From IMG/VR virus record IMGVR_UViG_3300027396_000015: 64,000 bases of DNA; one strand, 5' to 3'. Below are positions 1 through 64,000 of this stretch, in pieces. The first letter of the stretch is position 1; every line of letters starts with the position of its first letter. Below the pieces are notes generated by a model. The model did no database searches and had not been told where the DNA came from. It saw nothing but the letters and a program-made list of their open reading frames with translations. A program made the position numbers and the translations under genes. Source of the stretch: an uncultured virus (IMG/VR IMGVR_UViG_3300027396_000015). Lineage: Duplodnaviria > Heunggongvirae > Uroviricota > Caudoviricetes.

Positions 1-2
1 CA

Positions 3-1517
3 CTTGCAGATCTAGGTTTAGTTCCACAAAACGCAAAAACATCTACAGCACTAGGACGTATGTTCCGTGGCGACGACAAAGGCGAACACGATACCGCAGT
101 TAAAGGTACTAGTGACAAAGTTAATAAAGATCGCCAGACTGCCGAAATTAAAGCAGAAAAACTTCCGCAATTAGCGGACTTGGTTAAAAAGTTACAATCT
201 ATTACTGGTGGATCAGATACCGGAACAGCAAGTAGCGGAACTGGACTTAAGATGCCAGGCATGACTGCTAATGCTCCAAAACTTGGTGGATTAAAAGTTG
301 GTGAAGGAAGTATCTTTGAATCATTGATGAGAGAATTCCAAGACGTAGTTGGTGATGTACCAATGCAAGAGCAACTAAGTCCAGAAGCCAAGGCAGTGGC
401 AGATCAAATTAATGCGTTAATTGACGAATTAGAAACTTTAGGAGATGATCCAGAAGTACGTAAAGCAATCGATGATGCTAAGAAAACTGTTGCAGATGTT
501 GAAGCAGCCGAAAAAGCAAAATACGATGCAAAGATGGATAAAGACTTAGATGCCGCAAGTGCAGAAGCAGATAAAGTTGCCGCTGATACTAAAGCATCTC
601 AAGACAAGACTGCACAAGATAAGACTGCACAAGATAAGAAGACTGCTGGTGCAGATCCTGCAATTCAGAAAATTCAAGAACAACTAAAAGCATTAGGTGT
701 TGACCCTGGTCCAATCGATGGTAAGATGGGTCCTAAAACTGTTGCTGGTATTAAAGCATTTGAAAAGATGGCAGGCAAACCAGAAACTGGTAAAGTTACT
801 CCTGAACTATCTACACTATTGGCAGACGGTAAAAATATCGTTGCACGTAGTCAGTTAACACAATCATTAACTGCTATCGAAGCAATCGTTACTAAGTACA
901 AAATTTCTGAAAGTGTAACTGAAGAAGATGTATTAGCAATGACTGAAAACGAAGCAAGAGCGTTTGTTATGAAAAATATCAAATACTTTAGCGAAGCAGA
1001 ACAAATTGCTATTACAAGAGATTATCTAAGTGAAGCACCTGTGCCAGCACTACCTGGTCCTGGCGGCAAACTACCGGCACTATCTACACCAGGTGGTGCT
1101 AATCCAAACGTCATCGATGTTCCATTCAGAGACATTACTCCAAAACCAAGTTGGGGACAACGTGCCATGGACTTTGTCAAAGGCGCAGGATCAAAGGCAC
1201 TTGGTGTACTAAAGAATCCAAAAGCGGCTATTGCAACTGCCGCTGTTGGTGGGGCATTGGCACTAGGCGCACTATGGAAAGCATTTAGCGGCGGTGACAT
1301 TGAAATGGATCCAAAAGATCTAGCAGAACTACAGAAGCATTTGAAAGTTCTAGATCAATATGGACAAGATCCTGCAATCAAAGCAGGCTTACCAGCAGAT
1401 GTCCAAAAACGTCTAGATGTTGTAATTTCCAAGTTAGACAAACTTAAAAAGGCTAAGGCAGCAGGCGGACAACAACCTGCGGCTCCTGCGGCAGCACCTG
1501 CGGCTCCAGCAAAGTAA
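3..1517 (+). CDS. Ala/Lys-rich protein with peptidoglycan-binding (PG_binding_1-like) domain, probably virion-associated; 5'-truncated by window edge
   Basis: Frame is open from position 3 through the ATG at 60. Motif DPAIQKIQEQLKALGVDPGPIDGKMGPKTVAGIKAFEK is typical of PG-binding domains. Hydrophobic segment AAIATAAVGGALALGALW near the C-terminus. Confidence 0.6.
   Translation, partial: LADLGLVPQNAKTSTALGRMFRGDDKGEHDTAVKGTSDKVNKDRQTAEIKAEKLPQLADLVKKLQSITGGSDTGTASSGTGLKMPGMTANAPKLGGLKVGEGSIFESLMREFQDVVGDVPMQEQLSPEAKAVADQINALIDELETLGDDPEVRKAIDDAKKTVADVEAAEKAKYDAKMDKDLDAASAEADKVAADTKASQDKTAQDKTAQDKKTAGADPAIQKIQEQLKALGVDPGPIDGKMGPKTVAGIKAFEKMAGKPETGKVTPELSTLLADGKNIVARSQLTQSLTAIEAIVTKYKISESVTEEDVLAMTENEARAFVMKNIKYFSEAEQIAITRDYLSEAPVPALPGPGGKLPALSTPGGANPNVIDVPFRDITPKPSWGQRAMDFVKGAGSKALGVLKNPKAAIATAAVGGALALGALWKAFSGGDIEMDPKDLAELQKHLKVLDQYGQDPAIKAGLPADVQKRLDVVISKLDKLKKAKAAGGQQPAAPAAAPAAPAK
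600..648 (+). repeat. In-frame tandem repeat encoding QDKTA-QDKTA-QDKKTA
   Basis: caagacaagactgca caagataagactgca caagataagaagactgc. Confidence 0.75.
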
Positions 1518-1530
1518 AATACTAACACTT

Positions 1531-1557
1531 AAAAAGCGGCTTCGGCCGCTTTTTTTG
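1531..1557 (+). terminator. Rho-independent terminator (probably bidirectional)
   Basis: AAAAAGCGGC-TTCG-GCCGCTTTTTTT: GC stem, C(UUCG)G loop, U-tract, A-tract on the other side. Confidence 0.92.
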
Positions 1558-1576
1558 TCTTTTGACAAAATATTCG

Positions 1577-1605
1577 TTGACTCTGATCAAATAAACATAT
1601 ATAAT
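1577..1605 (+). promoter_or_regulatory. sigma70-type early promoter
   Basis: TTGACT(1577)-17 nt-TATAAT(1600), upstream of AAGGAG SD of the 1630 gene. Confidence 0.8.
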
Positions 1606-1629
1606 TAAACTTATTACTAAGGAGATATC

Positions 1630-1890
1630 ATGGGCAATAGAACCTATGGACCAGAAGAAAAGGCCAAACTAGAGCGACTAATTAACGAAGGCGTTCAAGT
1701 CAAATATGAAATTGAAAGTCTGACAGAAGGCTTAAAAGAAACAGTTAAGGCAGTAGCAGAAGAATTAGAAATCAAACCTGCACTAATTAACAAAGCAATC
1801 AGTATTGCACACAAAGGCAACTGGAACGATGTATTCAGTGATTTCGATGATTTAGAAACAATTATCGTTACTGTTGGCAAAGACAAATGA
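1630..1890 (+). CDS. Phage double-stranded DNA-binding protein (T4 DsbA / GapR-like)
   Basis: 86 aa helical protein, pattern KLERLINEG...EIESLTEGLKETVKAVAEELEIKPALINKAI; strong SD. Confidence 0.65.
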   Translation: MGNRTYGPEEKAKLERLINEGVQVKYEIESLTEGLKETVKAVAEELEIKPALINKAISIAHKGNWNDVFSDFDDLETIIVTVGKDK

Positions 1891-2180
1891 TAGACGCTAT
1901 TTTTGGGCCAACTATACAATGGATCAAGGATGACTGGAATAGTCATCCATTTCGATTTATTGTTGAGTTACTTGCCTGGGCTGTTAGTATTGGCTGTAGT
2001 ATTACTATGGCCGTTACTGTACCTAATCCGCCATTGCTTGCTCTGTATCCTGTATGGATTAGCGGCTGTGCGATGTATGCGTGGGCCGCTTATACTAGAA
2101 AATCATTTGGTATGCTAGCCAACTATATCTTGCTAACCACTATCGACACAGTTGGCTTGATCAGAATGCTAATTAACTAA
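1887..2180 (+). CDS. Small membrane protein, hypothetical
   Basis: 97 aa, about 3 hydrophobic segments; ATGA overlap with upstream gene. Confidence 0.65.
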   Translation: MIDAIFGPTIQWIKDDWNSHPFRFIVELLAWAVSIGCSITMAVTVPNPPLLALYPVWISGCAMYAWAAYTRKSFGMLANYILLTTIDTVGLIRMLIN

Positions 2181-2195
2181 TATAAAGAAAGGTTT

Positions 2196-2248
2196 AGTCA
2201 GCCACAAATGACTTGTTTGGTATTTGCCAGCCCTAAATGGCATAGGAG
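2196..2248 (+). promoter_or_regulatory. Twin stem-loop putative translational operator before DNA polymerase
   Basis: AGTCA-GCCACAAA-TGACT (2196-2213) and TGCCA-GCCCTAAA-TGGCA (2225-2242) abutting SD TAGGAG. Confidence 0.6.
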
Positions 2249-2260
2249 AAAAATTAAAAT

Positions 2261-4930
2261 ATGAGTTACGTTGACGCTCTCTTTGACAGAGAGAATGATA
2301 TTATTAAGGTCGTAGAGCGAAACGACCAAGGCGAACGGGTTTTCAAAGAACATCCTGTACGCTACACGTTTTACTATCCGGATCAAAAAGGCAAGTTTAC
2401 TAGCATTTACGGCGATCCGCTGACTAGGGTAGTTTGTAAAAACACCAAAGACTTTCGAAAAGAATTAGCCATTAACAGTGGTAAGGACTTATACGAAAGC
2501 GACATCAATCCAATTTTTGTACATCTAAGCGAAAACTATCTAAATCAAGATGCACCTAATCTAAATATTTGCTTCTTCGACATTGAGGTGGACTTCGATC
2601 CAGAACGCGGCTATAGCACTCCTGAAGATGCGTTTATGCCAATTACTGCTATCACAGTTCACCTAAAATGGTTAGACAAATTAATTACACTGGCTCTTCC
2701 TCCAAAGACATTAACCTTTGCTGAAGCCGAAGCGTTAGTAGCCGATATTCCAGATACACATCTGTTTACTAATGAAGCAGATATGTTGGAAACATTCTTA
2801 GATTTAATTCAAGATGCAGACATTATCACAGGTTGGAACAGCGAAGGCTATGATATTCCTTATACTGTTAACCGTGTGACACAGGTGTTAAGTAAAGAAG
2901 ATACAAGACGTTTCTGTCTATGGAATCAATTTCCTAAACGTAGAGAATATGAAAAGTATGGCAAGACTGCACAAACATATGACTTAATTGGTCGTGTACA
3001 CTTAGACAGTCTAGAACTTTATCGCAAGTTTACCTACGAAGAACGACACACCTATCGATTAGATGCCATCGGTGAAATGGAAATTGGCGAGAACAAAACT
3101 GTTTACGAAGGCACACTTGATCAACTATACAACAATGACTTTAAAAGATTTATTGTGTATAACAGACAAGACGTTGCACTATTAAACAAACTAGATGAAA
3201 AACTTAAATTCATTGACCTTGCTAATAAAATTGCACATGAAAATACTGTATTATTACAGACTACAATGGGTGCTGTGGCTGTTACCGAACAGGCTATTAT
3301 TAACGAAGCGCATCGTAGAGGTTTCCAAGTTCCTAATCGTCCTAAACGAGATGACGATGAAAATACTGCGGCTGCTGGTGCTTATGTAGCACATCCGAAA
3401 GAAGGTCTGCAAGATTGGATTGGATCGCTGGATATTAACAGTCTTTATCCAAGCGCCATTCGTGCGCTTAACATGGGTCCGGAAACTATTGTAGGTCAAT
3501 TACGTCCTACAATGACAGAAGCATTTATCCATGAACAAATGACTCTTAAAAAGAAATCGTTTGCAGGCAGTTGGGAAGGCAAGTTTGGAACTGACGAATA
3601 CGAAGCAGTTATGGCACAACGTAAAGATGTGGAAATTACCATAGACTGGGAAGATGGCAACAGTACTGTACACAGTGGTGCAGAAGTATATAAAGTTATT
3701 TTTGATAGTCATCAGCCTTGGATGCTTTCGGCAAATGGTACAATCTTTACCTACGAAAAGGAAGGTATTATTCCTGGACTGTTAAAGCGTTGGTATGCTG
3801 AACGTAAAGAAATGCAGGCCAAATTAAAAGAATGTATTCAGGCAGGTAACAAGGTCGAAGAAGAGTATTGGGATAAACGTCAGTTAGTTAAAAAGATTAA
3901 CTTGAACAGTTTGTATGGTGCTATTCTTAACCCAGGTTGTAGATTCTTCGATAAACGTATTGGACAGTCAACTACTCTAGTCGGTAGACAAATTGCCAAA
4001 CACATGGCTAGTAAAGTAAATGAAATTATCACAGGTGAATACAATCACGTAGGTAAGGCAGTTATCTATGGTGATACAGACTCTTGTTATTTCAGTGCAT
4101 ATACTACATTAAAGAAAGACATCGAATCTGGAGTTATTCCTTGGACTAAGGAAAACGTTACTGCACTCTATGACCAAATTGGCGAGGAAGTAAACAGTAC
4201 ATTCGTTAAGTTTATGGAGCAGGCATTTCATTGCCCGCCAAGTCGTGGTGATGTTATTCGAGCAGGTCGAGAAATTGTTGCTAGTAAAGGATTGTTTATT
4301 ACTAAGAAACGTTATGCTGTACTTTACTATGATAAAGAAGGCAAACGTGCAGACGTAGATGGTAAACCAGGCAAGATCAAGGCCATGGGCTTAGACTTGA
4401 AGCGCAGTGATACTCCTGCATTTATTCAAGACTTTTTAAGTGATGTACTTGAGAAAGTTCTAACTGGTGCTACAGAAGAACAAGTATTAGATCACATTAC
4501 TCAATTCCGTACAGAGTTTAAGGCCCGTCCTGGTTGGGAGAAAGGTTCTCCTAAGCGAGCCAACAACATTACTGAGTACGAAGCCAAAGAAAAGAAACAG
4601 GGCAAGGCTAATATGCCTGGACACGTTCGTGCAAGTATTAATTGGAATACTCTGCGTCGAATGAATTCGGACAAGTATAGTATGCAGGTCACAGACGGCC
4701 AAAAAGTTATTGTATGTAAACTCAAAGCAAATCCGCTAGGGTACACATCGGTAGCATATCCTGTAGACGAACTACGTTTGCCTAAATGGTTTATGGAACT
4801 TCCATTCGACGATGCAGAAATGGAACAAACTATTATAGATAACAAACTAGAAAACTTAATTGGAGTTCTTAACTGGGATATTAAATCCACAGAAGAAAAG
4901 AACACATTTAATCAACTGTTTGAGTTTTAA
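2261..4930 (+). CDS. Family B DNA polymerase (T4 gp43-like)
   Basis: Exo motifs FDIEV, GWNSEGYDIPY, YNRQDV; pol motifs SLDINSLYPS, KKINLNSLYG, YGDTDS, KKRY. Confidence 0.97.
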   Translation: MSYVDALFDRENDIIKVVERNDQGERVFKEHPVRYTFYYPDQKGKFTSIYGDPLTRVVCKNTKDFRKELAINSGKDLYESDINPIFVHLSENYLNQDAPNLNICFFDIEVDFDPERGYSTPEDAFMPITAITVHLKWLDKLITLALPPKTLTFAEAEALVADIPDTHLFTNEADMLETFLDLIQDADIITGWNSEGYDIPYTVNRVTQVLSKEDTRRFCLWNQFPKRREYEKYGKTAQTYDLIGRVHLDSLELYRKFTYEERHTYRLDAIGEMEIGENKTVYEGTLDQLYNNDFKRFIVYNRQDVALLNKLDEKLKFIDLANKIAHENTVLLQTTMGAVAVTEQAIINEAHRRGFQVPNRPKRDDDENTAAAGAYVAHPKEGLQDWIGSLDINSLYPSAIRALNMGPETIVGQLRPTMTEAFIHEQMTLKKKSFAGSWEGKFGTDEYEAVMAQRKDVEITIDWEDGNSTVHSGAEVYKVIFDSHQPWMLSANGTIFTYEKEGIIPGLLKRWYAERKEMQAKLKECIQAGNKVEEEYWDKRQLVKKINLNSLYGAILNPGCRFFDKRIGQSTTLVGRQIAKHMASKVNEIITGEYNHVGKAVIYGDTDSCYFSAYTTLKKDIESGVIPWTKENVTALYDQIGEEVNSTFVKFMEQAFHCPPSRGDVIRAGREIVASKGLFITKKRYAVLYYDKEGKRADVDGKPGKIKAMGLDLKRSDTPAFIQDFLSDVLEKVLTGATEEQVLDHITQFRTEFKARPGWEKGSPKRANNITEYEAKEKKQGKANMPGHVRASINWNTLRRMNSDKYSMQVTDGQKVIVCKLKANPLGYTSVAYPVDELRLPKWFMELPFDDAEMEQTIIDNKLENLIGVLNWDIKSTEEKNTFNQLFEF

Positions 4931-4934
4931 AGAC

Positions 4935-4963
4935 TTGACTTTGACCAAAAACCTAAATATAAT
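4935..4963 (+). promoter_or_regulatory. sigma70 promoter with embedded late-type TAAATA box
   Basis: TTGACT(4935)-17-TATAAT(4958); CCTAAATA overlaps the -10 region. Confidence 0.75.
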
Positions 4964-4984
4964 CAACATTAAGGAGAACTATAA

Positions 4985-5719
4985 ATGATTAAAGATATTC
5001 TAACCGACATCGTAGCACATACACATAGCCTAGGCTTTTTGCCTTTGGTAAAAATTACAGGTGCTAAAGATAGCACAACTATCGAATCAATGGCAGAGGA
5101 TCGTAGCGTTATTGTTACTGCTACTGCACACAAGCCAGTATCAGAGTTTGATGGCACATTTGGTATGCCAAACTTGGACAAGTTAAATCTTCACTTGAAG
5201 AATCCAGAGTATAAAGAAAACGCAAAGATCGATGTAGTTACTGCGGAACGTAACGGCAACACAGTTCCAGTAGGTTTGCACTTTGAAAACCAAGCAGGTG
5301 ACTTCCAAAACGATTATCGTTTCATGGCATCAGAACTTATTAACGAAAAACTAAAATCTGTTAAGTTCAAAGGTGCAACATGGGAAGTTGAGTTTGAACC
5401 AAGCATGGCGGCAATTGGTCGTTTGAAGTTACAAAGTGCGGCACACAGTGAAGAAACTGTTTTCCAAGTTCGTACAGAAGATAACAATCTTGTATTCTTC
5501 TTCGGTGATGCAAGTACACACGCAGGTTCTTTTGTATTCCAACACGATGTTGGCGGCAAGTTAAAGCACACATGGTCATGGCCTGTTGCACAAGTACAAA
5601 GCATTTTAAATCTCGATGGTAATATTACTATGAAGATTGCAGATGCAGGTGCTATGCAGATTACTGTTGACAGCGGTGTTGCTGTATATGATTACATCTT
5701 GCCAGCACAGAGCAAATAA
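4985..5719 (+). CDS. Probable DNA polymerase sliding clamp (gp45-like)
   Basis: 244 aa, alternating beta/alpha pattern, directly after the polymerase, ends in YDYILPA; size fits a clamp subunit; inference from context. Confidence 0.55.
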   Translation: MIKDILTDIVAHTHSLGFLPLVKITGAKDSTTIESMAEDRSVIVTATAHKPVSEFDGTFGMPNLDKLNLHLKNPEYKENAKIDVVTAERNGNTVPVGLHFENQAGDFQNDYRFMASELINEKLKSVKFKGATWEVEFEPSMAAIGRLKLQSAAHSEETVFQVRTEDNNLVFFFGDASTHAGSFVFQHDVGGKLKHTWSWPVAQVQSILNLDGNITMKIADAGAMQITVDSGVAVYDYILPAQSK

Positions 5720-5721
5720 TC

Positions 5722-6075
5722 ATGACTATTGAACAATTACTATACGCTAACATTGCCGCCGTAGTTTTATTGGTTATCGTTTATCATAGAACAGGTTGGC
5801 AAAAAGTTAAAGAATGCTACGGCATGTGGTTTACAAAAGAGTATTGGACTAATTATAATACTGTAGAATTTGTAAGTTGGTTTGCTAAGGCATTGATTAT
5901 TGTGCCAGGATTAATCTTTGGCATTAGCCTTTGGTGGTTGTACTTTTTGACTTTGGCTACTAGTCTAGCATTAATTTGGGCCAGTAATAAAAAGTTTTTG
6001 CCAACTTTAGTAGGGTTTAATACTGTATGGACTTGGATTAGTTGTATGGTATTGGCACAGCATTTAATAAAATGA
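5722..6075 (+). CDS. Hypothetical membrane protein
   Basis: 117 aa, about 4 hydrophobic segments. Confidence 0.65.
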   Translation: MTIEQLLYANIAAVVLLVIVYHRTGWQKVKECYGMWFTKEYWTNYNTVEFVSWFAKALIIVPGLIFGISLWWLYFLTLATSLALIWASNKKFLPTLVGFNTVWTWISCMVLAQHLIK

Positions 6076-6296
6076 AACTATTTAATTGGAATCGTTACGA
6101 AACAATAACTGAAGGTCCAATGGCTCACGATTATACTAATGCGTCTGTTAGAAAAGAAATATACGAGGCTTATAATAAGCGTTATAAAATTTCAGTAACT
6201 CCCCTGACGCATCCAGAGCATTATGATCCGTTGGATCCTCCGTTAGGCTGGGCTTACGACCCTTACTACGAAATTTGGATACAACTTAATGAATAA
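6072..6296 (+). CDS. Hypothetical protein
   Basis: ATG at 6072 coupled to upstream stop (ATGA); PPLGWAYDPYYEIW motif. Confidence 0.55.
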   Translation: MKLFNWNRYETITEGPMAHDYTNASVRKEIYEAYNKRYKISVTPLTHPEHYDPLDPPLGWAYDPYYEIWIQLNE

Positions 6297-7836
6297 AAAT
6301 TTAACCGCAACACAAAACGACTACGCATACTTTTTGCCGGCAACTAGCGGTTTCTATAGTACCTTTATAGGTAAACAAAGATATGGAAACTATGTTGATC
6401 CGGCAAGAGTTCCTGCTAGTTTTAAAAACGGAGTAGAAAGTCTAAACTACTTAGAACCGGAAAAAGGTGCGTTCTACTATGACCACTGCTTGTATAGTGC
6501 AGGTCATGCTAATCTAGACCTTAACAAAGTTGATCACAGCGAAGATATGTTTCGTAATAGAGATCGCAGTACTAGTTGGGTACTAGGCGACTCCGGTGGT
6601 TTCCAAATTGGTAAAGGTGTATGGGAAGGCGATTGGAAGAATCCCAACTGTCCTAAAGCACAAAAGAAACGTGAACAGGTTCTTAAGTGGATGGATAGTC
6701 TAATGGACTATGGTATGTGTCTTGATATCCCTGCTTGGGTAGCTCGTAGCCCTGCTGGACAAAAAGCCACAGGCATTACTACATACGCAGAAGCAGTTCA
6801 AGGTACTTACATTAACAACGATTGGTTTGTAAACAATCGCAATGGTAATTGTAAATTCTTAAACGTTCTCCAAGGTGAAAATCATACCGATGCAGACGAT
6901 TGGTATGACCGAATGAAGAAGTACTGCGATCCTACTGTCTACGGTGACCGTGCATTTAACGGTTGGGCCATGGGTGGTCAGAATATGTGTGATGTACACT
7001 TGGTATTAAAACGCCTAGTAGCATTACGATTTGACGGATTACTTGAACAGGGCAAACAAGACTGGATGCACTTCTTAGGTACTAGTAAATTAGAGTGGGC
7101 TTGTTTATTAACAGACATTCAACGTGCTGTACGCAAGTATCACAATCCTAACTTTACAATTAGTTTCGACTGTGCTAGTCCATTCTTAGCAACTGCAAAC
7201 GGACAAGTATACGTTCAAACAGAAACACAAGACAGAACTAAGTGGGTATATAGAATGTTACCTAGTATCGATAATAAAAAATATAGTAAAGATACTAGAC
7301 TATTCCGCGATGCAGTAGTACAGGACGGACATTTTAAAAACTTTGACAATAGTCCAATTATTGACGGGGTTCAAATTAAAGATGTTTGTATTTACGGGCC
7401 CGGGGATCTAAACAAGATTGGCAAGGAAGGTAAAACTTCGTGGGATAGTTTTAGTTACGCTATCTTAATGGGCCATAATGTTTGGATGCACATTAATGCT
7501 GTACAAGAAGCCAATCGTCAATACGATTTGGGCATTGTTCCTGCTATGTTAGTAGAAGAACGGTTTGATAGACTATTCTTTAAAGATGTAGTAGAAGCCA
7601 TTTTTGCTACTAGTAGTCGTGCAGAAGCAGACAAAGTCGTTGAAGAGTATAATAAATTTTGGCAAAGTATTATTGGAACTCGCGGAGCAGTAGGTAAGAA
7701 GACTGTAAACGCAAGTACACAATTTGCCAAACTGTTTGACGAAGTAGAGGAAGAGAGTGTACAATTAGAGCACGGTGAAGAATTTACCGATGATGAAATT
7801 GCTAAACTTGACGAACTCGAAGAAGGCGTAAAATGA
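6289..7836 (+). CDS. dpdA: tRNA-guanine transglycosylase-like DNA 7-deazaguanine insertase (DpdA family)
   Basis: TGT hallmark LGDSGGFQ, then MCLDIP, NVLQG, GWAMGG, HFLG, SFDCASP; lies in a cluster with folE/queE. Confidence 0.8.
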   Translation: MNKNLTATQNDYAYFLPATSGFYSTFIGKQRYGNYVDPARVPASFKNGVESLNYLEPEKGAFYYDHCLYSAGHANLDLNKVDHSEDMFRNRDRSTSWVLGDSGGFQIGKGVWEGDWKNPNCPKAQKKREQVLKWMDSLMDYGMCLDIPAWVARSPAGQKATGITTYAEAVQGTYINNDWFVNNRNGNCKFLNVLQGENHTDADDWYDRMKKYCDPTVYGDRAFNGWAMGGQNMCDVHLVLKRLVALRFDGLLEQGKQDWMHFLGTSKLEWACLLTDIQRAVRKYHNPNFTISFDCASPFLATANGQVYVQTETQDRTKWVYRMLPSIDNKKYSKDTRLFRDAVVQDGHFKNFDNSPIIDGVQIKDVCIYGPGDLNKIGKEGKTSWDSFSYAILMGHNVWMHINAVQEANRQYDLGIVPAMLVEERFDRLFFKDVVEAIFATSSRAEADKVVEEYNKFWQSIIGTRGAVGKKTVNASTQFAKLFDEVEEESVQLEHGEEFTDDEIAKLDELEEGVK

Positions 7837-8090
7837 AAAAACTACTAGGCATTGGTGTTTTAGCAGTATTAAGTTTTGGTTTGTTTTATAAAACGGCAGA
7901 TGCCGTGGGTCCAAACGACTACTATCTTGTAATTAAATTTGCAGAAACTGGCAACACCATTGCCCTAGCAGATAAATTCAATGGGCACGAAGCCTGTGTA
8001 TCCTCTCCGGATTATGCGCTACATCAATTAGCGGGCAAACAATCCGGATCTCTTATTAAATGTGTTAACGAACTACCAACATATAGATGA
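7833..8090 (+). CDS. Hypothetical exported protein
   Basis: Signal-peptide-like N-terminus MKKLLGIGVLAVLSFGLFYKTADA; two Cys. Confidence 0.55.
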   Translation: MKKLLGIGVLAVLSFGLFYKTADAVGPNDYYLVIKFAETGNTIALADKFNGHEACVSSPDYALHQLAGKQSGSLIKCVNELPTYR

Positions 8091-8965
8091 AAAGTTTAGT
8101 TGTAGGAATGGGAATAGGACAGTTATATAAATCTGTCCTAACTCAATTAGGTTATGAAGTTTGTACTGTCGATACAGACATTAATAAAAATGCCGACTTC
8201 CCTAGTATAGAACCAGCCATATTACTTCACGGGTCTTTTGACACCGTACATATTTGCACACCAAATTTTACGCATTTAGAATTAGCCGTTAAACTGGCTC
8301 CTATCAGTAAAATTGTCTTTATTGAAAAGCCTGGACTGATTAATAGAAACGAATGGGCTAAATTATGTAAAAGATTTCCACGCACACGATTTATGATGGT
8401 TAAAAATAATATGTGGCGTGACAATATTGCAGAATTACAGGAAAAGGCTAAAGTAGCAAAGAATGTAGACATCGAATGGATTAGAAAGAACTGTATTCCT
8501 AGCCCAGGTAGTTGGTTTACTACACGCAAACTAGCATTTGGCGGAGTTAGTAGGGACTTAATGCCACACTTATTAAGTTTGTATATTGCACTACATCCAG
8601 ACTGGCGCATAGAAAAAGTTAACGGCGAATCATCTATACAATCATGGCTGTTAAAAGATATCGAAAGCACAGAGTATGGTACTGTAAACCCAAATGGAAC
8701 TTATGATGTAGACGACCAGTGTCACATTGGATTTGGTTCTAAATGGAACTGCCGTGCTAACTGGCGCAGTATGACTGTTGAACGTAGTGCTATTACATTT
8801 ATTAATCAAGATAATACCAAAGATGTATTTGAGTTAGGCTGGTGTCCAGAAGAAGCGTACCTAAATATGATTAAAGATGCTGTAGAAAACCTAAATAATG
8901 ACGAGTACTGGAAAGTACAGTTAGAAATTGACCTTTGGATACACGAAAGAATAGAAAAACTATGA
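8087..8965 (+). CDS. Gfo/Idh/MocA family NAD(P)-dependent oxidoreductase
   Basis: VVGMGIG Rossmann motif, ICTPNFTH, FIEKP, GGVSRDLMPH. Confidence 0.85.
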   Translation: MKSLVVGMGIGQLYKSVLTQLGYEVCTVDTDINKNADFPSIEPAILLHGSFDTVHICTPNFTHLELAVKLAPISKIVFIEKPGLINRNEWAKLCKRFPRTRFMMVKNNMWRDNIAELQEKAKVAKNVDIEWIRKNCIPSPGSWFTTRKLAFGGVSRDLMPHLLSLYIALHPDWRIEKVNGESSIQSWLLKDIESTEYGTVNPNGTYDVDDQCHIGFGSKWNCRANWRSMTVERSAITFINQDNTKDVFELGWCPEEAYLNMIKDAVENLNNDEYWKVQLEIDLWIHERIEKL

Positions 8966-9852
8966 CACGCTGTCTACAAACAACTGGACAAGGTTACTTT
9001 GAAGAAGTAGAATATGCAAAGCCAGAACCTACGTCAACTGAAATTGAAGTTAAAGCAGTTATGACTGGTGTATGTCGCAGTGACATAGATATGATGCAGG
9101 GCAACTTTGGACCTTTACCACTACACATGCAAGGTCACGAAGGTCTAGGAATCGTAACTAAAGTCGGTGCCAGTGTATTAGGTGTTAAAGTAGGCGATTA
9201 TGTTGCTACCCGCGGCGAACCAGCATACGCAGATTATTACAACTGTCGTGACGGTGAGTTTGTAACAGTTTTAGAACTACATCCACGTTACATTTTAGAA
9301 CCAGTGGCCTGTGGTGTTAACTGTATTAGACAAGCGTATACTCTTTTTGAACGTAGACAAAATGGTAAATGCTTAATCCTAGGTAGTGGTTTCCTTGCAT
9401 GGGTAGTTTTTAATAACCTGGCACATCATTTTCCAGAACTTGAAGTAGATGTACTAGGTTCTAGTAATCAGGAACTTTGGGGAGATGCGTTACTGTTAGG
9501 TACTACCGACAGTTACGATTTGATAGTAGATTTATCTGGAAAATATCAACTAGGTACCGACATTAATCTAAATAACAATGCAGTAATCATTGATGCTGTT
9601 GGTAAAGCAGTAAGTAAAGAAGAAGCACAACAACAACTTTGGAAGGCTGTTACTACAGTTAAACCAAGTCCAAGAACAGAAGAATTTATTGGTGCTATGT
9701 TTGAAGCACGTTGGATGATTGAAAACGGTAAACTAGAGGTTGATTCTTTCTGGACAAAAGGTTATAATCGTAACACAGAATGGCAACAAGCATTTGCGGA
9801 TGGTGTGGATCGTCCAAATGGTTATAGCAGAGGTTATATTAAATGGGATTAA
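8962..9852 (+). CDS. Zn-dependent medium-chain (GroES-like) dehydrogenase
   Basis: GVCRSD, GHEGLG, VKVGDYV, LEPVAC, ILGSGFLA; no 4-Cys structural Zn lobe; start coupled ATGA at 8962. Confidence 0.85.
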   Translation: MTRCLQTTGQGYFEEVEYAKPEPTSTEIEVKAVMTGVCRSDIDMMQGNFGPLPLHMQGHEGLGIVTKVGASVLGVKVGDYVATRGEPAYADYYNCRDGEFVTVLELHPRYILEPVACGVNCIRQAYTLFERRQNGKCLILGSGFLAWVVFNNLAHHFPELEVDVLGSSNQELWGDALLLGTTDSYDLIVDLSGKYQLGTDINLNNNAVIIDAVGKAVSKEEAQQQLWKAVTTVKPSPRTEEFIGAMFEARWMIENGKLEVDSFWTKGYNRNTEWQQAFADGVDRPNGYSRGYIKWD

Positions 9853-10382
9853 ACACTGAAGAAAGACAAGACATTGTCTACTTTACAGGCTACGAAGTCG
9901 AACATACTATTTGCTATGGTATGTATACACTATTTGTAGTAGGCACTCCTCCGCTAGAAGAAATACTACGTATTGCTGGTGACACACAAGCATACTTAGA
10001 CGAAAACAAACGCATTAAACAAATTTACTTTGGCACTAGTCAAAGTTTTAATCCTAAAAGTATTTCACACGAAGAATACAAAGCATGGGACGAAGTTATT
10101 ATAGGCTGTCTAAAAGCAGGCTATTGGGTAGCTCTAGACTTTGGTGTTGAACACATCGAAGGCGTACTAGAGTCTGCTTATAACGAATATCCCAAGTTTG
10201 TACCTATGATTAGTGTCAAGTTACCCTACATTAATCAACTCAACTACAATGCCACACTCAAACTGGATGACCGAACTTGGGGTGCTACAAATCCAGGTGT
10301 GTGGACACATCATTTACAAAGCCTAATGACTAAAGACAAGTATACTCATTGGGATTTGTACACTCAAGATACACCAACATGA
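9843..10382 (+). CDS. Hypothetical protein within the deazaguanine cluster
   Basis: 179 aa ORF overlapping both neighbours; motifs GYEVEHT, TLFVVG, NPGVW. Confidence 0.7.
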   Translation: MGLNTEERQDIVYFTGYEVEHTICYGMYTLFVVGTPPLEEILRIAGDTQAYLDENKRIKQIYFGTSQSFNPKSISHEEYKAWDEVIIGCLKAGYWVALDFGVEHIEGVLESAYNEYPKFVPMISVKLPYINQLNYNATLKLDDRTWGATNPGVWTHHLQSLMTKDKYTHWDLYTQDTPT

Positions 10383-10774
10383 TTATCAAACAAGACATTA
10401 GACCAAACAAAATGATCTGGGTAACTTTCCGCAAAGAAGGTATCCATAAGTATCCTGCGGCACTAACAGATCCTAATCTAGCAACAGGAGACGAATATGA
10501 CGTATCGTTTTTGGGTCACCCTCATCGCCACATCTTTCATTTCAGGGTGTGGATCAGTGTGCAACACAATGACAGGGACATCGAATTCATCCAATTCAAA
10601 CGATGGCTCGAGTCGTTGTATAATGGTCAAGGTGCCACTATAAGCCTTGACTACAAGAGTTGTGAAATGATGTCTGACGAATTACATGACATCATTAGCA
10701 AGAAGTATCCAAATCGCGAGATTTGGATTGAGGTCTCCGAAGACGGAGAAAATGGTTCATTCATCAAATACTAA
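10379..10774 (+). CDS. QueD-like T-fold protein (DpdL-like CDG decarboxylase or divergent QueD)
   Basis: EGIH, FLGHPHRHIFHF (LxxxHRHxF), DIEF, SCEM, EVSEDGENG: His-rich metal site and T-fold tail like PTPS/QueD. Confidence 0.7.
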   Translation: MIIKQDIRPNKMIWVTFRKEGIHKYPAALTDPNLATGDEYDVSFLGHPHRHIFHFRVWISVQHNDRDIEFIQFKRWLESLYNGQGATISLDYKSCEMMSDELHDIISKKYPNREIWIEVSEDGENGSFIKY

Positions 10775-10782
10775 AGGAAACA

Positions 10783-11016
10783 ATGATGAAAAAAGAAGTC
10801 GTTCAAATTTTTGACGATCTTGACAATCTGCTAGATTTTTGCAGATTCAACCTTCTGCCTTACAATGAGGCAGACTTGTATAACCGCCAAAGTAAAACTT
10901 GGCAGGCTTACGAGGCGTCTAAGCGTCCTCGTCGTTATAACAACGACAGACGATTTGAAAATCGTCCCCGTAATAACAACGGGTACAATAACAACTACAG
11001 GAATGGTCGCCAATGA
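10783..11016 (+). CDS. Hypothetical protein with Arg/Asn-rich tail
   Basis: SD AAGGA; C-terminal RPRRYNNDRRFENRPRNNNGYNNNYRNGRQ. Confidence 0.65.
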   Translation: MMKKEVVQIFDDLDNLLDFCRFNLLPYNEADLYNRQSKTWQAYEASKRPRRYNNDRRFENRPRNNNGYNNNYRNGRQ

Positions 11017-12086
11017 CCGTCTACTTAGTAGACCTTGAGCCGGTAGAAACACGCTATACAGCGCAGTGGAAGACCCACCTACCGGCTATCCTGAGAAAGA
11101 GAGGACACGATGTTCAAGTTTTATCTGGGCCTACGGATATTCCTTCAGCCACTACTCCTGGTGCTTTTCTTAATTTTGGTGGCACCAATATATACAAGTC
11201 TGCTCAAGTTGAGCAAATGGGTAGGTTGTTTTGCGCCGGATCAGTGGCTCCTAATGATCACTTCATCTTTACTGATGCTTGGCACCCTGGTATCATCAAC
11301 CTAAAGTATATGAGTGAACTGTTACAGATTCCTGTAACTATTCACGCACTATGGCATGCCGGTAGTTACGATCCACAGGACTTTTTAGGTCGTCTAATTG
11401 GCGATGCTCCTTGGGTCAGAAATGCTGAAAAGAGTTTCTTTCATGCTATAGATCATAACTACTTTGCTACAACATTCCATATTGAAATGTTTTGTCATAA
11501 TCTTTTAAACATAGATTACGATACTGCAAAAGCATCATATATCGATAAAGGAAAAATTGTACGCACAGGTTGGCCAATGGAGTATATGGAAGATACATTA
11601 ACTCCATATAAAGGGATGAAAAAACGTGATTTAATTCTTTTCCCTCATCGCATCGCACCCGAGAAGCAAGTTGAAATTTTTAGAGATTTAAAAGAACACT
11701 TGCCACAGTACGAGTTCGTAGTCTGTCAGGATCAACAACTAACAAAAAATGAATATCATAACTTGTTAGGCGAATCGAAATTAGTGTTCTCTGCAAACTT
11801 ACAAGAGACATTAGGGATTAGTTGGTATGAAGGCGCTGTTGTAGATGCTATTCCTATGGTGCCAGATAGACTTAGTTACAGTGAAATGGGCTATGATACT
11901 TTTAAGTATCCTAGTGAATGGACTGAAAGTTTCGAAGCATATAAAGCACACCGTCCAGAAATATGTGCAAAGATTATCCAGTATATGGATAACTATGAAA
12001 AGTTTTTACCACAACTTAGAAAACAAACTCAAGACTTAACTGAAAATTTCTTTTCTGCAAATGGACTCTTAGAAAGACTTGTATGA
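11013..12086 (+). CDS. GT-B fold glycosyltransferase (GT4-like)
   Basis: FPHRIAPEKQ, LVFSANLQETLGISWYEG (E-x7-E motif), PMVPDRLSYSE. Confidence 0.82.
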   Translation: MTVYLVDLEPVETRYTAQWKTHLPAILRKRGHDVQVLSGPTDIPSATTPGAFLNFGGTNIYKSAQVEQMGRLFCAGSVAPNDHFIFTDAWHPGIINLKYMSELLQIPVTIHALWHAGSYDPQDFLGRLIGDAPWVRNAEKSFFHAIDHNYFATTFHIEMFCHNLLNIDYDTAKASYIDKGKIVRTGWPMEYMEDTLTPYKGMKKRDLILFPHRIAPEKQVEIFRDLKEHLPQYEFVVCQDQQLTKNEYHNLLGESKLVFSANLQETLGISWYEGAVVDAIPMVPDRLSYSEMGYDTFKYPSEWTESFEAYKAHRPEICAKIIQYMDNYEKFLPQLRKQTQDLTENFFSANGLLERLV

Positions 12087-12538
12087 TATTAAAACTGTTA
12101 GAACGTCTCGGTCGCAAGCGTATTATTATGGATCGTACCTGTGACGAGCCGTTACTTACACGTTATTATCTATTTTTAAAGGATCGTAAATGGTTTCCAT
12201 TTAATGTATTCTTACACAAGTTTCATAAAGGTGATCCAGATGATGTGCATGATCACCCATGGCCTTATGCCACACTTATTCTAAAAGGTGGCTATTGGGA
12301 ATGGATTCCTCAATTTAACAGCCAGGGAGTAAAGGTCTGTGAAATTGCCAAATGGAGAAAGCCTGGACACTTTAGAATTTGTAGTGCCAACAGTTTTCAT
12401 AGAATTGAAATTGATCCCAACGTAGAGTGTTGGACACTTTTTATGCCAGGTCCGCAAAAGAGAGAATGGGGATTTCTCGTTAATAATAAATGGATACCAA
12501 ATGAGCTATACTTACAATCACGGAAGCGTAATACTTAA
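12083..12538 (+). CDS. Cupin-fold protein
   Basis: HKFHKGDPDDVHDHPW...LKGGYWE...FHRIE...WTLF: cupin metal motifs. Confidence 0.7.
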   Translation: MILKLLERLGRKRIIMDRTCDEPLLTRYYLFLKDRKWFPFNVFLHKFHKGDPDDVHDHPWPYATLILKGGYWEWIPQFNSQGVKVCEIAKWRKPGHFRICSANSFHRIEIDPNVECWTLFMPGPQKREWGFLVNNKWIPNELYLQSRKRNT

Positions 12539-12953
12539 TACAGCCGGCGGCATAGCAGGTTCCGGTGCCGGTTCAGGTAGTGTTTTAGTATCGAACGGCA
12601 CAGGCGGCTCTGGCAGTGGATATACGATTTCAACCGGAGCCGGCACTACATCTGTGCCGTTAACTTATACTACAGGTACAAATGTAACTTGGGCTAATCC
12701 TACTACCAATCCGGTGATGGTTGCCAAAAACGATCCACCGGAGTTAGAAGTTAAAGGTCGAATGGTATTAAATGGTGTTGACCTAGAAGAAAGGTTAAAC
12801 ACAATTGAAAAAGTCTTGCAAATTCCCGAGCGAGATGTTAAACTAGAAAAGAAGCATCCAAAGTTAAAAAAGATGTATGATGACTATATTAAGGCATTAG
12901 CCAAATATAGAACGTGGGACGCAATTAAAGGAGATGATGATGGAACTACATGA
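12501..12953 (+). CDS. Hypothetical protein, Gly/Ser/Thr-rich N-terminus and helical C-terminus
   Basis: 150 aa ORF in the operon. Confidence 0.6.
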   Translation: MSYTYNHGSVILNTAGGIAGSGAGSGSVLVSNGTGGSGSGYTISTGAGTTSVPLTYTTGTNVTWANPTTNPVMVAKNDPPELEVKGRMVLNGVDLEERLNTIEKVLQIPERDVKLEKKHPKLKKMYDDYIKALAKYRTWDAIKGDDDGTT

Positions 12954-13170
12954 ATCAGTTAGAGATACTTATAAAGAAATGGTTGTCAAAGAACACGCCG
13001 GTTTTAGGCTAACATTAAAGAAACACGAAGTACTAAGCCCTAAAGGTTTGTTTAGTATCGATATGGTTCAAGAAAGTCTTAAAGACGGTGAAGTTGTTGG
13101 TACACAAACTTATAATTTCTTTATGACTAAAGAAGAATGTCAATCATTGGCCTATGGGTTAACTGCATGA
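12934..13170 (+). CDS. Hypothetical protein
   Basis: SD AAGGAG upstream; exact ATG among three tandem Met codons uncertain. Confidence 0.65.
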   Translation: MMMELHESVRDTYKEMVVKEHAGFRLTLKKHEVLSPKGLFSIDMVQESLKDGEVVGTQTYNFFMTKEECQSLAYGLTA

Positions 13171-13718
13171 AGAAAGTATACTACAGTTGGTCACAAGTTG
13201 AAGGCGCATGTTTAGAAATTGCTCGCCAAATGTCTGAACATAATTGGAGGCCTGACTATATTGTAGGTATTACACGCGGTGGTCTTGTTCCGGCTAACTT
13301 ACTAAGTCAATATACTGGCATTAAGATGCACACACTTAATGTCAGCCTTCGCGATAATAAAAACGATTGCGAAAGTAATCTTTGGATGGCCGAAGATGCC
13401 TTGGGAGTTGTTCCCAATGACGAAAGGCACATTTGGGGCGATCACAAACATTTAGAACGTCTTAAAAAGAAAATCTTAATTGTAGACGATATTAACGATC
13501 AAGGATCTACTCTTAATTGGATTAAGAAAGATTGGCCCAGTGGTTGTTTTCCTAACGATGAAGCATGGAATCAAGTATGGGGAGACAATGTTCGTTTTGC
13601 TGTATTAACACATAATTACGGCAGTGAGTTTAAAGATCCAGACTATCATGTTTGGACCGTAGACAAGCGACAAGAAGATTGTTGGCTTGTTTATCCTTGG
13701 GAAGAATTTTGGTTATGA
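13167..13718 (+). CDS. Type I purine phosphoribosyltransferase (Gpt/XGPRT-like)
   Basis: VGITRGGLVPA, PRPP-binding loop ILIVDDINDQGSTL, terminal VYPWE. Confidence 0.88.
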   Translation: MKKVYYSWSQVEGACLEIARQMSEHNWRPDYIVGITRGGLVPANLLSQYTGIKMHTLNVSLRDNKNDCESNLWMAEDALGVVPNDERHIWGDHKHLERLKKKILIVDDINDQGSTLNWIKKDWPSGCFPNDEAWNQVWGDNVRFAVLTHNYGSEFKDPDYHVWTVDKRQEDCWLVYPWEEFWL

Positions 13719-14098
13719 CTGATTTAGAAAGGGCACTAGATGAACGCAGAGCACCATGGACTAGTATCGAGTACAGAACAAAAGACTATTGGGTCTTCAA
13801 CGATGCCTACCCAGTTACGGAAGGACATTTGCTTTTTGTGCCAACCTATGAACGTTTTACCAACATCGTCGAATGTTTCAAAGGAGCATACAAGTTCGGG
13901 TTCGATGGTGTCCAATCTGAACGTTGGGACGCTTTTAATGTCGGACAAAACTGTGGCGAGACTGCTGGCCAAACAGTAATGTATCCTCATATACACATGA
14001 TCCCTAGACGCAAGGGTGATATGGAAGACCCTCGTGGCGGGGTTCGTCACGTTATACCAAGTAAAGGAAATTATAAAAATGCAAGTAAGAGTACCTGA
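13715..14098 (+). CDS. HIT family nucleotide hydrolase
   Basis: DAYPVTEGHLLFVP, FNVGQNCGETAGQTVMYPHIHMIPRRKGD. Confidence 0.88.
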   Translation: MTDLERALDERRAPWTSIEYRTKDYWVFNDAYPVTEGHLLFVPTYERFTNIVECFKGAYKFGFDGVQSERWDAFNVGQNCGETAGQTVMYPHIHMIPRRKGDMEDPRGGVRHVIPSKGNYKNASKST

Positions 14099-14279
14099 AG
14101 AAGGAAAGAAAATTGGAACTTGCGGTTGTGGTCGTAGTCCTACAGGAGACTGTATCGGCTGGCACGGATTAAGCGAAGAAGTATTTCGTGAAAAATTAGC
14201 CGTGTGGGAATTAGAAGACTATAAGCGCAGAGCACAAGAACTTTGGAATGATAGTTGCACCAGTGGAAGATCAGAATAA
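14079..14279 (+). CDS. CDGSH-like [2Fe-2S] small protein
   Basis: CGCGRSPTGDCIGWH matches the C-x-C-x2-S...C-x-G-x-H spacing of CDGSH domains. Confidence 0.6.
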   Translation: MQVRVPEEGKKIGTCGCGRSPTGDCIGWHGLSEEVFREKLAVWELEDYKRRAQELWNDSCTSGRSE

Positions 14280-14481
14280 TATCTACGTCCATTGGGACGG
14301 GCAATCAGGTTTTTGGTGGAATGAAACTTGCGCCATGGTGCTCGAAGTATTTGGCCTACCTGGCGGAAGATACGAAAGTCATCCACAACACGACTACATG
14401 AAATTTACATTCAAATCAAAAAAGGATGCTGACTTATGTCGGATACTATTATCGGAAAGATTACAGCCGCAGTCGCTTTAA
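14248..14481 (+). CDS. Hypothetical protein
   Basis: 77 aa; WNETCAMVLEVFGLPGGRY...F.FKS..DA..C pattern. Confidence 0.6.
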   Translation: MIVAPVEDQNNIYVHWDGQSGFWWNETCAMVLEVFGLPGGRYESHPQHDYMKFTFKSKKDADLCRILLSERLQPQSL

Positions 14482-14648
14482 TAGCGGCTGTGCTTATTCT
14501 TATTTTTACCGATTACGGTAGTCAAACTCGCATCTATGATTGCGGGATGGCAGAATGGCATCCTGATATCCCTAATACAGTCAGGGAAGAATGCCGTAGA
14601 TTACGATATGAACAACAACATATTGATAAGAAAAGTATACGCACTTAG
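14436..14648 (+). CDS. Hypothetical membrane-anchored protein
   Basis: N-terminal TM segment, YDCGMAEWHPDIP..VREECR motif; SD AAGGA. Confidence 0.55.
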   Translation: MSDTIIGKITAAVALIAAVLILIFTDYGSQTRIYDCGMAEWHPDIPNTVREECRRLRYEQQHIDKKSIRT

Positions 14649-14677
14649 TTGACAAAAACCTAAATAAACTATATTAT
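14649..14677 (+). promoter_or_regulatory. sigma70 promoter for folE block with internal TAAATA
   Basis: TTGACA(14649)-17-TATTAT(14672); CCTAAATA in spacer. Confidence 0.7.
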
Positions 14678-14714
14678 ATTACATAGACATCCTCGTCTAT
14701 AACTCGGAGAAATA

Positions 14715-15413
14715 ATGTCAGAAAAAAATTTAGCACAAGCGATTCGCGAAAAGATGGTCCTAGACGGAAAAAGATTCTGGGCAGGAGATAACATCAGCGA
14801 ATACATCGAATCTGATCTAGTCAAAGAACAACTAATCAAAGAAGCAACTGAGGCATTTGAAAGTGTTTTAGACAAACTTCTTATTGACAGAGAGACAGAT
14901 CCTAACTCGCACGGTACAGCGAAACGATTAGCAAAAATGTACTTTAACGAAATAATGGCAGGAAGATATGAACCAGCACCAGATGCAACAGCGTTTCCTA
15001 ACGATAGCGAAGATCGTTATGAGGGTATGTTGGTGGTTAGGAGTGAGCTTCGTAGTATGTGTAGTCATCATCATCAGCCTGTTTCTGGTGTTGCCTACAT
15101 CGGAATCATCGCCGCCCAAAAACTCATTGGGCTGTCAAAATACACACGAATCGCGCAATGGTGCGCTCGTCGTGGTACCTTACAGGAAGAATTGTGTAAC
15201 GACATAGCCAGAGAAATTGAAAAGGCCACTGGCGCAAGTGATATTGGCGTTTATATTCAGGCAGTTCATGGATGCTGTGAGAATCGTGGCATTATGGCAC
15301 ATAGTTCATTAACTCAAACTACTGTACTTAAAGGTGCGTTCAAAGACGATGCTGGTACAAAGAAAGAGTTCTTTGATAACATTAAACTACAACAGGAGTT
15401 TGCACCAAGATGA
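14715..15413 (+). CDS. folE: GTP cyclohydrolase I
   Basis: TAKRLAKMY, SMCSHHHQP, IGLSKYTRI, RRGTLQEEL, HGCCENRG. Confidence 0.95.
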   Translation: MSEKNLAQAIREKMVLDGKRFWAGDNISEYIESDLVKEQLIKEATEAFESVLDKLLIDRETDPNSHGTAKRLAKMYFNEIMAGRYEPAPDATAFPNDSEDRYEGMLVVRSELRSMCSHHHQPVSGVAYIGIIAAQKLIGLSKYTRIAQWCARRGTLQEELCNDIAREIEKATGASDIGVYIQAVHGCCENRGIMAHSSLTQTTVLKGAFKDDAGTKKEFFDNIKLQQEFAPR

Positions 15414-15625
15414 ATTCAGTAGACATGGCGACTAATTTAATTAATAGAGCAAAAAATCTACACAAGTATATTGTAGAGACAGATGTTCCCGAAGATTTTC
15501 GATTTAACGGAACTGTTCCGTTTGATATACAAATCAAAGACAATGTTATCAGTGCAGAAGTATATGGTATCGATTTCAATGATGCTGTAAATATTCTTGA
15601 TAAATGGTTGGAGACATGCAAATGA
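15410..15625 (+). CDS. Hypothetical protein
   Basis: 71 aa, ATGA-coupled. Confidence 0.6.
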   Translation: MNSVDMATNLINRAKNLHKYIVETDVPEDFRFNGTVPFDIQIKDNVISAEVYGIDFNDAVNILDKWLETCK

Positions 15626-15942
15626 ATTTTGTCGATAAATGGTTGTATGGAAAAGTCCGCGATATGTGGGATAATCGACACAAGTACGAAGAAGCAACTA
15701 TGAAAGAAAGAGAGTATAAATTGGCAATCGGAACAGCACAAGCAATAGAACGCGGTCGTGCAGAAGGTGAAGGACGAATCACTTTCGAATTAAGCACCGC
15801 CGTCGGTGGTAAAATTTTAAATGTAAGACACTACGATGACCGTAAAGATAGACACGAAAGTCAAACTTATGTGATTCCTAACGGAGAAGATATTGGCGAG
15901 CGTGTTGCTAAAATTATTAACTTAGAGATGTTCAAACAATGA
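15622..15942 (+). CDS. Hypothetical protein
   Basis: ATG 15622 coupled to upstream stop. Confidence 0.6.
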   Translation: MNFVDKWLYGKVRDMWDNRHKYEEATMKEREYKLAIGTAQAIERGRAEGEGRITFELSTAVGGKILNVRHYDDRKDRHESQTYVIPNGEDIGERVAKIINLEMFKQ

Positions 15943-16403
15943 AATTAGAGCAACCAGCAGAAGGAATTCTAAAACGCAGTGACTTTGGCGACACTAAGTT
16001 TTATCAAATTGTCTGCGGTTGCGGGCAAGAGTATCACGATCACAATGTAGAAGTTGAATCTAGTGAGACTGGTATTAATGTAAACATTTACGCAACTGCT
16101 AAAACTGATTATTGGTCTGAACTAGTTGAAAAAAGATACGATATTGATAGTCCGTATCTACAAGAGATTGATTGGTTTGTTAAAGATTTAATTAATGGGC
16201 TATGGACTCGTTTGAAAGTAACTTGGCAACTTTGGACAACTGGTGCAGTGACCGTTGAAACAACTATTTCTATGACTGAACAACAGGCACTGAATTATGC
16301 CGAAACATTGAAATCTGCAATTAAAGATGTTAAACTGTTTAGACAAGCAGGTAAAGAAAAATCAAGCGCCAGTAAACTGGCAGAACAAGGTGACTGTATA
16401 TGA
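15939..16403 (+). CDS. Hypothetical protein (CxC..H motif)
   Basis: 154 aa, YQIVCGCGQEYHDH; ATGA-coupled. Confidence 0.65.
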   Translation: MKLEQPAEGILKRSDFGDTKFYQIVCGCGQEYHDHNVEVESSETGINVNIYATAKTDYWSELVEKRYDIDSPYLQEIDWFVKDLINGLWTRLKVTWQLWTTGAVTVETTISMTEQQALNYAETLKSAIKDVKLFRQAGKEKSSASKLAEQGDCI

Positions 16404-17263
16404 GCAAATTAAAAATTGCAGAATTATTTTATAGTATTCAAGGCGAAGGACGTTACATGGGTGTACCGTCTGTTTTCTTGAGAACATTTGGTTGTAACTT
16501 TAAATGTGCTGGCTTTGGATTACCAAAAGGTGAACTAAGTACAGAAGTTGAAGATATTGCAATCCAACATGAACGAACCCCATATAAAAAATATGAAGAA
16601 CTTCCTTTGGTATCTACGGGCTGTGATAGTTATGCTAGTTGGGATCCTCGCTTTAAGGATCTTAGTCCAATGCTCACTTCAGACGCCATCGCAGACAGGA
16701 TCGCAGAGATTCTACCCTTCAACGAATGGCGAGACGAACACTTGGTCATTACCGGAGGGGAACCTTTGCTTGGATGGCAACGAGCGTATCCAGACTTGCT
16801 CGACCATCCAAAAATGACAAACTTAAAAGAGATTACATTTGAAACGAATGGTACTCAAAAACTCACCGACGAGTTCAAGCAATATCTGCACACATGGAAA
16901 TATCACAGCGATAAAGATTTTTGGCGAGAAGTTACATTTAGTGTTAGTGCTAAATTAAGTTGCTCCGGTGAAGAACGTCACGAAGCAATTCGTCCAGACG
17001 TAGTTTGTGAATACGAAGAATACGGTCATACATATCTTAAATTTGTAGTGGCCACAGAAGAAGATGCGGAGGAAGCAATTGAAACTGCTGACATTTATAG
17101 AGAAAATGGTTTTACCGGTCCTATATATCTTATGCCCGTGGGTGGCGTTGAAAGTGTCTATACTCTTAACAACAGGCGTGTAGCGGAACTAGCAATGAAA
17201 AACGGTTTACGCTACAGCGATAGATTACAAGTTCCACTCTTTAAAAATGAGTGGGGAACATAA
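16400..17263 (+). CDS. queE: 7-carboxy-7-deazaguanine synthase (radical SAM)
   Basis: ELFYSIQGEG, VFLRTFGCNFKC...GCDS, VITGGEPLL, FETNGT, YLMP, RYSDRLQ. Confidence 0.9.
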   Translation: MSKLKIAELFYSIQGEGRYMGVPSVFLRTFGCNFKCAGFGLPKGELSTEVEDIAIQHERTPYKKYEELPLVSTGCDSYASWDPRFKDLSPMLTSDAIADRIAEILPFNEWRDEHLVITGGEPLLGWQRAYPDLLDHPKMTNLKEITFETNGTQKLTDEFKQYLHTWKYHSDKDFWREVTFSVSAKLSCSGEERHEAIRPDVVCEYEEYGHTYLKFVVATEEDAEEAIETADIYRENGFTGPIYLMPVGGVESVYTLNNRRVAELAMKNGLRYSDRLQVPLFKNEWGT

Positions 17264-17947
17264 ATGGAAGATATAAAGTTATCCGATTTAATTTTTGTTG
17301 TTAGAAACGCATTAACAGAAGACCAATGCAATTCGTTAATTGACGAATACGAATTGCGTTCTGCCAGTGCGGTTCAAGAAAGTTGCATACACGCCGTAAC
17401 TAATAAAATGACTACTTCTACTTTTAAAAGAGTAGAGTTAATTCCTGATACAGAAAACTTTTTAGTAGTACATAATCATACAAATAAAATTATCGAAGAT
17501 TGGATAACATATCTAGAAGAGTTTAAAGCGTTTCACACTACAGCATTAAAAAAATCTTTAAGATTTTCCCACATGCACCGACTTATGAAATACGAAGTCG
17601 GCGAATGGATACATCCTCATGTGGATTGGGAGGAAATGATTCACGCCAGTTGTACTATTTCATTAAATGACGACTATGAAGGTGGCGAATTTACTTTTTG
17701 GAATGGCAGATACGAAGTTAAATTGAATAAAGGAGATGCTATGATTTTTCCAGCAGATCCTCTTTGGGTACACGAAGTTAAACCAATAACTAAAGGTGTT
17801 CGTTATAGTACAAATACTTTTATTCAATCGTTGCCACTAAATGAAAGAAATACAATGGGCAGTATTATTTGGGATATGGGGCAAAACGAAAACGCATTTT
17901 TTTATCCGCAATCGCGGGTATGGGGGAAACATGAAAGCAATTATTAA
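17264..17947 (+). CDS. 2OG-Fe(II) oxygenase (prolyl-hydroxylase-like)
   Basis: HPHVD (HxD), SLNDDYEGGEF, MIFP, HEVKPITKGVRYS. Confidence 0.88.
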   Translation: MEDIKLSDLIFVVRNALTEDQCNSLIDEYELRSASAVQESCIHAVTNKMTTSTFKRVELIPDTENFLVVHNHTNKIIEDWITYLEEFKAFHTTALKKSLRFSHMHRLMKYEVGEWIHPHVDWEEMIHASCTISLNDDYEGGEFTFWNGRYEVKLNKGDAMIFPADPLWVHEVKPITKGVRYSTNTFIQSLPLNERNTMGSIIWDMGQNENAFFYPQSRVWGKHESNY

Positions 17948-18383
17948 AAAATTATTTGGCATAGACAAATTAGAAGCAGAAAAAGAACGTCTAGAAAAAG
18001 AACGTGCAGAAGCACTTGCCCGTGCTGAAGAAGCAACAGCCAAAGAAGCAGTAGCCAAACGCGAAGAAGAATTGGCTAAAATGACTCCAAAAGACCGTGC
18101 TACAGCCAAAGGAGAACCTTGGGTCGCTGTTTTGGAGACACATGTCAATAAAGATAACTTAAAGAATGGTTTCTTCGAGATTGACTGGAACGATGAATTT
18201 GTAGTACAATTAAAACAAGCGGGTTATGGATTTGATGGCGATCCTGATGAAGAAATTGTGGATCGTTGGTTTAGAGAACTATGCAAAAATGTAGCCAGCG
18301 AAGAGGGCATCGATATGTCAGATAGAGGTGCTGGATTTATTAATGTTAAAAAGATTGCCGAAGGCAAGTCTGAGGTTTCATGA
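17931..18383 (+). CDS. Conserved hypothetical phage protein with coiled coil
   Basis: Start 17931 after GGGGA; ATAKGEPWV...GFFEIDWNDEFV...IVDRWF. Confidence 0.65.
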   Translation: MKAIIKKLFGIDKLEAEKERLEKERAEALARAEEATAKEAVAKREEELAKMTPKDRATAKGEPWVAVLETHVNKDNLKNGFFEIDWNDEFVVQLKQAGYGFDGDPDEEIVDRWFRELCKNVASEEGIDMSDRGAGFINVKKIAEGKSEVS

Positions 18384-19348
18384 CATATATTTTAGTAGAT
18401 ACTGCTAACACATTCTTTCGTGCTAGACACGTAATTAAGGGCGATGCTGACATTAAACTTGGCATGGCGTTTCACATCACTTTAAACAGTATCAAAAAGG
18501 CCTGGCAAGACTTTGGCGGTAGCCATGTAGTATTCTGCCTCGAAGGTCGCTCATGGCGCAAAGATTACTACGAACCGTACAAACGCAATCGTAGCGATGC
18601 TCGTGCGGCATTAACTGTCAAAGAACAAGAAGAGGATCAACTATTCTGGGAAAGTTTTGATAAGTTCAAAGAATTTATTATTGAAAAAACTAACTGTACT
18701 GTACTACAGCACGGCGAACTAGAAGCAGATGACTTAATTGCTGGGTGGATTCAGAGTCATCCAGAAGACAAGCACGTGATTATCTCAACAGACAGCGATT
18801 TTGTACAGTTAATTGCGCCCAACGTGAGTCAGTATAACGGTGTTCAAGAACATCATATTACACACGAAGGTATCTTTGACAAGAAAGGTAAACTTGTTAT
18901 AGATAACAAAACTAAAGAACCTAAGGCAATTCCTGATCCAAAGTGGTTATTGTTTGAAAAATGTATTCGTGGAGATAGTAGCGATAACGTGTTTAGTGCA
19001 TATCCTAAGGTGCGTGTAAACAAACTACAAGAAGCATTTAAAGACAGAGAAGCACAGGGATTCGCTTGGAACAATCTCATGTTGCAACGTTGGGTAGACC
19101 ATAACGGAGTCGAACATCGTGTTAAAGATGACTACGAACGTAATAGACAGTTAATAGATTTAGCGGCACAACCTAGCGATATTAAAGAAAAAATCTTCGG
19201 TACCATTAAAGATAATATCGACAAAGAAAAGAATGTAAGCCAGGTCGGTATACGTCTTCTTAAGTTTTGTCAATTATATGATCTTAAAAAGATTTCAGAT
19301 CAAGCACAGCAGTATGCCGAACCACTCAATGCGAGATATCATAAATGA
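18380..19348 (+). CDS. rnh: T4-type RNase H / 5'-3' flap exonuclease
   Basis: ILVDTAN, WRKDYYEPYKRNR, LEADDLIA, ISTDSDFVQL, RGDSSDNV. Confidence 0.9.
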   Translation: MTYILVDTANTFFRARHVIKGDADIKLGMAFHITLNSIKKAWQDFGGSHVVFCLEGRSWRKDYYEPYKRNRSDARAALTVKEQEEDQLFWESFDKFKEFIIEKTNCTVLQHGELEADDLIAGWIQSHPEDKHVIISTDSDFVQLIAPNVSQYNGVQEHHITHEGIFDKKGKLVIDNKTKEPKAIPDPKWLLFEKCIRGDSSDNVFSAYPKVRVNKLQEAFKDREAQGFAWNNLMLQRWVDHNGVEHRVKDDYERNRQLIDLAAQPSDIKEKIFGTIKDNIDKEKNVSQVGIRLLKFCQLYDLKKISDQAQQYAEPLNARYHK

Positions 19349-19887
19349 AAATTTGCCAGTACGAAGATACTTGTGAAAACAAAACAGAAAATTGTTGGAG
19401 TCCTAATATGACAGAGATACACGCCAAACCCGTAGTCGATGGTAAGTTTTGGATAGTAGAAGAAAATGGCAATAAAGTAGGTGTATTAAAAATCACCGAA
19501 CAAAAGAAATATATCTTTAGTTCTAAAAATGCTATTACTACATTCGATACAAAAAAGAAAATTGTAGAACGATTTGGTCCTGAATTTTTTATAAAGAAAA
19601 CTTTAGAAAAGAAAGTTAAGTCCGAAGAAGATTTAGAAGTACACGGTTATCCAACTAGCACACTTCCATACAATCCGTTATTCGATGTTAAACGTCATTT
19701 ACCGTTGTTTACAAAGAGTAATAAATCTAAAAGTGTTTACTGCGCCGGATATTATATTATTAAATTTGATAAAGGTTGGGTGCGTAGTTTCTGTCCTAAA
19801 CTAATTACTATCGAACGTTATCCGTATGAAGGACCGTTTAAAACAGAAATAGAAATGAAACACAGGTTATCAAATGCAAGAAAATAA
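19345..19887 (+). CDS. Hypothetical protein
   Basis: 180 aa; alternative start at MTEIHAKP after GGAG. Confidence 0.65.
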   Translation: MKICQYEDTCENKTENCWSPNMTEIHAKPVVDGKFWIVEENGNKVGVLKITEQKKYIFSSKNAITTFDTKKKIVERFGPEFFIKKTLEKKVKSEEDLEVHGYPTSTLPYNPLFDVKRHLPLFTKSNKSKSVYCAGYYIIKFDKGWVRSFCPKLITIERYPYEGPFKTEIEMKHRLSNARK

Positions 19888-20119
19888 AATCAATACCGCG
19901 GTAATACAACAGGTGCTTCAAACCATTAAGGGTGCCGATTTAGGCAATCAAAGAGAAGTTAGATTCGACATGGCTACTGCTAAAAATCTTGCCTATACAT
20001 TAGGTATGGTTATGACTAGACTAGCAGGTAACTATGAAGGTCTAATACAAGAATCTCGCAAGGACGATACTGTAGTTAAGGTCGAAATGGACGGAGGAAG
20101 TTGGGACCAAAAGATGTAA
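19874..20119 (+). CDS. Hypothetical protein
   Basis: 81 aa ending VEMDGGSW. Confidence 0.6.
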   Translation: MQENKINTAVIQQVLQTIKGADLGNQREVRFDMATAKNLAYTLGMVMTRLAGNYEGLIQESRKDDTVVKVEMDGGSWDQKM

Positions 20120-20125
20120 TTTTTG

Positions 20126-20133
20126 GATAAATA
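20126..20133 (+). promoter_or_regulatory. T4-like late promoter box
   Basis: GATAAATA intergenic, upstream of GAGG SD and ATG 20162. Confidence 0.55.
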
Positions 20134-20161
20134 TATACGTATATTATTGAGGAACGTATAT

Positions 20162-20446
20162 ATGAGTCGCCCAAAGCCAACAGTTGTATTGGAAAAAATT
20201 AACAAGAAGACATTTAAAAGTGACCAAATTTTAGAAGCCGAGGCAATTTGGGCGGTATTCTATCAGGGTAAACCTTTTAACTTAAAAAGTCAAAATAGTC
20301 TTAGCGGTTATCCAGGAAGCAAATATAAAAAAGTTAGTTTTAGCAATCCTGGCCATGCACACAATTTGGCAAAGAAACTTAATACACTTTTCAATTCAAC
20401 CGACTTTGCTGTTTACAAACTAACCACTGGCGAAGAACTTAAATGA
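20162..20446 (+). CDS. Hypothetical protein (MSRPKP family)
   Basis: SD GAGG; KYKKVSFSNPGHAHNLAKKLN motif. Confidence 0.65.
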   Translation: MSRPKPTVVLEKINKKTFKSDQILEAEAIWAVFYQGKPFNLKSQNSLSGYPGSKYKKVSFSNPGHAHNLAKKLNTLFNSTDFAVYKLTTGEELK

Positions 20447-20844
20447 ACACCAAGCAGGCCTATACTAAGATTTTTATTAAAGAATCTGGAGAGGCTTTGA
20501 GCGAAGAAAATCTTAAAATTAAAACAAGATTGTGGTGGAAAAACAACAGAGCCAAAGAGCGTGAAAGTCTCAGACTAACAGACGAAGGCCTGCGTTACAT
20601 AACTGAAGTTTTGGATATCAAAGTTTACGAAGTTCCGTTTCCACCTGATTTGGATTTAAAACCACAGGTACTATTATATTTGGACAAATTTTTGGACTGT
20701 CCATATCATCTTACAGAAGACTCAATTACAGTTTTGAGCGAGCGTAAAGCCATAGAACTACACTTATTTTCGGGCGATGTTCGAAAATATGGTTTGATTA
20801 AGGCTATGAAGCGCGAATTACCAAAAACCCACAAAACTTTTTAA
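20443..20844 (+). CDS. Hypothetical protein
   Basis: 133 aa, SLRLTDEG winged-helix-like motif. Confidence 0.6.
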   Translation: MNTKQAYTKIFIKESGEALSEENLKIKTRLWWKNNRAKERESLRLTDEGLRYITEVLDIKVYEVPFPPDLDLKPQVLLYLDKFLDCPYHLTEDSITVLSERKAIELHLFSGDVRKYGLIKAMKRELPKTHKTF

Positions 20845-20852
20845 AAATCACG

Positions 20853-20881
20853 TTGACATTCCTGCGGAGTGGCGTTATACT
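20853..20881 (+). promoter_or_regulatory. sigma70 promoter
   Basis: TTGACA(20853)-17-TATACT(20876). Confidence 0.8.
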
Positions 20882-20930
20882 AATGATACTGCGAAATTAA
20901 TTGCAATCATTTTTAACACAGGAGCATGTA

Positions 20931-22031
20931 ATGGCAAAAGCAGAAGTAGTCAATCGTCAAGTTAGCCCGAACGGTGCAAAGAACGCTATTCGTAAGGCAT
21001 TTAAGAAACAGCGTCCGTTGTTCCTTTGGGGTCCTCCGGGCATTGGTAAATCCGATATTATTCACCAAATTGGTGCAGAGATGGGTGCCCATGTCATTGA
21101 CATTCGCCTAAGCCTTTGGGAACCTACAGATATCAAAGGTATTCCATATTTTGATACCAATTCAGGCACTATGGTTTGGGGTAGCCCAAGCGAACTACCC
21201 ACCGAAGAACTTGCATCTAAATTCCCTAATGTAATTTTGTTCTTGGACGAAATGAACTCTGCGGCTCCTAGCGTACAAGCCGCCGCTTATCAACTTATTT
21301 TGAACCGTCGTGTGGGACAGTACAAACTGCCAGATAACGTTTTGATTGTTGCGGCTGGTAACCGCGAAGCAGACAAAGGTGTTACATATCGTATGCCAGC
21401 ACCGTTGGCTAATCGTTTCGTTCACTTGGAAATGCGTGTAGACTTTGATGACTGGTCTTTGTGGGCTACTAACAACCGTGTACACAAAGATGTTGTCGGC
21501 TACGTTACTTTTGCCAAGAAAGACTTGTACGACTTCGATCCTAAGTCTTCAAGCCGTGCATTTGCAACACCCCGTTCTTGGAGTTTCGTTTCTGAGCTTT
21601 TAGAGGAAGATGACACAAACGATGAAACGCTGATGGATTTGATTTCCGGTGCAGTGGGTGAAGGTCTTGCTCTTAAGTTTATGGCACACCGAAAAGTGTC
21701 TAGCAAACTGCCTAAGCCAGAAGATATTTTGGCCGGTAAAGTTAAGAAATTAGATTCCAAAATTGAAATTTCTGCTATGTATTCTTTGACTGTGTCTATG
21801 TGCTACGAGTTGAAAGATGCAACCGAAAAGCAAGACAAGAAATTTGACGAGAAGGTTAATAACTTCTTCCGTTTTATGATGGATAATTTTGAAACTGAAT
21901 TGGTTGTTATGGGCACCAAACTTGCACTTACCCAATATCAACTTCCGTTAGATCCAGACGAAATCGAGTGTTTCGATGAGTTCCACGAAAAGTTTGGTAA
22001 GTACATCGCGGCCGCTCAGGACAAGCGATAA
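20931..22031 (+). CDS. MoxR-like AAA+ ATPase
   Basis: Walker A GPPGIGKS, Walker B LFLDEMN, AAGN, PLANRF, TPRSW; SD AGGAG before ATG 20931. Confidence 0.88.
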   Translation: MAKAEVVNRQVSPNGAKNAIRKAFKKQRPLFLWGPPGIGKSDIIHQIGAEMGAHVIDIRLSLWEPTDIKGIPYFDTNSGTMVWGSPSELPTEELASKFPNVILFLDEMNSAAPSVQAAAYQLILNRRVGQYKLPDNVLIVAAGNREADKGVTYRMPAPLANRFVHLEMRVDFDDWSLWATNNRVHKDVVGYVTFAKKDLYDFDPKSSSRAFATPRSWSFVSELLEEDDTNDETLMDLISGAVGEGLALKFMAHRKVSSKLPKPEDILAGKVKKLDSKIEISAMYSLTVSMCYELKDATEKQDKKFDEKVNNFFRFMMDNFETELVVMGTKLALTQYQLPLDPDEIECFDEFHEKFGKYIAAAQDKR

Positions 22032-22037
22032 CCAAAA

Positions 22038-22061
22038 TAGAGGTGCAGAGATGCACCTCTA
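22038..22061. terminator. Perfect 10-bp hairpin with GAGA tetraloop (terminator, processing or stability element)
   Basis: TAGAGGTGCA-GAGA-TGCACCTCTA; short T-run only on the - strand. Confidence 0.55.
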
Positions 22062-22064
22062 ACC

Positions 22065-22093
22065 TTGACAAAGTATAGAAGTGACTGTATAAT
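22065..22093 (+). promoter_or_regulatory. sigma70 promoter (consensus)
   Basis: TTGACA(22065)-17-TATAAT(22088). Confidence 0.85.
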
Positions 22094-22123
22094 ATAAACA
22101 TACAGTAAAGAAACGGAGCATAA

Positions 22124-23302
22124 ATGTCACATTCACTAGATCCAATTATCGACAAGATTGTTGTAGCACGAGTTGGTTTGCTATTACGTCATCCATTTTT
22201 TGGCAATATGGCTACTCGCATGAAACTTGTCGATGCAAGCGATTGGTTGCCCACTGCCGCAACAGACTTCCGTAATTTTTACTTTAACAGAGAGTTCTTC
22301 GAAAAGATGACTCCTAGACAAGTTGAATTCGTTGTAGCACACGAAATTTTGCATTGTGTTTATGACCATATGATGCGTGTAGAAAGTCGCGATAAGAAAG
22401 TTTGGAATATTGCCGCTGACTATTGCGTAAACGGTTTGCTAAAACGCGAACGTATCGGAGACGATCCTCCAGTTAAATTTTTCTATGACCGCAAGTATGA
22501 CGGTTGGAGTGCGGAACAAGTGTATGACGAAATCTATAGCAAATACGACGATGAACAATTAGCCGCACTTGGCGAACTGTTGGACGAACATTTGGATCCG
22601 GATAAAGACGGCGACGGCAAAGGTCCAAAATATAGTAAAGAAGAATTGAAAAAGATTCGCGACGAAATCAAAGAAGCAATGATTCAAGCCGCACAGGCCG
22701 CAGGCGCAGGTAATGTGCCTGGTGATATTGCTCGTATGATTAAGGAAATGACTGAACCAAAGATGAACTGGCGTGAACTGTTACGTCAGCAAATCCAGAG
22801 CACAATTAAAAACGACTTTAGTTGGGCTCGTCCAAGTCGCAAAGGTCAAATGACTGGCGCAATTTTGCCTGGTTGTAATTTTGATACTAGCATCGATATT
22901 TGTGTATCTTTGGATATGTCTGGTAGTATTACTGATGCTATGGGTTCAGACTTCCTAGGCGAAATTAAAGGCATTATGGAAGAGTTTAAAGACTTCAACA
23001 TTAAAATCTGGTGCTTTGACACTAAGGTATATAATGAACAAGACTTTAACGGATATACTTCTGAAGAAATTGGCGAGTATGAATTAATGGGCGGTGGCGG
23101 CACTGACTTTGATTGTAACTGGGAATACATGAAAGAACATGACATTAACCCTAAGAAGTTTATCATGTTCACAGACGGTTATCCTTGGGACAGTTGGGGT
23201 GATGAAGATTACTGTGATACAATTTTTATTATTCACGGTAACGACACTATTGTTCCGCCATTTGGTACATACGCATACTACGAGTTTCCTGATAAGAAAT
23301 AA
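22124..23302 (+). CDS. DUF2201-type metallopeptidase-like + VWA domain protein (MoxR partner)
   Basis: PTAATD, VAHEILH (HExxH), WNIAADYCVN; MIDAS LDMSGS, GGGGTDF, FTDGY. Confidence 0.85.
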   Translation: MSHSLDPIIDKIVVARVGLLLRHPFFGNMATRMKLVDASDWLPTAATDFRNFYFNREFFEKMTPRQVEFVVAHEILHCVYDHMMRVESRDKKVWNIAADYCVNGLLKRERIGDDPPVKFFYDRKYDGWSAEQVYDEIYSKYDDEQLAALGELLDEHLDPDKDGDGKGPKYSKEELKKIRDEIKEAMIQAAQAAGAGNVPGDIARMIKEMTEPKMNWRELLRQQIQSTIKNDFSWARPSRKGQMTGAILPGCNFDTSIDICVSLDMSGSITDAMGSDFLGEIKGIMEEFKDFNIKIWCFDTKVYNEQDFNGYTSEEIGEYELMGGGGTDFDCNWEYMKEHDINPKKFIMFTDGYPWDSWGDEDYCDTIFIIHGNDTIVPPFGTYAYYEFPDKK

Positions 23303-23586
23303 TGGCAAATAATGCTAAAATAAATCCACTTAATGTGTTAGGCTGTAGGGAGGTGCAGGATCCGCCTCCCTATTTCCATTACTACTATTTGGATCTAAAA
23401 TATAATATTGTAGCATCCGTTAAGGATTGGATTTACGAAAATCTTAAACACCGATTTTATATTGGCGAGTGTTTAGTGTTAGAAAATAATCAATATCAAA
23501 CCAAAATTAAAGTTGGTTTTGAAGAGCCAAAAGAAGCCAGTTTCTTTTTACTGGCGTGTTCACATTTAAAGTATCTAAATAATTAA
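23302..23586 (+). CDS. Hypothetical protein
   Basis: 94 aa, KVGFEEPKEASFF motif. Confidence 0.6.
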   Translation: MANNAKINPLNVLGCREVQDPPPYFHYYYLDLKYNIVASVKDWIYENLKHRFYIGECLVLENNQYQTKIKVGFEEPKEASFFLLACSHLKYLNN

Positions 23587-23618
23587 CTGCATATATAATA
23601 ATACAAAGGAGTATAATT

Positions 23619-23852
23619 ATGACCGAAAAAACCGAAACTCAAGAAGTAGCACAACAACCTGCGCCAGCAGAAGCGCAACAATCAGTAGACTTAAATGTTC
23701 AAGATTTAAACCTACTAAGAAGCATCATCGACCTTGCGGCACAGCGTGGTGCATTTAAACCTGGCGAAATGGCGGCCGTGGGCGGAGTTTATAACAAACT
23801 CAATGGATTTTTAGAGGGCGTTGCTAAACAAGGACAACAACAAAATGGTTAA
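23619..23852 (+). CDS. Hypothetical protein
   Basis: SD AAGGAG; LNVQDL..IIDLAAQRGAFK..EM..VG.VYNKL. Confidence 0.7.
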   Translation: MTEKTETQEVAQQPAPAEAQQSVDLNVQDLNLLRSIIDLAAQRGAFKPGEMAAVGGVYNKLNGFLEGVAKQGQQQNG

Positions 23853-24462
23853 TTTAAAACACGTAGGACGCATTAAAGCAAACGGACGTAAAGTTATCGT
23901 TGCTTATAGAACACTACCCGGTGAAAGTGATGCCGCACTAGTTATCGATACTGCTAGTTTATCTGATGATCAACATGATTCTCTTATTAAATTAGTCGAA
24001 AGCCCAGCAGGACAAAGTGCATACGAATTTGCAGAAGCAATGGCTCGTACAAATTTCCCAGACGGTAGTATCATGCTTGCCAATTTGCATTTTAATAGCA
24101 AATTGCTTAAAGTTAAAACATCTGAAATTGAAATGATTCCAACGATGCAGTCGACTATTAGTTTAGATCAACTTAATCAAATCATTGCAGAGCAAAGAGG
24201 CATTAGTGTTAATGACTTAGCACTGGGCAATGGATCCCAAGCCACTGAAGTTGCTACTGTAAAAGACATTACAGAAACTACTAAGACAGATGTTGTAGCC
24301 GAAAGCCAAGTTGCAAAAATTAATGAGCAACCTTTATCTGACGAGGACCTAGCAAAGTCTTATCGAAGCCAAGCAGATCGTTTGAGCAAAGAAGCCGCTG
24401 AACTTCGTCGTCAAGCAGAAGCACTGGTACCGACTAAGAAGAAGGCTACTGCTGAAGCGTGA
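23845..24462 (+). CDS. Hypothetical protein with C-terminal coiled coil
   Basis: Start 23845 after AAGGA; LKHVGR N-terminus. Confidence 0.65.
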   Translation: MVNLKHVGRIKANGRKVIVAYRTLPGESDAALVIDTASLSDDQHDSLIKLVESPAGQSAYEFAEAMARTNFPDGSIMLANLHFNSKLLKVKTSEIEMIPTMQSTISLDQLNQIIAEQRGISVNDLALGNGSQATEVATVKDITETTKTDVVAESQVAKINEQPLSDEDLAKSYRSQADRLSKEAAELRRQAEALVPTKKKATAEA

Positions 24463-24773
24463 AGAAAAAATCTCTGCCAAAAGATGTTGTAGATCAATGG
24501 CCAGAGGTTTTTAGCGATGTAGATGTAAAAGCAATACCTATCCCATATTTGTATTCGATGAGAATCATCTTCAAAGATGGGAAGGTATGGGATATTAACA
24601 TCGACGATCACGCTAGAAAAAACAGCATAGACGATCTTGAAGCACATCTTTCTGAACTAATCACAACCTATGAGGATTCTATTGAACATATAGACTTCAG
24701 GTTAGACGTTGAGCGTGTGAAGAAAGATGTAATGAAACAAACAAAGAGTTTTCTTAAAAAACCAAAAAAATAA
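24459..24773 (+). CDS. Hypothetical protein
   Basis: GTG start overlapping upstream stop; WPEVF motif. Confidence 0.6.
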   Translation: MKKKSLPKDVVDQWPEVFSDVDVKAIPIPYLYSMRIIFKDGKVWDINIDDHARKNSIDDLEAHLSELITTYEDSIEHIDFRLDVERVKKDVMKQTKSFLKKPKK

Positions 24774-24776
24774 ATT

Positions 24777-25310
24777 ATGATAGCGGCTTTATTTGCAGTA
24801 GATGATATAGGTGGTATGGGGTGGAAAGGGTCGTTACCGTGGCCTAGTAACAAGGACGATATGAAATGGTTTAAATCCGTTACACAAAATCAAGTCGTTG
24901 TTATGGGTCGTAAGACTTGGGAAAGTCCCGATATGCCTAGCCCATTACCTGGACGATTAAATGTTCTTTTTACTAACAAGTTTTTAGAACGTGAAGATAT
25001 AGAACAAATTCGCGGCGATGCCTGCGAAGCATTAAAAAGTTTAAAACAGACAAATAGACGCAAAAACATATTTGTAATCGGTGGACCAAATTTACTATTA
25101 CAAAGCAAACCAGTTTTAGATAAAGTTTACTTAACTAGAATACAAGGCGAATACTTAAACGATACTAGTATAGATTTAACAGAGTTCTTAGATGGTATGA
25201 AATTACATCAAACTGTTAACTTAGGAACCTGTATAGTAGAAGAATATCACAATGAAACAATATCACGAAGCACTAAAACAAATACTAGAAAACGGAAAGA
25301 ACAAGACTGA
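24777..25310 (+). CDS. frd: Dihydrofolate reductase
   Basis: GMGWKGSLPWP, DMKWFK, VVMGRKTWES, PLPGRLN, FVIGG. Confidence 0.93.
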   Translation: MIAALFAVDDIGGMGWKGSLPWPSNKDDMKWFKSVTQNQVVVMGRKTWESPDMPSPLPGRLNVLFTNKFLEREDIEQIRGDACEALKSLKQTNRRKNIFVIGGPNLLLQSKPVLDKVYLTRIQGEYLNDTSIDLTEFLDGMKLHQTVNLGTCIVEEYHNETISRSTKTNTRKRKEQD

Positions 25311-26097
25311 TAGGACGGGTGTAGGTACTCGTAGCGTGTTTGGTTATCAAATGCGTTTTAATCTGCAAGAAGGTTTTCCCGCAGTTACTACTAAGAAGCT
25401 CGCTTGGCGAGCAGTAGTTTCGGAACTTCTTTGGTTTTTAGAAGGTAGCGGCGACGAACGCCGTCTTGCAGAAATCCTACATGGCACAAGAGACTCCAGT
25501 AAAAATACTATTTGGACTGCTAATGCAGAAGCAGATTACTGGAAACCAAAAGCAAAGTTCGAAGGCGATCTAGGTCGGGTTTACGGAGTACAATGGCGTC
25601 ATTGGCAACGACCTTTTCTAAACTCCGACATCGATCAACTTGAGAATTTAATCGAAGGGATTAAGAAAGATCCAGGTAGTCGTAGACATATTATGACTGC
25701 ATGGAATCCCGGAGAGCTCGATCAAATGGCATTACCGCCATGTCATATATTAAGTCAATTTAATGTTACTGACGGGTATCTAAGTTGTCAACTATATCAA
25801 CGTAGTTGCGATATGTTCTTAGGTGTACCATTTAACATTGCCAGTTACAGTTTACTTACACATATTATTGCTAGAGAGTGTAATTTAAAAGTAGGCGATT
25901 TTGTATGGACTGGGGGAGACTGTCACATCTACAATAATCATATTGACGCAGTCAATGAACAACTAGCCCGCACCCCAAAGCAATTACCAACATTGTTTAT
26001 TACAGTAGGAAAAAAAATCGCCGACTATGTAGTCGACGATTTTATGTTGGAAAACTATAATCCAGATCCTGCTATTAAAGCAGATATGGCTGTTTAA
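25252..26097 (+). CDS. td: Thymidylate synthase (ThyA type)
   Basis: DRTGVGT, ELLWFL, YGVQWR, MALPPCH, YQRSCDMFLGVPFNIASY, GDCHIYNNH. Confidence 0.97.
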   Translation: MKQYHEALKQILENGKNKTDRTGVGTRSVFGYQMRFNLQEGFPAVTTKKLAWRAVVSELLWFLEGSGDERRLAEILHGTRDSSKNTIWTANAEADYWKPKAKFEGDLGRVYGVQWRHWQRPFLNSDIDQLENLIEGIKKDPGSRRHIMTAWNPGELDQMALPPCHILSQFNVTDGYLSCQLYQRSCDMFLGVPFNIASYSLLTHIIARECNLKVGDFVWTGGDCHIYNNHIDAVNEQLARTPKQLPTLFITVGKKIADYVVDDFMLENYNPDPAIKADMAV

Positions 26098-28037
26098 AGA
26101 ATTAAACACTCCACTATTTTAATATCTATATTATCGTTTGATTCTAACGCAATGGCAAATACATCTGCGTTTGAGTGGAATTGACCTGCTATAGCAACAC
26201 CGCCTTCACTAGCAATCATGCGATCACCTTTCTTAACACGGCCAGTTACTTTAACTGGAACACGACCTTTTAGTGCAACATATACGCCGCCTTCTAAGCC
26301 GCTGTTCATCATATAAGCAGGGTTACCAGATATTGCGCCGATTGCACGTGAGCCAAATGTACACGCAGTGACTTCTTTTTCGCCGCCTACCATTACAACT
26401 GTTCCAACTTCGTAATTGTTATCTGGAATATACTTTTCTGCCAAGTCAGCGTAACGTGCTGAAGTAGCAGTACCGCTAAACACGTTAGCAGTTAAATTAC
26501 CACTACTATCTCGTCTAGCAATAGTATCGCCTGTCGCAGATGTTGAACTTGCATATCCGTTTAATTGTGCGGCTGATCCAGAAATGTTAATGTTCCATGT
26601 ACCACTGGCGTCTCCACCTGTGCGTGTTGGAACGTCTAAGTTAGATCTAGCATTAGCGGCTGTGCTTGCACCAGAACCACCTCTTGCAATACTTAATACA
26701 CCGCCTACACCAAACTGTGCATCAACATAGTTTTTTGTAGCGGCATGATTTAATGATGTTGGATCGCCATTTAAAGTCAAATAGCCAGTCATTGTACTAC
26801 CGTCTATTCTAACTTTTGTATCGTCTTCGATAATAATATTTGTAGTACCATCAAAGTTTACACCGTTAATAGTTCTAATAGTTGCTAATTTAGTAGCACT
26901 AGTAGCGTTACCATTAAATGTATTTGCTGTTAAATTACCACTGCTGTCGCGAGCGGCAATAGTATTAACACCTGCACTTGTGCTGGCTACACGATAAACT
27001 CCTGCTTCTACTTGAAGTGCATTTGCATTATCTGCAATACCGTAGAAGTTTGTAGCATAAACTTCTTTCCATTTTTTAAGACTAGTACCGATACTAAATG
27101 TGTTATCAACACCTGGTTCAAGTTTAGTTGCATTAATTGTTAATGGGTTCTTAACATCTGAACCGTCTCTAACTCTAAAATAAACTCTGGGACCTGTAGT
27201 ATTTTGAATTACTGGCTCTGTACCTGTTTCAATGAATACTGCCAGGTCGTTACTGTCGCCTACGGTATAGCCTAAATCGCTAAAACGAACTGTGGCTGTA
27301 AAGTTTGAACTACCTGAACGTACATAATCTGATGCTAGGAATCCGCCTAGTCGTAATGCGTTACTAGATGTACCCCAATATAAGTATGTTGGAGTTCCGC
27401 TGACACCGGTTGTATCGTCTACTTCTTGTAGTGTTAAACCTTTCTTAATTAGATTAAAACCAACAATAATAGAATCAGGGTCGCTAGTATCTAGTGTAAA
27501 TTCTTCTCTAGAAGTAATATAAACAGGAATATCATTAATATTAGCAATAATGATAGAATAAGTTTGAGGAGTTGTACTGCCTACAGGGAATCCACGAACT
27601 TGCTTAGAAACCATTTGCGTTACGCCAGCACCAGCACTTTGAGGTCCGATTGCTAGCCAACTATCTCCGTTTCTTACTTTAAGTTGATCTCGATTTACAT
27701 CAAACCAAAAATCACCGTTGTTAGGATAACTTGGTTCTGTGCTGCCGTATTCTGCTCCGCCAATTTGCTTCCATTGCTTTACAGCACCGACTATATCGCC
27801 TGTATAAATCTTTAACTTTTTATTACCGCTATCGTACCATAACTGTCCACGTACTGCGTTTGCTGGACTTGTTCCGCTTGCGAAATTCTCCAACATGAAT
27901 ACTGTGTTTTCGTTCTGAATTTCACCGTAGCCGGCATAATTTTTACCGATTAACTTAATGTCTAAACTTTGATTGACGGTACCGTCTTCGATTACTGCAA
28001 TCGCTGTTCCGTCCCATCGGTTTATTGTGTACGCCAT
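26094..28037 (-). CDS. Tail fibre / fibre-associated structural protein
   Basis: GQLWYD repeats, RTINGVNFDG, HAATKNYVD, C-terminal ARYADLAEKY...VALKGRVPVKV domain. Confidence 0.75.
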   Translation of the reverse strand: MAYTINRWDGTAIAVIEDGTVNQSLDIKLIGKNYAGYGEIQNENTVFMLENFASGTSPANAVRGQLWYDSGNKKLKIYTGDIVGAVKQWKQIGGAEYGSTEPSYPNNGDFWFDVNRDQLKVRNGDSWLAIGPQSAGAGVTQMVSKQVRGFPVGSTTPQTYSIIIANINDIPVYITSREEFTLDTSDPDSIIVGFNLIKKGLTLQEVDDTTGVSGTPTYLYWGTSSNALRLGGFLASDYVRSGSSNFTATVRFSDLGYTVGDSNDLAVFIETGTEPVIQNTTGPRVYFRVRDGSDVKNPLTINATKLEPGVDNTFSIGTSLKKWKEVYATNFYGIADNANALQVEAGVYRVASTSAGVNTIAARDSSGNLTANTFNGNATSATKLATIRTINGVNFDGTTNIIIEDDTKVRIDGSTMTGYLTLNGDPTSLNHAATKNYVDAQFGVGGVLSIARGGSGASTAANARSNLDVPTRTGGDASGTWNINISGSAAQLNGYASSTSATGDTIARRDSSGNLTANVFSGTATSARYADLAEKYIPDNNYEVGTVVMVGGEKEVTACTFGSRAIGAISGNPAYMMNSGLEGGVYVALKGRVPVKVTGRVKKGDRMIASEGGVAIAGQFHSNADVFAIALESNDNIDIKIVECLIL

Positions 28038-28059
28038 TCTTATAACCCCTAATATATGT

Positions 28060-28067
28060 TATTTATC
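28060..28067 (-). promoter_or_regulatory. T4-like late promoter box
   Basis: GATAAATA on - strand, 23 nt upstream of the 28037 ATG. Confidence 0.6.
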
Positions 28068-28093
28068 GCTGCCTGCTTATTTGAAGTCTGTGC

Positions 28094-29941
28094 TTAATAA
28101 GGTGCATTGATATCGCTCTCAAATCCCCATTGTCCTGGAGTAGGTGTTAAACCACCGCCCATAACAAATAATTTATCCTGTCTAACTACGCTAATTGACA
28201 CGCTAGGACCAGTAATAGTTTGTCCTACTGCTAGGTCGCTTACAACTGCTTGATTTTCTGAACCGCCTGCTTTATCAACTAAAATAGTCTGGAACTCTAC
28301 GCCCACTGTAGGACTGTATGTAATATTTCCTGAAGACGCTGATAGTGTAGTTGCATGTAAACGAAGTCTAGTACCGTCTTTGGCTACACCTTCTGGCGCT
28401 GTTATTGGATCATAATACGGAGCAATAGTATCTAAAATTGTAGCAATTTGGTTGTTTGATAATCCAGTTACGTCCATGCTCATAGAAAGACCGCGGTCAA
28501 ACACACGAGCATCTGTATAATTTTTAGTAGCCGCATCCTGTTCATCTACAGGATCTGCTAGGTCAACAATTCTTTTACTGCTAATTGCAACGTTATCTGC
28601 AGGATTTAAAATTAAATTATTTGCAGAGGTACTAATAGTTGTATTATTGATATAGGTAGCATCATCAACGTTAAGAGTTTGTAGTGCTCCTAATGTTTGT
28701 AAACTAGAATATAACACACCTGCGCCCAGGGTATTGTTAGACAGTACAGAAACATTGTTAACTCTATAAGAGTTTCCTGTTGTTAAATTCCAATTAAGAT
28801 TAGAACTCCAACTTACAGTTGCTAAATCATACAAGATACTTTTATCAGTAGTTCCTTGTAATATAATACCACCGCCATCGGCTGACGAATCTGTAGGTGT
28901 GCTAAGTGTTTTACCTAAAACTATGTTTTTATCTTCAACTTCAAGTACTGTAGTGTTTAATGTTACAGTATCTCCTCCAACAAATAAGTCCCCTGCAACT
29001 TTTAAATTGCCGTTGATGTCCATAGTCGATGTTGGAATTTCTTGGAAAATACCAACTCTTGAATTCACTGAATCTATAGTAATGGCTTCAATAGTACCTG
29101 TTGGTGATTTAATTTTAATACCAATATCTTGTCCTGTAAGTTTGTGCTCAATGGTAAATTTTCCGCCATCAACTTTTAAATCAACGTCTTCTGAAGAACC
29201 TATGATTAACCCTGCATCTGATTGTAGTGTTAAACTACCAACAATAACCTGATCTTCGTCGTTATAGACAATTTGTTCTGCTGATTTTAAATCACCTACT
29301 GCTGTTAAAATATTTTCAGCACGAGTCACAATAGCATCAAATTTCATGTCTGTTAACGAACCAGCATTAAATCCAACTTGAATATCTTTGATTCCTTCTG
29401 CATATCCAACAATTGGCTGTGCAGGTGTAAATGCATCTTTACTAAACAACCCTAGTAAAGTGCTGGCCACATATAATTTTGCAACTGTATGGCCTCTATT
29501 AAAGTTGTCCAGTACTGTTTCTACTACAAATCCTGTAGTACCTTGAATATTGTTGTATATAGGACCAGCAAGTGTTAAGTCAGTGCCATCATAAAACCAT
29601 AACTGATTAGTTTCATTGTTGATCCACAAATCTCCTGCAACTAAATTAGTTGGTTCTCTGTTACTAACAATAGGACCACCGGCTGCTCTAAAGTCGCTGC
29701 CGTCATATACATTTAATCTTCCACTACCAGTATCGTACCACAACTGCCCTTTTAATGCCGATTCTGGTGCGCTAGAACTAGCAAAGTTTTCTAGCAACTT
29801 TACCAAGTTCTCATTGTATGCTTCTCCAAATGCTGTAACGTTTTTACCAATTAACGTTAGTGATGTTGTGCTGGTATCAAACGTACCGTCTGGGATATCT
29901 GTTAATTGATTGCCGTCAGTTTTGTTAATTCTATATGTCAT
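28094..29941 (-). CDS. Tail fibre-like structural protein
   Basis: N-terminus paralogous to neighbours (LIGKN..FGE..NEN..LLENFA..GQLWYD); DAATKNY motif. Confidence 0.7.
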   Translation of the reverse strand: MTYRINKTDGNQLTDIPDGTFDTSTTSLTLIGKNVTAFGEAYNENLVKLLENFASSSAPESALKGQLWYDTGSGRLNVYDGSDFRAAGGPIVSNREPTNLVAGDLWINNETNQLWFYDGTDLTLAGPIYNNIQGTTGFVVETVLDNFNRGHTVAKLYVASTLLGLFSKDAFTPAQPIVGYAEGIKDIQVGFNAGSLTDMKFDAIVTRAENILTAVGDLKSAEQIVYNDEDQVIVGSLTLQSDAGLIIGSSEDVDLKVDGGKFTIEHKLTGQDIGIKIKSPTGTIEAITIDSVNSRVGIFQEIPTSTMDINGNLKVAGDLFVGGDTVTLNTTVLEVEDKNIVLGKTLSTPTDSSADGGGIILQGTTDKSILYDLATVSWSSNLNWNLTTGNSYRVNNVSVLSNNTLGAGVLYSSLQTLGALQTLNVDDATYINNTTISTSANNLILNPADNVAISSKRIVDLADPVDEQDAATKNYTDARVFDRGLSMSMDVTGLSNNQIATILDTIAPYYDPITAPEGVAKDGTRLRLHATTLSASSGNITYSPTVGVEFQTILVDKAGGSENQAVVSDLAVGQTITGPSVSISVVRQDKLFVMGGGLTPTPGQWGFESDINAPY

Positions 29942-32250
29942 AGTACGTTTCGTCCAGTATTAATAATGTAGTTCAATGTTAAGTATGGATTCATAACATT
30001 GAATTGTGATTGTATAGATTCGCCGCCAGCAGTTTTTGGATATCCTAAAATGCCACCAGAGTCTGACATGTATTGTCCTCGGGCTGTAGTAGTAGAACCT
30101 TCTCCGCTAATAGCATTAGTATCAGTTGGATCTCCTGGAACGTTTCTAAACGCATAGTATTTGTTTTCATCGTCGCCGATTAAATCGTGTACGTGATCTG
30201 GTATTTCAGAAGTGTCAATTAACTTCTTCTCAACGCCGCCGCCTTGGCCAACAATATCAGCAGTTGCATCTGTTACTCTATTTGCGGCGCCGCCGCCTGT
30301 GCTAATTTGCTGTGTTGGATCTAATTTGCTTGGAACTGTAATACCATTATTCATACTATCCATAGCAAGAGCCATTCTGCCTCGCATATCTGGAAGTTTG
30401 AAAGTACCAAGTCCTAATAATGTAGTAATGTCGCCGAACTGATATCCTATGATATCAAACAATTCTGGGTAGCTCGATATTAATACTTCTGAACCGTCGC
30501 AGAATAGCCATCCTGTAGGTGCAACTAAACCAGCAAATGGTAGCACTACTCCGCAAGGTGTTACAGGTATTGCTGTCCACAGACTTTGTTTTGTAATCTT
30601 TTTAAGACCTTCTGCTCCACGCTGTACAACAAATTCATCACCTTCTTGAATACTTGTAACTTCTGGTTTATCTGCAATAAAGGTTTCGCTTAATTGTGTG
30701 TAAAAACGTTTTCTATTTCCTGATAACCCAAATCTTGAAACAGCACCTGCCGATGTTTGTGGGCCAGTTTGTGTACTAGCATACTTAACATAGTCTAGTC
30801 CACCGTCTGTAACTGTGTAAGTTCCGCGATATCCTGTTGGAGCAACACCAGATACTACAATAGTAGATCCTGTTGGATACGGAGCAACTGTCTGTGCCAC
30901 AAATGTCAATGTTGCTTCTGTGCCTGTACCTGATGCTGTTAGAGTATTAAGTGTCGGAGTACCTGTTTGTCCATCAAATTCAACTTCGTTAGATGTAATG
31001 TCACCGTCTAAGTCAAAGATTGTTGGAGATGCTAGTTTAGTAGACGATCCGCTGGCATTACCAGTTAACGAACCAAACACGTTTCCATAAAATTCACCGT
31101 CAAAGCGTGAACTCCAAATTCTTTGAAACTTTTTATCTACAGTACCAATATCTGCACCTAAGTTTACGTCTGGTAAAATAACACCAGATACTGTTACTGT
31201 ATTTGTATTGTCTGTACCAAACGATACATCACCTGCAATATCTAATGCGCCTGTTACTGTAAGTCCGCCGCCAAATGTAGCACTACCGTCTGCGGTAATG
31301 TTACCGGATGCGTTAAAGTCTCCGCCTACATCTAAGTCAGTCTGTGGGTTAATATTATTAATACCAACACGCTCTGAACTGTCAACACGAACAACTGTAC
31401 GGATAGCACCGTTGTTGTTCATACGAATATCTAAGTTACTACCAGATGTTTTGTGAAAAATTACACCTGCGGCACCGTCAATACCTAAATTTAACTGAGT
31501 ATCTTCACCGATTGCAATACCGCCTGCATTTCTAACGTTGATTGGAAATGTTGTATTACTAGTTGCATCGCCTCTTAGGAAGTTTGATGCAGAAACTGTA
31601 GTGGTACCTACTAACAGCGCCGCTGCCTTTTCAGCAGTACCCCAATATGTATTGTAGTTAGAGTTTAAATTAACACCTGCTTTGATTGTTTGAAAGCCTG
31701 TGATTAAAGTTTTTGGTGTAAACGCTGTTTTACTAATAATACAAACACGCTCACCATTAATATAGTTAGAAACCACTGGCTGAGCGTTGCTTAATGTGTC
31801 TTCGATAAACTCTGGTTCAGCACCAGTACGAGCACCTTCACTAAATCTTGGACCAACTAAGATCCAACCTGAACCTGTGTATAGGTATAATTGTTGTGTA
31901 TCGGTGTTTACCCATAGGTCTCCTGGTAAACTAGTTGCCAATTCTGGCTCAACGTTGCCTTTCTTTAAACCGCCAGCACTAGACCAACTAGTACCGTCCC
32001 ACACTTTTAGTTGGTTAACACCAGCAGTATTATCGTACCATAATTGTCCTTCTATTGGATTTGTTGGTGCGCTGTCGTTAGCAAAATTTTCTAATAAGTG
32101 TAAAAAGTTTTCTGCAATAATTGTGCCATAACCAGTAACATTACGACCTGGAAATTGTAACGATGTTGAATCATTAATGGTATTATCTTCTACCGTTAAT
32201 GCTGGTTTGTCTAAATTTGTTGAATCTGTATATCTAACTTGGTATGACAT
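29938..32250 (-). CDS. Tail fibre protein with tail-collar domain
   Basis: C-terminal PCGVVLPFAG..APTGWLFCDG..YPELFDIIG..FKLPDMRGR..HVH..NPYLTLNYII (phage tail collar). Confidence 0.82.
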   Translation of the reverse strand: MSYQVRYTDSTNLDKPALTVEDNTINDSTSLQFPGRNVTGYGTIIAENFLHLLENFANDSAPTNPIEGQLWYDNTAGVNQLKVWDGTSWSSAGGLKKGNVEPELATSLPGDLWVNTDTQQLYLYTGSGWILVGPRFSEGARTGAEPEFIEDTLSNAQPVVSNYINGERVCIISKTAFTPKTLITGFQTIKAGVNLNSNYNTYWGTAEKAAALLVGTTTVSASNFLRGDATSNTTFPINVRNAGGIAIGEDTQLNLGIDGAAGVIFHKTSGSNLDIRMNNNGAIRTVVRVDSSERVGINNINPQTDLDVGGDFNASGNITADGSATFGGGLTVTGALDIAGDVSFGTDNTNTVTVSGVILPDVNLGADIGTVDKKFQRIWSSRFDGEFYGNVFGSLTGNASGSSTKLASPTIFDLDGDITSNEVEFDGQTGTPTLNTLTASGTGTEATLTFVAQTVAPYPTGSTIVVSGVAPTGYRGTYTVTDGGLDYVKYASTQTGPQTSAGAVSRFGLSGNRKRFYTQLSETFIADKPEVTSIQEGDEFVVQRGAEGLKKITKQSLWTAIPVTPCGVVLPFAGLVAPTGWLFCDGSEVLISSYPELFDIIGYQFGDITTLLGLGTFKLPDMRGRMALAMDSMNNGITVPSKLDPTQQISTGGGAANRVTDATADIVGQGGGVEKKLIDTSEIPDHVHDLIGDDENKYYAFRNVPGDPTDTNAISGEGSTTTARGQYMSDSGGILGYPKTAGGESIQSQFNVMNPYLTLNYIINTGRNVL

Positions 32251-32252
32251 AA

Positions 32253-32867
32253 TTAAGCCTCATTAAAACCGGTTAAGCTCTGTACTCTAACTGTGTAGTC
32301 TATTTGAATTAAACGGTTTAAACTCTTTTGTACAGGGTGGAAGATAACGTGTGTTAGTAAACGACCTGTTCCAGCAGGATCGTAACCTCTTAAACCTAGT
32401 TCATCAAACACATATTCGCCGTCTGTGTACGTGGCGTTGTCAAATGCGTCTTGATTGCTAGGCTCGCCGTAGTCTAATAAACAAGTGATTAAGATGTCTG
32501 TGTAGTTTGTACCAGTAACATGACGTGTTTCTATCTTATTTCTAGTTGGATCTAAATTATTTGTGCTTCTATCATCAACTACTTTAGTGTATGTTTCGTT
32601 GTATAAACTGGCATTAGACCCTGTGCTGTTAGGAGTAAGGTATGTAATAACTCCTGTTGGGTCCACCGAAGTGCCGCCATTGCCAAACACCATCTCATAT
32701 ATAAACCCTTTGCCTGCGTTTGCAAGACTTTCTGCCAGGGCTATACTCATATTTTCGTAGTGAATAGCGTTTTTCTTATCAATAAAGACTTCCTTAGTAG
32801 TTGGATCAAATATTTTTATATGTCCTTGTACTCGGATTCCTGAATTTTCGTTTGGTTTTGTTGTCAT
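32253..32867 (-). CDS. Baseplate/tail structural protein
   Basis: 204 aa, GHIKIFD..NAIH..FGNGG..FDELGL..LLTHVIFHPVQKS..IDYTVR; in structural operon. Confidence 0.6.
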   Translation of the reverse strand: MTTKPNENSGIRVQGHIKIFDPTTKEVFIDKKNAIHYENMSIALAESLANAGKGFIYEMVFGNGGTSVDPTGVITYLTPNSTGSNASLYNETYTKVVDDRSTNNLDPTRNKIETRHVTGTNYTDILITCLLDYGEPSNQDAFDNATYTDGEYVFDELGLRGYDPAGTGRLLTHVIFHPVQKSLNRLIQIDYTVRVQSLTGFNEA

Positions 32868-32888
32868 GTTAAAATCACCTGTATTCTA

Positions 32889-32896
32889 TATTTATC
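32889..32896 (-). promoter_or_regulatory. T4-like late promoter box
   Basis: GATAAATA overlapping the stop of the giant gene. Confidence 0.55.
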
Positions 32897-35800
32897 GAGG
32901 CAAATTCGCAGTCTTTGCACGAACGAATTTTGCTTGGTCAGTTTGTGCATCAACAAGGCTCTGACCTTGTGCTACCCACGCTTGACCCACTTTCTTCTGT
33001 ACAATAACTTTTGCGCCATTTGTTGGAGGCTCTGTTAAACGTACATAAGCACCCACATTCTTGTTTACTGCAAATTCTGCTTGTAATTGTTTGTCACCAC
33101 TTGGGCTATCTGGGCCTAAACTTTCGTCCCATACTGATGTTGGATTTTTACGCAAGCGGCGGCCTGCTACAAACACTTCAATATCCAAACCTTCCCAGTA
33201 TTCTAAAGGAATACTTGTATAGTCTAATACTGTACCTGTGCCTGAACCCACTGCTGTTGCTATAAATTCTGTACCAATTGTGTTAGAACTTGCGCCGATA
33301 CTCATGTAATCTGTTGTACCAATGGTTTTAATCTTATAACCTCTTCCTACTTGAATATTTGCCACACTAATTTCGGCAGTTTCCTTATACCACTCACCAG
33401 TTTCTGCTGGGTTTCTTGTGGTAATAGTATTAACTATTGGGCTAAACGGTAACAAGATTTGTACATATTTTATAGCCGCTGGTGCTACGTAACTAGTTTG
33501 TGCCACTGTAACTGGTCCAACACTAAACGACGGATTTACTATTACTAAATCGTACGCACCAACTACTTCTGCTTGACTGATAAATGTCAATTCAGTACTA
33601 CTTACATAAGTAGTGTTGCACTTAGCTCTCATATGAGAACCGGTCATTTCGCCAGTACTTACTGATAATGACACCGGACTGCCGTTTACTGTTTCGCTAA
33701 CTGTAATATAATATTCTTCTGTAACTACATCCTGTCCATAAGTTAAAATATAATAAGAAATAGAAGAATCAATACCGCCAAAAACTGCGCCGCTGAATAC
33801 AACTTCCTTGCCTACAAATAATCTATCGATGTTGCTAACAATTATTTCATTGGCAGAATTAACTTCTGTGGCTACAAATGTTGTTTTTAGTGTAGGGTCA
33901 CCGATAACAACTTCAACGTTTTCCTTGAATCCAGTTCCTTTTACAGTCACAACTTGTCCGCCTAATGGGAACGCTGTAGTATTGTTAAAATTATACTTGA
34001 CTGAAGTAACATTGATACCAAAACTGTTTTCATATATTTCAGATGCCTGTGAGTATCCGCCAGCAACTAAAACAACAGTTTCTGTTTCATCTTTATAAGG
34101 AACAGTTTGGTTTGTACTTGCATCAAGTACTGCTGTTCCTACTGGATGCACTTCAGGAACTCCAGTTCCTAGTGTACCTCTGCGTAGATATTTTAATGTA
34201 TTTCCATCTTTTTCAAGATATTCTATACGCTCTTTATCAATTAGAACAATACCTGCTTGATTCTGACTACGCAATGGTTCAACTAAGCCGCTGGCATCTT
34301 CTAACACAATAGTTGTATCATAATAATTTAATGGCTGTGCTAATACTGCCGATGCTTCAGAATCTAATCTCTTATAGATTGTTCTGTTTAACATATCTTT
34401 GAATATTCTATAACCAAAAGGTCTACCAGTAGTTACATCGCTACTGAATACAATAAGGTCTATTACATCTGTAGATGTTAACACTCTGTTTCTATCAATT
34501 TGAATATAAGTTAAATTATCTTCTAAGATATAATCGATTTCAGGAGTTAACAATTCTCCGTTCAATGCTAACCAAATATACTGTGCGCCCAACGCAGGGT
34601 TTCTAAGTTGGATGCGTCCTGCTAATAATTGATTTAATCTATAGTAGTCGGTAGTTCCTACAGTCACAATACTTGCAGATGTAATATAATCACTATTACG
34701 TTCGATATCTAAAATATCGTGATTAGTAAATGTAGTAACTGCAAATTTATCGTTAACCGAGTAACTATCTACTAAGCGCAATTGAGCACCTGTTGAGTCT
34801 TCGTCAATGTAGTATTCTGCATTTTCTAAAATTACCAATGCAATTTTATCGCCAACTTTAGCAACTCCACGCTTAATTGTTAACTGATTGCTAGATGACT
34901 TCCAAGTAAATTGTCTTGAAATTGCTAGTTCGGTGCCGTTTAAGAAAACTCTAACCTTGTTTGCATCAATGGTATTAATAGCATAGTCAACTGTGCTTAC
35001 TGTGTAAGTACGAACTGTTCCTACGACATCAAAATAAACAGTATCTGCCGGACGTAAAATTCTTCCAGCATATTCAACTAATACGTTATTATCAAACGGA
35101 CGTAAGTTGGCCGGTGTATTTGTTAAACTATACACCTGACTTGTGCCGTCATAAACAACAGTTTCTGTTGAAACACGACTTACTGTGTTTAATGCTGTAC
35201 CAATAATCGTGTAGTCGATAATTGCCGTATTGACTGGTGCTGTAGCAAATCTAATTCCAATGTTTCCAACTTCGCTGTAAGTATTATCTGTTACAAATGT
35301 TGTTACTGTGGCTGGTACACCGTTAACAGTAACTAGTGCAGAATAATCTCCATCCCAACGTGCTACTGTTACAAAATCTACAGAAACACCATCGCCAGTA
35401 AATGAATCGGAATCAAGAATGCTTGTACCGTTTTTGCTCATAGAAGTAATCACAACTTCACTGCCCACAGGCAAGTTAGTTGGGAACACAACTTTTTGCA
35501 TAGCGTAATTTAGTGTATAATCTACATCTTGCTTTTTAATTAATCCGTTTAATTTAACAACTGCCGCTTGAGTGCTGTTTGGACGCTGTCCAATTAAGAA
35601 CTCGTTTTCTGGCTCTGTTGTTATATAATGTCTTGTGACAATAATAGGTGTACCGTCTTCTACAGTATGGTAGACTGTAATTGCTACAGAGTCTACAACC
35701 TGTCCCGTAACTACTTCTTCCGGTGCATGGCTGTTAGTTGGTGTTACAAAATTGTCGCCGTCAAGATTGATGTCTTCTGCACGAATGCCTCGGGCAGTAG

Positions 35801-38800
35801 TATATGTAAAATCTCCGCCGCTGATTTCAGAGTCTAAATATTGCTGGTTTGGTCTAAAACTACCATCGCTGGTACTCTTACGGAAGATAATAGTATCTCC
35901 GCTGTTTACATCTACGTATGCAGGAATGACTATAGGAGTATCAGTGCTTCCGTCTCCTACAAATGTCTGCATCTGTGCATCTGGATTTGTAATTTCATCG
36001 GTTGCATTTAATGTTGCTAACTTTGCGGCAACATCAAGAGTTTTGTTAGCCACTTGTACTTGTTTGGCTGTTAGTAATGCTTCTGCATCGTCTAGTTCGC
36101 CTTGGGCAATGGTCAAGTCTGAAATTAACTGTGTTTCCTGTGCTTGATTTTCTGCCAATGTAGTTTGTAAAGCAAAGTATAAAGGATCGCTTGGGGAGGT
36201 AATTTCTAACTGTGCTTGTAAGTCAGCAATAACTGCCTGTGTATCAATAAGCTCTTGTGTTAGAGAATTAACTGTTATTTCTTTAGCGTCTTTATCTGCT
36301 TGTAGAGCAATCTCTTCAGCAGTATAAACTTCTAATAATGCGGCTGCGGTATTATATGCAGTTTCGGCACTGGTGTAAACGTCATAATTAATGTCATCAA
36401 TTCTTACACCATTAATATAAACGTTAATCTGTTCTCCATCTGCAGGAATATATGGCAGATTATAAGAACGTGTTGTACCATCTGATACAACTAAAAAGTC
36501 TGTATAATCTTCATCGAAGTCGTCCCAGCCAGCAGTAAACCATGGAAGTCCGTCCCAACCAGAACTTATTTCAAATCCTAGCCCTGTAATTTCAACGCCG
36601 CCGTAGTCAACTCCAGACATTAACTGTCCTAGGTCTTTACCAATCTGTCCTGTTATTGGACTATAGTAATATTGAATTCTATCTGCGGCTGTAAGAAGTC
36701 TTATATCTTTAGTATAAGTTACAGTAATATTAGAACTGCCAACTTCTGCCGCAGTAGATAACTCTAATATACCAATATAACGTGTATATCCTAACGAAGT
36801 ATCTTTCTTATTATAAACTGTAAAATCACTAGACAATAATTCTTCGTTAGATACTGTTACCGCAGTCTTGTTTGTTCTAATATCAATAGGCCAGTTTAAC
36901 TGGAACAATGTTCTAGATCCTGTACCATCGAATGTCTGCGACATTGTAATAGAACTTACTTGATACTCCGGAATAATTCTGTCAAATTTAACACCAATGG
37001 TGTTTGTTCTTGTAACGCCTTCTCCAAGAATTGCTGTAGCCTTGGCTGTTACTCCGCTTGCGCCAACTGATCCGCTAATAACTATAGTAGGTGTAGTTAG
37101 GTAACCTTCTCCTTTAGTTTCTACTGCAATCTTTGTTACTGATCCTTGTGAAATATACGCTTTAGCAGTGGCTTTAGTTTTGCACACACCAACTACTTCA
37201 ACAGCAGGTGCGGCTTGGTATCCTGAGCCACCGTCAACAACAACAATTTCTGTAACACGATATCCAGCATGATCTAACCAATCACTGTATGGTGCATTTA
37301 ATATTGCAGATGAGTTATATGTAATTACAGAATTATTGACTTTTACATCAAACGGAAGAATTTTTCCTTCTTCAGTATCATAACGTGCTGGAAGGTCAAA
37401 GTCTGTAGTTCCTGTATATGTATTATCAGTTGCTGTGTAATTGCTGATAAATTCTCTAACTTTAGTTCTGTAAGGTTTTACTTCATTAATGTATTCTTCG
37501 TAACTAGCAAGATTGTCATTTTTATAATTAACTTTTTGTTTTAATTCGCCAAGGTTGTGTTGACTCTTAACGAACGAAGTCTTAAATGCCCAATCAACAA
37601 ATGTTTGTTCTGAGAATACGTAACGCAGACTTGCAAAGAATAACTTATTATACTCTACTTCTAAATCGTCTATTAATAAATTATTTTTAATGACATCGAG
37701 AATAATTCTTAATTCTTCTTTTGGTTCGTCGTCGTATACATCGCCATCATAGGTAAAACTATCAAATCCAATATTACTATTTGTAAACTTGTACAAATTA
37801 CTATTGAATTGGATTGTTCCGTTTTGACGACCTACTGTTGTGTAATTTAAAGAAATGTTATCTGTAACTAGTGTATTAATTCTTTCTAAAAGAATCCAAC
37901 CACCAGATTTTTCATTTTTAATTTTTACTAAATCGCCTACAGCAATATCTATGAAACTCATTTCATATGAGAAGTCAACTAAATGGTCAACTTTAGTAAA
38001 TGCGCTGTAGCCATCGGCATACCAGTCGGCATAATCCCAATGCTTGGTTACATCATAAATTTGAGTTTTTGATCTGAACCAGTCGCCTTTGACACTATCC
38101 CAAATGTATAAACTCCATTTATTAGCCGCTGTTTCATCATTGTTGACTAAAATTGTAAATGGTCTAATATACAATGTAGTAGAATCTAAATAATCTCGGC
38201 CAAAGTTATCAACTGTTACACCAGTAACTTCGCCAATAGTGTTAATCTTTGCTGTTAATTTTACGCCAGTGCCTGCACCATTAACTATAATTTCTGGAGC
38301 AATTTTATATCCACGGCCTGGATTTGTAACTACAACACGTACAATCTTTCCTGCTTCTACTACCGGAACAGCAGTGGCTTGAATAAATCCTGTAGAGCCA
38401 ACAAAACGTATTTGACTTTGACTGTCGATTGCAATATCGTACTTTCCTGATAATTCAGTCGGAGGTTCTTCTTTAGAGTTTAATGCTGTAAAATCAAAGT
38501 CGTCAATAATTGCACGTTGTATTAATACAGAGTTAACACGCTCTATAAATTGTTTTAGAGCTTCAAGTCTGTTAACAAACATACCTTGACGAGGTTTGTT
38601 TAGAATACCGTATTTCAATTTAGCAGGCAATCTAGGATCTGGCACTTCTGCGCCGTTGATATCGTAACCGATTAAACTGTCAAACCATTTCTGTTCAACA
38701 TACTTGTTAAGTTTTTTATTAGTGTTTCCTTCTGCTAATAACTGATAATGTGCATGAATATTGTTTTCAGTATTATTCACTGTCCAGTAACGAACATTTA

Positions 38801-41800
38801 GTGCAACATCTTTGCCTGTGATTAATCCTTTGCAGTTCACTAATGCAAATTGATTTTTACCTAATAAAGTAGCATACTGAATGCCCTGACCTTTAGGATT
38901 GGATATTAAATTTGCAACATCGCTGGCAGACGTTTTTCTAAAGGTAACGTCAGGTACTGTAGTTTTATTTTTAACCCAGAAATAATAAGTGTTGGTAAAT
39001 GTTTTGCTTATAGTATCATATTTTTGTTTAATACTGTATGCAAGGTCGCCGTACTTAGATGTTCCGCTAATACCTAATGCTAGTCCAGTTTCAGTATCTG
39101 CTAACGAATCCCATTCGCTCGGTGTGTATTCAGATTCTACCCATTCGTAGATATCCACAGTGGAATCATTGTAGACATTATTCCAAGTGTTGGCTTTATA
39201 TACAATAGATCCTTGTAGGGGATTAGCAAATTTAATAGTGCTGAGATCCCACCATAATTTACCAACATGAGGTGTTGTCCATCCCATTAGTAAATCTACT
39301 ACTACAGATTCTACACCAACTGTATATATTGCTGGATCGTAGTATGTTTTGAATGTTAATTCTTGTTCAGCGATTCCTAAAATCTTTCCTGTAATTGGAT
39401 CGATAAAATCTAAGTTGGCAACTACGCTGTTTGTTCTTGTATTATATAAGAACAATGATTTAATCTTAGATAAGTTAACACTAGGTTCCGGTTCGCGGAA
39501 CTTAGTCCAAGATTTAGTGCTTCCAGAAAACTCATGGAATGATCCGTTAATCGATGTTTGATCGTTAATATAAATTTTTCTTGCTACAACAAACGCATCG
39601 CCGTAGTTAATTCCAGAAACTGCTGTTGGTTCTAATTCGTCGCCGATTAAGAACTTGGCGTCGTATTTTTCATAAACACGAACACTGCCAGTAAATTCTT
39701 GTTCTTCGATAAATGTAGTTACATTTAAATCAAATGTTGTTTCGCCGGAGTCAATTATTGTTTCAATTGTTTGACTACCACCGTAACTATAAATTACTAA
39801 TCTATCATTGTCTAGATTAAATCTTACTCTATATCCAAATTTTTCACTGTCTTGGTTTAGCGGACTTGTAATAAAATCATCAGCAACGTATGTTGAAGCA
39901 TTTAATTTGAATAGTGCAACTGCTCCTTGATTAGATGCTACGCCTGAATACCCTGGTACACCAACAGCAACAAAAGTTGAATCTTTTGTAATTGCTACAG
40001 ATGTGCCAAAATTACTACCTGTTTCTAAAACTTCTAGTGATGTAAAATCGCTAACATTGATTTCTTGTACTGTTGTAAAGGCTGTTCCTGCTAAACGAAC
40101 AACTAAAACAGATTCGTCATTTTTAGATATTGCTACAATATTGCTCGAACTAATATCTATGTCAGTTATACTAATACCTGTTGGTAGAGTTAGTGTTGCT
40201 AGGAAAGTGTTTGTTGTTAAGTTATACGCAGACACGGCTGCTGGAACTGAAGATCCATTGCCTTTAGAAACAATGTATAATACATTTCCATTTACCTGTA
40301 TCTTCTGTCCAAAATATTGGAACTGTGTTGGTGTAGCACTTTGAATTACTCTTGTAAATTCGTAACTGCCGTAGATATTTTTTGTGTACTGTGCCACATA
40401 ACCAATATCCACTTCTGTAATGATTGGAGGATCTGTTGGTAGAGCACCTGGTTCAGATGTAATACCGTAACGCGGTGCGCCTACAAATAAGTAAGATCCG
40501 TCGGCATTAAAGCATAAACTATCACCGAAACTTCCGTTAGTGTCGGTAAATGTTTCTGTCGATAATGGGAAAATAGAATCCTGGAACGCCCATCCAAATG
40601 TCGATGTAGGTCTGCTGTAGAACAAAACTGCATTTGTTGATGTTGCTGCCAATACTGTTTCTGTGTTATCAACCGCAATAACTTTTCCAAAATAATTTTC
40701 TTCACTAGTGATTTTTGTGCTAGTGTATGTTTTAGCAAACTTCCAGACACTCCAAGCATTGTTGACTCCGTCTGTCCATACTATTTCATTATTTTTCTTA
40801 GCAGAAACAGGCAAGGAATTTAAATCGTTAATTGACGATAGTCGTTGTGGAGTAAATTTAAACAAATTAATGTTTAAAAATAAATTAATTTCTGCAATTG
40901 CCGCAGTATCTAAATTAGCAGGCATGGTTATTTCAAACCAGTTTAAGCCTGTATCTAATACTTGTTTAATGCCTTCTAACGAAGCATTAGTATTATTAAT
41001 TCCAATATAAGATCCAACTTCTATATCTACAGGTAGTTTAGTATTAAGAGTAATTCTTAAGTTAGTACCTTCTGATACACTCTTAACAGACTTAGCGAAA
41101 TTAGTAAATCTATAAACATTCCAAGAACTGTTATCAAATCCTAACCAGAAATATGTACCTTCTACAAGATTTTTAATATTGTAGTTGGCGAATTCATCTT
41201 TAGAAGAAATAATGTAGTCAACGTCTTCATAGTTAACATAGCCCGCAGTTCTAATATATTCTTTCTGAGATGCTAGTACTGGGAACGGCTCGTGTGTATA
41301 GTCGTCAGGTTTTAAGTAAACTTGATCCTGAGTAATTCTATAAACAAAATCGTTCACTCCAAACGGAACTGCATTTACTAATTCAATTGGCTGTGGGTTA
41401 ATTAAGAATTTTTCTTCATTAAGAATATATTCTACTTCCTCGTAGCCACCGCTGGCACCGTATTGTCCTAAGCGAATTGCCCACTCTTCAAAGAATTCTA
41501 AACTATCTGTGTTTGCATAGTTTAGTGCGTCAAACAATTTAGATAAACTGTTTTGTGTACCCTTTTCTTGAATCATACCTTGATAGAACTTGTACTGACT
41601 TACATCATCATTAATAATATTCTCAAGGTATTGGCGCTTTTGATAGCCGATTAAATGTTGAGCAAACTTTTGTTGGTCAACATCAAAACTATCTGTATCT
41701 AAATCATAAAAATCTTCAAACTGTGTAGCACGATAATCCCAGTTAGGAATTAATTTACTTTGTGGTCTTCCATCTAGTCTGTACCAATTATTGTCGTCAA

Positions 41801-44800
41801 ACAATTCTGTACCTGGAACATTTGTTCTGGCACTATAATAAAATTCTTTGTATTTTACAGTTTCACCTAAGGCATAGTCTTTCCATGCTGTCCATTCTGA
41901 AACAACTGCACGGTCGTAGACAAACCCTGGAATACTAAAGTCGCCTGTCCAGTCGCTAATTTTATATCCAACTACTTTAATACGTTCTTGTCTATAGCCC
42001 TGTACTTGATCGTAGATAATGTCATTAAAAATTGTAGTGTCATCTAAAATTAAAACGTGTTCTTTTTGTACAAGATTCAATGTAGCATGATATAAACCGT
42101 CTGCTGTATTTTTTGGTCGCAGACTAAAACTATTATTTTCACGAATGCTATTAGTAAAACTTGGTTCTAATTCTACGCCGTCTTGTTTGAATAGGCTATA
42201 TTCATAGAAAGGATCGTAAATGCTGTCAACTACAGCATAATCTTGTCTGTAAATCAATTCTTCTGCGGCAGGACTTACAGTAATAATCGAACCTTCGGCC
42301 CAGTTTTGTGTAGTCCAAAACGCAAACTCTTTGGCACTGGTTTGCCAGTCTGTGACTGTTTTTAAATTAGGATTAAAATATTCAAATGTGAAACCTGCAT
42401 CTGTTAGATATTTTCCGTAACCTAATAAGAAATCAACGACTTCTTGTACTGTTCTTAATTCTGCGCCGTAGTGTAATGTGCTTACAGATTTTTCAAAATT
42501 TCTTCTTATTACAATCTGACGTCCGCCAACAATTGGTAGATATGGCAGTTTAACAAAATACTTTGATTCAAATGCCGTAGTACTTGTATGCGCTACAGTA
42601 ACTCTAAAATAGTTTTGATCTGTCTTAACAATTTGACCTTTGCTGTAGAATTTATTTGAATTCCAGTCAATATAAGTTTCAGAGATTCCGCCCACATTGA
42701 TTATCGGGTCCGATACTGTATCCAGAGCTTTTTTATACTTAAATTCTGGTATAGATTTATCGTAACCTTTAATAACAAAGCCGCTGGTTGTTTTTTCAAT
42801 AATTACACCGCTATAGTTAATAGTAGTAACTGGTGTGCTAGAGTTTAAAATAATGTTATAGTTTTCCTGAGGAATGAATACATTGCCTTCATTCAAAGGA
42901 CTACGACTATCTAAAATTAATTTAAATTTTTCTTTAGTAGTAAAGCCGGCTAATTTGCTGGAAATTTTTACTTGTAAAGAAGTTAAGTCTGATTTAAAAT
43001 TGTCAAGTATTGCAAACGATTTGCTAATACCATAGTCTGACAAATAGTTTACTAGTCCGCTGGTAAACACTCTTGTGCTGTCTTTAACAGTACTTGGGAA
43101 TACCATATTTGTGGTATTAAATCTCAAGTTACCTGTAGGAAGTTTATAAACAATTTGTCCTGTTTGATCTCTGTACTGGCGAATTCTATCAAATCCTAAA
43201 GCAAACATTTTTGCAGGACGTAATAGAGTAAGTGCAGTAATTAAAGAAAATGCGTAATGACTGCTACGTCTCCACGCTGTTTCAATAGGTGTTTGATCGC
43301 CAAAAGTGAATTCTTTTTCTGTAAAGACTGAAACAAAATCTGAAACTAGTCCAACAGTTAGTGGGTCAATTAATTCTCCTGACGCATTAACAGGTACATA
43401 TTTTAACAATTCAGGTCTAGCATATAAACTGTTTCGTGTTGGTAACTGACCCGGAGCTCTTACAAGGCCTTCTGCTAGGTCATTCCATAGTAATAAATTA
43501 TCTTTAGTATAAGGTGCTGGACCGTAGGTAGTCTCCCACCATTTTGGTTTAATACTGAATCCTAACATCTCCCATGGATGTGTGTGCGGACGATCTGTAT
43601 CGTAGAAATATTTGTATATTCCTCTCCAGAAACCTGGCAACGGATTTCCTTGCGGGTCAGCAAATGACTTATAGTTATAAGTAAACGGCTCGTTTCTATC
43701 AAAGAAACTGTGTTTAGTATAATCGTCGTTGATTAAACTAGTCCAGTTTAAGAACTCTTGTCTTAGTGTAGAATTCAATTCGTCAACAGTAATATCGGCA
43801 TTTCTAAAATATCCAGTCATTAATGTATCAAGATTAAACAATTCTGGATTGTAACGAATTTTAATATTATTATAGATACGTGTTTCTAATTCTAGTAATA
43901 ACTCGTCTCTAAATTCATTTGGCTCATCTGGTTTTGAAAATGCAACAGTAATACTACCGTCGTGACCTTGTATAACTTTTGTAGGAGTAACATAAGTGTT
44001 ATCGACAAAAATCTTTGGTTCAAACAATGGATACAATCCTAACTTAGTAGGAGTCGGTGGAACACAACAGCCCGCAGTTTGATCGTATTGATAAATTTTT
44101 AATATATCGCCAGTTTGTATTGCAGATAATATTCTAACAAAACTTGTATTGACGAAAATGTAATCTCTGCCGTGCAGTAAAAGATCATCGTTGACATATA
44201 CCATTACTGCTTTAGAACTTGCTTCGTCTAAATTAAAATCGAATGTCAGTGGATAATCAGTGAAGGAATTATCAATAACTTCTTGTTCATAGACAAAATT
44301 AACTCCAAACGGAACCATGTCGCTTAGATAAAATGGAGACTCGACTGTTTTATCTTTGGTTACTTCTTTAAGCACCAAATCTAAATGTGTACGAGTTATA
44401 CCATCGTAACCATATGTAGTTGCAGTTCTAATTAAATTACGTTTGAATTTAGAATATTCGTCTCTGGCATAACGCAAACTCTTAATAATGTTAACGTTTT
44501 TATTTGTAAAACTATACATGATTGGTGCTAAAGGTCCAGAATGCTGAACTATCTGTGTACCATATCCTGATATGTTTCCTAGGTCGCGCAGATTACTAAT
44601 GCCTGGAATGTTACCTTCAAACTTAACAAAATTTTCTGAAATAGTTTTTAAATGATTAGAAATTTGACCTAAGGTCAAATCTTCTAAACTTAAATTTTGC
44701 GGGTTGCTTTCAAGATTACTTGGGAATTTATAATATCCGATGTTATCTAATTTAGTAGCAGAAGACATTGTTTCTATAACTACAACATCGTCTACAGTTA

Positions 44801-46976
44801 AATCTGCGGTAAACTGAATGTAAGCAATACTATTTTGTCTGTAAATTTCATAATCTGTACGTTTCTTATTGTTAACAAAAACCTTAACATCTAAGTCGTC
44901 TAACATTCCGCTCTTTGCATAGACGTCAATAGGGAATAAATTTAACAAATCTGCCTGGACATTGATTTGTCGTATAACCGGTTGTTTTGTTTGAAACTCA
45001 GATTTGACCCATCCATTAACAAGTCTATAGTCTGAAAGACTATCATTAATTCGAAGATACCCTCGGTCAAGCACTCGTGTGATAAGTTCAACTTCGCCTT
45101 GATAGGTAAATGAATCTTTTTGTAAATTGAAGTCAAAAACAATATCTCCAATATTACCAATGTTTCTATAAGAAATATTTTGTGTTAAAATATTATCATA
45201 TGTGTCGCCTGGCTGGTAACTAAAAACTTTAGATCCGATAAATGAAGAACCAATATAAGTTGTTCTATCTCCAAAACTTGTGGCGTTTACATCAACTACA
45301 TCAAACAATGGTGCAACATTAACTGCTGTTTTGTCCTGACTCTCTACCCACGCACCACTAGAATAGTGGAACATTTTTCCTTTAAAATTGTCGCCGTCTG
45401 TAACTAGTACAGTTTCACCGTCAATAGGAGTAGTATCTGTTTCTTCTAATAGTGTAATTCTCTTAACACCAAGGTGTGTAATAAATCCAATTTTAAAAAT
45501 ACGACCATTTACAATGGCATCAGTATCAGCGGCAAACAGAACACGCATGCCTTCTAGTAATAATACACCGTCAATATTATAACCTATACTACCTTCAACA
45601 GTCGAAAACGCATCTTTAGTATACAAGTCAACTAAATCAACGCTACGCTTTGCCTGACGTCCAAAATTCCATAATTGTAAGTCTGGTTTAAATTCAATAA
45701 TAGGTCGTTTAGCTCTAGCAGTCTGATCTATTTCAACAGGTTGATTATTATATGTTGCACTGGCTTCTATGACTGAACGATGGAACCAGCGGTTATATCT
45801 CGACCAGTGATTTCTATCTCTGCTTGCTCTGCTGATAGTGATATAATCTTTTTCCGCAGGATAGTTACTATTAACATCAAAACCTTGTGTATCAAAGTTT
45901 TCTGTATCAAATTCGATGTCGCTGTCTAAGGCAAAAGATGATGGAGTTTGTAAATCAAACTCTGCAATTAATCTAATTTTATCACCTACACCTTCAACAT
46001 ACCAGTTGTCTGTAGCATACTTCGCCGGAGTAACATTACCTATAAAATAAACTTTCATACCGTTGGACAACTCTGTTGTACCGTCAATATTATATGTTTT
46101 CTTTCCTAGTATTTCTTTTTCGACATCGATAAATGTATTCTCGGCAATATCATAAATTTTAAAGAATCCAGATGTATTAATATTGTTAGCACTAACGTAA
46201 TATAATAAATCTGGTGCATCGTCTGGAACTGTAAAAGTAATAGTTCCCACTTCTACATAAGGAGTATCGCTGATAACCCCATCAGTGTAGATATAAGAAT
46301 CGGCCATATCTCTGATTGTCTTAAATGCGATTGCATTACCTGGACAATTAATATCAAACTTATAAGTTTGACCTCTATACAATTTTAGACTTGGGTTGCG
46401 AGTTAATCCGTCTGGACTGAAAACATAGGCAATATTGTCAACATCGCTGACAGTAGTCACAGTATATGTGCTAATAATACTACGAGATTGTCCTTTAACT
46501 GCAATAGACTGCGGACCTTTTGGTAGCCAGTAATATTCTCTATAGTTAACAAATTTGTCCCAATCTATATTAGGATTCCAACTATAAAACTCTTGACTGT
46601 TAATCTTGCTATGGTCTACCGCAGAAGAATTAAAATATACAAGTTGGTTGATATAGTCGTTATAATCACTGAAGAATGTTACATTCTCTAAACTATCTTT
46701 GACAATAATTGCTGGCTCAAGTTGGTAGGCAGAACGTTCTACAGATATTTCATCAACATAGTTGTCCGAAGGCACATAGGCTTTGCTATTTTTTCTACCA
46801 ATATACGCATTAATTTTATCAACATTGCCAACAGAAATTAACTGATCTAATGTTCCGTTTAAAAATTTCTGATTGGTACTAGTTCTAAAATATCTAGGTA
46901 AAAAATTAACCGCGCTTCTAGTTGTATCTGTACCGATTGGCAGACTTGGTTCTTTTTGATCTTTAGTAAATGCCAT
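32892..46976 (-). CDS. Giant (4694 aa) baseplate wedge / virion structural protein (gp7-like position)
   Basis: Uninterrupted ORF downstream of gp6-like gene; LYRGQTYKF, beta-propeller-like FG repeats, NPGRGY/GGSGY repeats, YINEVKPYRTK, RGTLGT. Confidence 0.75.
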   Translation of the reverse strand: MAFTKDQKEPSLPIGTDTTRSAVNFLPRYFRTSTNQKFLNGTLDQLISVGNVDKINAYIGRKNSKAYVPSDNYVDEISVERSAYQLEPAIIVKDSLENVTFFSDYNDYINQLVYFNSSAVDHSKINSQEFYSWNPNIDWDKFVNYREYYWLPKGPQSIAVKGQSRSIISTYTVTTVSDVDNIAYVFSPDGLTRNPSLKLYRGQTYKFDINCPGNAIAFKTIRDMADSYIYTDGVISDTPYVEVGTITFTVPDDAPDLLYYVSANNINTSGFFKIYDIAENTFIDVEKEILGKKTYNIDGTTELSNGMKVYFIGNVTPAKYATDNWYVEGVGDKIRLIAEFDLQTPSSFALDSDIEFDTENFDTQGFDVNSNYPAEKDYITISRASRDRNHWSRYNRWFHRSVIEASATYNNQPVEIDQTARAKRPIIEFKPDLQLWNFGRQAKRSVDLVDLYTKDAFSTVEGSIGYNIDGVLLLEGMRVLFAADTDAIVNGRIFKIGFITHLGVKRITLLEETDTTPIDGETVLVTDGDNFKGKMFHYSSGAWVESQDKTAVNVAPLFDVVDVNATSFGDRTTYIGSSFIGSKVFSYQPGDTYDNILTQNISYRNIGNIGDIVFDFNLQKDSFTYQGEVELITRVLDRGYLRINDSLSDYRLVNGWVKSEFQTKQPVIRQINVQADLLNLFPIDVYAKSGMLDDLDVKVFVNNKKRTDYEIYRQNSIAYIQFTADLTVDDVVVIETMSSATKLDNIGYYKFPSNLESNPQNLSLEDLTLGQISNHLKTISENFVKFEGNIPGISNLRDLGNISGYGTQIVQHSGPLAPIMYSFTNKNVNIIKSLRYARDEYSKFKRNLIRTATTYGYDGITRTHLDLVLKEVTKDKTVESPFYLSDMVPFGVNFVYEQEVIDNSFTDYPLTFDFNLDEASSKAVMVYVNDDLLLHGRDYIFVNTSFVRILSAIQTGDILKIYQYDQTAGCCVPPTPTKLGLYPLFEPKIFVDNTYVTPTKVIQGHDGSITVAFSKPDEPNEFRDELLLELETRIYNNIKIRYNPELFNLDTLMTGYFRNADITVDELNSTLRQEFLNWTSLINDDYTKHSFFDRNEPFTYNYKSFADPQGNPLPGFWRGIYKYFYDTDRPHTHPWEMLGFSIKPKWWETTYGPAPYTKDNLLLWNDLAEGLVRAPGQLPTRNSLYARPELLKYVPVNASGELIDPLTVGLVSDFVSVFTEKEFTFGDQTPIETAWRRSSHYAFSLITALTLLRPAKMFALGFDRIRQYRDQTGQIVYKLPTGNLRFNTTNMVFPSTVKDSTRVFTSGLVNYLSDYGISKSFAILDNFKSDLTSLQVKISSKLAGFTTKEKFKLILDSRSPLNEGNVFIPQENYNIILNSSTPVTTINYSGVIIEKTTSGFVIKGYDKSIPEFKYKKALDTVSDPIINVGGISETYIDWNSNKFYSKGQIVKTDQNYFRVTVAHTSTTAFESKYFVKLPYLPIVGGRQIVIRRNFEKSVSTLHYGAELRTVQEVVDFLLGYGKYLTDAGFTFEYFNPNLKTVTDWQTSAKEFAFWTTQNWAEGSIITVSPAAEELIYRQDYAVVDSIYDPFYEYSLFKQDGVELEPSFTNSIRENNSFSLRPKNTADGLYHATLNLVQKEHVLILDDTTIFNDIIYDQVQGYRQERIKVVGYKISDWTGDFSIPGFVYDRAVVSEWTAWKDYALGETVKYKEFYYSARTNVPGTELFDDNNWYRLDGRPQSKLIPNWDYRATQFEDFYDLDTDSFDVDQQKFAQHLIGYQKRQYLENIINDDVSQYKFYQGMIQEKGTQNSLSKLFDALNYANTDSLEFFEEWAIRLGQYGASGGYEEVEYILNEEKFLINPQPIELVNAVPFGVNDFVYRITQDQVYLKPDDYTHEPFPVLASQKEYIRTAGYVNYEDVDYIISSKDEFANYNIKNLVEGTYFWLGFDNSSWNVYRFTNFAKSVKSVSEGTNLRITLNTKLPVDIEVGSYIGINNTNASLEGIKQVLDTGLNWFEITMPANLDTAAIAEINLFLNINLFKFTPQRLSSINDLNSLPVSAKKNNEIVWTDGVNNAWSVWKFAKTYTSTKITSEENYFGKVIAVDNTETVLAATSTNAVLFYSRPTSTFGWAFQDSIFPLSTETFTDTNGSFGDSLCFNADGSYLFVGAPRYGITSEPGALPTDPPIITEVDIGYVAQYTKNIYGSYEFTRVIQSATPTQFQYFGQKIQVNGNVLYIVSKGNGSSVPAAVSAYNLTTNTFLATLTLPTGISITDIDISSSNIVAISKNDESVLVVRLAGTAFTTVQEINVSDFTSLEVLETGSNFGTSVAITKDSTFVAVGVPGYSGVASNQGAVALFKLNASTYVADDFITSPLNQDSEKFGYRVRFNLDNDRLVIYSYGGSQTIETIIDSGETTFDLNVTTFIEEQEFTGSVRVYEKYDAKFLIGDELEPTAVSGINYGDAFVVARKIYINDQTSINGSFHEFSGSTKSWTKFREPEPSVNLSKIKSLFLYNTRTNSVVANLDFIDPITGKILGIAEQELTFKTYYDPAIYTVGVESVVVDLLMGWTTPHVGKLWWDLSTIKFANPLQGSIVYKANTWNNVYNDSTVDIYEWVESEYTPSEWDSLADTETGLALGISGTSKYGDLAYSIKQKYDTISKTFTNTYYFWVKNKTTVPDVTFRKTSASDVANLISNPKGQGIQYATLLGKNQFALVNCKGLITGKDVALNVRYWTVNNTENNIHAHYQLLAEGNTNKKLNKYVEQKWFDSLIGYDINGAEVPDPRLPAKLKYGILNKPRQGMFVNRLEALKQFIERVNSVLIQRAIIDDFDFTALNSKEEPPTELSGKYDIAIDSQSQIRFVGSTGFIQATAVPVVEAGKIVRVVVTNPGRGYKIAPEIIVNGAGTGVKLTAKINTIGEVTGVTVDNFGRDYLDSTTLYIRPFTILVNNDETAANKWSLYIWDSVKGDWFRSKTQIYDVTKHWDYADWYADGYSAFTKVDHLVDFSYEMSFIDIAVGDLVKIKNEKSGGWILLERINTLVTDNISLNYTTVGRQNGTIQFNSNLYKFTNSNIGFDSFTYDGDVYDDEPKEELRIILDVIKNNLLIDDLEVEYNKLFFASLRYVFSEQTFVDWAFKTSFVKSQHNLGELKQKVNYKNDNLASYEEYINEVKPYRTKVREFISNYTATDNTYTGTTDFDLPARYDTEEGKILPFDVKVNNSVITYNSSAILNAPYSDWLDHAGYRVTEIVVVDGGSGYQAAPAVEVVGVCKTKATAKAYISQGSVTKIAVETKGEGYLTTPTIVISGSVGASGVTAKATAILGEGVTRTNTIGVKFDRIIPEYQVSSITMSQTFDGTGSRTLFQLNWPIDIRTNKTAVTVSNEELLSSDFTVYNKKDTSLGYTRYIGILELSTAAEVGSSNITVTYTKDIRLLTAADRIQYYYSPITGQIGKDLGQLMSGVDYGGVEITGLGFEISSGWDGLPWFTAGWDDFDEDYTDFLVVSDGTTRSYNLPYIPADGEQINVYINGVRIDDINYDVYTSAETAYNTAAALLEVYTAEEIALQADKDAKEITVNSLTQELIDTQAVIADLQAQLEITSPSDPLYFALQTTLAENQAQETQLISDLTIAQGELDDAEALLTAKQVQVANKTLDVAAKLATLNATDEITNPDAQMQTFVGDGSTDTPIVIPAYVDVNSGDTIIFRKSTSDGSFRPNQQYLDSEISGGDFTYTTARGIRAEDINLDGDNFVTPTNSHAPEEVVTGQVVDSVAITVYHTVEDGTPIIVTRHYITTEPENEFLIGQRPNSTQAAVVKLNGLIKKQDVDYTLNYAMQKVVFPTNLPVGSEVVITSMSKNGTSILDSDSFTGDGVSVDFVTVARWDGDYSALVTVNGVPATVTTFVTDNTYSEVGNIGIRFATAPVNTAIIDYTIIGTALNTVSRVSTETVVYDGTSQVYSLTNTPANLRPFDNNVLVEYAGRILRPADTVYFDVVGTVRTYTVSTVDYAINTIDANKVRVFLNGTELAISRQFTWKSSSNQLTIKRGVAKVGDKIALVILENAEYYIDEDSTGAQLRLVDSYSVNDKFAVTTFTNHDILDIERNSDYITSASIVTVGTTDYYRLNQLLAGRIQLRNPALGAQYIWLALNGELLTPEIDYILEDNLTYIQIDRNRVLTSTDVIDLIVFSSDVTTGRPFGYRIFKDMLNRTIYKRLDSEASAVLAQPLNYYDTTIVLEDASGLVEPLRSQNQAGIVLIDKERIEYLEKDGNTLKYLRRGTLGTGVPEVHPVGTAVLDASTNQTVPYKDETETVVLVAGGYSQASEIYENSFGINVTSVKYNFNNTTAFPLGGQVVTVKGTGFKENVEVVIGDPTLKTTFVATEVNSANEIIVSNIDRLFVGKEVVFSGAVFGGIDSSISYYILTYGQDVVTEEYYITVSETVNGSPVSLSVSTGEMTGSHMRAKCNTTYVSSTELTFISQAEVVGAYDLVIVNPSFSVGPVTVAQTSYVAPAAIKYVQILLPFSPIVNTITTRNPAETGEWYKETAEISVANIQVGRGYKIKTIGTTDYMSIGASSNTIGTEFIATAVGSGTGTVLDYTSIPLEYWEGLDIEVFVAGRRLRKNPTSVWDESLGPDSPSGDKQLQAEFAVNKNVGAYVRLTEPPTNGAKVIVQKKVGQAWVAQGQSLVDAQTDQAKFVRAKTANLPR

Positions 46977-46986
46977 TTACTGTCCT

Positions 46987-49900
46987 TTAGTTACTTACTA
47001 TGCCGTTTGCTGAAGTGGTGCTAGATGTTAGCACAACTCCTGTTGTGTTTAATCTTGCCGCTGTAATTTCTGAAATAATTTCAACATTATCTACAGACAC
47101 AGAACTGGCAAATATTTCATCCGGATTTGCTTTAATTTCATAAAGACTGCCAAATGACAAGTTTTGATTTTTAGGAACTAAAACAATATTTGCAATTCTT
47201 GGACTCATTCTGTTCATGATATAGGTTGCTAATTCTCCAAAGTAGAATGTATCTCCAAAGTCCCAGTTATCTATAGAAAAGAATTCCTTAATTGCGCTAA
47301 CAACTCCAGTCTTAATATCATTGTCGCTGACTACTAATGAACTATTTTTAACAACTTTAAATGTTGCCTGTAGACTAATATCTGCTTTAGATCCAAATAA
47401 ATTTTTATATTTTACAGGATGATAGATTACTTCGTCGCTAATTGCTTTAATTTTTCCTAACTCTGCACCAAAATTAATGAATAGTGCATCACTGCTTGGA
47501 GGCAGTGGCTTGGTTGTTATGTCACCGTTTAGCCACAAGCGATATTGCGTGTCATAGTTTTTTGTTAACATGAATACATCAATAATATTTGTTGCTGCCG
47601 GATCTATTCTTGCACTTTCATCTGCGGCGTGTACGTATTGGAATTTTAACATGTCTCTGCCCACAAATGCTCTGTACTCTGTAGTGATTACAAAACTTAC
47701 ACTTTCTTTATAGAAAACTTTAACAACGTTTTCATCCATAATATAGATTAATTGTTGGTTGTCTAACAGATTGCTGTCTACTACACCCTGTGTCGTAAAA
47801 ATTTTAATTAGATTATTTTCATTCTTAATATAATAGTAATCTGTTATACCATCGATACTAACTCTGCTCTTTTGAAAAATAAATTTTTGTTCTGGGTTAA
47901 CATCTGGTGCAACAATAACATCAAAAATTTCTGGGTTGTCAACTACACCGTCTTCGTCCTGATCGTAAAAACTAATTGAAATCTTTTTACTATCGATGTA
48001 GCCGTCAGATCCTTTATATTCGTCAACAATTTCCCAATTAACATCTTGATTAATCGGTGTTGTGGCATCTGGTTCTGGGTTGATTCCTAATACAGAAATT
48101 TTGTCTCTAACAATTTTTCCTGTACTAGTGTCGTATACTTTGTCTGAACTATCAAAGAAAAATCTAATTTCTTTTTCGCTTTCAAAAACGTAGCGAGTGC
48201 CGCGACTTGTAACAGTATAAGTTTCACCGTTAGTTTCAAATAAAATAATCCAACTGGCGTCTAATTGTTGGTTACTTACATCTCCTGCTTTACCTAAACT
48301 AAAATCGTTTTTCTTATCGACGTTGGTGTCTGTAACAATTTTCCATGTAGTAAGATTAGCATCGTAACGTAAACCAAATTCTTTATTAGCAAATATTAAA
48401 TCAACCATTCTGGTAATTACGCTAGATTCTAAACCTGTTACAAATTTAGGTAATATAGAATCTATGTATGATCCGGTAGCAATAACATCGTTAAGGATAA
48501 CCGGTCCGGTTCCGTCAGTTAATTGTCCTGTATTTGAAGCAGTACCATCAGAAATAACATTAATTACTTTGCTCCAAATGTATGTTTTTGAATTTTCATC
48601 TGCCGCTGTTGCATCTATAATATTATTATCTGCATCAAATACTTTTCCTGTCGGTGGAATAAATTTTGCAAGGGCACCTGGAATTAAGTATCTCAAATTA
48701 GAACTGGTAAAAGATCCTAACTTCTTTGTGGCTGCATTTTCAATGTCGCCTACATAACCTGTAGACAAATTAACTGCATTAGTCTTTTGATAAAATGCAC
48801 TATAATTAGGTGCTAGTGTAACTGTTGGATATCTGTCAAGATAAAAATCAATAGTTTTTCTAAGAGCAAGTATAGGCTCTATTTGATTTAATACTACATT
48901 TTCGATATCAGAACGTGTGCTTACGCTAAAGGTAAAAATATCTACTATCGGTTCTTTATAGATAACTCCATCTGTACCAAACAAATTAGTCGTGCTGTAT
49001 TTTCCTGTAGAATCTTTTAGGTCAAAATAACGGCTAATACCACTGCTAACTCTGTTAACAGATTTAATTTTAACAACTTCTTGATTAACACTTAGTGGAA
49101 GAATATTATAATCTTCACCGGTGATCATTCGACTCTGTGTATAATAAGTTGCAGGAGCATTGTTTTTAATTTCGTCAGATGTTTCTGCAATAGTCGCATT
49201 AGTAACTGTATATTTTAATCCTAATGCAACGGTTACAACTTCCTTCTTTCCTGAGCGACTGATGTAAGGAATATCAATGGTAACGTTTTTAATATCTGCT
49301 GGATTAATAGAATAAGACTGTCCATTACTTGTTCTGTAATAAACTTTAAAATTACCTTGTGGTAAATTTCCAAAAGTTCCATCAGAAAAGATTAATCTAA
49401 TACGATCCAATGAACGTGTAAGCACAGAGTAAACATCTCTAATATTCTTAGAAAGACTATTGTAAATGATGTTGTTGCCTTCAACAGAATCAACTTTAGT
49501 CCATAGTGTGGATTCAAAACCAATACTGTCAAGTCCGTATAACCACACGTCTGTGTTGTTTACGTTAGGACTGTCAATGTCTAATGTTTCACTAGTGCTT
49601 GGTCGTTCAATTGTAAATGTACTTTCTTGTAATGTACCTTGACGGAAATGTACAAAGAAACCTGTGTTACTACTAGGAGGACCGCCGCCATCATCTCTGT
49701 ATAAGAATGCTAGACTGTTTGTTGGAAACGGAGGTTCTTCATAGATAAAGTTTGCTCCAGAAAATGATGTAGATACTACTTCGAAATCAATATTTCTACC
49801 ATCAATATTTTTGCTAAATCCGTAGATAGGCACTTCAGTATTTGATGCGTTGAATCGATATTGTTCGCAAGGAACACCACTAATTGTTGCGCTGTCTGTT

Positions 49901-50418
49901 GGTTTTCCAAATTGGCTGGTTTCTGGCAACGAAGCATTGATTACTTTAATAAACTGCTCGTACCAATTGCTGTTAGCACTGTCATTCCATACAATAGTCT
50001 GATTGGATAAATCTCTGCCGTTGCTGTCAATAACAGATTCTGTTGTAGATATAGAAGTGAACTTTAAAAGTCCGTTGGCTGGCTGATTGCGCTTAGGGTT
50101 GTAGGATAGTAAACGTGCTAGACGTAGCACACTTTCACGACGTTCTGCTAGTTCAAGGAAGTTATCACGAGCGTTTAAATCAAATCTAAATGCTAGGTTT
50201 TGTCCCAAGAAAGCAATAAGGTCAATAAGGGCCAAGTATTCACTTGACTCAATATAATCGTTAAAATCTTCTGGATAATTTTCACGTAGATACGTGATCA
50301 TAGTACGACGAAGGTTGTCAAAGTCGTACGATTTAAAGTCTGCGTTTTTAAAGCTCTGGTATACTCGTTTCCAGTCTTCTGCCGCTATTAGTTTATTTTG
50401 TCTATCTACACTTGCCAT
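46987..50418 (-). CDS. Baseplate wedge subunit (T4 gp6-like)
   Basis: DFKSYDFDNLR, LIDLIAFLG, FLELAERRESVLRLARLLSYNP, FSDGTFGNLP, QSRMITGEDY. Confidence 0.85.
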   Translation of the reverse strand: MASVDRQNKLIAAEDWKRVYQSFKNADFKSYDFDNLRRTMITYLRENYPEDFNDYIESSEYLALIDLIAFLGQNLAFRFDLNARDNFLELAERRESVLRLARLLSYNPKRNQPANGLLKFTSISTTESVIDSNGRDLSNQTIVWNDSANSNWYEQFIKVINASLPETSQFGKPTDSATISGVPCEQYRFNASNTEVPIYGFSKNIDGRNIDFEVVSTSFSGANFIYEEPPFPTNSLAFLYRDDGGGPPSSNTGFFVHFRQGTLQESTFTIERPSTSETLDIDSPNVNNTDVWLYGLDSIGFESTLWTKVDSVEGNNIIYNSLSKNIRDVYSVLTRSLDRIRLIFSDGTFGNLPQGNFKVYYRTSNGQSYSINPADIKNVTIDIPYISRSGKKEVVTVALGLKYTVTNATIAETSDEIKNNAPATYYTQSRMITGEDYNILPLSVNQEVVKIKSVNRVSSGISRYFDLKDSTGKYSTTNLFGTDGVIYKEPIVDIFTFSVSTRSDIENVVLNQIEPILALRKTIDFYLDRYPTVTLAPNYSAFYQKTNAVNLSTGYVGDIENAATKKLGSFTSSNLRYLIPGALAKFIPPTGKVFDADNNIIDATAADENSKTYIWSKVINVISDGTASNTGQLTDGTGPVILNDVIATGSYIDSILPKFVTGLESSVITRMVDLIFANKEFGLRYDANLTTWKIVTDTNVDKKNDFSLGKAGDVSNQQLDASWIILFETNGETYTVTSRGTRYVFESEKEIRFFFDSSDKVYDTSTGKIVRDKISVLGINPEPDATTPINQDVNWEIVDEYKGSDGYIDSKKISISFYDQDEDGVVDNPEIFDVIVAPDVNPEQKFIFQKSRVSIDGITDYYYIKNENNLIKIFTTQGVVDSNLLDNQQLIYIMDENVVKVFYKESVSFVITTEYRAFVGRDMLKFQYVHAADESARIDPAATNIIDVFMLTKNYDTQYRLWLNGDITTKPLPPSSDALFINFGAELGKIKAISDEVIYHPVKYKNLFGSKADISLQATFKVVKNSSLVVSDNDIKTGVVSAIKEFFSIDNWDFGDTFYFGELATYIMNRMSPRIANIVLVPKNQNLSFGSLYEIKANPDEIFASSVSVDNVEIISEITAARLNTTGVVLTSSTTSANGIVSN

Positions 50419-50436
50419 AATCAGCCCTCGATATTA

Positions 50437-50444
50437 TATTTATC
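50437..50444 (-). promoter_or_regulatory. T4-like late promoter box
   Basis: GATAAATA upstream of GAGGG SD of the gp6-like gene. Confidence 0.6.
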
Positions 50445-50467
50445 AAGTCTAAAAAGTGGGTAGATTA

Positions 50468-50911
50468 TTAACTGAGGATGTTATTTTCTTCGTCAAATCT
50501 GAAGCGTAGTTGTTCAGAAATATTATAAGGCAAATAAGTTAAGTTACATTCTACTTGAATGCCGCTTTCATATTGGCTTACTATAAGGCTATCTACTTTA
50601 ACTCTAGGGTCGTAGTTCATTATCTGTGTAACGTTTTCTGCAATAATATCTTTTAATTCTTCTGTTAAAGGATCGAATAAAAGGTCCCAAATAATACAAC
50701 CAAACTCAGGATTTTCTAATTTTTCACCCTGTCTAATATGTAGATGATTCACAATATCCTGCTTGATTAGACTTAAATCATATAGTGTAAAACTACCTGT
50801 TGGGTTGCTAATTGTGCTTAGTCCGCGGTACGCTCGGCCCGTTGGAACGGCATCTGGTATTCCGTTTTGAGGGATTACACTTCTACCTGAGACTGAGTTA
50901 TAAGTTGCCAT
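50468..50911 (-). CDS. Baseplate wedge subunit (gp25-like)
   Basis: LIKQDIVNHLHIRQGEKLENPEFGCIIWDLLFDP..YDPRV. Confidence 0.85.
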   Translation of the reverse strand: MATYNSVSGRSVIPQNGIPDAVPTGRAYRGLSTISNPTGSFTLYDLSLIKQDIVNHLHIRQGEKLENPEFGCIIWDLLFDPLTEELKDIIAENVTQIMNYDPRVKVDSLIVSQYESGIQVECNLTYLPYNISEQLRFRFDEENNILS

Positions 50912-50928
50912 AGTTTAATATTTATTTC

Positions 50929-52323
50929 TTATTTTTTTGATATCTTTTTGAAGGTATCAACGATTTTAGACTGTGTTCCATCTGTTACACTTGCACTAGA
51001 ACTAGAGTCTGTTTTAGCAGGAGTATGGCCTGCTGGATTTAAATTTTCATGTCCTGACCACGGTTCGTGCTGTGGAATTCGCTTGGGCGCACTAGCCGAT
51101 CCGCAGGTCGATGCCGCAGGGCCGTTCATATGAATTTGGCTGGCTGTTTCAACATGGTTGCCGCCGGCACTGATATTGCTCTGTCCGCTAACTGTTAATT
51201 TGCTGTCTGCACCTACAGACACTAACCAGTCTGCACCCGTTTCCGTGTGCATTTTTTCTCCGGCAATTAAATTTATATTTCTACCGGCTTTCATATTAAT
51301 ATCTCTGTCTGCTGTAATATTTAGGTCGTTTTTAGTATGGATACTAATGCTGTCTTCGGCAAAAATATCTATCTTTCCGTTGCTAGTCAATTCGATCCAA
51401 GTAGTACCTCGAGCATTACCTATGTAAATTAAATCTTCACTATTGTGTAAAAGAATCTGATGTCCAGTTCTTGTCCTAATACGAAATAATTCATTGTGAG
51501 GTATATCTTTGCTGCCGCCTTTGTCATCTACAGACACATAATTAGAAGCAGTTTCTGAAGCATGTCCTGTTCGTAGATAATTTTCATCGCCGTCATCCAT
51601 TACTAAAGTTGTGCCGCCTAAACGACTAACAAAGGCTCCTTTAACAGGATTTTCTTTTGTTCCAACTGTACCGCGTGCCTGTCCAGATAATCTATCTACA
51701 GGCCCTGGGGTACTAATACCAAATACATTACTTGGGCTTTCTCTGCGAGCAGAGCTAGTTGTTATGCCTCTAATTTCATCTGTTAGTAAACCTTGTGTGC
51801 TTAATACTCCTGTAAACGGATGTACAGGTTTTTTAATTTGTGTAGCATCAGGTTGATTTCCTGTATTAAGTTTTTTATTGTATTCTGCTACAGGTTCTTT
51901 TGCTGGAGGAATTTTTGTATTCAATTCCGTTGCGGCAATTCCAGGAATCATAAAATTCATGTATTCATCCTGAACACAGCCTAGCCAGAAACCTTTGCTA
52001 GTATCGCCTTCAATAAAAATAACAACAACTATTCCTCCTTCAGTTGGCGGCACCATCCACATACCGTAACTTTTTTGTGTGTCGTCATAGGTATTATTTT
52101 TTCCCACATGCTCTAAACTAGTAACACCATAAAATGGACTTAGATACTGTACAGGATATGTGCTACCTTCACTGTTTGGTATATTACCAACATCACGCAA
52201 TAACTGTACATGGAGTGTGCCCATATATTTGTTATCTTCATTTCTAACTACTCTTGCCAAGTGAGGGCCTGGATCAACTCTTCCACCGCTTACTTCATTA
52301 CTTCTATTATTTTCATTAGACAT
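50929..52323 (-). CDS. Baseplate hub / spike protein (gp5/VgrG-like, no lysozyme domain)
   Basis: OB-fold SYGMWMVPP..VVVIFIEGD, RTRTGHQILLH, beta-helix repeats, IHMNGP. Confidence 0.78.
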   Translation of the reverse strand: MSNENNRSNEVSGGRVDPGPHLARVVRNEDNKYMGTLHVQLLRDVGNIPNSEGSTYPVQYLSPFYGVTSLEHVGKNNTYDDTQKSYGMWMVPPTEGGIVVVIFIEGDTSKGFWLGCVQDEYMNFMIPGIAATELNTKIPPAKEPVAEYNKKLNTGNQPDATQIKKPVHPFTGVLSTQGLLTDEIRGITTSSARRESPSNVFGISTPGPVDRLSGQARGTVGTKENPVKGAFVSRLGGTTLVMDDGDENYLRTGHASETASNYVSVDDKGGSKDIPHNELFRIRTRTGHQILLHNSEDLIYIGNARGTTWIELTSNGKIDIFAEDSISIHTKNDLNITADRDINMKAGRNINLIAGEKMHTETGADWLVSVGADSKLTVSGQSNISAGGNHVETASQIHMNGPAASTCGSASAPKRIPQHEPWSGHENLNPAGHTPAKTDSSSSASVTDGTQSKIVDTFKKISKK

Positions 52324-54758
52324 TATGCGCCGCCTCTTGGTCTTCCTGGAATTGGTATTCCTGTATTAGTGTATTCAACTTGACTTTCTCTCGATCCTTT
52401 AGAAACAGAATCGATTGACTTCTTAGCAGTTTCTCCTGGACGTTGTGTTAATGATTTACCTTCGTCTGTGTTAGGCGGTAATACATTTTCACCTTTATAT
52501 CCAGTATGATAAACTCCAGTATTACCTGTCTTAGGATCTGTCCAAGTAAATCTGCCGCCGCTATTTCCTGCACTCTTTCTTGCAGATGCAAATGCCTGTG
52601 CAAACGTTTGTTGTTTTGGAGGTTCAGGTTTGTTTGTTGCTTGTTCTGCTACAGGAACTTCTTGTTTTTTAACATCTTGTTTAGTTTCAGCCGGTGCTTC
52701 TTTAACTGGTTCTTGTATTGGTCTGCGTATTGCTTTTAATGTTTGTGTAAATTTTCCGCCTTTAAAGACGTTTGTAACTTCTTGAACATTATACAACCCA
52801 CTAAATCCTGCATTTTGAACACCAGACATAAAGTCCATGTTTCCGGTGATAGAATTATAATCCGATGGTGTTCTAAAATTAACGATAACATCGACTTCGC
52901 CACTTTGATAATTCATTGCGCCACTGGATGTTTCATTAAAGTTTGCAGGAATGTCACTGAAATTTCCCATACCACTATCGGCAATATAGTAAGGGTCTCC
53001 TAGTATTTCTATGTCTGCTGTCATTAAATCTGCTTGACTGTTTAGTAATGCTTCGTAAAAGTTTTTAGCAACTAAACTACGATAGTCATCGTTTGGACCG
53101 CCACCAGCATTTTTATATCTTCTAAATGTTTCGCCTACAGGAACAACTGGAGCACCTTTTTCAACAGCATTTTTGTTTGCTTCGTCGTTGGTCGGTTGTC
53201 CTGCGGAACCTACGCCTTGGCCATTAATTTGCGGGTACACCGCGCCGGATAGTGCGTTTTTATCTGCATAAGCCGTTGTAAACAATCCTGCTTTTAATTG
53301 AATATTAAAAGTAAGAATATCTACGTTTTTGCCAGTGTAAATGTAATTGTATTCTTTAACTGCATTCTTTTTTAATTCATCGTAACCCTGTGGCTGTGCG
53401 CCTGGAGGTTTAAATCTGTGCTCGTGTACAAGATATTCAACAATTTTAAAAACATAAAGTTTAGGAATCTTTGCCCTGTTATTGTTTCCAGGCTGTGGCT
53501 TTAAATTGAATACCTGTGTTTCAATTCTAAACCATTTTTTAAATCCCATTTTGTCTGAAGGCGCCGTTGTGTTTGTTTTACAAAATTCGCTCATCAACAA
53601 TACTTCTGTAATAGCATTAACTATTGTTGTGCCTTGGCCAAATTTAAAAACTTTATCCTTAGGATCGTAGACGTTGTCTTTTCTAGAGTTAGGCTTGTCT
53701 GGGTCTTTTTGTATTTGATCTTTAGGTTTTAATTGACTGTCTCCGCCAGTGTCTAGGTCAAATCCCATTTTTGATTTACCTATATCGTTTAAAGATTCTG
53801 AATTCTGCACGAGCATTTTTACAGATCCTGCTGTGCCGCCCACAGAGTTACTACTTTTGTTTAATGTTAATTTTTCTTGAACTTTTTTATCTTTTGATTC
53901 CGACGATGGATTAACTGTTGCTGATTGTCCAGCATCATCTTGAATTTCTGTAGATGATATCTGTGCGCCGTCTTTAGGAAAGATTATAACAATTTCGTCT
54001 GGAACATATTCTTCTTTGCCTGTTTCACTTCCTTGTTTGGCCATTTCTTTTGTACGCTCATTGGCCCATCTTTGCAGACTATTAGTACCCGACTGTAATA
54101 TTTCCTGAACTGTTGTGCCGCTGATTTTTATATCTGATTTTAATGTGTTTACTTCGTCTGACAGTGCAGATTCGTTGTAAGGAATGGCTGTGCATTTATA
54201 TCGACAACCAGAGGCAGAAATATCCATTTCTATCTGTCCCCAAGTAAAAGGAATGTGTCGATTTAAAACGTCGTCTACAGGAATAATATTTCCTGCGCTG
54301 TCATAGCCAATAAATTCTATGGTTAACAAAAAAGGCATTTCTGTATAGTTAACCATCATACCTTGATCCGATTGTGCGGCGGCGGCTAATTGTAATGTCT
54401 GTAAAAACATTCCTAAACTATAAGGTTCAAATATTTCAAAACTTATATTTGTAGAGTTTGTTCCTTTAGTTCTTTTATCGTAGGTTATTAAACTACCTAT
54501 TTCAATGTTGTCAATATAAAAGTCGTATTTTCCTGTTGGGTTTGCCGCTGAAGTATATGCAGTCATAACTCTGTTGTCGGGTCTGCCTGCACCGCTACGT
54601 AAAATAATCTGTCCTAGTTGATTATTTTTATAACTTGTAGATGATTCTGGAAAATTTATTTGTTCACTAGTTAAAGCACTAATTGTAAAAATGCTGTTAT
54701 AGGAAGAAAATTTTTCCAGTACATTTCGTTTAATACCGATACTGTCTGTTAAAGGCAT
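52323..54758 (-). CDS. Baseplate hub protein (gp27/gp44-like)
   Basis: FEIFEPYS, PFLLTIEFIG, KEYNYIYTGKNVDIL, IEILGDPYYI, FSGLYNVQEVTNVFKGGKFTQTL. Confidence 0.6.
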   Translation of the reverse strand: MPLTDSIGIKRNVLEKFSSYNSIFTISALTSEQINFPESSTSYKNNQLGQIILRSGAGRPDNRVMTAYTSAANPTGKYDFYIDNIEIGSLITYDKRTKGTNSTNISFEIFEPYSLGMFLQTLQLAAAAQSDQGMMVNYTEMPFLLTIEFIGYDSAGNIIPVDDVLNRHIPFTWGQIEMDISASGCRYKCTAIPYNESALSDEVNTLKSDIKISGTTVQEILQSGTNSLQRWANERTKEMAKQGSETGKEEYVPDEIVIIFPKDGAQISSTEIQDDAGQSATVNPSSESKDKKVQEKLTLNKSSNSVGGTAGSVKMLVQNSESLNDIGKSKMGFDLDTGGDSQLKPKDQIQKDPDKPNSRKDNVYDPKDKVFKFGQGTTIVNAITEVLLMSEFCKTNTTAPSDKMGFKKWFRIETQVFNLKPQPGNNNRAKIPKLYVFKIVEYLVHEHRFKPPGAQPQGYDELKKNAVKEYNYIYTGKNVDILTFNIQLKAGLFTTAYADKNALSGAVYPQINGQGVGSAGQPTNDEANKNAVEKGAPVVPVGETFRRYKNAGGGPNDDYRSLVAKNFYEALLNSQADLMTADIEILGDPYYIADSGMGNFSDIPANFNETSSGAMNYQSGEVDVIVNFRTPSDYNSITGNMDFMSGVQNAGFSGLYNVQEVTNVFKGGKFTQTLKAIRRPIQEPVKEAPAETKQDVKKQEVPVAEQATNKPEPPKQQTFAQAFASARKSAGNSGGRFTWTDPKTGNTGVYHTGYKGENVLPPNTDEGKSLTQRPGETAKKSIDSVSKGSRESQVEYTNTGIPIPGRPRGGA

Positions 54759-54759
54759 A

Positions 54760-55059
54760 TTATAATCCTAACACATCGAATAAACTAGATTTTTTAGGAA
54801 TGTAAATTTTTACTCCAGATCTAAAATCAAAAATTGGATCTTTTATAGTGTCCATATTACGTTGCATGAACACCCACCATAATTTAGTAGAGCCATACAA
54901 GTCATATGCTAATAAATCAGGTCTGTGATTGTACTGCGGTTCAATTGTATAAACCCAATCGTCTGGCTCTGCACTAACTGGGCGCACATTGATAGGTGCA
55001 AGAAATCCTGGAAGTTCTTGTGTTTTAAACCACGGGCTTTTATTGTTATACGTTACCAT
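54760..55059 (-). CDS. Baseplate wedge protein (gp53/LysM-like)
   Basis: HRPDLLAYDLYGSTKLWWVF..N..DPIFDF..G..IYIP. Confidence 0.8.
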   Translation of the reverse strand: MVTYNNKSPWFKTQELPGFLAPINVRPVSAEPDDWVYTIEPQYNHRPDLLAYDLYGSTKLWWVFMQRNMDTIKDPIFDFRSGVKIYIPKKSSLFDVLGL

Positions 55060-55946
55060 TAAATGAATCCTGATTTATTGTTACCTGAACCAAGTACATA
55101 GTCTCCTTTGATAAACTTATCAAGGCTAAAGTTTCTAACTTGTTCTCTACTGTACAATGGCTGTACTGTAACTGTAATTGTACTTTTAACTGGTGCCCAC
55201 GCGACACCTTGTCCTACGCTGGATCCTGGAATGTTAATTCCAACTAAAGATGCTGCCTTTGATACTACACCTGCACTAGGTGCGCCGGCAGATAGTCCTG
55301 TAGAAATATAATCACAATCATTAGGTAATTCTATTGAAAAGTTTGTAACTACCACAGGCACATCTTTGAATACATAATCTCCGTATCCGTTAAGTTTTAA
55401 TACTGGAGGAGGTGCTCCTGCATTTGTGTCAGAACCGAATGCCATCTTTGTTACTGATTTTAGATAATGTACTGCGGCAATCCAGTATGCGGCTTCCACA
55501 GCATCTTCGCAGAAAAACTGTCCTGTAATTGTCATTGCATCAACTTTGCTGTTTTCATAAGACAAGAAAGGATAATTATTGTGTACAGGTGTCATTGGCT
55601 GGTAGTTTGCCGTATGTTGCATCTGTATTGAGGGCGTAAAAGGAAACACCATACCATTGGTTTCTATCAACGGACGCATAATAGAACTAGATTTATATGC
55701 TGGGTTAGTTGGGAGGCTTAAACGCACTCTCCAATCTCTACTTGCAGATGAACTAAAAATTGCAGATGCTGGATTACTTTTTGCGCCTGTTTCTCCGCCC
55801 GGGAGTAAATTAACGCTACGTAATGCCGCGCCAAACCCTTCCGTTTTTAATGTGTTTACCGTATTCCCGATAGTACCCAATGTACCGGCTACAGAGCCAG
55901 CAATAGATCTAGCACCGCTAACAAAATTGTTTAAGTCTAATGGCAT
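55059..55946 (-). CDS. Tail tube initiator / baseplate protein (gp48/gp54-like)
   Basis: GMVFPFTPSI, GAPPPVLKLNGYG..FKDVPVVVTNFSIELP. Confidence 0.65.
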   Translation of the reverse strand: MPLDLNNFVSGARSIAGSVAGTLGTIGNTVNTLKTEGFGAALRSVNLLPGGETGAKSNPASAIFSSSASRDWRVRLSLPTNPAYKSSSIMRPLIETNGMVFPFTPSIQMQHTANYQPMTPVHNNYPFLSYENSKVDAMTITGQFFCEDAVEAAYWIAAVHYLKSVTKMAFGSDTNAGAPPPVLKLNGYGDYVFKDVPVVVTNFSIELPNDCDYISTGLSAGAPSAGVVSKAASLVGINIPGSSVGQGVAWAPVKSTITVTVQPLYSREQVRNFSLDKFIKGDYVLGSGNNKSGFI

Positions 55947-55968
55947 TTTTGGTTATCCTTGTTAAACA

Positions 55969-55976
55969 TATTTATT
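55969..55976 (-). promoter_or_regulatory. T4-like late promoter box for the baseplate operon
   Basis: AATAAATA on - strand, upstream of AAGGA SD of the 55946 gene. Confidence 0.6.
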
Positions 55977-56003
55977 GACTTTATTAAGTGCATAGTTTAT
56001 AAT
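55975..56003 (+). promoter_or_regulatory. sigma70 promoter for late sigma gene
   Basis: TTGACT(55975)-17-TATAAT(55998). Confidence 0.8.
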
Positions 56004-56027
56004 TTATAGTGAGGAGTCATAATTATA

Positions 56028-56858
56028 ATGAAAAAAGTTAACTACCTGAATAACAAAGATTTGTTATCCGAGATACACAAAAGTAAGAACTCTTACTGTA
56101 GTTTTGTTAAGCCAGAGTACCATCAATACGACTTAATACTACCAAGTTTAGAAAAAATTAACATTAGAACCATCGCAGAAGCCAAAAGAGTTAAGGCTAA
56201 ACGACAGCAACAACAAGCATTTGAAGCGGCTAAAGCCGTAAACCCCAAAGTTAAAGTAGCCGAGTTTGAAGTAGATTATAAGAAAATTGAAAAAACTGAT
56301 TTAGTTTTTAGAATTATGACTTACGATCACATTCCGCTAGAACCTGGGCGTAAACGTACACCAAAAAGTCAGGCGGATCATAGAGAGAAAGTAAATTTTC
56401 CAGCGTTCCAGCACTGGAAATTTGACGACAATGACGAACTAATATGTGTAGGTAAAAGCCACTGGAAGGGCGGAATGATTAAGGGCAAGTTCAGTAAAGA
56501 TCATGGTCAAATTACAGACACACTAGCCCGTATGTATATCAAACTCTGCGAACGATATGCTACCAGAGGTAACGTTAGAGGTTATACTTACAATGACGAA
56601 ATGAAGGGTCAAGCAATCCTTCAACTTACACAAATAGGATTACAATTTGATGAAAGCAAAAGTGATAACCCTTTCGCATATTTTACCGCGGCAGTCACGA
56701 ATTCGTTTGTCCGTGTCATTAATATCGAAAAGAAAATGCAAAACATCCGAGACGATATCTTGCAAGAAAATGGTATGAACCCAAGTTACACCCGTATGAT
56801 TAATCAAGAATACGATAACGCAATGAAACGAGAGAATACACCGGCCGCAGAAGATTGA
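56028..56858 (+). CDS. Late-transcription sigma factor (T4 gp55-like)
   Basis: NYLNNKDLLSEI, RGYTYNDEM, FDESKSDNPFAYFT...NSFVRVINIEKK; precedes gp47/gp46 as in T4-like phages. Confidence 0.85.
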   Translation: MKKVNYLNNKDLLSEIHKSKNSYCSFVKPEYHQYDLILPSLEKINIRTIAEAKRVKAKRQQQQAFEAAKAVNPKVKVAEFEVDYKKIEKTDLVFRIMTYDHIPLEPGRKRTPKSQADHREKVNFPAFQHWKFDDNDELICVGKSHWKGGMIKGKFSKDHGQITDTLARMYIKLCERYATRGNVRGYTYNDEMKGQAILQLTQIGLQFDESKSDNPFAYFTAAVTNSFVRVINIEKKMQNIRDDILQENGMNPSYTRMINQEYDNAMKRENTPAAED

Positions 56859-56884
56859 CACGGCTGTTGTATTTTTGCTATAAT
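56855..56884 (+). promoter_or_regulatory. sigma70 promoter with extended -10
   Basis: TTGACA(56855)-18-TATAAT(56879) preceded by TGn. Confidence 0.75.
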
Positions 56885-56901
56885 AACCAAAAAGGATTAT
56901 A

Positions 56902-57906
56902 ATGTTTAAAAAAGTTGCGTGTTTTACAGACATACACTTTGGATTAAAATCGAACTCTAGTACACATAATCAGGACTGCGAAGAATTCGTAGATTGGTTT
57001 ATTGCTGAGGCTAAAAAGGAAGGATGTGATACTGGCATCTTCCTAGGCGATTGGCATCACAATCGAAACAGTCTTAATATGTTGACTATGCACAGTTCAA
57101 TCCGCTGTTTAGAAAAACTGGGCAAGGCATTTGATCAGTTTTACTTCTTTCCAGGCAATCACGACTTATACTATAAGGATAAGCGTGATGTACACTCAGT
57201 TGACTGGGGCAGACATATTCCAGGAGTAACTGTTATCAGCGAAATTACTACCATAGATGATGTTACACTAGTTCCTTGGTTAGTAGGCGATGAGTGGAAA
57301 AAGATGGAAAAGTTAAAAAGTCGTTATGTGTTTGGACACTTTGAACTTCCGTTGTTTATGATGAACGCAATGGTGCAGATGCCGGACCACGGTGAGTTAC
57401 AGGCCAGCAACTTTAAGAACCCTGAATATGTATTCAGCGGGCACTTTCATAAACGCCAAGCAAAAGAAAATATTGTTTACATTGGTAATGCGTTTCCGCA
57501 CAACTATGCAGATGCTTGGGACGACGACAGAGGCATGATGATTTTAGAACACGGAAAGAAGCCTGTGTATAAAGTTTGGAACGATGCTCCTAAGTTTAAG
57601 ACTGTAAAACTGAGTCAACTTATTGACGAATCCGAAACACTAATTCTTCCTAAAACATATCTACGTGTAGGTATTGATATTGATATTAGTTTCGAAGAAG
57701 CCAGTTTTATTAAAGAAACATTTATGGCTCAGGAAAATATCAGAGAACTTACATTAATTCCTGAGAAGAAAGACGTAGAAATTAACACTAACCTTGATGT
57801 CCAACAGTTTGAAAGTGTAGATCAAATTGTTAGTAATCAAATTGCCAGCATACAAAGCGACACATACGATCCTAAAGTATTACTCGCGATTTATAATAAC
57901 CTATGA
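56902..57906 (+). CDS. Recombination endonuclease subunit (gp47 / Mre11-SbcD-like)
   Basis: FTDIHFG, FLGDWHH, PGNHD, FGHFE, FSGHFH. Confidence 0.92.
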   Translation: MFKKVACFTDIHFGLKSNSSTHNQDCEEFVDWFIAEAKKEGCDTGIFLGDWHHNRNSLNMLTMHSSIRCLEKLGKAFDQFYFFPGNHDLYYKDKRDVHSVDWGRHIPGVTVISEITTIDDVTLVPWLVGDEWKKMEKLKSRYVFGHFELPLFMMNAMVQMPDHGELQASNFKNPEYVFSGHFHKRQAKENIVYIGNAFPHNYADAWDDDRGMMILEHGKKPVYKVWNDAPKFKTVKLSQLIDESETLILPKTYLRVGIDIDISFEEASFIKETFMAQENIRELTLIPEKKDVEINTNLDVQQFESVDQIVSNQIASIQSDTYDPKVLLAIYNNL

Positions 57907-59684
57907 TTAGAATAAAAGACTTAACAGTTAAAAATTTCATGAGTGTAGGTAATGCTACACAGGCAGTAGATTTTGGTAAAGAACAACTTACCCTCGTCTT
58001 AGGCGAGAACTTGGACCAAGGAGGTGACGATTCCGGCTCTCGAAACGGCACGGGTAAGACCACTATCGTAAATGCACTAAGTTATGGGCTTTACGGACAG
58101 GCGTTGACTAACATTAAGAAGGATAATCTTATTAACAAGATTAATTCTAAGAATATGTTAGTTACTGTTGAGTTTGAAAAAGACGGACGTTTATACAGAA
58201 TCGAACGTGGGCGCAAACCTAACATATTAAAATTCTATGTCGACGAGCAAGAACAAGAAAATGCAGATGTAGATGACGAAGGTCAAGGCGATAGTCGAGA
58301 AACACAGAAAGATATTGATGAATTACTAGGCATGAGTCATGATATGTTCAAGCACATTGTTGCATTGAACACTTATACTGAGCCATTTCTTAGTATGCGG
58401 GCCAACGACCAGCGTGTAATTATTGAACAATTACTAGGTATTACACTTTTAAGTGAAAAAGCAGAAACTCTCAAAGAGCAAGTACGTATTACTAAAGAAG
58501 AAATTACACAGGAAAGTGCTAGAATTGATGCTGTAAAGAAAAGCAATGATAAAATTCAAGAAAGCATCGACAGTTTAAAATTAAAACAAGCGGCTTGGCA
58601 ACGTAGTAAAGATGCAGACATTAGTAAAATACAAAAAGCCATAGATGAGCTGGCTGGCGTGGATATTGATGCAGAAATTGCACAGCATGAAAAGTTAAAA
58701 GTATATGACGAACAAGCGGCTAGAATTAAAAGTCTTAACAAAGAAAAGGCTACCTTAGAAACTGCTGTGATGCAGGCTGATAAAACTGTACGAAAGTATC
58801 AGAAAGAAGTAGAACGACTAGAACACAAGACTTGTCCTGCGTGTGAACAAGAACTGCACGATCATAAACATGAAGAAATGATTAAAGCGGCAGAGAAAAA
58901 TCTCGCTGATGCAGATACATACTTGTCCAAGGTAGCGGGAGATCTCGAGTTGATTATAAAGGAACTTGAGTCTATTGGAGACATCAACGGTCGTCCACAG
59001 ACTTTCTATGACACACTAAACGAAGCCTATAATCATAGGTCTAATTTAGATAGCCTTGCTGTACAATTAAAAAATAAACAAGAAGAACGCGATACTTACC
59101 AAGAGCAGATTACTGAATTAGAGAATACTGCACTTCAAGAAGTAGCGTGGGACTCTGTTAACAGTTTAAATCTAATGAAAGAGCATCAAGAGTTTTTATT
59201 AAAACTGTTAACTTCAAAAGATTCGTTTATTCGTAAGAAGATTATAGATCAAAATCTTGCTTACTTGAATAACCGTCTGACTTATTACCTTGATAAGGTG
59301 GGTCTACCTCACACCGTTGTATTCCAAAATGACCTAACGGTAGAAATAACCCAACTCGGGCAGGACTTAGATTTTGATAACCTGTCACGAGGAGAAAGGA
59401 ATCGCTTAATCTTAGGATTGTCGTGGGCGTTCCGCGATGTCTGGGAATCATTATACCAGAACATTAATCTCTTATTCATAGATGAACTTATCGATAGCGG
59501 TATGGACGCCAATGGCGTTGAAAACTCTCTGGGTGTTTTGAAGAAAATGGGCAGAGAACGTAATAAGAACATCTATCTAATTTCTCATAGGGATGAATTA
59601 GTGGGTCGAGTGAACAACGTGCTCAAGGTAATAAAAGAAAACGGGTTCACAAGTTATGCTAACGACATAGAAGTTTATGACTGA
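57903..59684 (+). CDS. Recombination ATPase subunit (gp46 / Rad50-SbcC-like)
   Basis: KNFMSVGN, Walker A NGTGKTT, coiled coil with CPAC zinc hook, LSRGE, LLFIDE, ISH. Confidence 0.93.
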   Translation: MIRIKDLTVKNFMSVGNATQAVDFGKEQLTLVLGENLDQGGDDSGSRNGTGKTTIVNALSYGLYGQALTNIKKDNLINKINSKNMLVTVEFEKDGRLYRIERGRKPNILKFYVDEQEQENADVDDEGQGDSRETQKDIDELLGMSHDMFKHIVALNTYTEPFLSMRANDQRVIIEQLLGITLLSEKAETLKEQVRITKEEITQESARIDAVKKSNDKIQESIDSLKLKQAAWQRSKDADISKIQKAIDELAGVDIDAEIAQHEKLKVYDEQAARIKSLNKEKATLETAVMQADKTVRKYQKEVERLEHKTCPACEQELHDHKHEEMIKAAEKNLADADTYLSKVAGDLELIIKELESIGDINGRPQTFYDTLNEAYNHRSNLDSLAVQLKNKQEERDTYQEQITELENTALQEVAWDSVNSLNLMKEHQEFLLKLLTSKDSFIRKKIIDQNLAYLNNRLTYYLDKVGLPHTVVFQNDLTVEITQLGQDLDFDNLSRGERNRLILGLSWAFRDVWESLYQNINLLFIDELIDSGMDANGVENSLGVLKKMGRERNKNIYLISHRDELVGRVNNVLKVIKENGFTSYANDIEVYD

Positions 59685-59904
59685 CGACATCAAAGACGAC
59701 ACTCACGACCAGTTAGTTAAAGCGTTTATCGAATATTCACGCTGGAACGAACGATTTGAACGTTATGGATACTTTGCATCCAGTCAACAGGCTCGCGAAT
59801 ATCTGCGAGACATACGCGATTTATGCACAAAAAGGCGAATGGAAATACAGGCACAGCGGCGATTAAACAAAAAGGCCAAAACGACACAAGATGATTCAGA
59901 GTAA
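59677..59904 (+). CDS. Hypothetical protein
   Basis: 75 aa helical, AREYL..IR..C..RR.EIQ. Confidence 0.6.
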   Translation: MTDDIKDDTHDQLVKAFIEYSRWNERFERYGYFASSQQAREYLRDIRDLCTKRRMEIQAQRRLNKKAKTTQDDSE

Positions 59905-59919
59905 CTGGTATATATGTGC

Positions 59920-60363
59920 ATGTCGTGGCACTATCAAAATGTATTAGTTGAAGAAATACCCGAAGGCGTTATAGGCTTTGTTTATCTCATCACTAACAAC
60001 CAATCTGGACAGAAATATATAGGCAAAAAACTAGCACAGTTTAAGCGTACAAAACCACCACTCAAAGGCAAAAAACTCAAAAGACGTAGCACAGTAGAAA
60101 GCGATTGGCGCGAATATTGGGGCTCATCTGAGAGATTACAAGCAGACGTCCACGCACTAGGTCCAGAAAAATTCACAAGAGAAATACTTTATTTTTGCAA
60201 ATCCAAGGCAGAAATGTCTTATCTAGAGGCAAGAGAGCAGTTCGAACGTAGGGTTTTAGAAACTGACGACTACTATAACGGTATTATTAATGTTAGAGTA
60301 GGCGGATCAAATATACTAAGACAGCGTTTATTAGAACAAGCACAGGCAAAATCAAACGGTTAA
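59920..60363 (+). CDS. Stand-alone GIY-YIG family endonuclease
   Basis: GFVYLITN..GQKYIGKK, WREYWGSS, FTREIL, E..EQF, YYNG; basic insert KRTKPPLKGKKLKRR. Confidence 0.78.
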   Translation: MSWHYQNVLVEEIPEGVIGFVYLITNNQSGQKYIGKKLAQFKRTKPPLKGKKLKRRSTVESDWREYWGSSERLQADVHALGPEKFTREILYFCKSKAEMSYLEAREQFERRVLETDDYYNGIINVRVGGSNILRQRLLEQAQAKSNG

Positions 60364-60800
60364 TGGCTAGCGCAGGCTAAATTCGTGCGCTCTATACCTG
60401 GACCTCGGGTCGCAGGGACGGAATTCTCTTGCCGTTAAGAGTACTCAGCAACTATCCTTAACAGGACGAGGATCGCAAATTGCCGCGGTTTTGCTGTTTT
60501 AAGAAGAAAAGGCTCAAGGAGAGGAGAAAAACCTCACGTAAGCAAGTATGATAGCGTATATTTGTTTACCGCCGTTGTGATAAGACGGAGCTCGTGGTAC
60601 CGGACAACCGCCACTGTAATGCTCTAACGCTGTGTGACATTGTGCAACTCGGATAATGTTTTTAACTTTGCCCTGTGCGGGCGAAGTGTGACTGAACAAT
60701 CTGGATAATGCTAAAGTGCTTCGCACTTAATAATGCTCTATAATTAAAATAAAACAAATAGTTCGAGCGAAGCGATGAACAGATGAACGCAGTGAATCTT
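60364..60800 (+). ncRNA. Putative structured non-coding RNA and/or replication origin
   Basis: No credible ORF; more GC-rich than flanks; at least 10 stems visible, several with G-U pairs on the + strand. Confidence 0.5.
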
Positions 60801-60806
60801 GAAGTA

Positions 60807-61043
60807 TTAGAAAAAGGGTAATCCTGATTTCTTAGTAGTTTCTAAATTCTCTTTGATAATATTCGATATGATTTCACGATCTTCATAGGATAATGCAAAT
60901 GCGTCATCTATGGTGATGCTACCTCTCATATACCAGCACAATTTAAACAATTCGGTTCTTATGGACTTTGCTTCTTTATCTAGCCCCTCAACTACTCTTA
61001 GTGCGTCTTCGAGTGTTAGGCTGAAGAGCTTTACGCGAAAAAA
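60807..61043 (-). CDS. -1 frame extension (gp51-like / tail-assembly chaperone C-terminal part), missing from the ORF track
   Basis: Reads FRVKLFSLTLEDALRVVEGLDKEAKSIRTELFKLCWYMRGSITIDDAFALSYEDREIISNIIKENLETTKKSGLPFF*; entered by slippery T TTT TTC; only ATG is internal. Confidence 0.65.
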   Translation of the reverse strand, partial: FFRVKLFSLTLEDALRVVEGLDKEAKSIRTELFKLCWYMRGSITIDDAFALSYEDREIISNIIKENLETTKKSGLPFF

Positions 61044-61897
61044 TTTGAAGCGTCTAGTCCTATAGGAGTTTCAAATTCAGCAGGAGCACCTTGAGCTTGC
61101 TCTTCTGCTGTAGTTTGAATTTTAAACGACGGCATTTGAAACTTAATGCGTTGTTTTTCCAAGTGATCGATGATTTTAGTATAAAATTCTTTGTCAGCAT
61201 TATCGATAAACTCTTTAATAAATGCTGGATCACTTACTTCGCCTTCAGGCGTAACAACTTTGACTAATCCATTGGCCACTGATCTCATGGTAATTTCAGT
61301 TAATGCTTTAAAACTCTTATTAAATTGAGCAATCTTTTGTTCTTCTGTTAGTTCTTGACTGTTAACAATAGTAAAAATTCGTTGTTCTTCTAAACTTTTT
61401 AAAGAACTTTTAGTAAATTCTTCATAGGATAATGGACGTAAAAATGCAGTTAATTCATCATTAATTCGAACTTCTGGATCAAATGTAGCATCTAACAGTT
61501 TATCTAACGCTAATCGTAGGTCAGTAGTATACGTTTTTGTTTCTGATATGTTTGGAATAGCAATATCTACATCAATTTGTTCGCCATATGTTGCAATACG
61601 AATAGCAATTAATATAGCATCAATATCAATACTAGGAATTGCCCAGGCATTTTTAATATTAGGCATACAACTTTGAATAACATCAACAGTACTTTGACCA
61701 TTTAACAATGCGTCTGGTGTTTTAATAGAAATTTCATCTCTAGCAGTCATAGCATAAACTGGAAACTCCATATTTTGTGTAGGTTCTAACGTGCCTGGTG
61801 GATAAAAATTACCAGAACTAGGCAAACGAACATAGAGCTTCGGTTGTCTAAAGTACTTCTTCAACGGGTTTTGCGGTACTGCTACTTGATTTTCCAT
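61031..61897 (-). CDS. Baseplate hub assembly protein (T4 gp26-like)
   Basis: NPLKKYFRQPKLYVRLPSSG..Y, MTARDEI..KTPDALLNG, IDIDAILIAIRIATYG. Confidence 0.75.
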   Translation of the reverse strand: MENQVAVPQNPLKKYFRQPKLYVRLPSSGNFYPPGTLEPTQNMEFPVYAMTARDEISIKTPDALLNGQSTVDVIQSCMPNIKNAWAIPSIDIDAILIAIRIATYGEQIDVDIAIPNISETKTYTTDLRLALDKLLDATFDPEVRINDELTAFLRPLSYEEFTKSSLKSLEEQRIFTIVNSQELTEEQKIAQFNKSFKALTEITMRSVANGLVKVVTPEGEVSDPAFIKEFIDNADKEFYTKIIDHLEKQRIKFQMPSFKIQTTAEEQAQGAPAEFETPIGLDASNFFA

Positions 61898-61911
61898 GTG
61901 TTTTTACTCCA

Positions 61912-61946
61912 ACTAAATAATATACTGCTGTGTCATTATATTTATA
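61912..61946. promoter_or_regulatory. Pair of opposed late promoter boxes
   Basis: ACTAAATA (+, 61912-19) toward the tape-measure-like gene; perfect TATAAATA (-, 61939-46) toward the gp26-like gene. Confidence 0.6.
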
Positions 61947-61970
61947 TACGCAGTTTTTGACGGAAAAATT

Positions 61971-64000
61971 ATGTCAGTAAAAGCCATAGTTCCTGGAGTA
62001 GGAACAGTTATTGTAGAAAACGCTGCCGAAGACTCGACTCTTAGACAGATACTTGCGGCAATTAATAAAAGCGGAATACCTGCAGGCGGAAAACCTGGTG
62101 CCACGCCCGGCGGTGGCGGTGGCGCAGGAGACAATGATGCTCGGGCTGAGCAAATGCGAAAAGGTGCTGAAACTGAAAAAGAATATAAGGCACGAATGAA
62201 ACTAGCAGGAGATGCTGTATCTCTTGGTGCAGACTCATTTGCTAAAACATTTTCAAATACTACTCCTACAATTAAAGATTTTTCTGGTGTACTGGCACAA
62301 ATGCCCGGCGCAAACATCAAGGGCGTTAGCGATGTAGTTCAGCAATTTGGCGGAACATTAGAAGATCAAATACAAATTTTTAGAACACTAAGTGGATCTG
62401 GTATTGACTTAGGTGATTCATTGTTACAAGCACAACTATCAGCAGGTGAAGCAAGACTTCCTTTAGAAATTTTTGGAAAAACTGTAAAAGAAAACAGCCA
62501 ATCGCTGGCTATGGCGTTTGGATCTGCCACTGCTGGTGCTACTAAGTTTGCTGAAACACAAGGCAAGTTTATGGCACAGAGCGGTCAAAAATTTGCCGCG
62601 CTTGGATTTAGTATGGATGAACTAGCAACATATAATGCTAGTTACATGGAACAACAACAACGCAACGGTCGCTTGTCAAAGATGAGCACTGATGAAATTG
62701 TTGCAGGTCAAGAAAAATATAACGAAGAACTAGACAGACTATCAAAGGCAACAGGATTATCTAGACAACAGATAGATGAAGCCAATAAATCATCTCAACG
62801 TGATGCTAGAATGAAATTAGCATTAGGCAAATTAGATGCAGACCAACAGGCGGCAGTTAATGCTAAAATTAAACAGTTAGAACAACTAGATCCAACTGGT
62901 AAAATGGCCGCAGGCTTTAAAGATATTATTGCTGGCGGTGGTGTTGCTGTAACTGCTGAAGCAAGACAATTTGCATTGACAATGCAAAGTGCAGGCGTTG
63001 ATGCTAGTAAAATGGGCCGAGAAATTTTTAACGGATCTAAGTCTGCTGTCGACGATATGAACGCTGGATTTAGTAAAGCCGCCAAAGCCAGCGAAAATAT
63101 CAGCGAAGGCGAAAGAAGAACAGCCGCCGCAATGGCAACTATGGGTCAAATGACTCCAATGTTAGGTAAAGCAGTATTACAAGGCATGGGCGACTCGCAA
63201 AAAGCAGCCGCAATGGCCAAGGAAGAACAAGAAAAACGTCTGGCTGCATCTAAGACAGACCCAACAAGAGCAGTAGCAGGTTTAGATCAGACATTAACTA
63301 ATGTACAAAATTCATTTAAGAAGTCATTTATTGAAAGTGGCGTACTAGATTTAACCGCAACTGGATTAAAATCGGCGGCAAGTGGTGCAGAAGCAGCCGC
63401 TGAAAAATTTGCTAAGTTAGATCCAGCCGCAAGAATTCCAGTATTGTTTGGAGCCGCACTAGGTAAAGAGATTGCAGATGCTCTTATTAAGGCTGGTGTA
63501 GGTACTGCAATAGGTTATGCTGGTGCAAAAGCCGCTGGCATGGATTATAAAAAATATGAAGAAATGAAAAAAGGTGGCGGTGAACCTAAAGGTGGTGAAC
63601 CTAAAACTCCTAAAGGAGAACCAGTTAAGCCAGGAGCAGCCGCAGAAGCCGCAGAAGATGTTGCAAAAGCCGGAAAACTAGAAAAAATTGTTTCCACTAT
63701 AAAGAATCCATGGGCCTGGGCAATAGCAACAACAGCAGGATTAATCATTTATAAAGATGAAGTTGTTGATTTTCTAACTCCAGACTTTTTAAAGACAAAA
63801 ACAAATGCGGCCGCTAATGCACAAACGGAAAATACTAAAAATACAGTACCTGGTGCAGAAATACCAAAAGCAAATGCACCAAAACCTCCAGAGACAAATG
63901 CTGCCGAACCTGTAGCAAAGTTAAATCAAGAAGTTAATGCACTTAAAACGGCATTAAAGGATGTAGATTATTCAAAATTAATGTTCCCAGAGGCAGTGGG
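61971..64000 (+). CDS. Tape-measure-like / baseplate hub protein, 3'-truncated
   Basis: ORF from ATG 61971 (MSVKAIVPGVGTVIVENAAEDSTLRQIL...) runs off the window, so it is absent from the track; Ala/Gly/Gln-rich helical; next to the hub chaperone. Confidence 0.7.
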   Translation, partial: MSVKAIVPGVGTVIVENAAEDSTLRQILAAINKSGIPAGGKPGATPGGGGGAGDNDARAEQMRKGAETEKEYKARMKLAGDAVSLGADSFAKTFSNTTPTIKDFSGVLAQMPGANIKGVSDVVQQFGGTLEDQIQIFRTLSGSGIDLGDSLLQAQLSAGEARLPLEIFGKTVKENSQSLAMAFGSATAGATKFAETQGKFMAQSGQKFAALGFSMDELATYNASYMEQQQRNGRLSKMSTDEIVAGQEKYNEELDRLSKATGLSRQQIDEANKSSQRDARMKLALGKLDADQQAAVNAKIKQLEQLDPTGKMAAGFKDIIAGGGVAVTAEARQFALTMQSAGVDASKMGREIFNGSKSAVDDMNAGFSKAAKASENISEGERRTAAAMATMGQMTPMLGKAVLQGMGDSQKAAAMAKEEQEKRLAASKTDPTRAVAGLDQTLTNVQNSFKKSFIESGVLDLTATGLKSAASGAEAAAEKFAKLDPAARIPVLFGAALGKEIADALIKAGVGTAIGYAGAKAAGMDYKKYEEMKKGGGEPKGGEPKTPKGEPVKPGAAAEAAEDVAKAGKLEKIVSTIKNPWAWAIATTAGLIIYKDEVVDFLTPDFLKTKTNAAANAQTENTKNTVPGAEIPKANAPKPPETNAAEPVAKLNQEVNALKTALKDVDYSKLMFPEAV

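Follow-up and report, generated by a model that had tools for sequence, protein, structure and literature searches.

A Probable DpdL-Type 7-Deazaguanine DNA-Modification Module with a Candidate Glycosylation Arm in a T4-Like River Jumbo Phage

Introduction

The closest described system is that of the Cellulophaga phage phiST, in whose DNA dDG fully replaces dG (302,000 per 10^6 nt; Cui, Hutinet et al. 2023, PMC10516641, Table 1). In the portions of that report drawn on here, the phiST protein DpdL is proposed to decarboxylate 7-carboxy-7-deazaguanine (CDG), giving a QueC-independent route to dDG; this activity was not detected in E. coli, and dpdL and dpdA alone gave no dDG, so that, according to Cui et al., extra enzymes may be required. 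In the part of the account used here (PMC12191111), DNA of phage PA5oct resists several G-site enzymes and is cut by nucleases that sense modified G.

Here we describe a related cluster in the genome of a T4-like river jumbo phage, which lies in an analysed stretch of 64 kb (the window). Whereas phiST has dDG and no glycosyltransferase (GT) or X179 protein was found in it, this phage encodes DpdL together with a GT4-type enzyme and X179. The original prediction for this DNA was of a 7-deazaguanine cluster lacking QueC and coupled to dehydrogenases and a GT, and all the ORFs that it named are present, on the + strand. The occurrence counts below rest on the related loci whose downstream sequence extends for at least 3 kb (52 loci) or at least 10 kb (28 loci); since related-phage loci share ancestry, high co-occurrence counts within the clade do not represent independent events.

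Results

Core genes and their arrangement

Four genes form the core of the cluster and occur together in all 28 of the related loci that extend 10 kb downstream:

6289..7836, + strand: DpdA-like DNA-guanine transglycosylase, 515 aa, a TGT-fold TIM barrel by structure and the motif VLGDSGGFQ
9843..10382, + strand: X179, 179 aa, TSQSF subtype, a conserved protein without a known family
10379..10774, + strand: DpdL, QueD-like T-fold (likely start 10379; longest ORF from TTG 10349)
11013..12086, + strand: GT4-type retaining glycosyltransferase, 357 aa, GT-B fold, by fold and the motif EX7E

Start/stop overlaps of the form ATGA at 7833, 8087, 8962, 10379, 11013, 12083 and 13715 chain the genes of the operon, so the predicted translational coupling is real. 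X179 and GT4 are each found in 50 of the 52 loci and DpdL in 51, and each in all 28 of the longer ones. A further small gene sits between dpdL and the GT gene, in the same position in 42 of 52 related loci:

10783..11016, + strand: 77-aa protein with a basic Asn/Arg-rich tail, pI 9.66; from its composition, a putative nucleic-acid-binding protein

X179, searched as a single sequence or as a profile, has no match in Pfam, PHROGs, NCBIfam or PDB, and its matches in the ESM Atlas are unnamed clusters only; it also occurs elsewhere in the PA5oct genome and within the cluster of phage ACP17 (hhalign 98.8%).

The transglycosylase

The first core gene had been called TGT-like from its DSGGFQ motif, and its fold agrees. 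With an AF2 model (pLDDT 88.7), the best 50 Foldseek matches in the PDB are all TGTs (top E 2.7e-7), and superposition gives VIA Z scores of 18.0 with TGT 2ash (309 aligned, rmsd 4.6) and 17.8 with ArcTGT 1j2b; its viral fold matches include phage TGT/DpdA proteins and phiST DpdA3 (M4SLA5; E 3.2e-4, rank 19). Across 41 sequences, D101, S102, G104, D146 and D294 are invariant and no Cys is conserved. The 515-aa sequence itself has no match in Pfam (TGT included), PHROG or NCBIfam, and 2 of the 41 relatives match Pfam TGT (E 0.011). Fold and motifs together suggest that this enzyme would exchange guanine in phage DNA for deazaguanine.

DpdL and base synthesis

The T-fold protein had been taken for a QueD-fold member of the FolE-QueD-QueE pathway, and we reject its identification as QueD. 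Its residues L-G-H-P-H-R-H-I-F fit the DpdL signature LxxxHRHxF, the QueD/PTPS catalytic Cys is absent, and tblastn aligns it with DpdL of ACP17 (57% identity, E 4e-36) and CGPG_00067 of phiST (34% identity, E 5e-9); SCE and EDxxN motifs are common to all six aligned DpdL sequences. The branch at CDG, put forward as a way round QueC, is not new: it is the DpdL route to dDG that the cited portions of PMC10516641 already set out. The remaining genes of base synthesis are divided between the window and the rest of the genome, where QueC and QueD, which the original prediction had proposed to look for, are both represented:

14715..15413, + strand: FolE, GTP cyclohydrolase I (Pfam 132.6 bits)
16400..17263, + strand: QueE, 7-carboxy-7-deazaguanine synthase, radical SAM (PHROG 2076, QueE-like, E 2.1e-54)
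G000:C1:209559-210116: canonical QueD (95.7 bits), outside the window, about 40 kb away
G000:C1:36756-37355: QueC-family gene, 199 aa, about 68 kb past the opposite end of the window

FolE scores 134.5 bits with its NCBIfam model, below the equivalog cut-off of 202 bits, and is present in 27 of the 28 longer loci. QueE reaches only 40-50 bits with the NCBIfam QueE models, under their cut-offs; it is 30% identical to the annotated CDG synthase of PA5oct and occurs in 24 of 28. As predicted, Pfam matches no QueC or QueF within the 64 kb (nor any TGT there), but the QueC-family gene means that the genome is not strictly QueC-less, and the final base could be ADG or preQ0 instead of DG. The 199-aa protein carries a PP-loop (YSGGLDS) and, at its C terminus, a Cys4 cluster; it matches Pfam QueC with 28 bits at profile positions 155-201 only. 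The genome of one complete relative has no QueC. The phage genome also has a stand-alone class-I GATase (G000:C1:1155-1802).

The glycosyltransferase

On the evidence of a modelled GT-B fold and an invariant EX7E motif, GT4 is an intact, genuine glycosyltransferase. The AF2 model (pLDDT 91.1) matches sucrose-phosphate synthase 6kih (VIA Z 24.8), BshA 3mbo (VIA Z 24.1, rmsd 2.7, 297 aligned) and MshA (VIA Z 23.7); E265 and E273 are invariant in 36 sequences, of which 17 weakly match Pfam Glycos_transf_1. Its nearest solved folds (BshA, MshA, sucrose-phosphate synthase, glycogen synthase) are small-molecule or glycan enzymes, and there is no DNA-acting enzyme among the 50 fold matches listed.

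These folds bear on what the acceptor might be. GT4 could glycosylate the free base or a precursor and not DNA, yielding a soluble product, or a transient carrier or protected form whose sugar comes off before or at insertion, with X179 handling the glycoside. The acceptors or products of the nearest folds are consistent with such a role (malate for BshA, inositol phosphate for MshA, ergothioneine for LmbT, and the tetrahydrobiopterin glucosyltransferase 5zes), as are the failure of dpdL plus dpdA to give dDG and the suggestion of further enzymes in the cited portions of PMC10516641, and the Phosso genome, in which the GT gene adjoins dpdL and the DpdA-like gene is about 170 kb off. Yet systems of the phiST type work without such a step, the module has no conserved glycosidase, and bacterial cassettes (L106-L111, L125) hold GT and DpdA-like genes with no DpdL seen. 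We regard this possibility as rather improbable.

The fold matches also include two tetrahydrobiopterin glucosyltransferases, 5zes and 9v0l (ranks 31-48, E ~1e-7), and with FolE, a PTPS-like T-fold protein and two reductases in the operon, one might imagine a pterin-glycoside pathway ending in a BGluT-like glucosyltransferase and unrelated to DNA, like that of the cyanobacterial biopterin glucoside. This seems very improbable: BGluT stands far down the fold ranking, the T-fold protein has the DpdL signature and not the catalytic Cys of QueD/PTPS, the reductases are missing from 40 of 52 related loci, and the constant partner of the GT is a TGT-fold enzyme (in bacteria, also a YhhQ-like transporter) and not a pterin enzyme.

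Distribution in phages and bacteria

The prediction that the GT is co-conserved with dpdA is borne out beyond the 52 related loci, in PA5oct, Phosso and ACP17. Among cultured-phage DpdL records GT4 accompanies DpdL in 18 of 28, the two genes being adjacent in PA5oct, Phosso, ACP17 and BUCT-ZZ01; ACP17 has QueD, FolE, X179, DpdA-like, GT4, DpdL and QueE within 5.4 kb. The GT is absent from the other 10 records, which, together with plain dDG in phiST, indicates that the GT is not needed for the base itself.

In the genome_contigs set, 25 of 36 GT loci also contain a DpdA-like gene, about 2 kb or less from the GT gene. Among these loci are some from isolates of Pelagibacterium, Devosia, Azospirillum, Ochrobactrum, Methylobacterium, Aurantimonas, Shimia, Magnetospirillum and Sulfitobacter, and the bacterial loci lie in mobile islands that also carry integrase, GmrSD and ABC-3C genes. 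In 8 of 20 bacterial loci the GT has a Vut_1/YhhQ-like transporter cluster next to it; this family imports preQ0 and preQ1.

This distribution weighs against the suggestion that the final base is a plain, known deazaguanine (dDG via DpdL, or dADG or dPreQ0 via the QueC-family gene), with GT4, X179, Gfo and MDR serving another end, such as glycosylation of a protein (of phage or host), of a component of the cell envelope or of some soluble metabolite, and owing their place in the operon to shared early or middle timing only. The full replacement in phiST and the 10 DpdL phages without a GT are in keeping with it, and so are the small-molecule and glycan character of the closest GT folds, the lack of an evident acceptor atom on DG, and the GT25 and GT8 genes (Pfam) of this genome, which imply that non-DNA glycosylation does occur in this phage. 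Against it, the GT adjoins DpdL and/or the DpdA-like gene on backbones that differ widely (T4-like river phages, a cyanophage, Xanthomonas and Burkholderia phages, PA5oct, Phosso and ACP17), and this adjacency recurs in compact islands of bacteria, in which, apart from these genes, only the YhhQ-like transporter is a recurrent partner; its retention in bacteria is more than shared timing alone explains. We consider this account unlikely.

A swappable dehydrogenase cassette

Two dehydrogenase genes precede X179:

8087..8965, + strand: Gfo/Idh/MocA oxidoreductase (Pfam GFO_IDH_MocA 25.8 bits, cut-off 24)
8962..9852, + strand: Zn-dependent MDR dehydrogenase (ADH_N 46.4 bits; likely start 8962, longest ORF TTG 8935)

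The second overlaps the Gfo stop by ATGA, and its M10 is invariant. The expectation that both would be co-conserved with dpdA did not hold, as they are present in just 12 of 52 related loci, always as a pair, whereas their proposed part in sugar chemistry gains from the likeness of Gfo to glycoside and sugar 3-dehydrogenases, which fits sugar tailoring. A Gfo profile of 13 sequences has as its best match, and best solved relative, the C-glycoside 3-oxidoreductase DgpA (7xr9; E 1.8e-12, positions 42-239), followed by sugar, glycoside and inositol dehydrogenases; the Zn-MDR profile matches the N-terminal domain of Zn-ADHs only (best E 1.6e-11). The TSQS subtype of X179 goes with Gfo and MDR in 11 of 11 loci, as against 0 of 59 loci of other subtypes, and the subtypes AN(H/Q)S and AIQS are without the pair in 59 of 59. 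On the DpdA tree the Gfo+MDR/TSQS state changes 8 times, at least 3 of the changes being forced by strongly supported branches. The pair is a swappable, optional extra that travels with its own X179 subtype.

Downstream neighbors

Four other genes named in the prediction lie downstream:

12083..12538, + strand: small metal-type cupin (HxH...H; phrog_4786, E 4.6e-35)
13137..13718, + strand: purine phosphoribosyltransferase (PRTase), xanthine/guanine PRTase-like (Pfam Pribosyltran 50.2 bits)
13715..14098, + strand: HIT-family nucleotide hydrolase/transferase (Pfam HIT 32.8 bits; likely start 13715)
17264..17947, + strand: 2OG-Fe(II) oxygenase (Pfam 2OG-FeII_Oxy_3 45.2 bits)

The cupin, with H56, H58 and H106 invariant and only weak Cupin_2 matches in the PDB (E 0.24-0.5), is frequent but not fixed (26 of 52 related loci). 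The PRTase (35 of 52) scores 47.5 bits with the NCBIfam xanthine PRTase, under the cut-off; HIT (21 of 52) overlaps its stop by ATGA. The 2OG oxygenase, suggested as the maker of a hydroxyl handle, is found at none of the 52 related loci and is outside the conserved module; elsewhere in this genome, about ten further ORFs match 2OG-Fe(II) oxygenase families in Pfam.

Discussion

The module is very probably a deazaguanine DNA-modification system. As the best reading of the whole we propose, tentatively and as something a little short of an even chance, a DpdL-type 7-deazaguanine DNA-modification module with a built-in glycosylation arm. By homology, FolE and QueE, with the QueD encoded elsewhere in the genome, would convert GTP to 7-carboxy-7-deazaguanine, and DpdL, following the literature proposal, would remove the carboxyl group; the DpdA-like enzyme would then insert 7-deazaguanine in place of guanine after replication, which should block restriction at G-containing sites. 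GT4, alongside the operon-fixed X179 and the small basic protein, might transfer a sugar from a host NDP-sugar to deazaguanine, whether already in DNA or still a free base awaiting insertion. In this phage, the three-gene cassette of DgpA-like Gfo, Zn-dehydrogenase and matched X179 subtype could then alter that sugar, or the sugar donor, by way of a 3-keto intermediate, with epimerization as one example. The PRTase probably converts guanine displaced from the DNA to GMP, and so returns it to GTP.

That the final DNA base bears a sugar is a step we hold with slightly more doubt than belief. The T4-like scheme of a hydroxymethyl handle followed by a sugar is left without a candidate enzyme here, since no base-hydroxylating gene is conserved (2OG oxygenase 0/52, cupin 26/52 related loci). 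At C7, 7-deazaguanine has neither a hydroxyl nor an amine as an obvious handle, which speaks against a sugar-bearing base. In agreement with the original prediction, the literature searched yielded no glycosylated 7-deazaguanine, in phage DNA or otherwise in print; if the reading is true, this would be a sugar-bearing purine in DNA of a kind not described before.

One small ORF between the dpdA-like and Gfo genes was missing from the prediction:

7833..8090, + strand: 85-aa signal-peptide-like ORF

A tblastn survey of 80 related loci found it in two only (L021 and L037), and it is probably a lineage-specific insert outside the system.

Genomic Setting of the Module

The window corresponds to the minus strand of G000:C1:105459-169458, within a 270,181-bp IMG/VR virus record (G000:C1) whose completeness is put at 71% by CheckV, and near-identical DNA was found in contigs of 24 riverine metagenome runs. 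The Pfam content of its outer and window ORFs, including Gp23 capsid, Gp20 portal, sheath, baseplate, PolB, clamp loader, DHFR, and ThyA genes, shows this to be the genome of a T4-like jumbo phage; outside the window the scan covered 200 of the 206 ORF calls, two ORFs across locus borders and four very long ones being omitted. The 11.7-kb cluster, compared with phage records by megablast, gave no match. The principal genes, in window coordinates, are these:

6289..7836 (+), DpdA-like protein of 515 aa, predicted TGT fold
8087..8965 (+), Gfo/Idh/MocA oxidoreductase (Gfo)
8962..9852 (+), Zn-dehydrogenase (MDR)
9843..10382 (+), conserved 179-aa protein without known family (X179)
10349/10379..10774 (+), T-fold protein, DpdL by its signature
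11013..12086 (+), glycosyltransferase of 357 aa (GT)

Every ORF named in the original prediction exists and lies on the plus strand, and the translational coupling it described is borne out by ATGA start/stop overlaps at 7833, 8087, 8962, 10379, 11013, 12083, and 13715. Because such overlaps fall at 8962, 10379, and 13715, these positions would be the true starts of MDR, the T-fold gene, and HIT. FolE, PRTase, HIT, ADH_N, Gfo/Idh/MocA, and the 2OG oxygenase passed Pfam, and QueE was clear in PHROGs (E 2.1e-54). Two small ORFs lie among these genes. One, of 85 aa (7833-8090, +), has a signal-peptide-like N-terminus, is joined by ATGA overlaps to both the dpdA-like and Gfo genes, and is present in only two of 80 related loci; the other, of 150 aa (12501-12953, +), lies between the cupin and PRTase genes, has no family match, and combines a Gly/Ser/Thr-rich N-terminal half with a charged C-terminal half.

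A Proposed Route to 7-Deazaguanine

The T-fold protein had been read as a member of the QueD fold, and it is QueD-like, but it is not QueD: where QueD carries CxxxHGH, it reads L-G-H-P-H-R-H-I-F and so fits LxxxHRHxF, the signature that Cui, Hutinet et al. (NAR 2023; PMC10516641) use to define DpdL. H59, R60, H61, and F63 of this signature are invariant in 31 sequences, and we identify the protein on that basis as DpdL, a predicted QueD-like T-fold. By tblastn it is 57% identical (E 4e-36) to the DpdL of Acidovorax phage ACP17 and 34% identical (E 5e-9) to CGPG_00067 of phage phiST, these being the two that the paper (PMC10516641) names as DpdL; a DpdL profile search against PDB sequences returned chance matches only. 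DpdL is the proposed decarboxylase of 7-carboxy-7-deazaguanine (CDG) in the pathway to the deoxynucleoside of 7-deazaguanine (dDG), an activity as yet unproven (PMC10516641). The same paper gives 302,000 dDG per 10^6 nt for phiST DNA, with dG gone, and an [M+H]+ of 267.1 for dDG.

A canonical QueD is encoded outside the window (G000:C1:209559-210116), and the genome carries DpdA-like, FolE, QueE, and QueD genes plus a gene of the QueC family. From homology and the chemistry of phiST, we infer that GTP would be converted to CDG, which DpdL would take to 7-deazaguanine (DG) for incorporation into DNA.

The cluster had been called QueC-less. Models for QueC, QueF, and TGT indeed had no match inside the 64 kb, but the genome as a whole is not strictly QueC-less:

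G000:C1:36756-37355 (L006:2756-3355, in an outer part of the same genome), QueC-family gene, 199 aa, a divergent PP-loop ATPase among structural genes

This protein carries YSGGLDS at residues 13-19 and a cluster of C171, C184, C187, and C190; a PP-loop SGGxDS with a C-terminal four-Cys cluster is characteristic of QueC, the preQ0 synthase. It scores 28 bits (cut-off 22) against Pfam QueC, confined to profile positions 155-201, the last quarter, and fails the QueC equivalog of NCBIfam, TIGR00364, with 21 bits for a cut-off of 150.3. A single-sequence search of the PDB gave no match, and most of its 921 metagenome relatives are labelled QueC. PA5oct and ACP17 lack the gene. So does a complete relative (G006; 372 kb, with terminal repeats), which has QueD and a DpdA-like protein 68% identical to that of the window, and in which no QueC-family match was found. 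This relative keeps the module without QueC; the module can therefore do without that enzyme, as would be expected of the DpdL route. QueC-like genes occur in none of five large DpdA-bearing contigs, one of them a complete genome, and DpdA-like genes in two of five large QueC-like contigs; the contigs being mostly fragments, weight can be given only to the complete genome. Divergent QueC homologues, "QueC*", are mentioned by Cui et al. (PMC10516641) as proposed ADG synthases, and with a QueC-family gene present, whose product may be preQ0, ADG, or another compound, the base made by the window phage is consequently not certain.

A Predicted Transglycosylase and an Apparently Intact Glycosyltransferase

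Sequence-family databases hold no match to the 515-aa DpdA-like protein. Pfam TGT (PF01702) does not match it and finds two of 41 relatives at E 0.011; against PDB sequences the single sequence returned nothing and its profile chance matches only, with no TGT among them. It is the predicted structure (pLDDT 88.7) that places the protein. In the PDB, every one of the 50 best Foldseek matches is a tRNA-guanine transglycosylase (best E 2.7e-7), and VIA gives Z 18.0 to TGT 2ash, with 309 of 361 residues aligned, and 17.8 to ArcTGT 1j2b. Among viral models the protein matches phage TGT/DpdA proteins, DpdA3 of phiST more weakly (E 3.2e-4, rank 19). The model thus assigns it a TGT-type TIM-barrel fold. 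From 1000 representatives at E <= 1e-3 we aligned 41 sequences; in the DSGG(F/Y)Q motif D101, S102, and G104 are invariant and G103 and Q106 at least 90% conserved, and two further residues, D146 and D294, are invariant. The catalytic nucleophile is presumably one of these Asp residues, an assignment by residue order only. TGT carries a Cys3-His zinc site. No Cys in the alignment is invariant or at least 90% conserved, and a TGT-type zinc site is therefore not kept. The predicted activity is exchange of guanine in DNA for 7-deazaguanine.

The GT was similarly elusive by sequence: Pfam Glycos_transf_1/Glyco_transf_4 does not match it at E <= 1 and gives weak matches to 17 of 36 relatives (best E 2.9e-4), and a single-sequence PDB search found no match. 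Its predicted structure (pLDDT 91.1) is GT-B, with two Rossmann-like domains, and over residues 1-357 VIA gives Z 22-24.8 to GT4 enzymes, led by sucrose-phosphate synthase (24.8), BshA (24.1), and MshA (23.7). E265 and E273 do not vary across 36 sequences and form the EX7E motif that marks retaining GT4 enzymes; the window protein reads ETLGISWYE. Given the GT-B fold and the invariant EX7E, the protein looks like an intact GT4-type enzyme, not a relic. QTMAN_N (PF12038, of the queuosine mannosyltransferase QTMAN/GTDC1) matched none of the 36 GT relatives at E <= 1 and nothing in the whole genome at E <= 10. A predicted complex of DpdA-like residues 1-460 with the GT scored 0.00, which gives no answer and speaks neither for nor against binding. 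The pI values (GT 5.69, DpdA-like 5.44) do not inform on DNA binding, and we set them aside.

Conserved Core and Optional Genes

The gene set is very common; at 90% identity, the matches listed include more than 7,900 DpdA-like clusters and more than 8,000 GT clusters. We fetched 80 related viral loci (DpdA identity 64-90%) and searched them with the window proteins by tblastn (E <= 1e-5, coverage at least 40%). Of these, 52 reach 3 kb or more past the end of dpdA; among them DpdL is present in 51, GT4 and X179 in 50 each, and a 77-aa basic protein in 42, followed by PRTase and FolE (35 each), QueE (27), cupin (26), HIT (21), and Gfo and MDR (12 each). All 28 loci with 10 kb downstream have GT4, DpdL, and X179; FolE occurs in 27, PRTase and the small basic protein in 25 each, QueE in 24, cupin in 17, HIT in 16, and Gfo and MDR in 4 each. 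These counts show conservation, not independent events, because the loci are kin. It had been expected that the GT and the dehydrogenases would be co-conserved with dpdA, and this is so of the GT but not of Gfo or MDR. The suggestion that a 2OG oxygenase supplies a hydroxylated handle for the sugar is contradicted, as the oxygenase is found in none of the 52 loci. A role for the cupin as a sugar ketoisomerase was dropped after its profile gave weak Cupin_2/TM1459 matches only.

Among cultured-phage records, DpdL occurs in 28, GT in 23, and both in 18: eleven of the PA5oct group, Phosso, two of ACP17, Xanthomonas phages BUDD and X1, Synechococcus phage BUCT-ZZ01, and Burkholderia phage BCSR5. 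The ten DpdL records without GT are five of the phiST group, RHph_I1_18, Ahp1, Bakedbeans, D479, and MA9V-3, and five weak GT matches (65% coverage, 24.8% identity) are in records without DpdL. ACP17 has QueD, FolE, X179-like, DpdA-like (hhalign 96%), GT4, DpdL, and QueE genes side by side.

FolE, a T-fold protein, reductases, and a GT could also be read as a pathway to a pterin glycoside, a reading to which we give low odds in view of the bacterial homologues. In bacterial genome contigs, 25 of 36 GT loci have a DpdA-like gene about 2 kb or less from the GT gene, and 24 have DpdL; 20 of these GT loci are chromosomal or on large contigs, most of them from Alphaproteobacteria, and the islands carry integrases or resolvases, GmrSD, ABC-3C, HEPN, and AbiEii-like genes. 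A Vut_1/YhhQ-like transporter gene stands directly upstream of the GT4 and DpdA-like pair in eight of the 20, scoring 31.9 bits in one locus (L109:7902-8402) and 24.7 bits, below the cut-off, in another (L118:9492-9995). YhhQ is an importer of preQ0/preQ1. These islands tie the GT to a transglycosylase and a supply of deazapurine, not to pterin metabolism, and look like a bacterial version of the deazaguanine system fed by salvage.

A Putative Sugar-Redox Cassette

Gfo matches Pfam Gfo/Idh/MocA with 25.8 bits (cut-off 24), and it has the NAD(P)-binding Rossmann domain that this family carries at the N-terminus. Its profile finds 60 PDB sequences, nearly all Gfo/Idh/MocA, with a few NAD-binding Ktr/YuaA potassium-uptake proteins at E 1e-4 and weaker; the best match is the C-glycoside 3-oxidoreductase DgpA (7xr9; E 1.8e-12, profile positions 42-239), and levoglucosan, glucuronide-3, inositol, and sugar dehydrogenases come next. 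The match of the MDR profile to Zn alcohol dehydrogenases is confined to their catalytic N-domain. For X179, the ESM Atlas gives unnamed clusters only, Pfam run on each of 39 members nothing consistent, and a profile search of the PDB chance matches only; against CGPG_00066 of phiST, hhalign returns a probability of 0.6%.

X179 exists in two forms, with G-TSQS in all 11 loci that have Gfo and MDR and AN(H/Q)S or AIQS in all 59 that do not. On a DpdA tree of 71 rows the Gfo and MDR state requires eight changes, at least three of them being forced by strongly supported branches; shuffled states average 11.3 changes, and one shuffle in 500 was as low as 8. The match of X179 form to Gfo and MDR, taken with the changes on the tree, indicates that Gfo, MDR, and the matched X179 move as one cassette. 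This cassette is the point particular to the window. DgpA oxidizes the 3-OH of a sugar that is already attached to an aglycone. By this remote sequence link, Gfo and MDR may rework a sugar by oxidation followed by reduction, and X179 could be the protein that meets the reworked sugar. DgpA itself differs in its company, acting with DgpB/C lyase subunits in place of a Zn-dehydrogenase and X179.

Discussion

The cluster is a genuine module for deazaguanine modification of DNA, of DpdL type and hence of a kind already known; it includes a GT arm that is widely conserved and unpublished and, in the window phage, an extra sugar-redox cassette. Among the nearest known systems is the QueC-independent DpdL/DpdA3 dDG system of phiST (PMC10516641), which shares FolE, QueD, QueE, a DpdL with LxxxHRHxF, and a transglycosylase of the TGT superfamily. 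The phiST transglycosylase, DpdA3 (CGPG_00065), is short and at best weakly related to the window protein (259 versus 515 aa; hhalign 74.6%, E 2.7e-5, over 82 columns only), and the window genome has, in addition to the phiST set, GT4, X179, Gfo, MDR, a cupin, PRTase, and the QueC-family gene, the first two being lacking in phiST. Cui et al. obtained no dDG when dpdL and dpdA were expressed together in E. coli, and raised the possibility that more enzymes are required (PMC10516641). GT and X179 are obvious candidates for these, and their absence may explain that failure.

The Pseudomonas jumbo phage PA5oct (Wroclawvirus) has a DpdA-like protein 33%, a GT4 41%, and a DpdL 54% identical to those of the window and shares gene order from PolB to an ATPase (PolB, structural protein, DpdA-like ... 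QueE, RNase H); in ACP17 GT and DpdL are 36% and 57% identical. In the stretches compared, both lack the Gfo and MDR pair and the cupin; PA5oct has X179 elsewhere in its genome. Their DpdA-like, GT, and DpdL genes are annotated as hypothetical and their nucleoside chemistry is not reported in the literature examined. PA5oct DNA is inferred to carry modified G (PMC12191111). The bacterial Dpd system (DpdA/DpdB/DpdC; PMC10164549) likewise uses a TGT-family enzyme to place deazaguanine in DNA. Bacterial homologues of the window module also lie in mobile islands among defence genes; the window module differs in that neither DpdB nor DpdC was seen, its partner is GT4, and its DpdA-like protein has no conserved zinc-site Cys.

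A sugar-bearing deazaguanine in DNA is plausible and unproven, and we rate it somewhat below an even chance. The sugar step is proposed because the GT is linked to the module and appears intact. Against it, DG has no obvious acceptor group and no hydroxylase is conserved; moreover, phiST needs no GT, and the nearest folds to the GT act on small molecules. The T4 alpha- and beta-glucosyltransferases move sugar from a host NDP-sugar onto a non-canonical base, giving glucosyl-hmC, and protect against restriction. Likeness to them would be one of working only, a GT-B enzyme of a T4-like phage putting sugar on a non-canonical base; the base here would be a purine analogue without a hydroxymethyl handle, the GT is GT4-like with EX7E, and no T4 glucosyltransferase chain is among the best 50 matches listed in either GT fold search. 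With the same reserve, we speculate that the river-clade phages, PA5oct, Phosso, ACP17, and the bacterial islands put glycosylated 7-deazaguanine into DNA by means of a long TGT-fold transglycosylase and a GT4, and that in the window phage a swappable cassette of DgpA-like oxidoreductase, Zn-dehydrogenase, and matched X179 remodels that sugar by way of a 3-keto intermediate.

To our knowledge, the sugar-bearing bases of DNA (glucosyl-hmC, base J, arabinosyl-hmC) are all pyrimidines. The original prediction knew of no glycosylated 7-deazaguanine, and our search of the literature outside subscription journals agrees; the one "glycosylated" mention that we checked concerns T-even cytosines, and a 2026 review of jumbo phages has deazaguanine incorporation only as a prediction. 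If correct, the proposal would supply the first sugar-bearing purine in a genome, and with it a new class of DNA hypermodification, a hitherto unrecognized partnership between a GT4 and a long transglycosylase of TGT fold, and different sugars on the same base across related phages, in the way that T-even phages differ in their hmC glucosylation. Enzymatic labelling of DNA would gain new tools in the GT, X179, and the DgpA-like oxidoreductase. PA5oct has been studied against P. aeruginosa infection (PMC13282480); as it carries the module, the modification would bear on host range, escape from restriction, and nucleases that sense modified DNA.

Other Features of the Genome

PolB of the window is a single 889-aa ORF (2261-4930), whereas that of PA5oct (L002:7608-12834) is interrupted by a homing-endonuclease gene; a SegE-type GIY-YIG homing endonuclease is encoded at window 59914-60363. 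An ORF of 4694 aa (window 32892-46976, minus strand), probably for a giant fibre or structural protein, has no Pfam match; its neighbours are a 1143-aa ORF and tail-collar, tail-fibre, and baseplate genes. Outside the window are a CHASE2-sensor adenylate/guanylate cyclase, a chlamydial-type Hc1 histone-like protein, ClpB, DnaJ, Cpn10, and two ClpP genes (L016:14008-16059, L016:9082-9393, L011:14051-17595). Also outside it, four tandem flavin-dependent tryptophan-halogenase genes (Pfam Trp_halogenase, 294-353 bits each) lie amid about eight 2OG-Fe(II) oxygenase genes and a DUF6445 gene (L007:3255-9267, that is G000:C1:54255-60267, with L006:13584-19241 and L007:9991-11877), a halogenation/oxidation island that is unusual for a phage.
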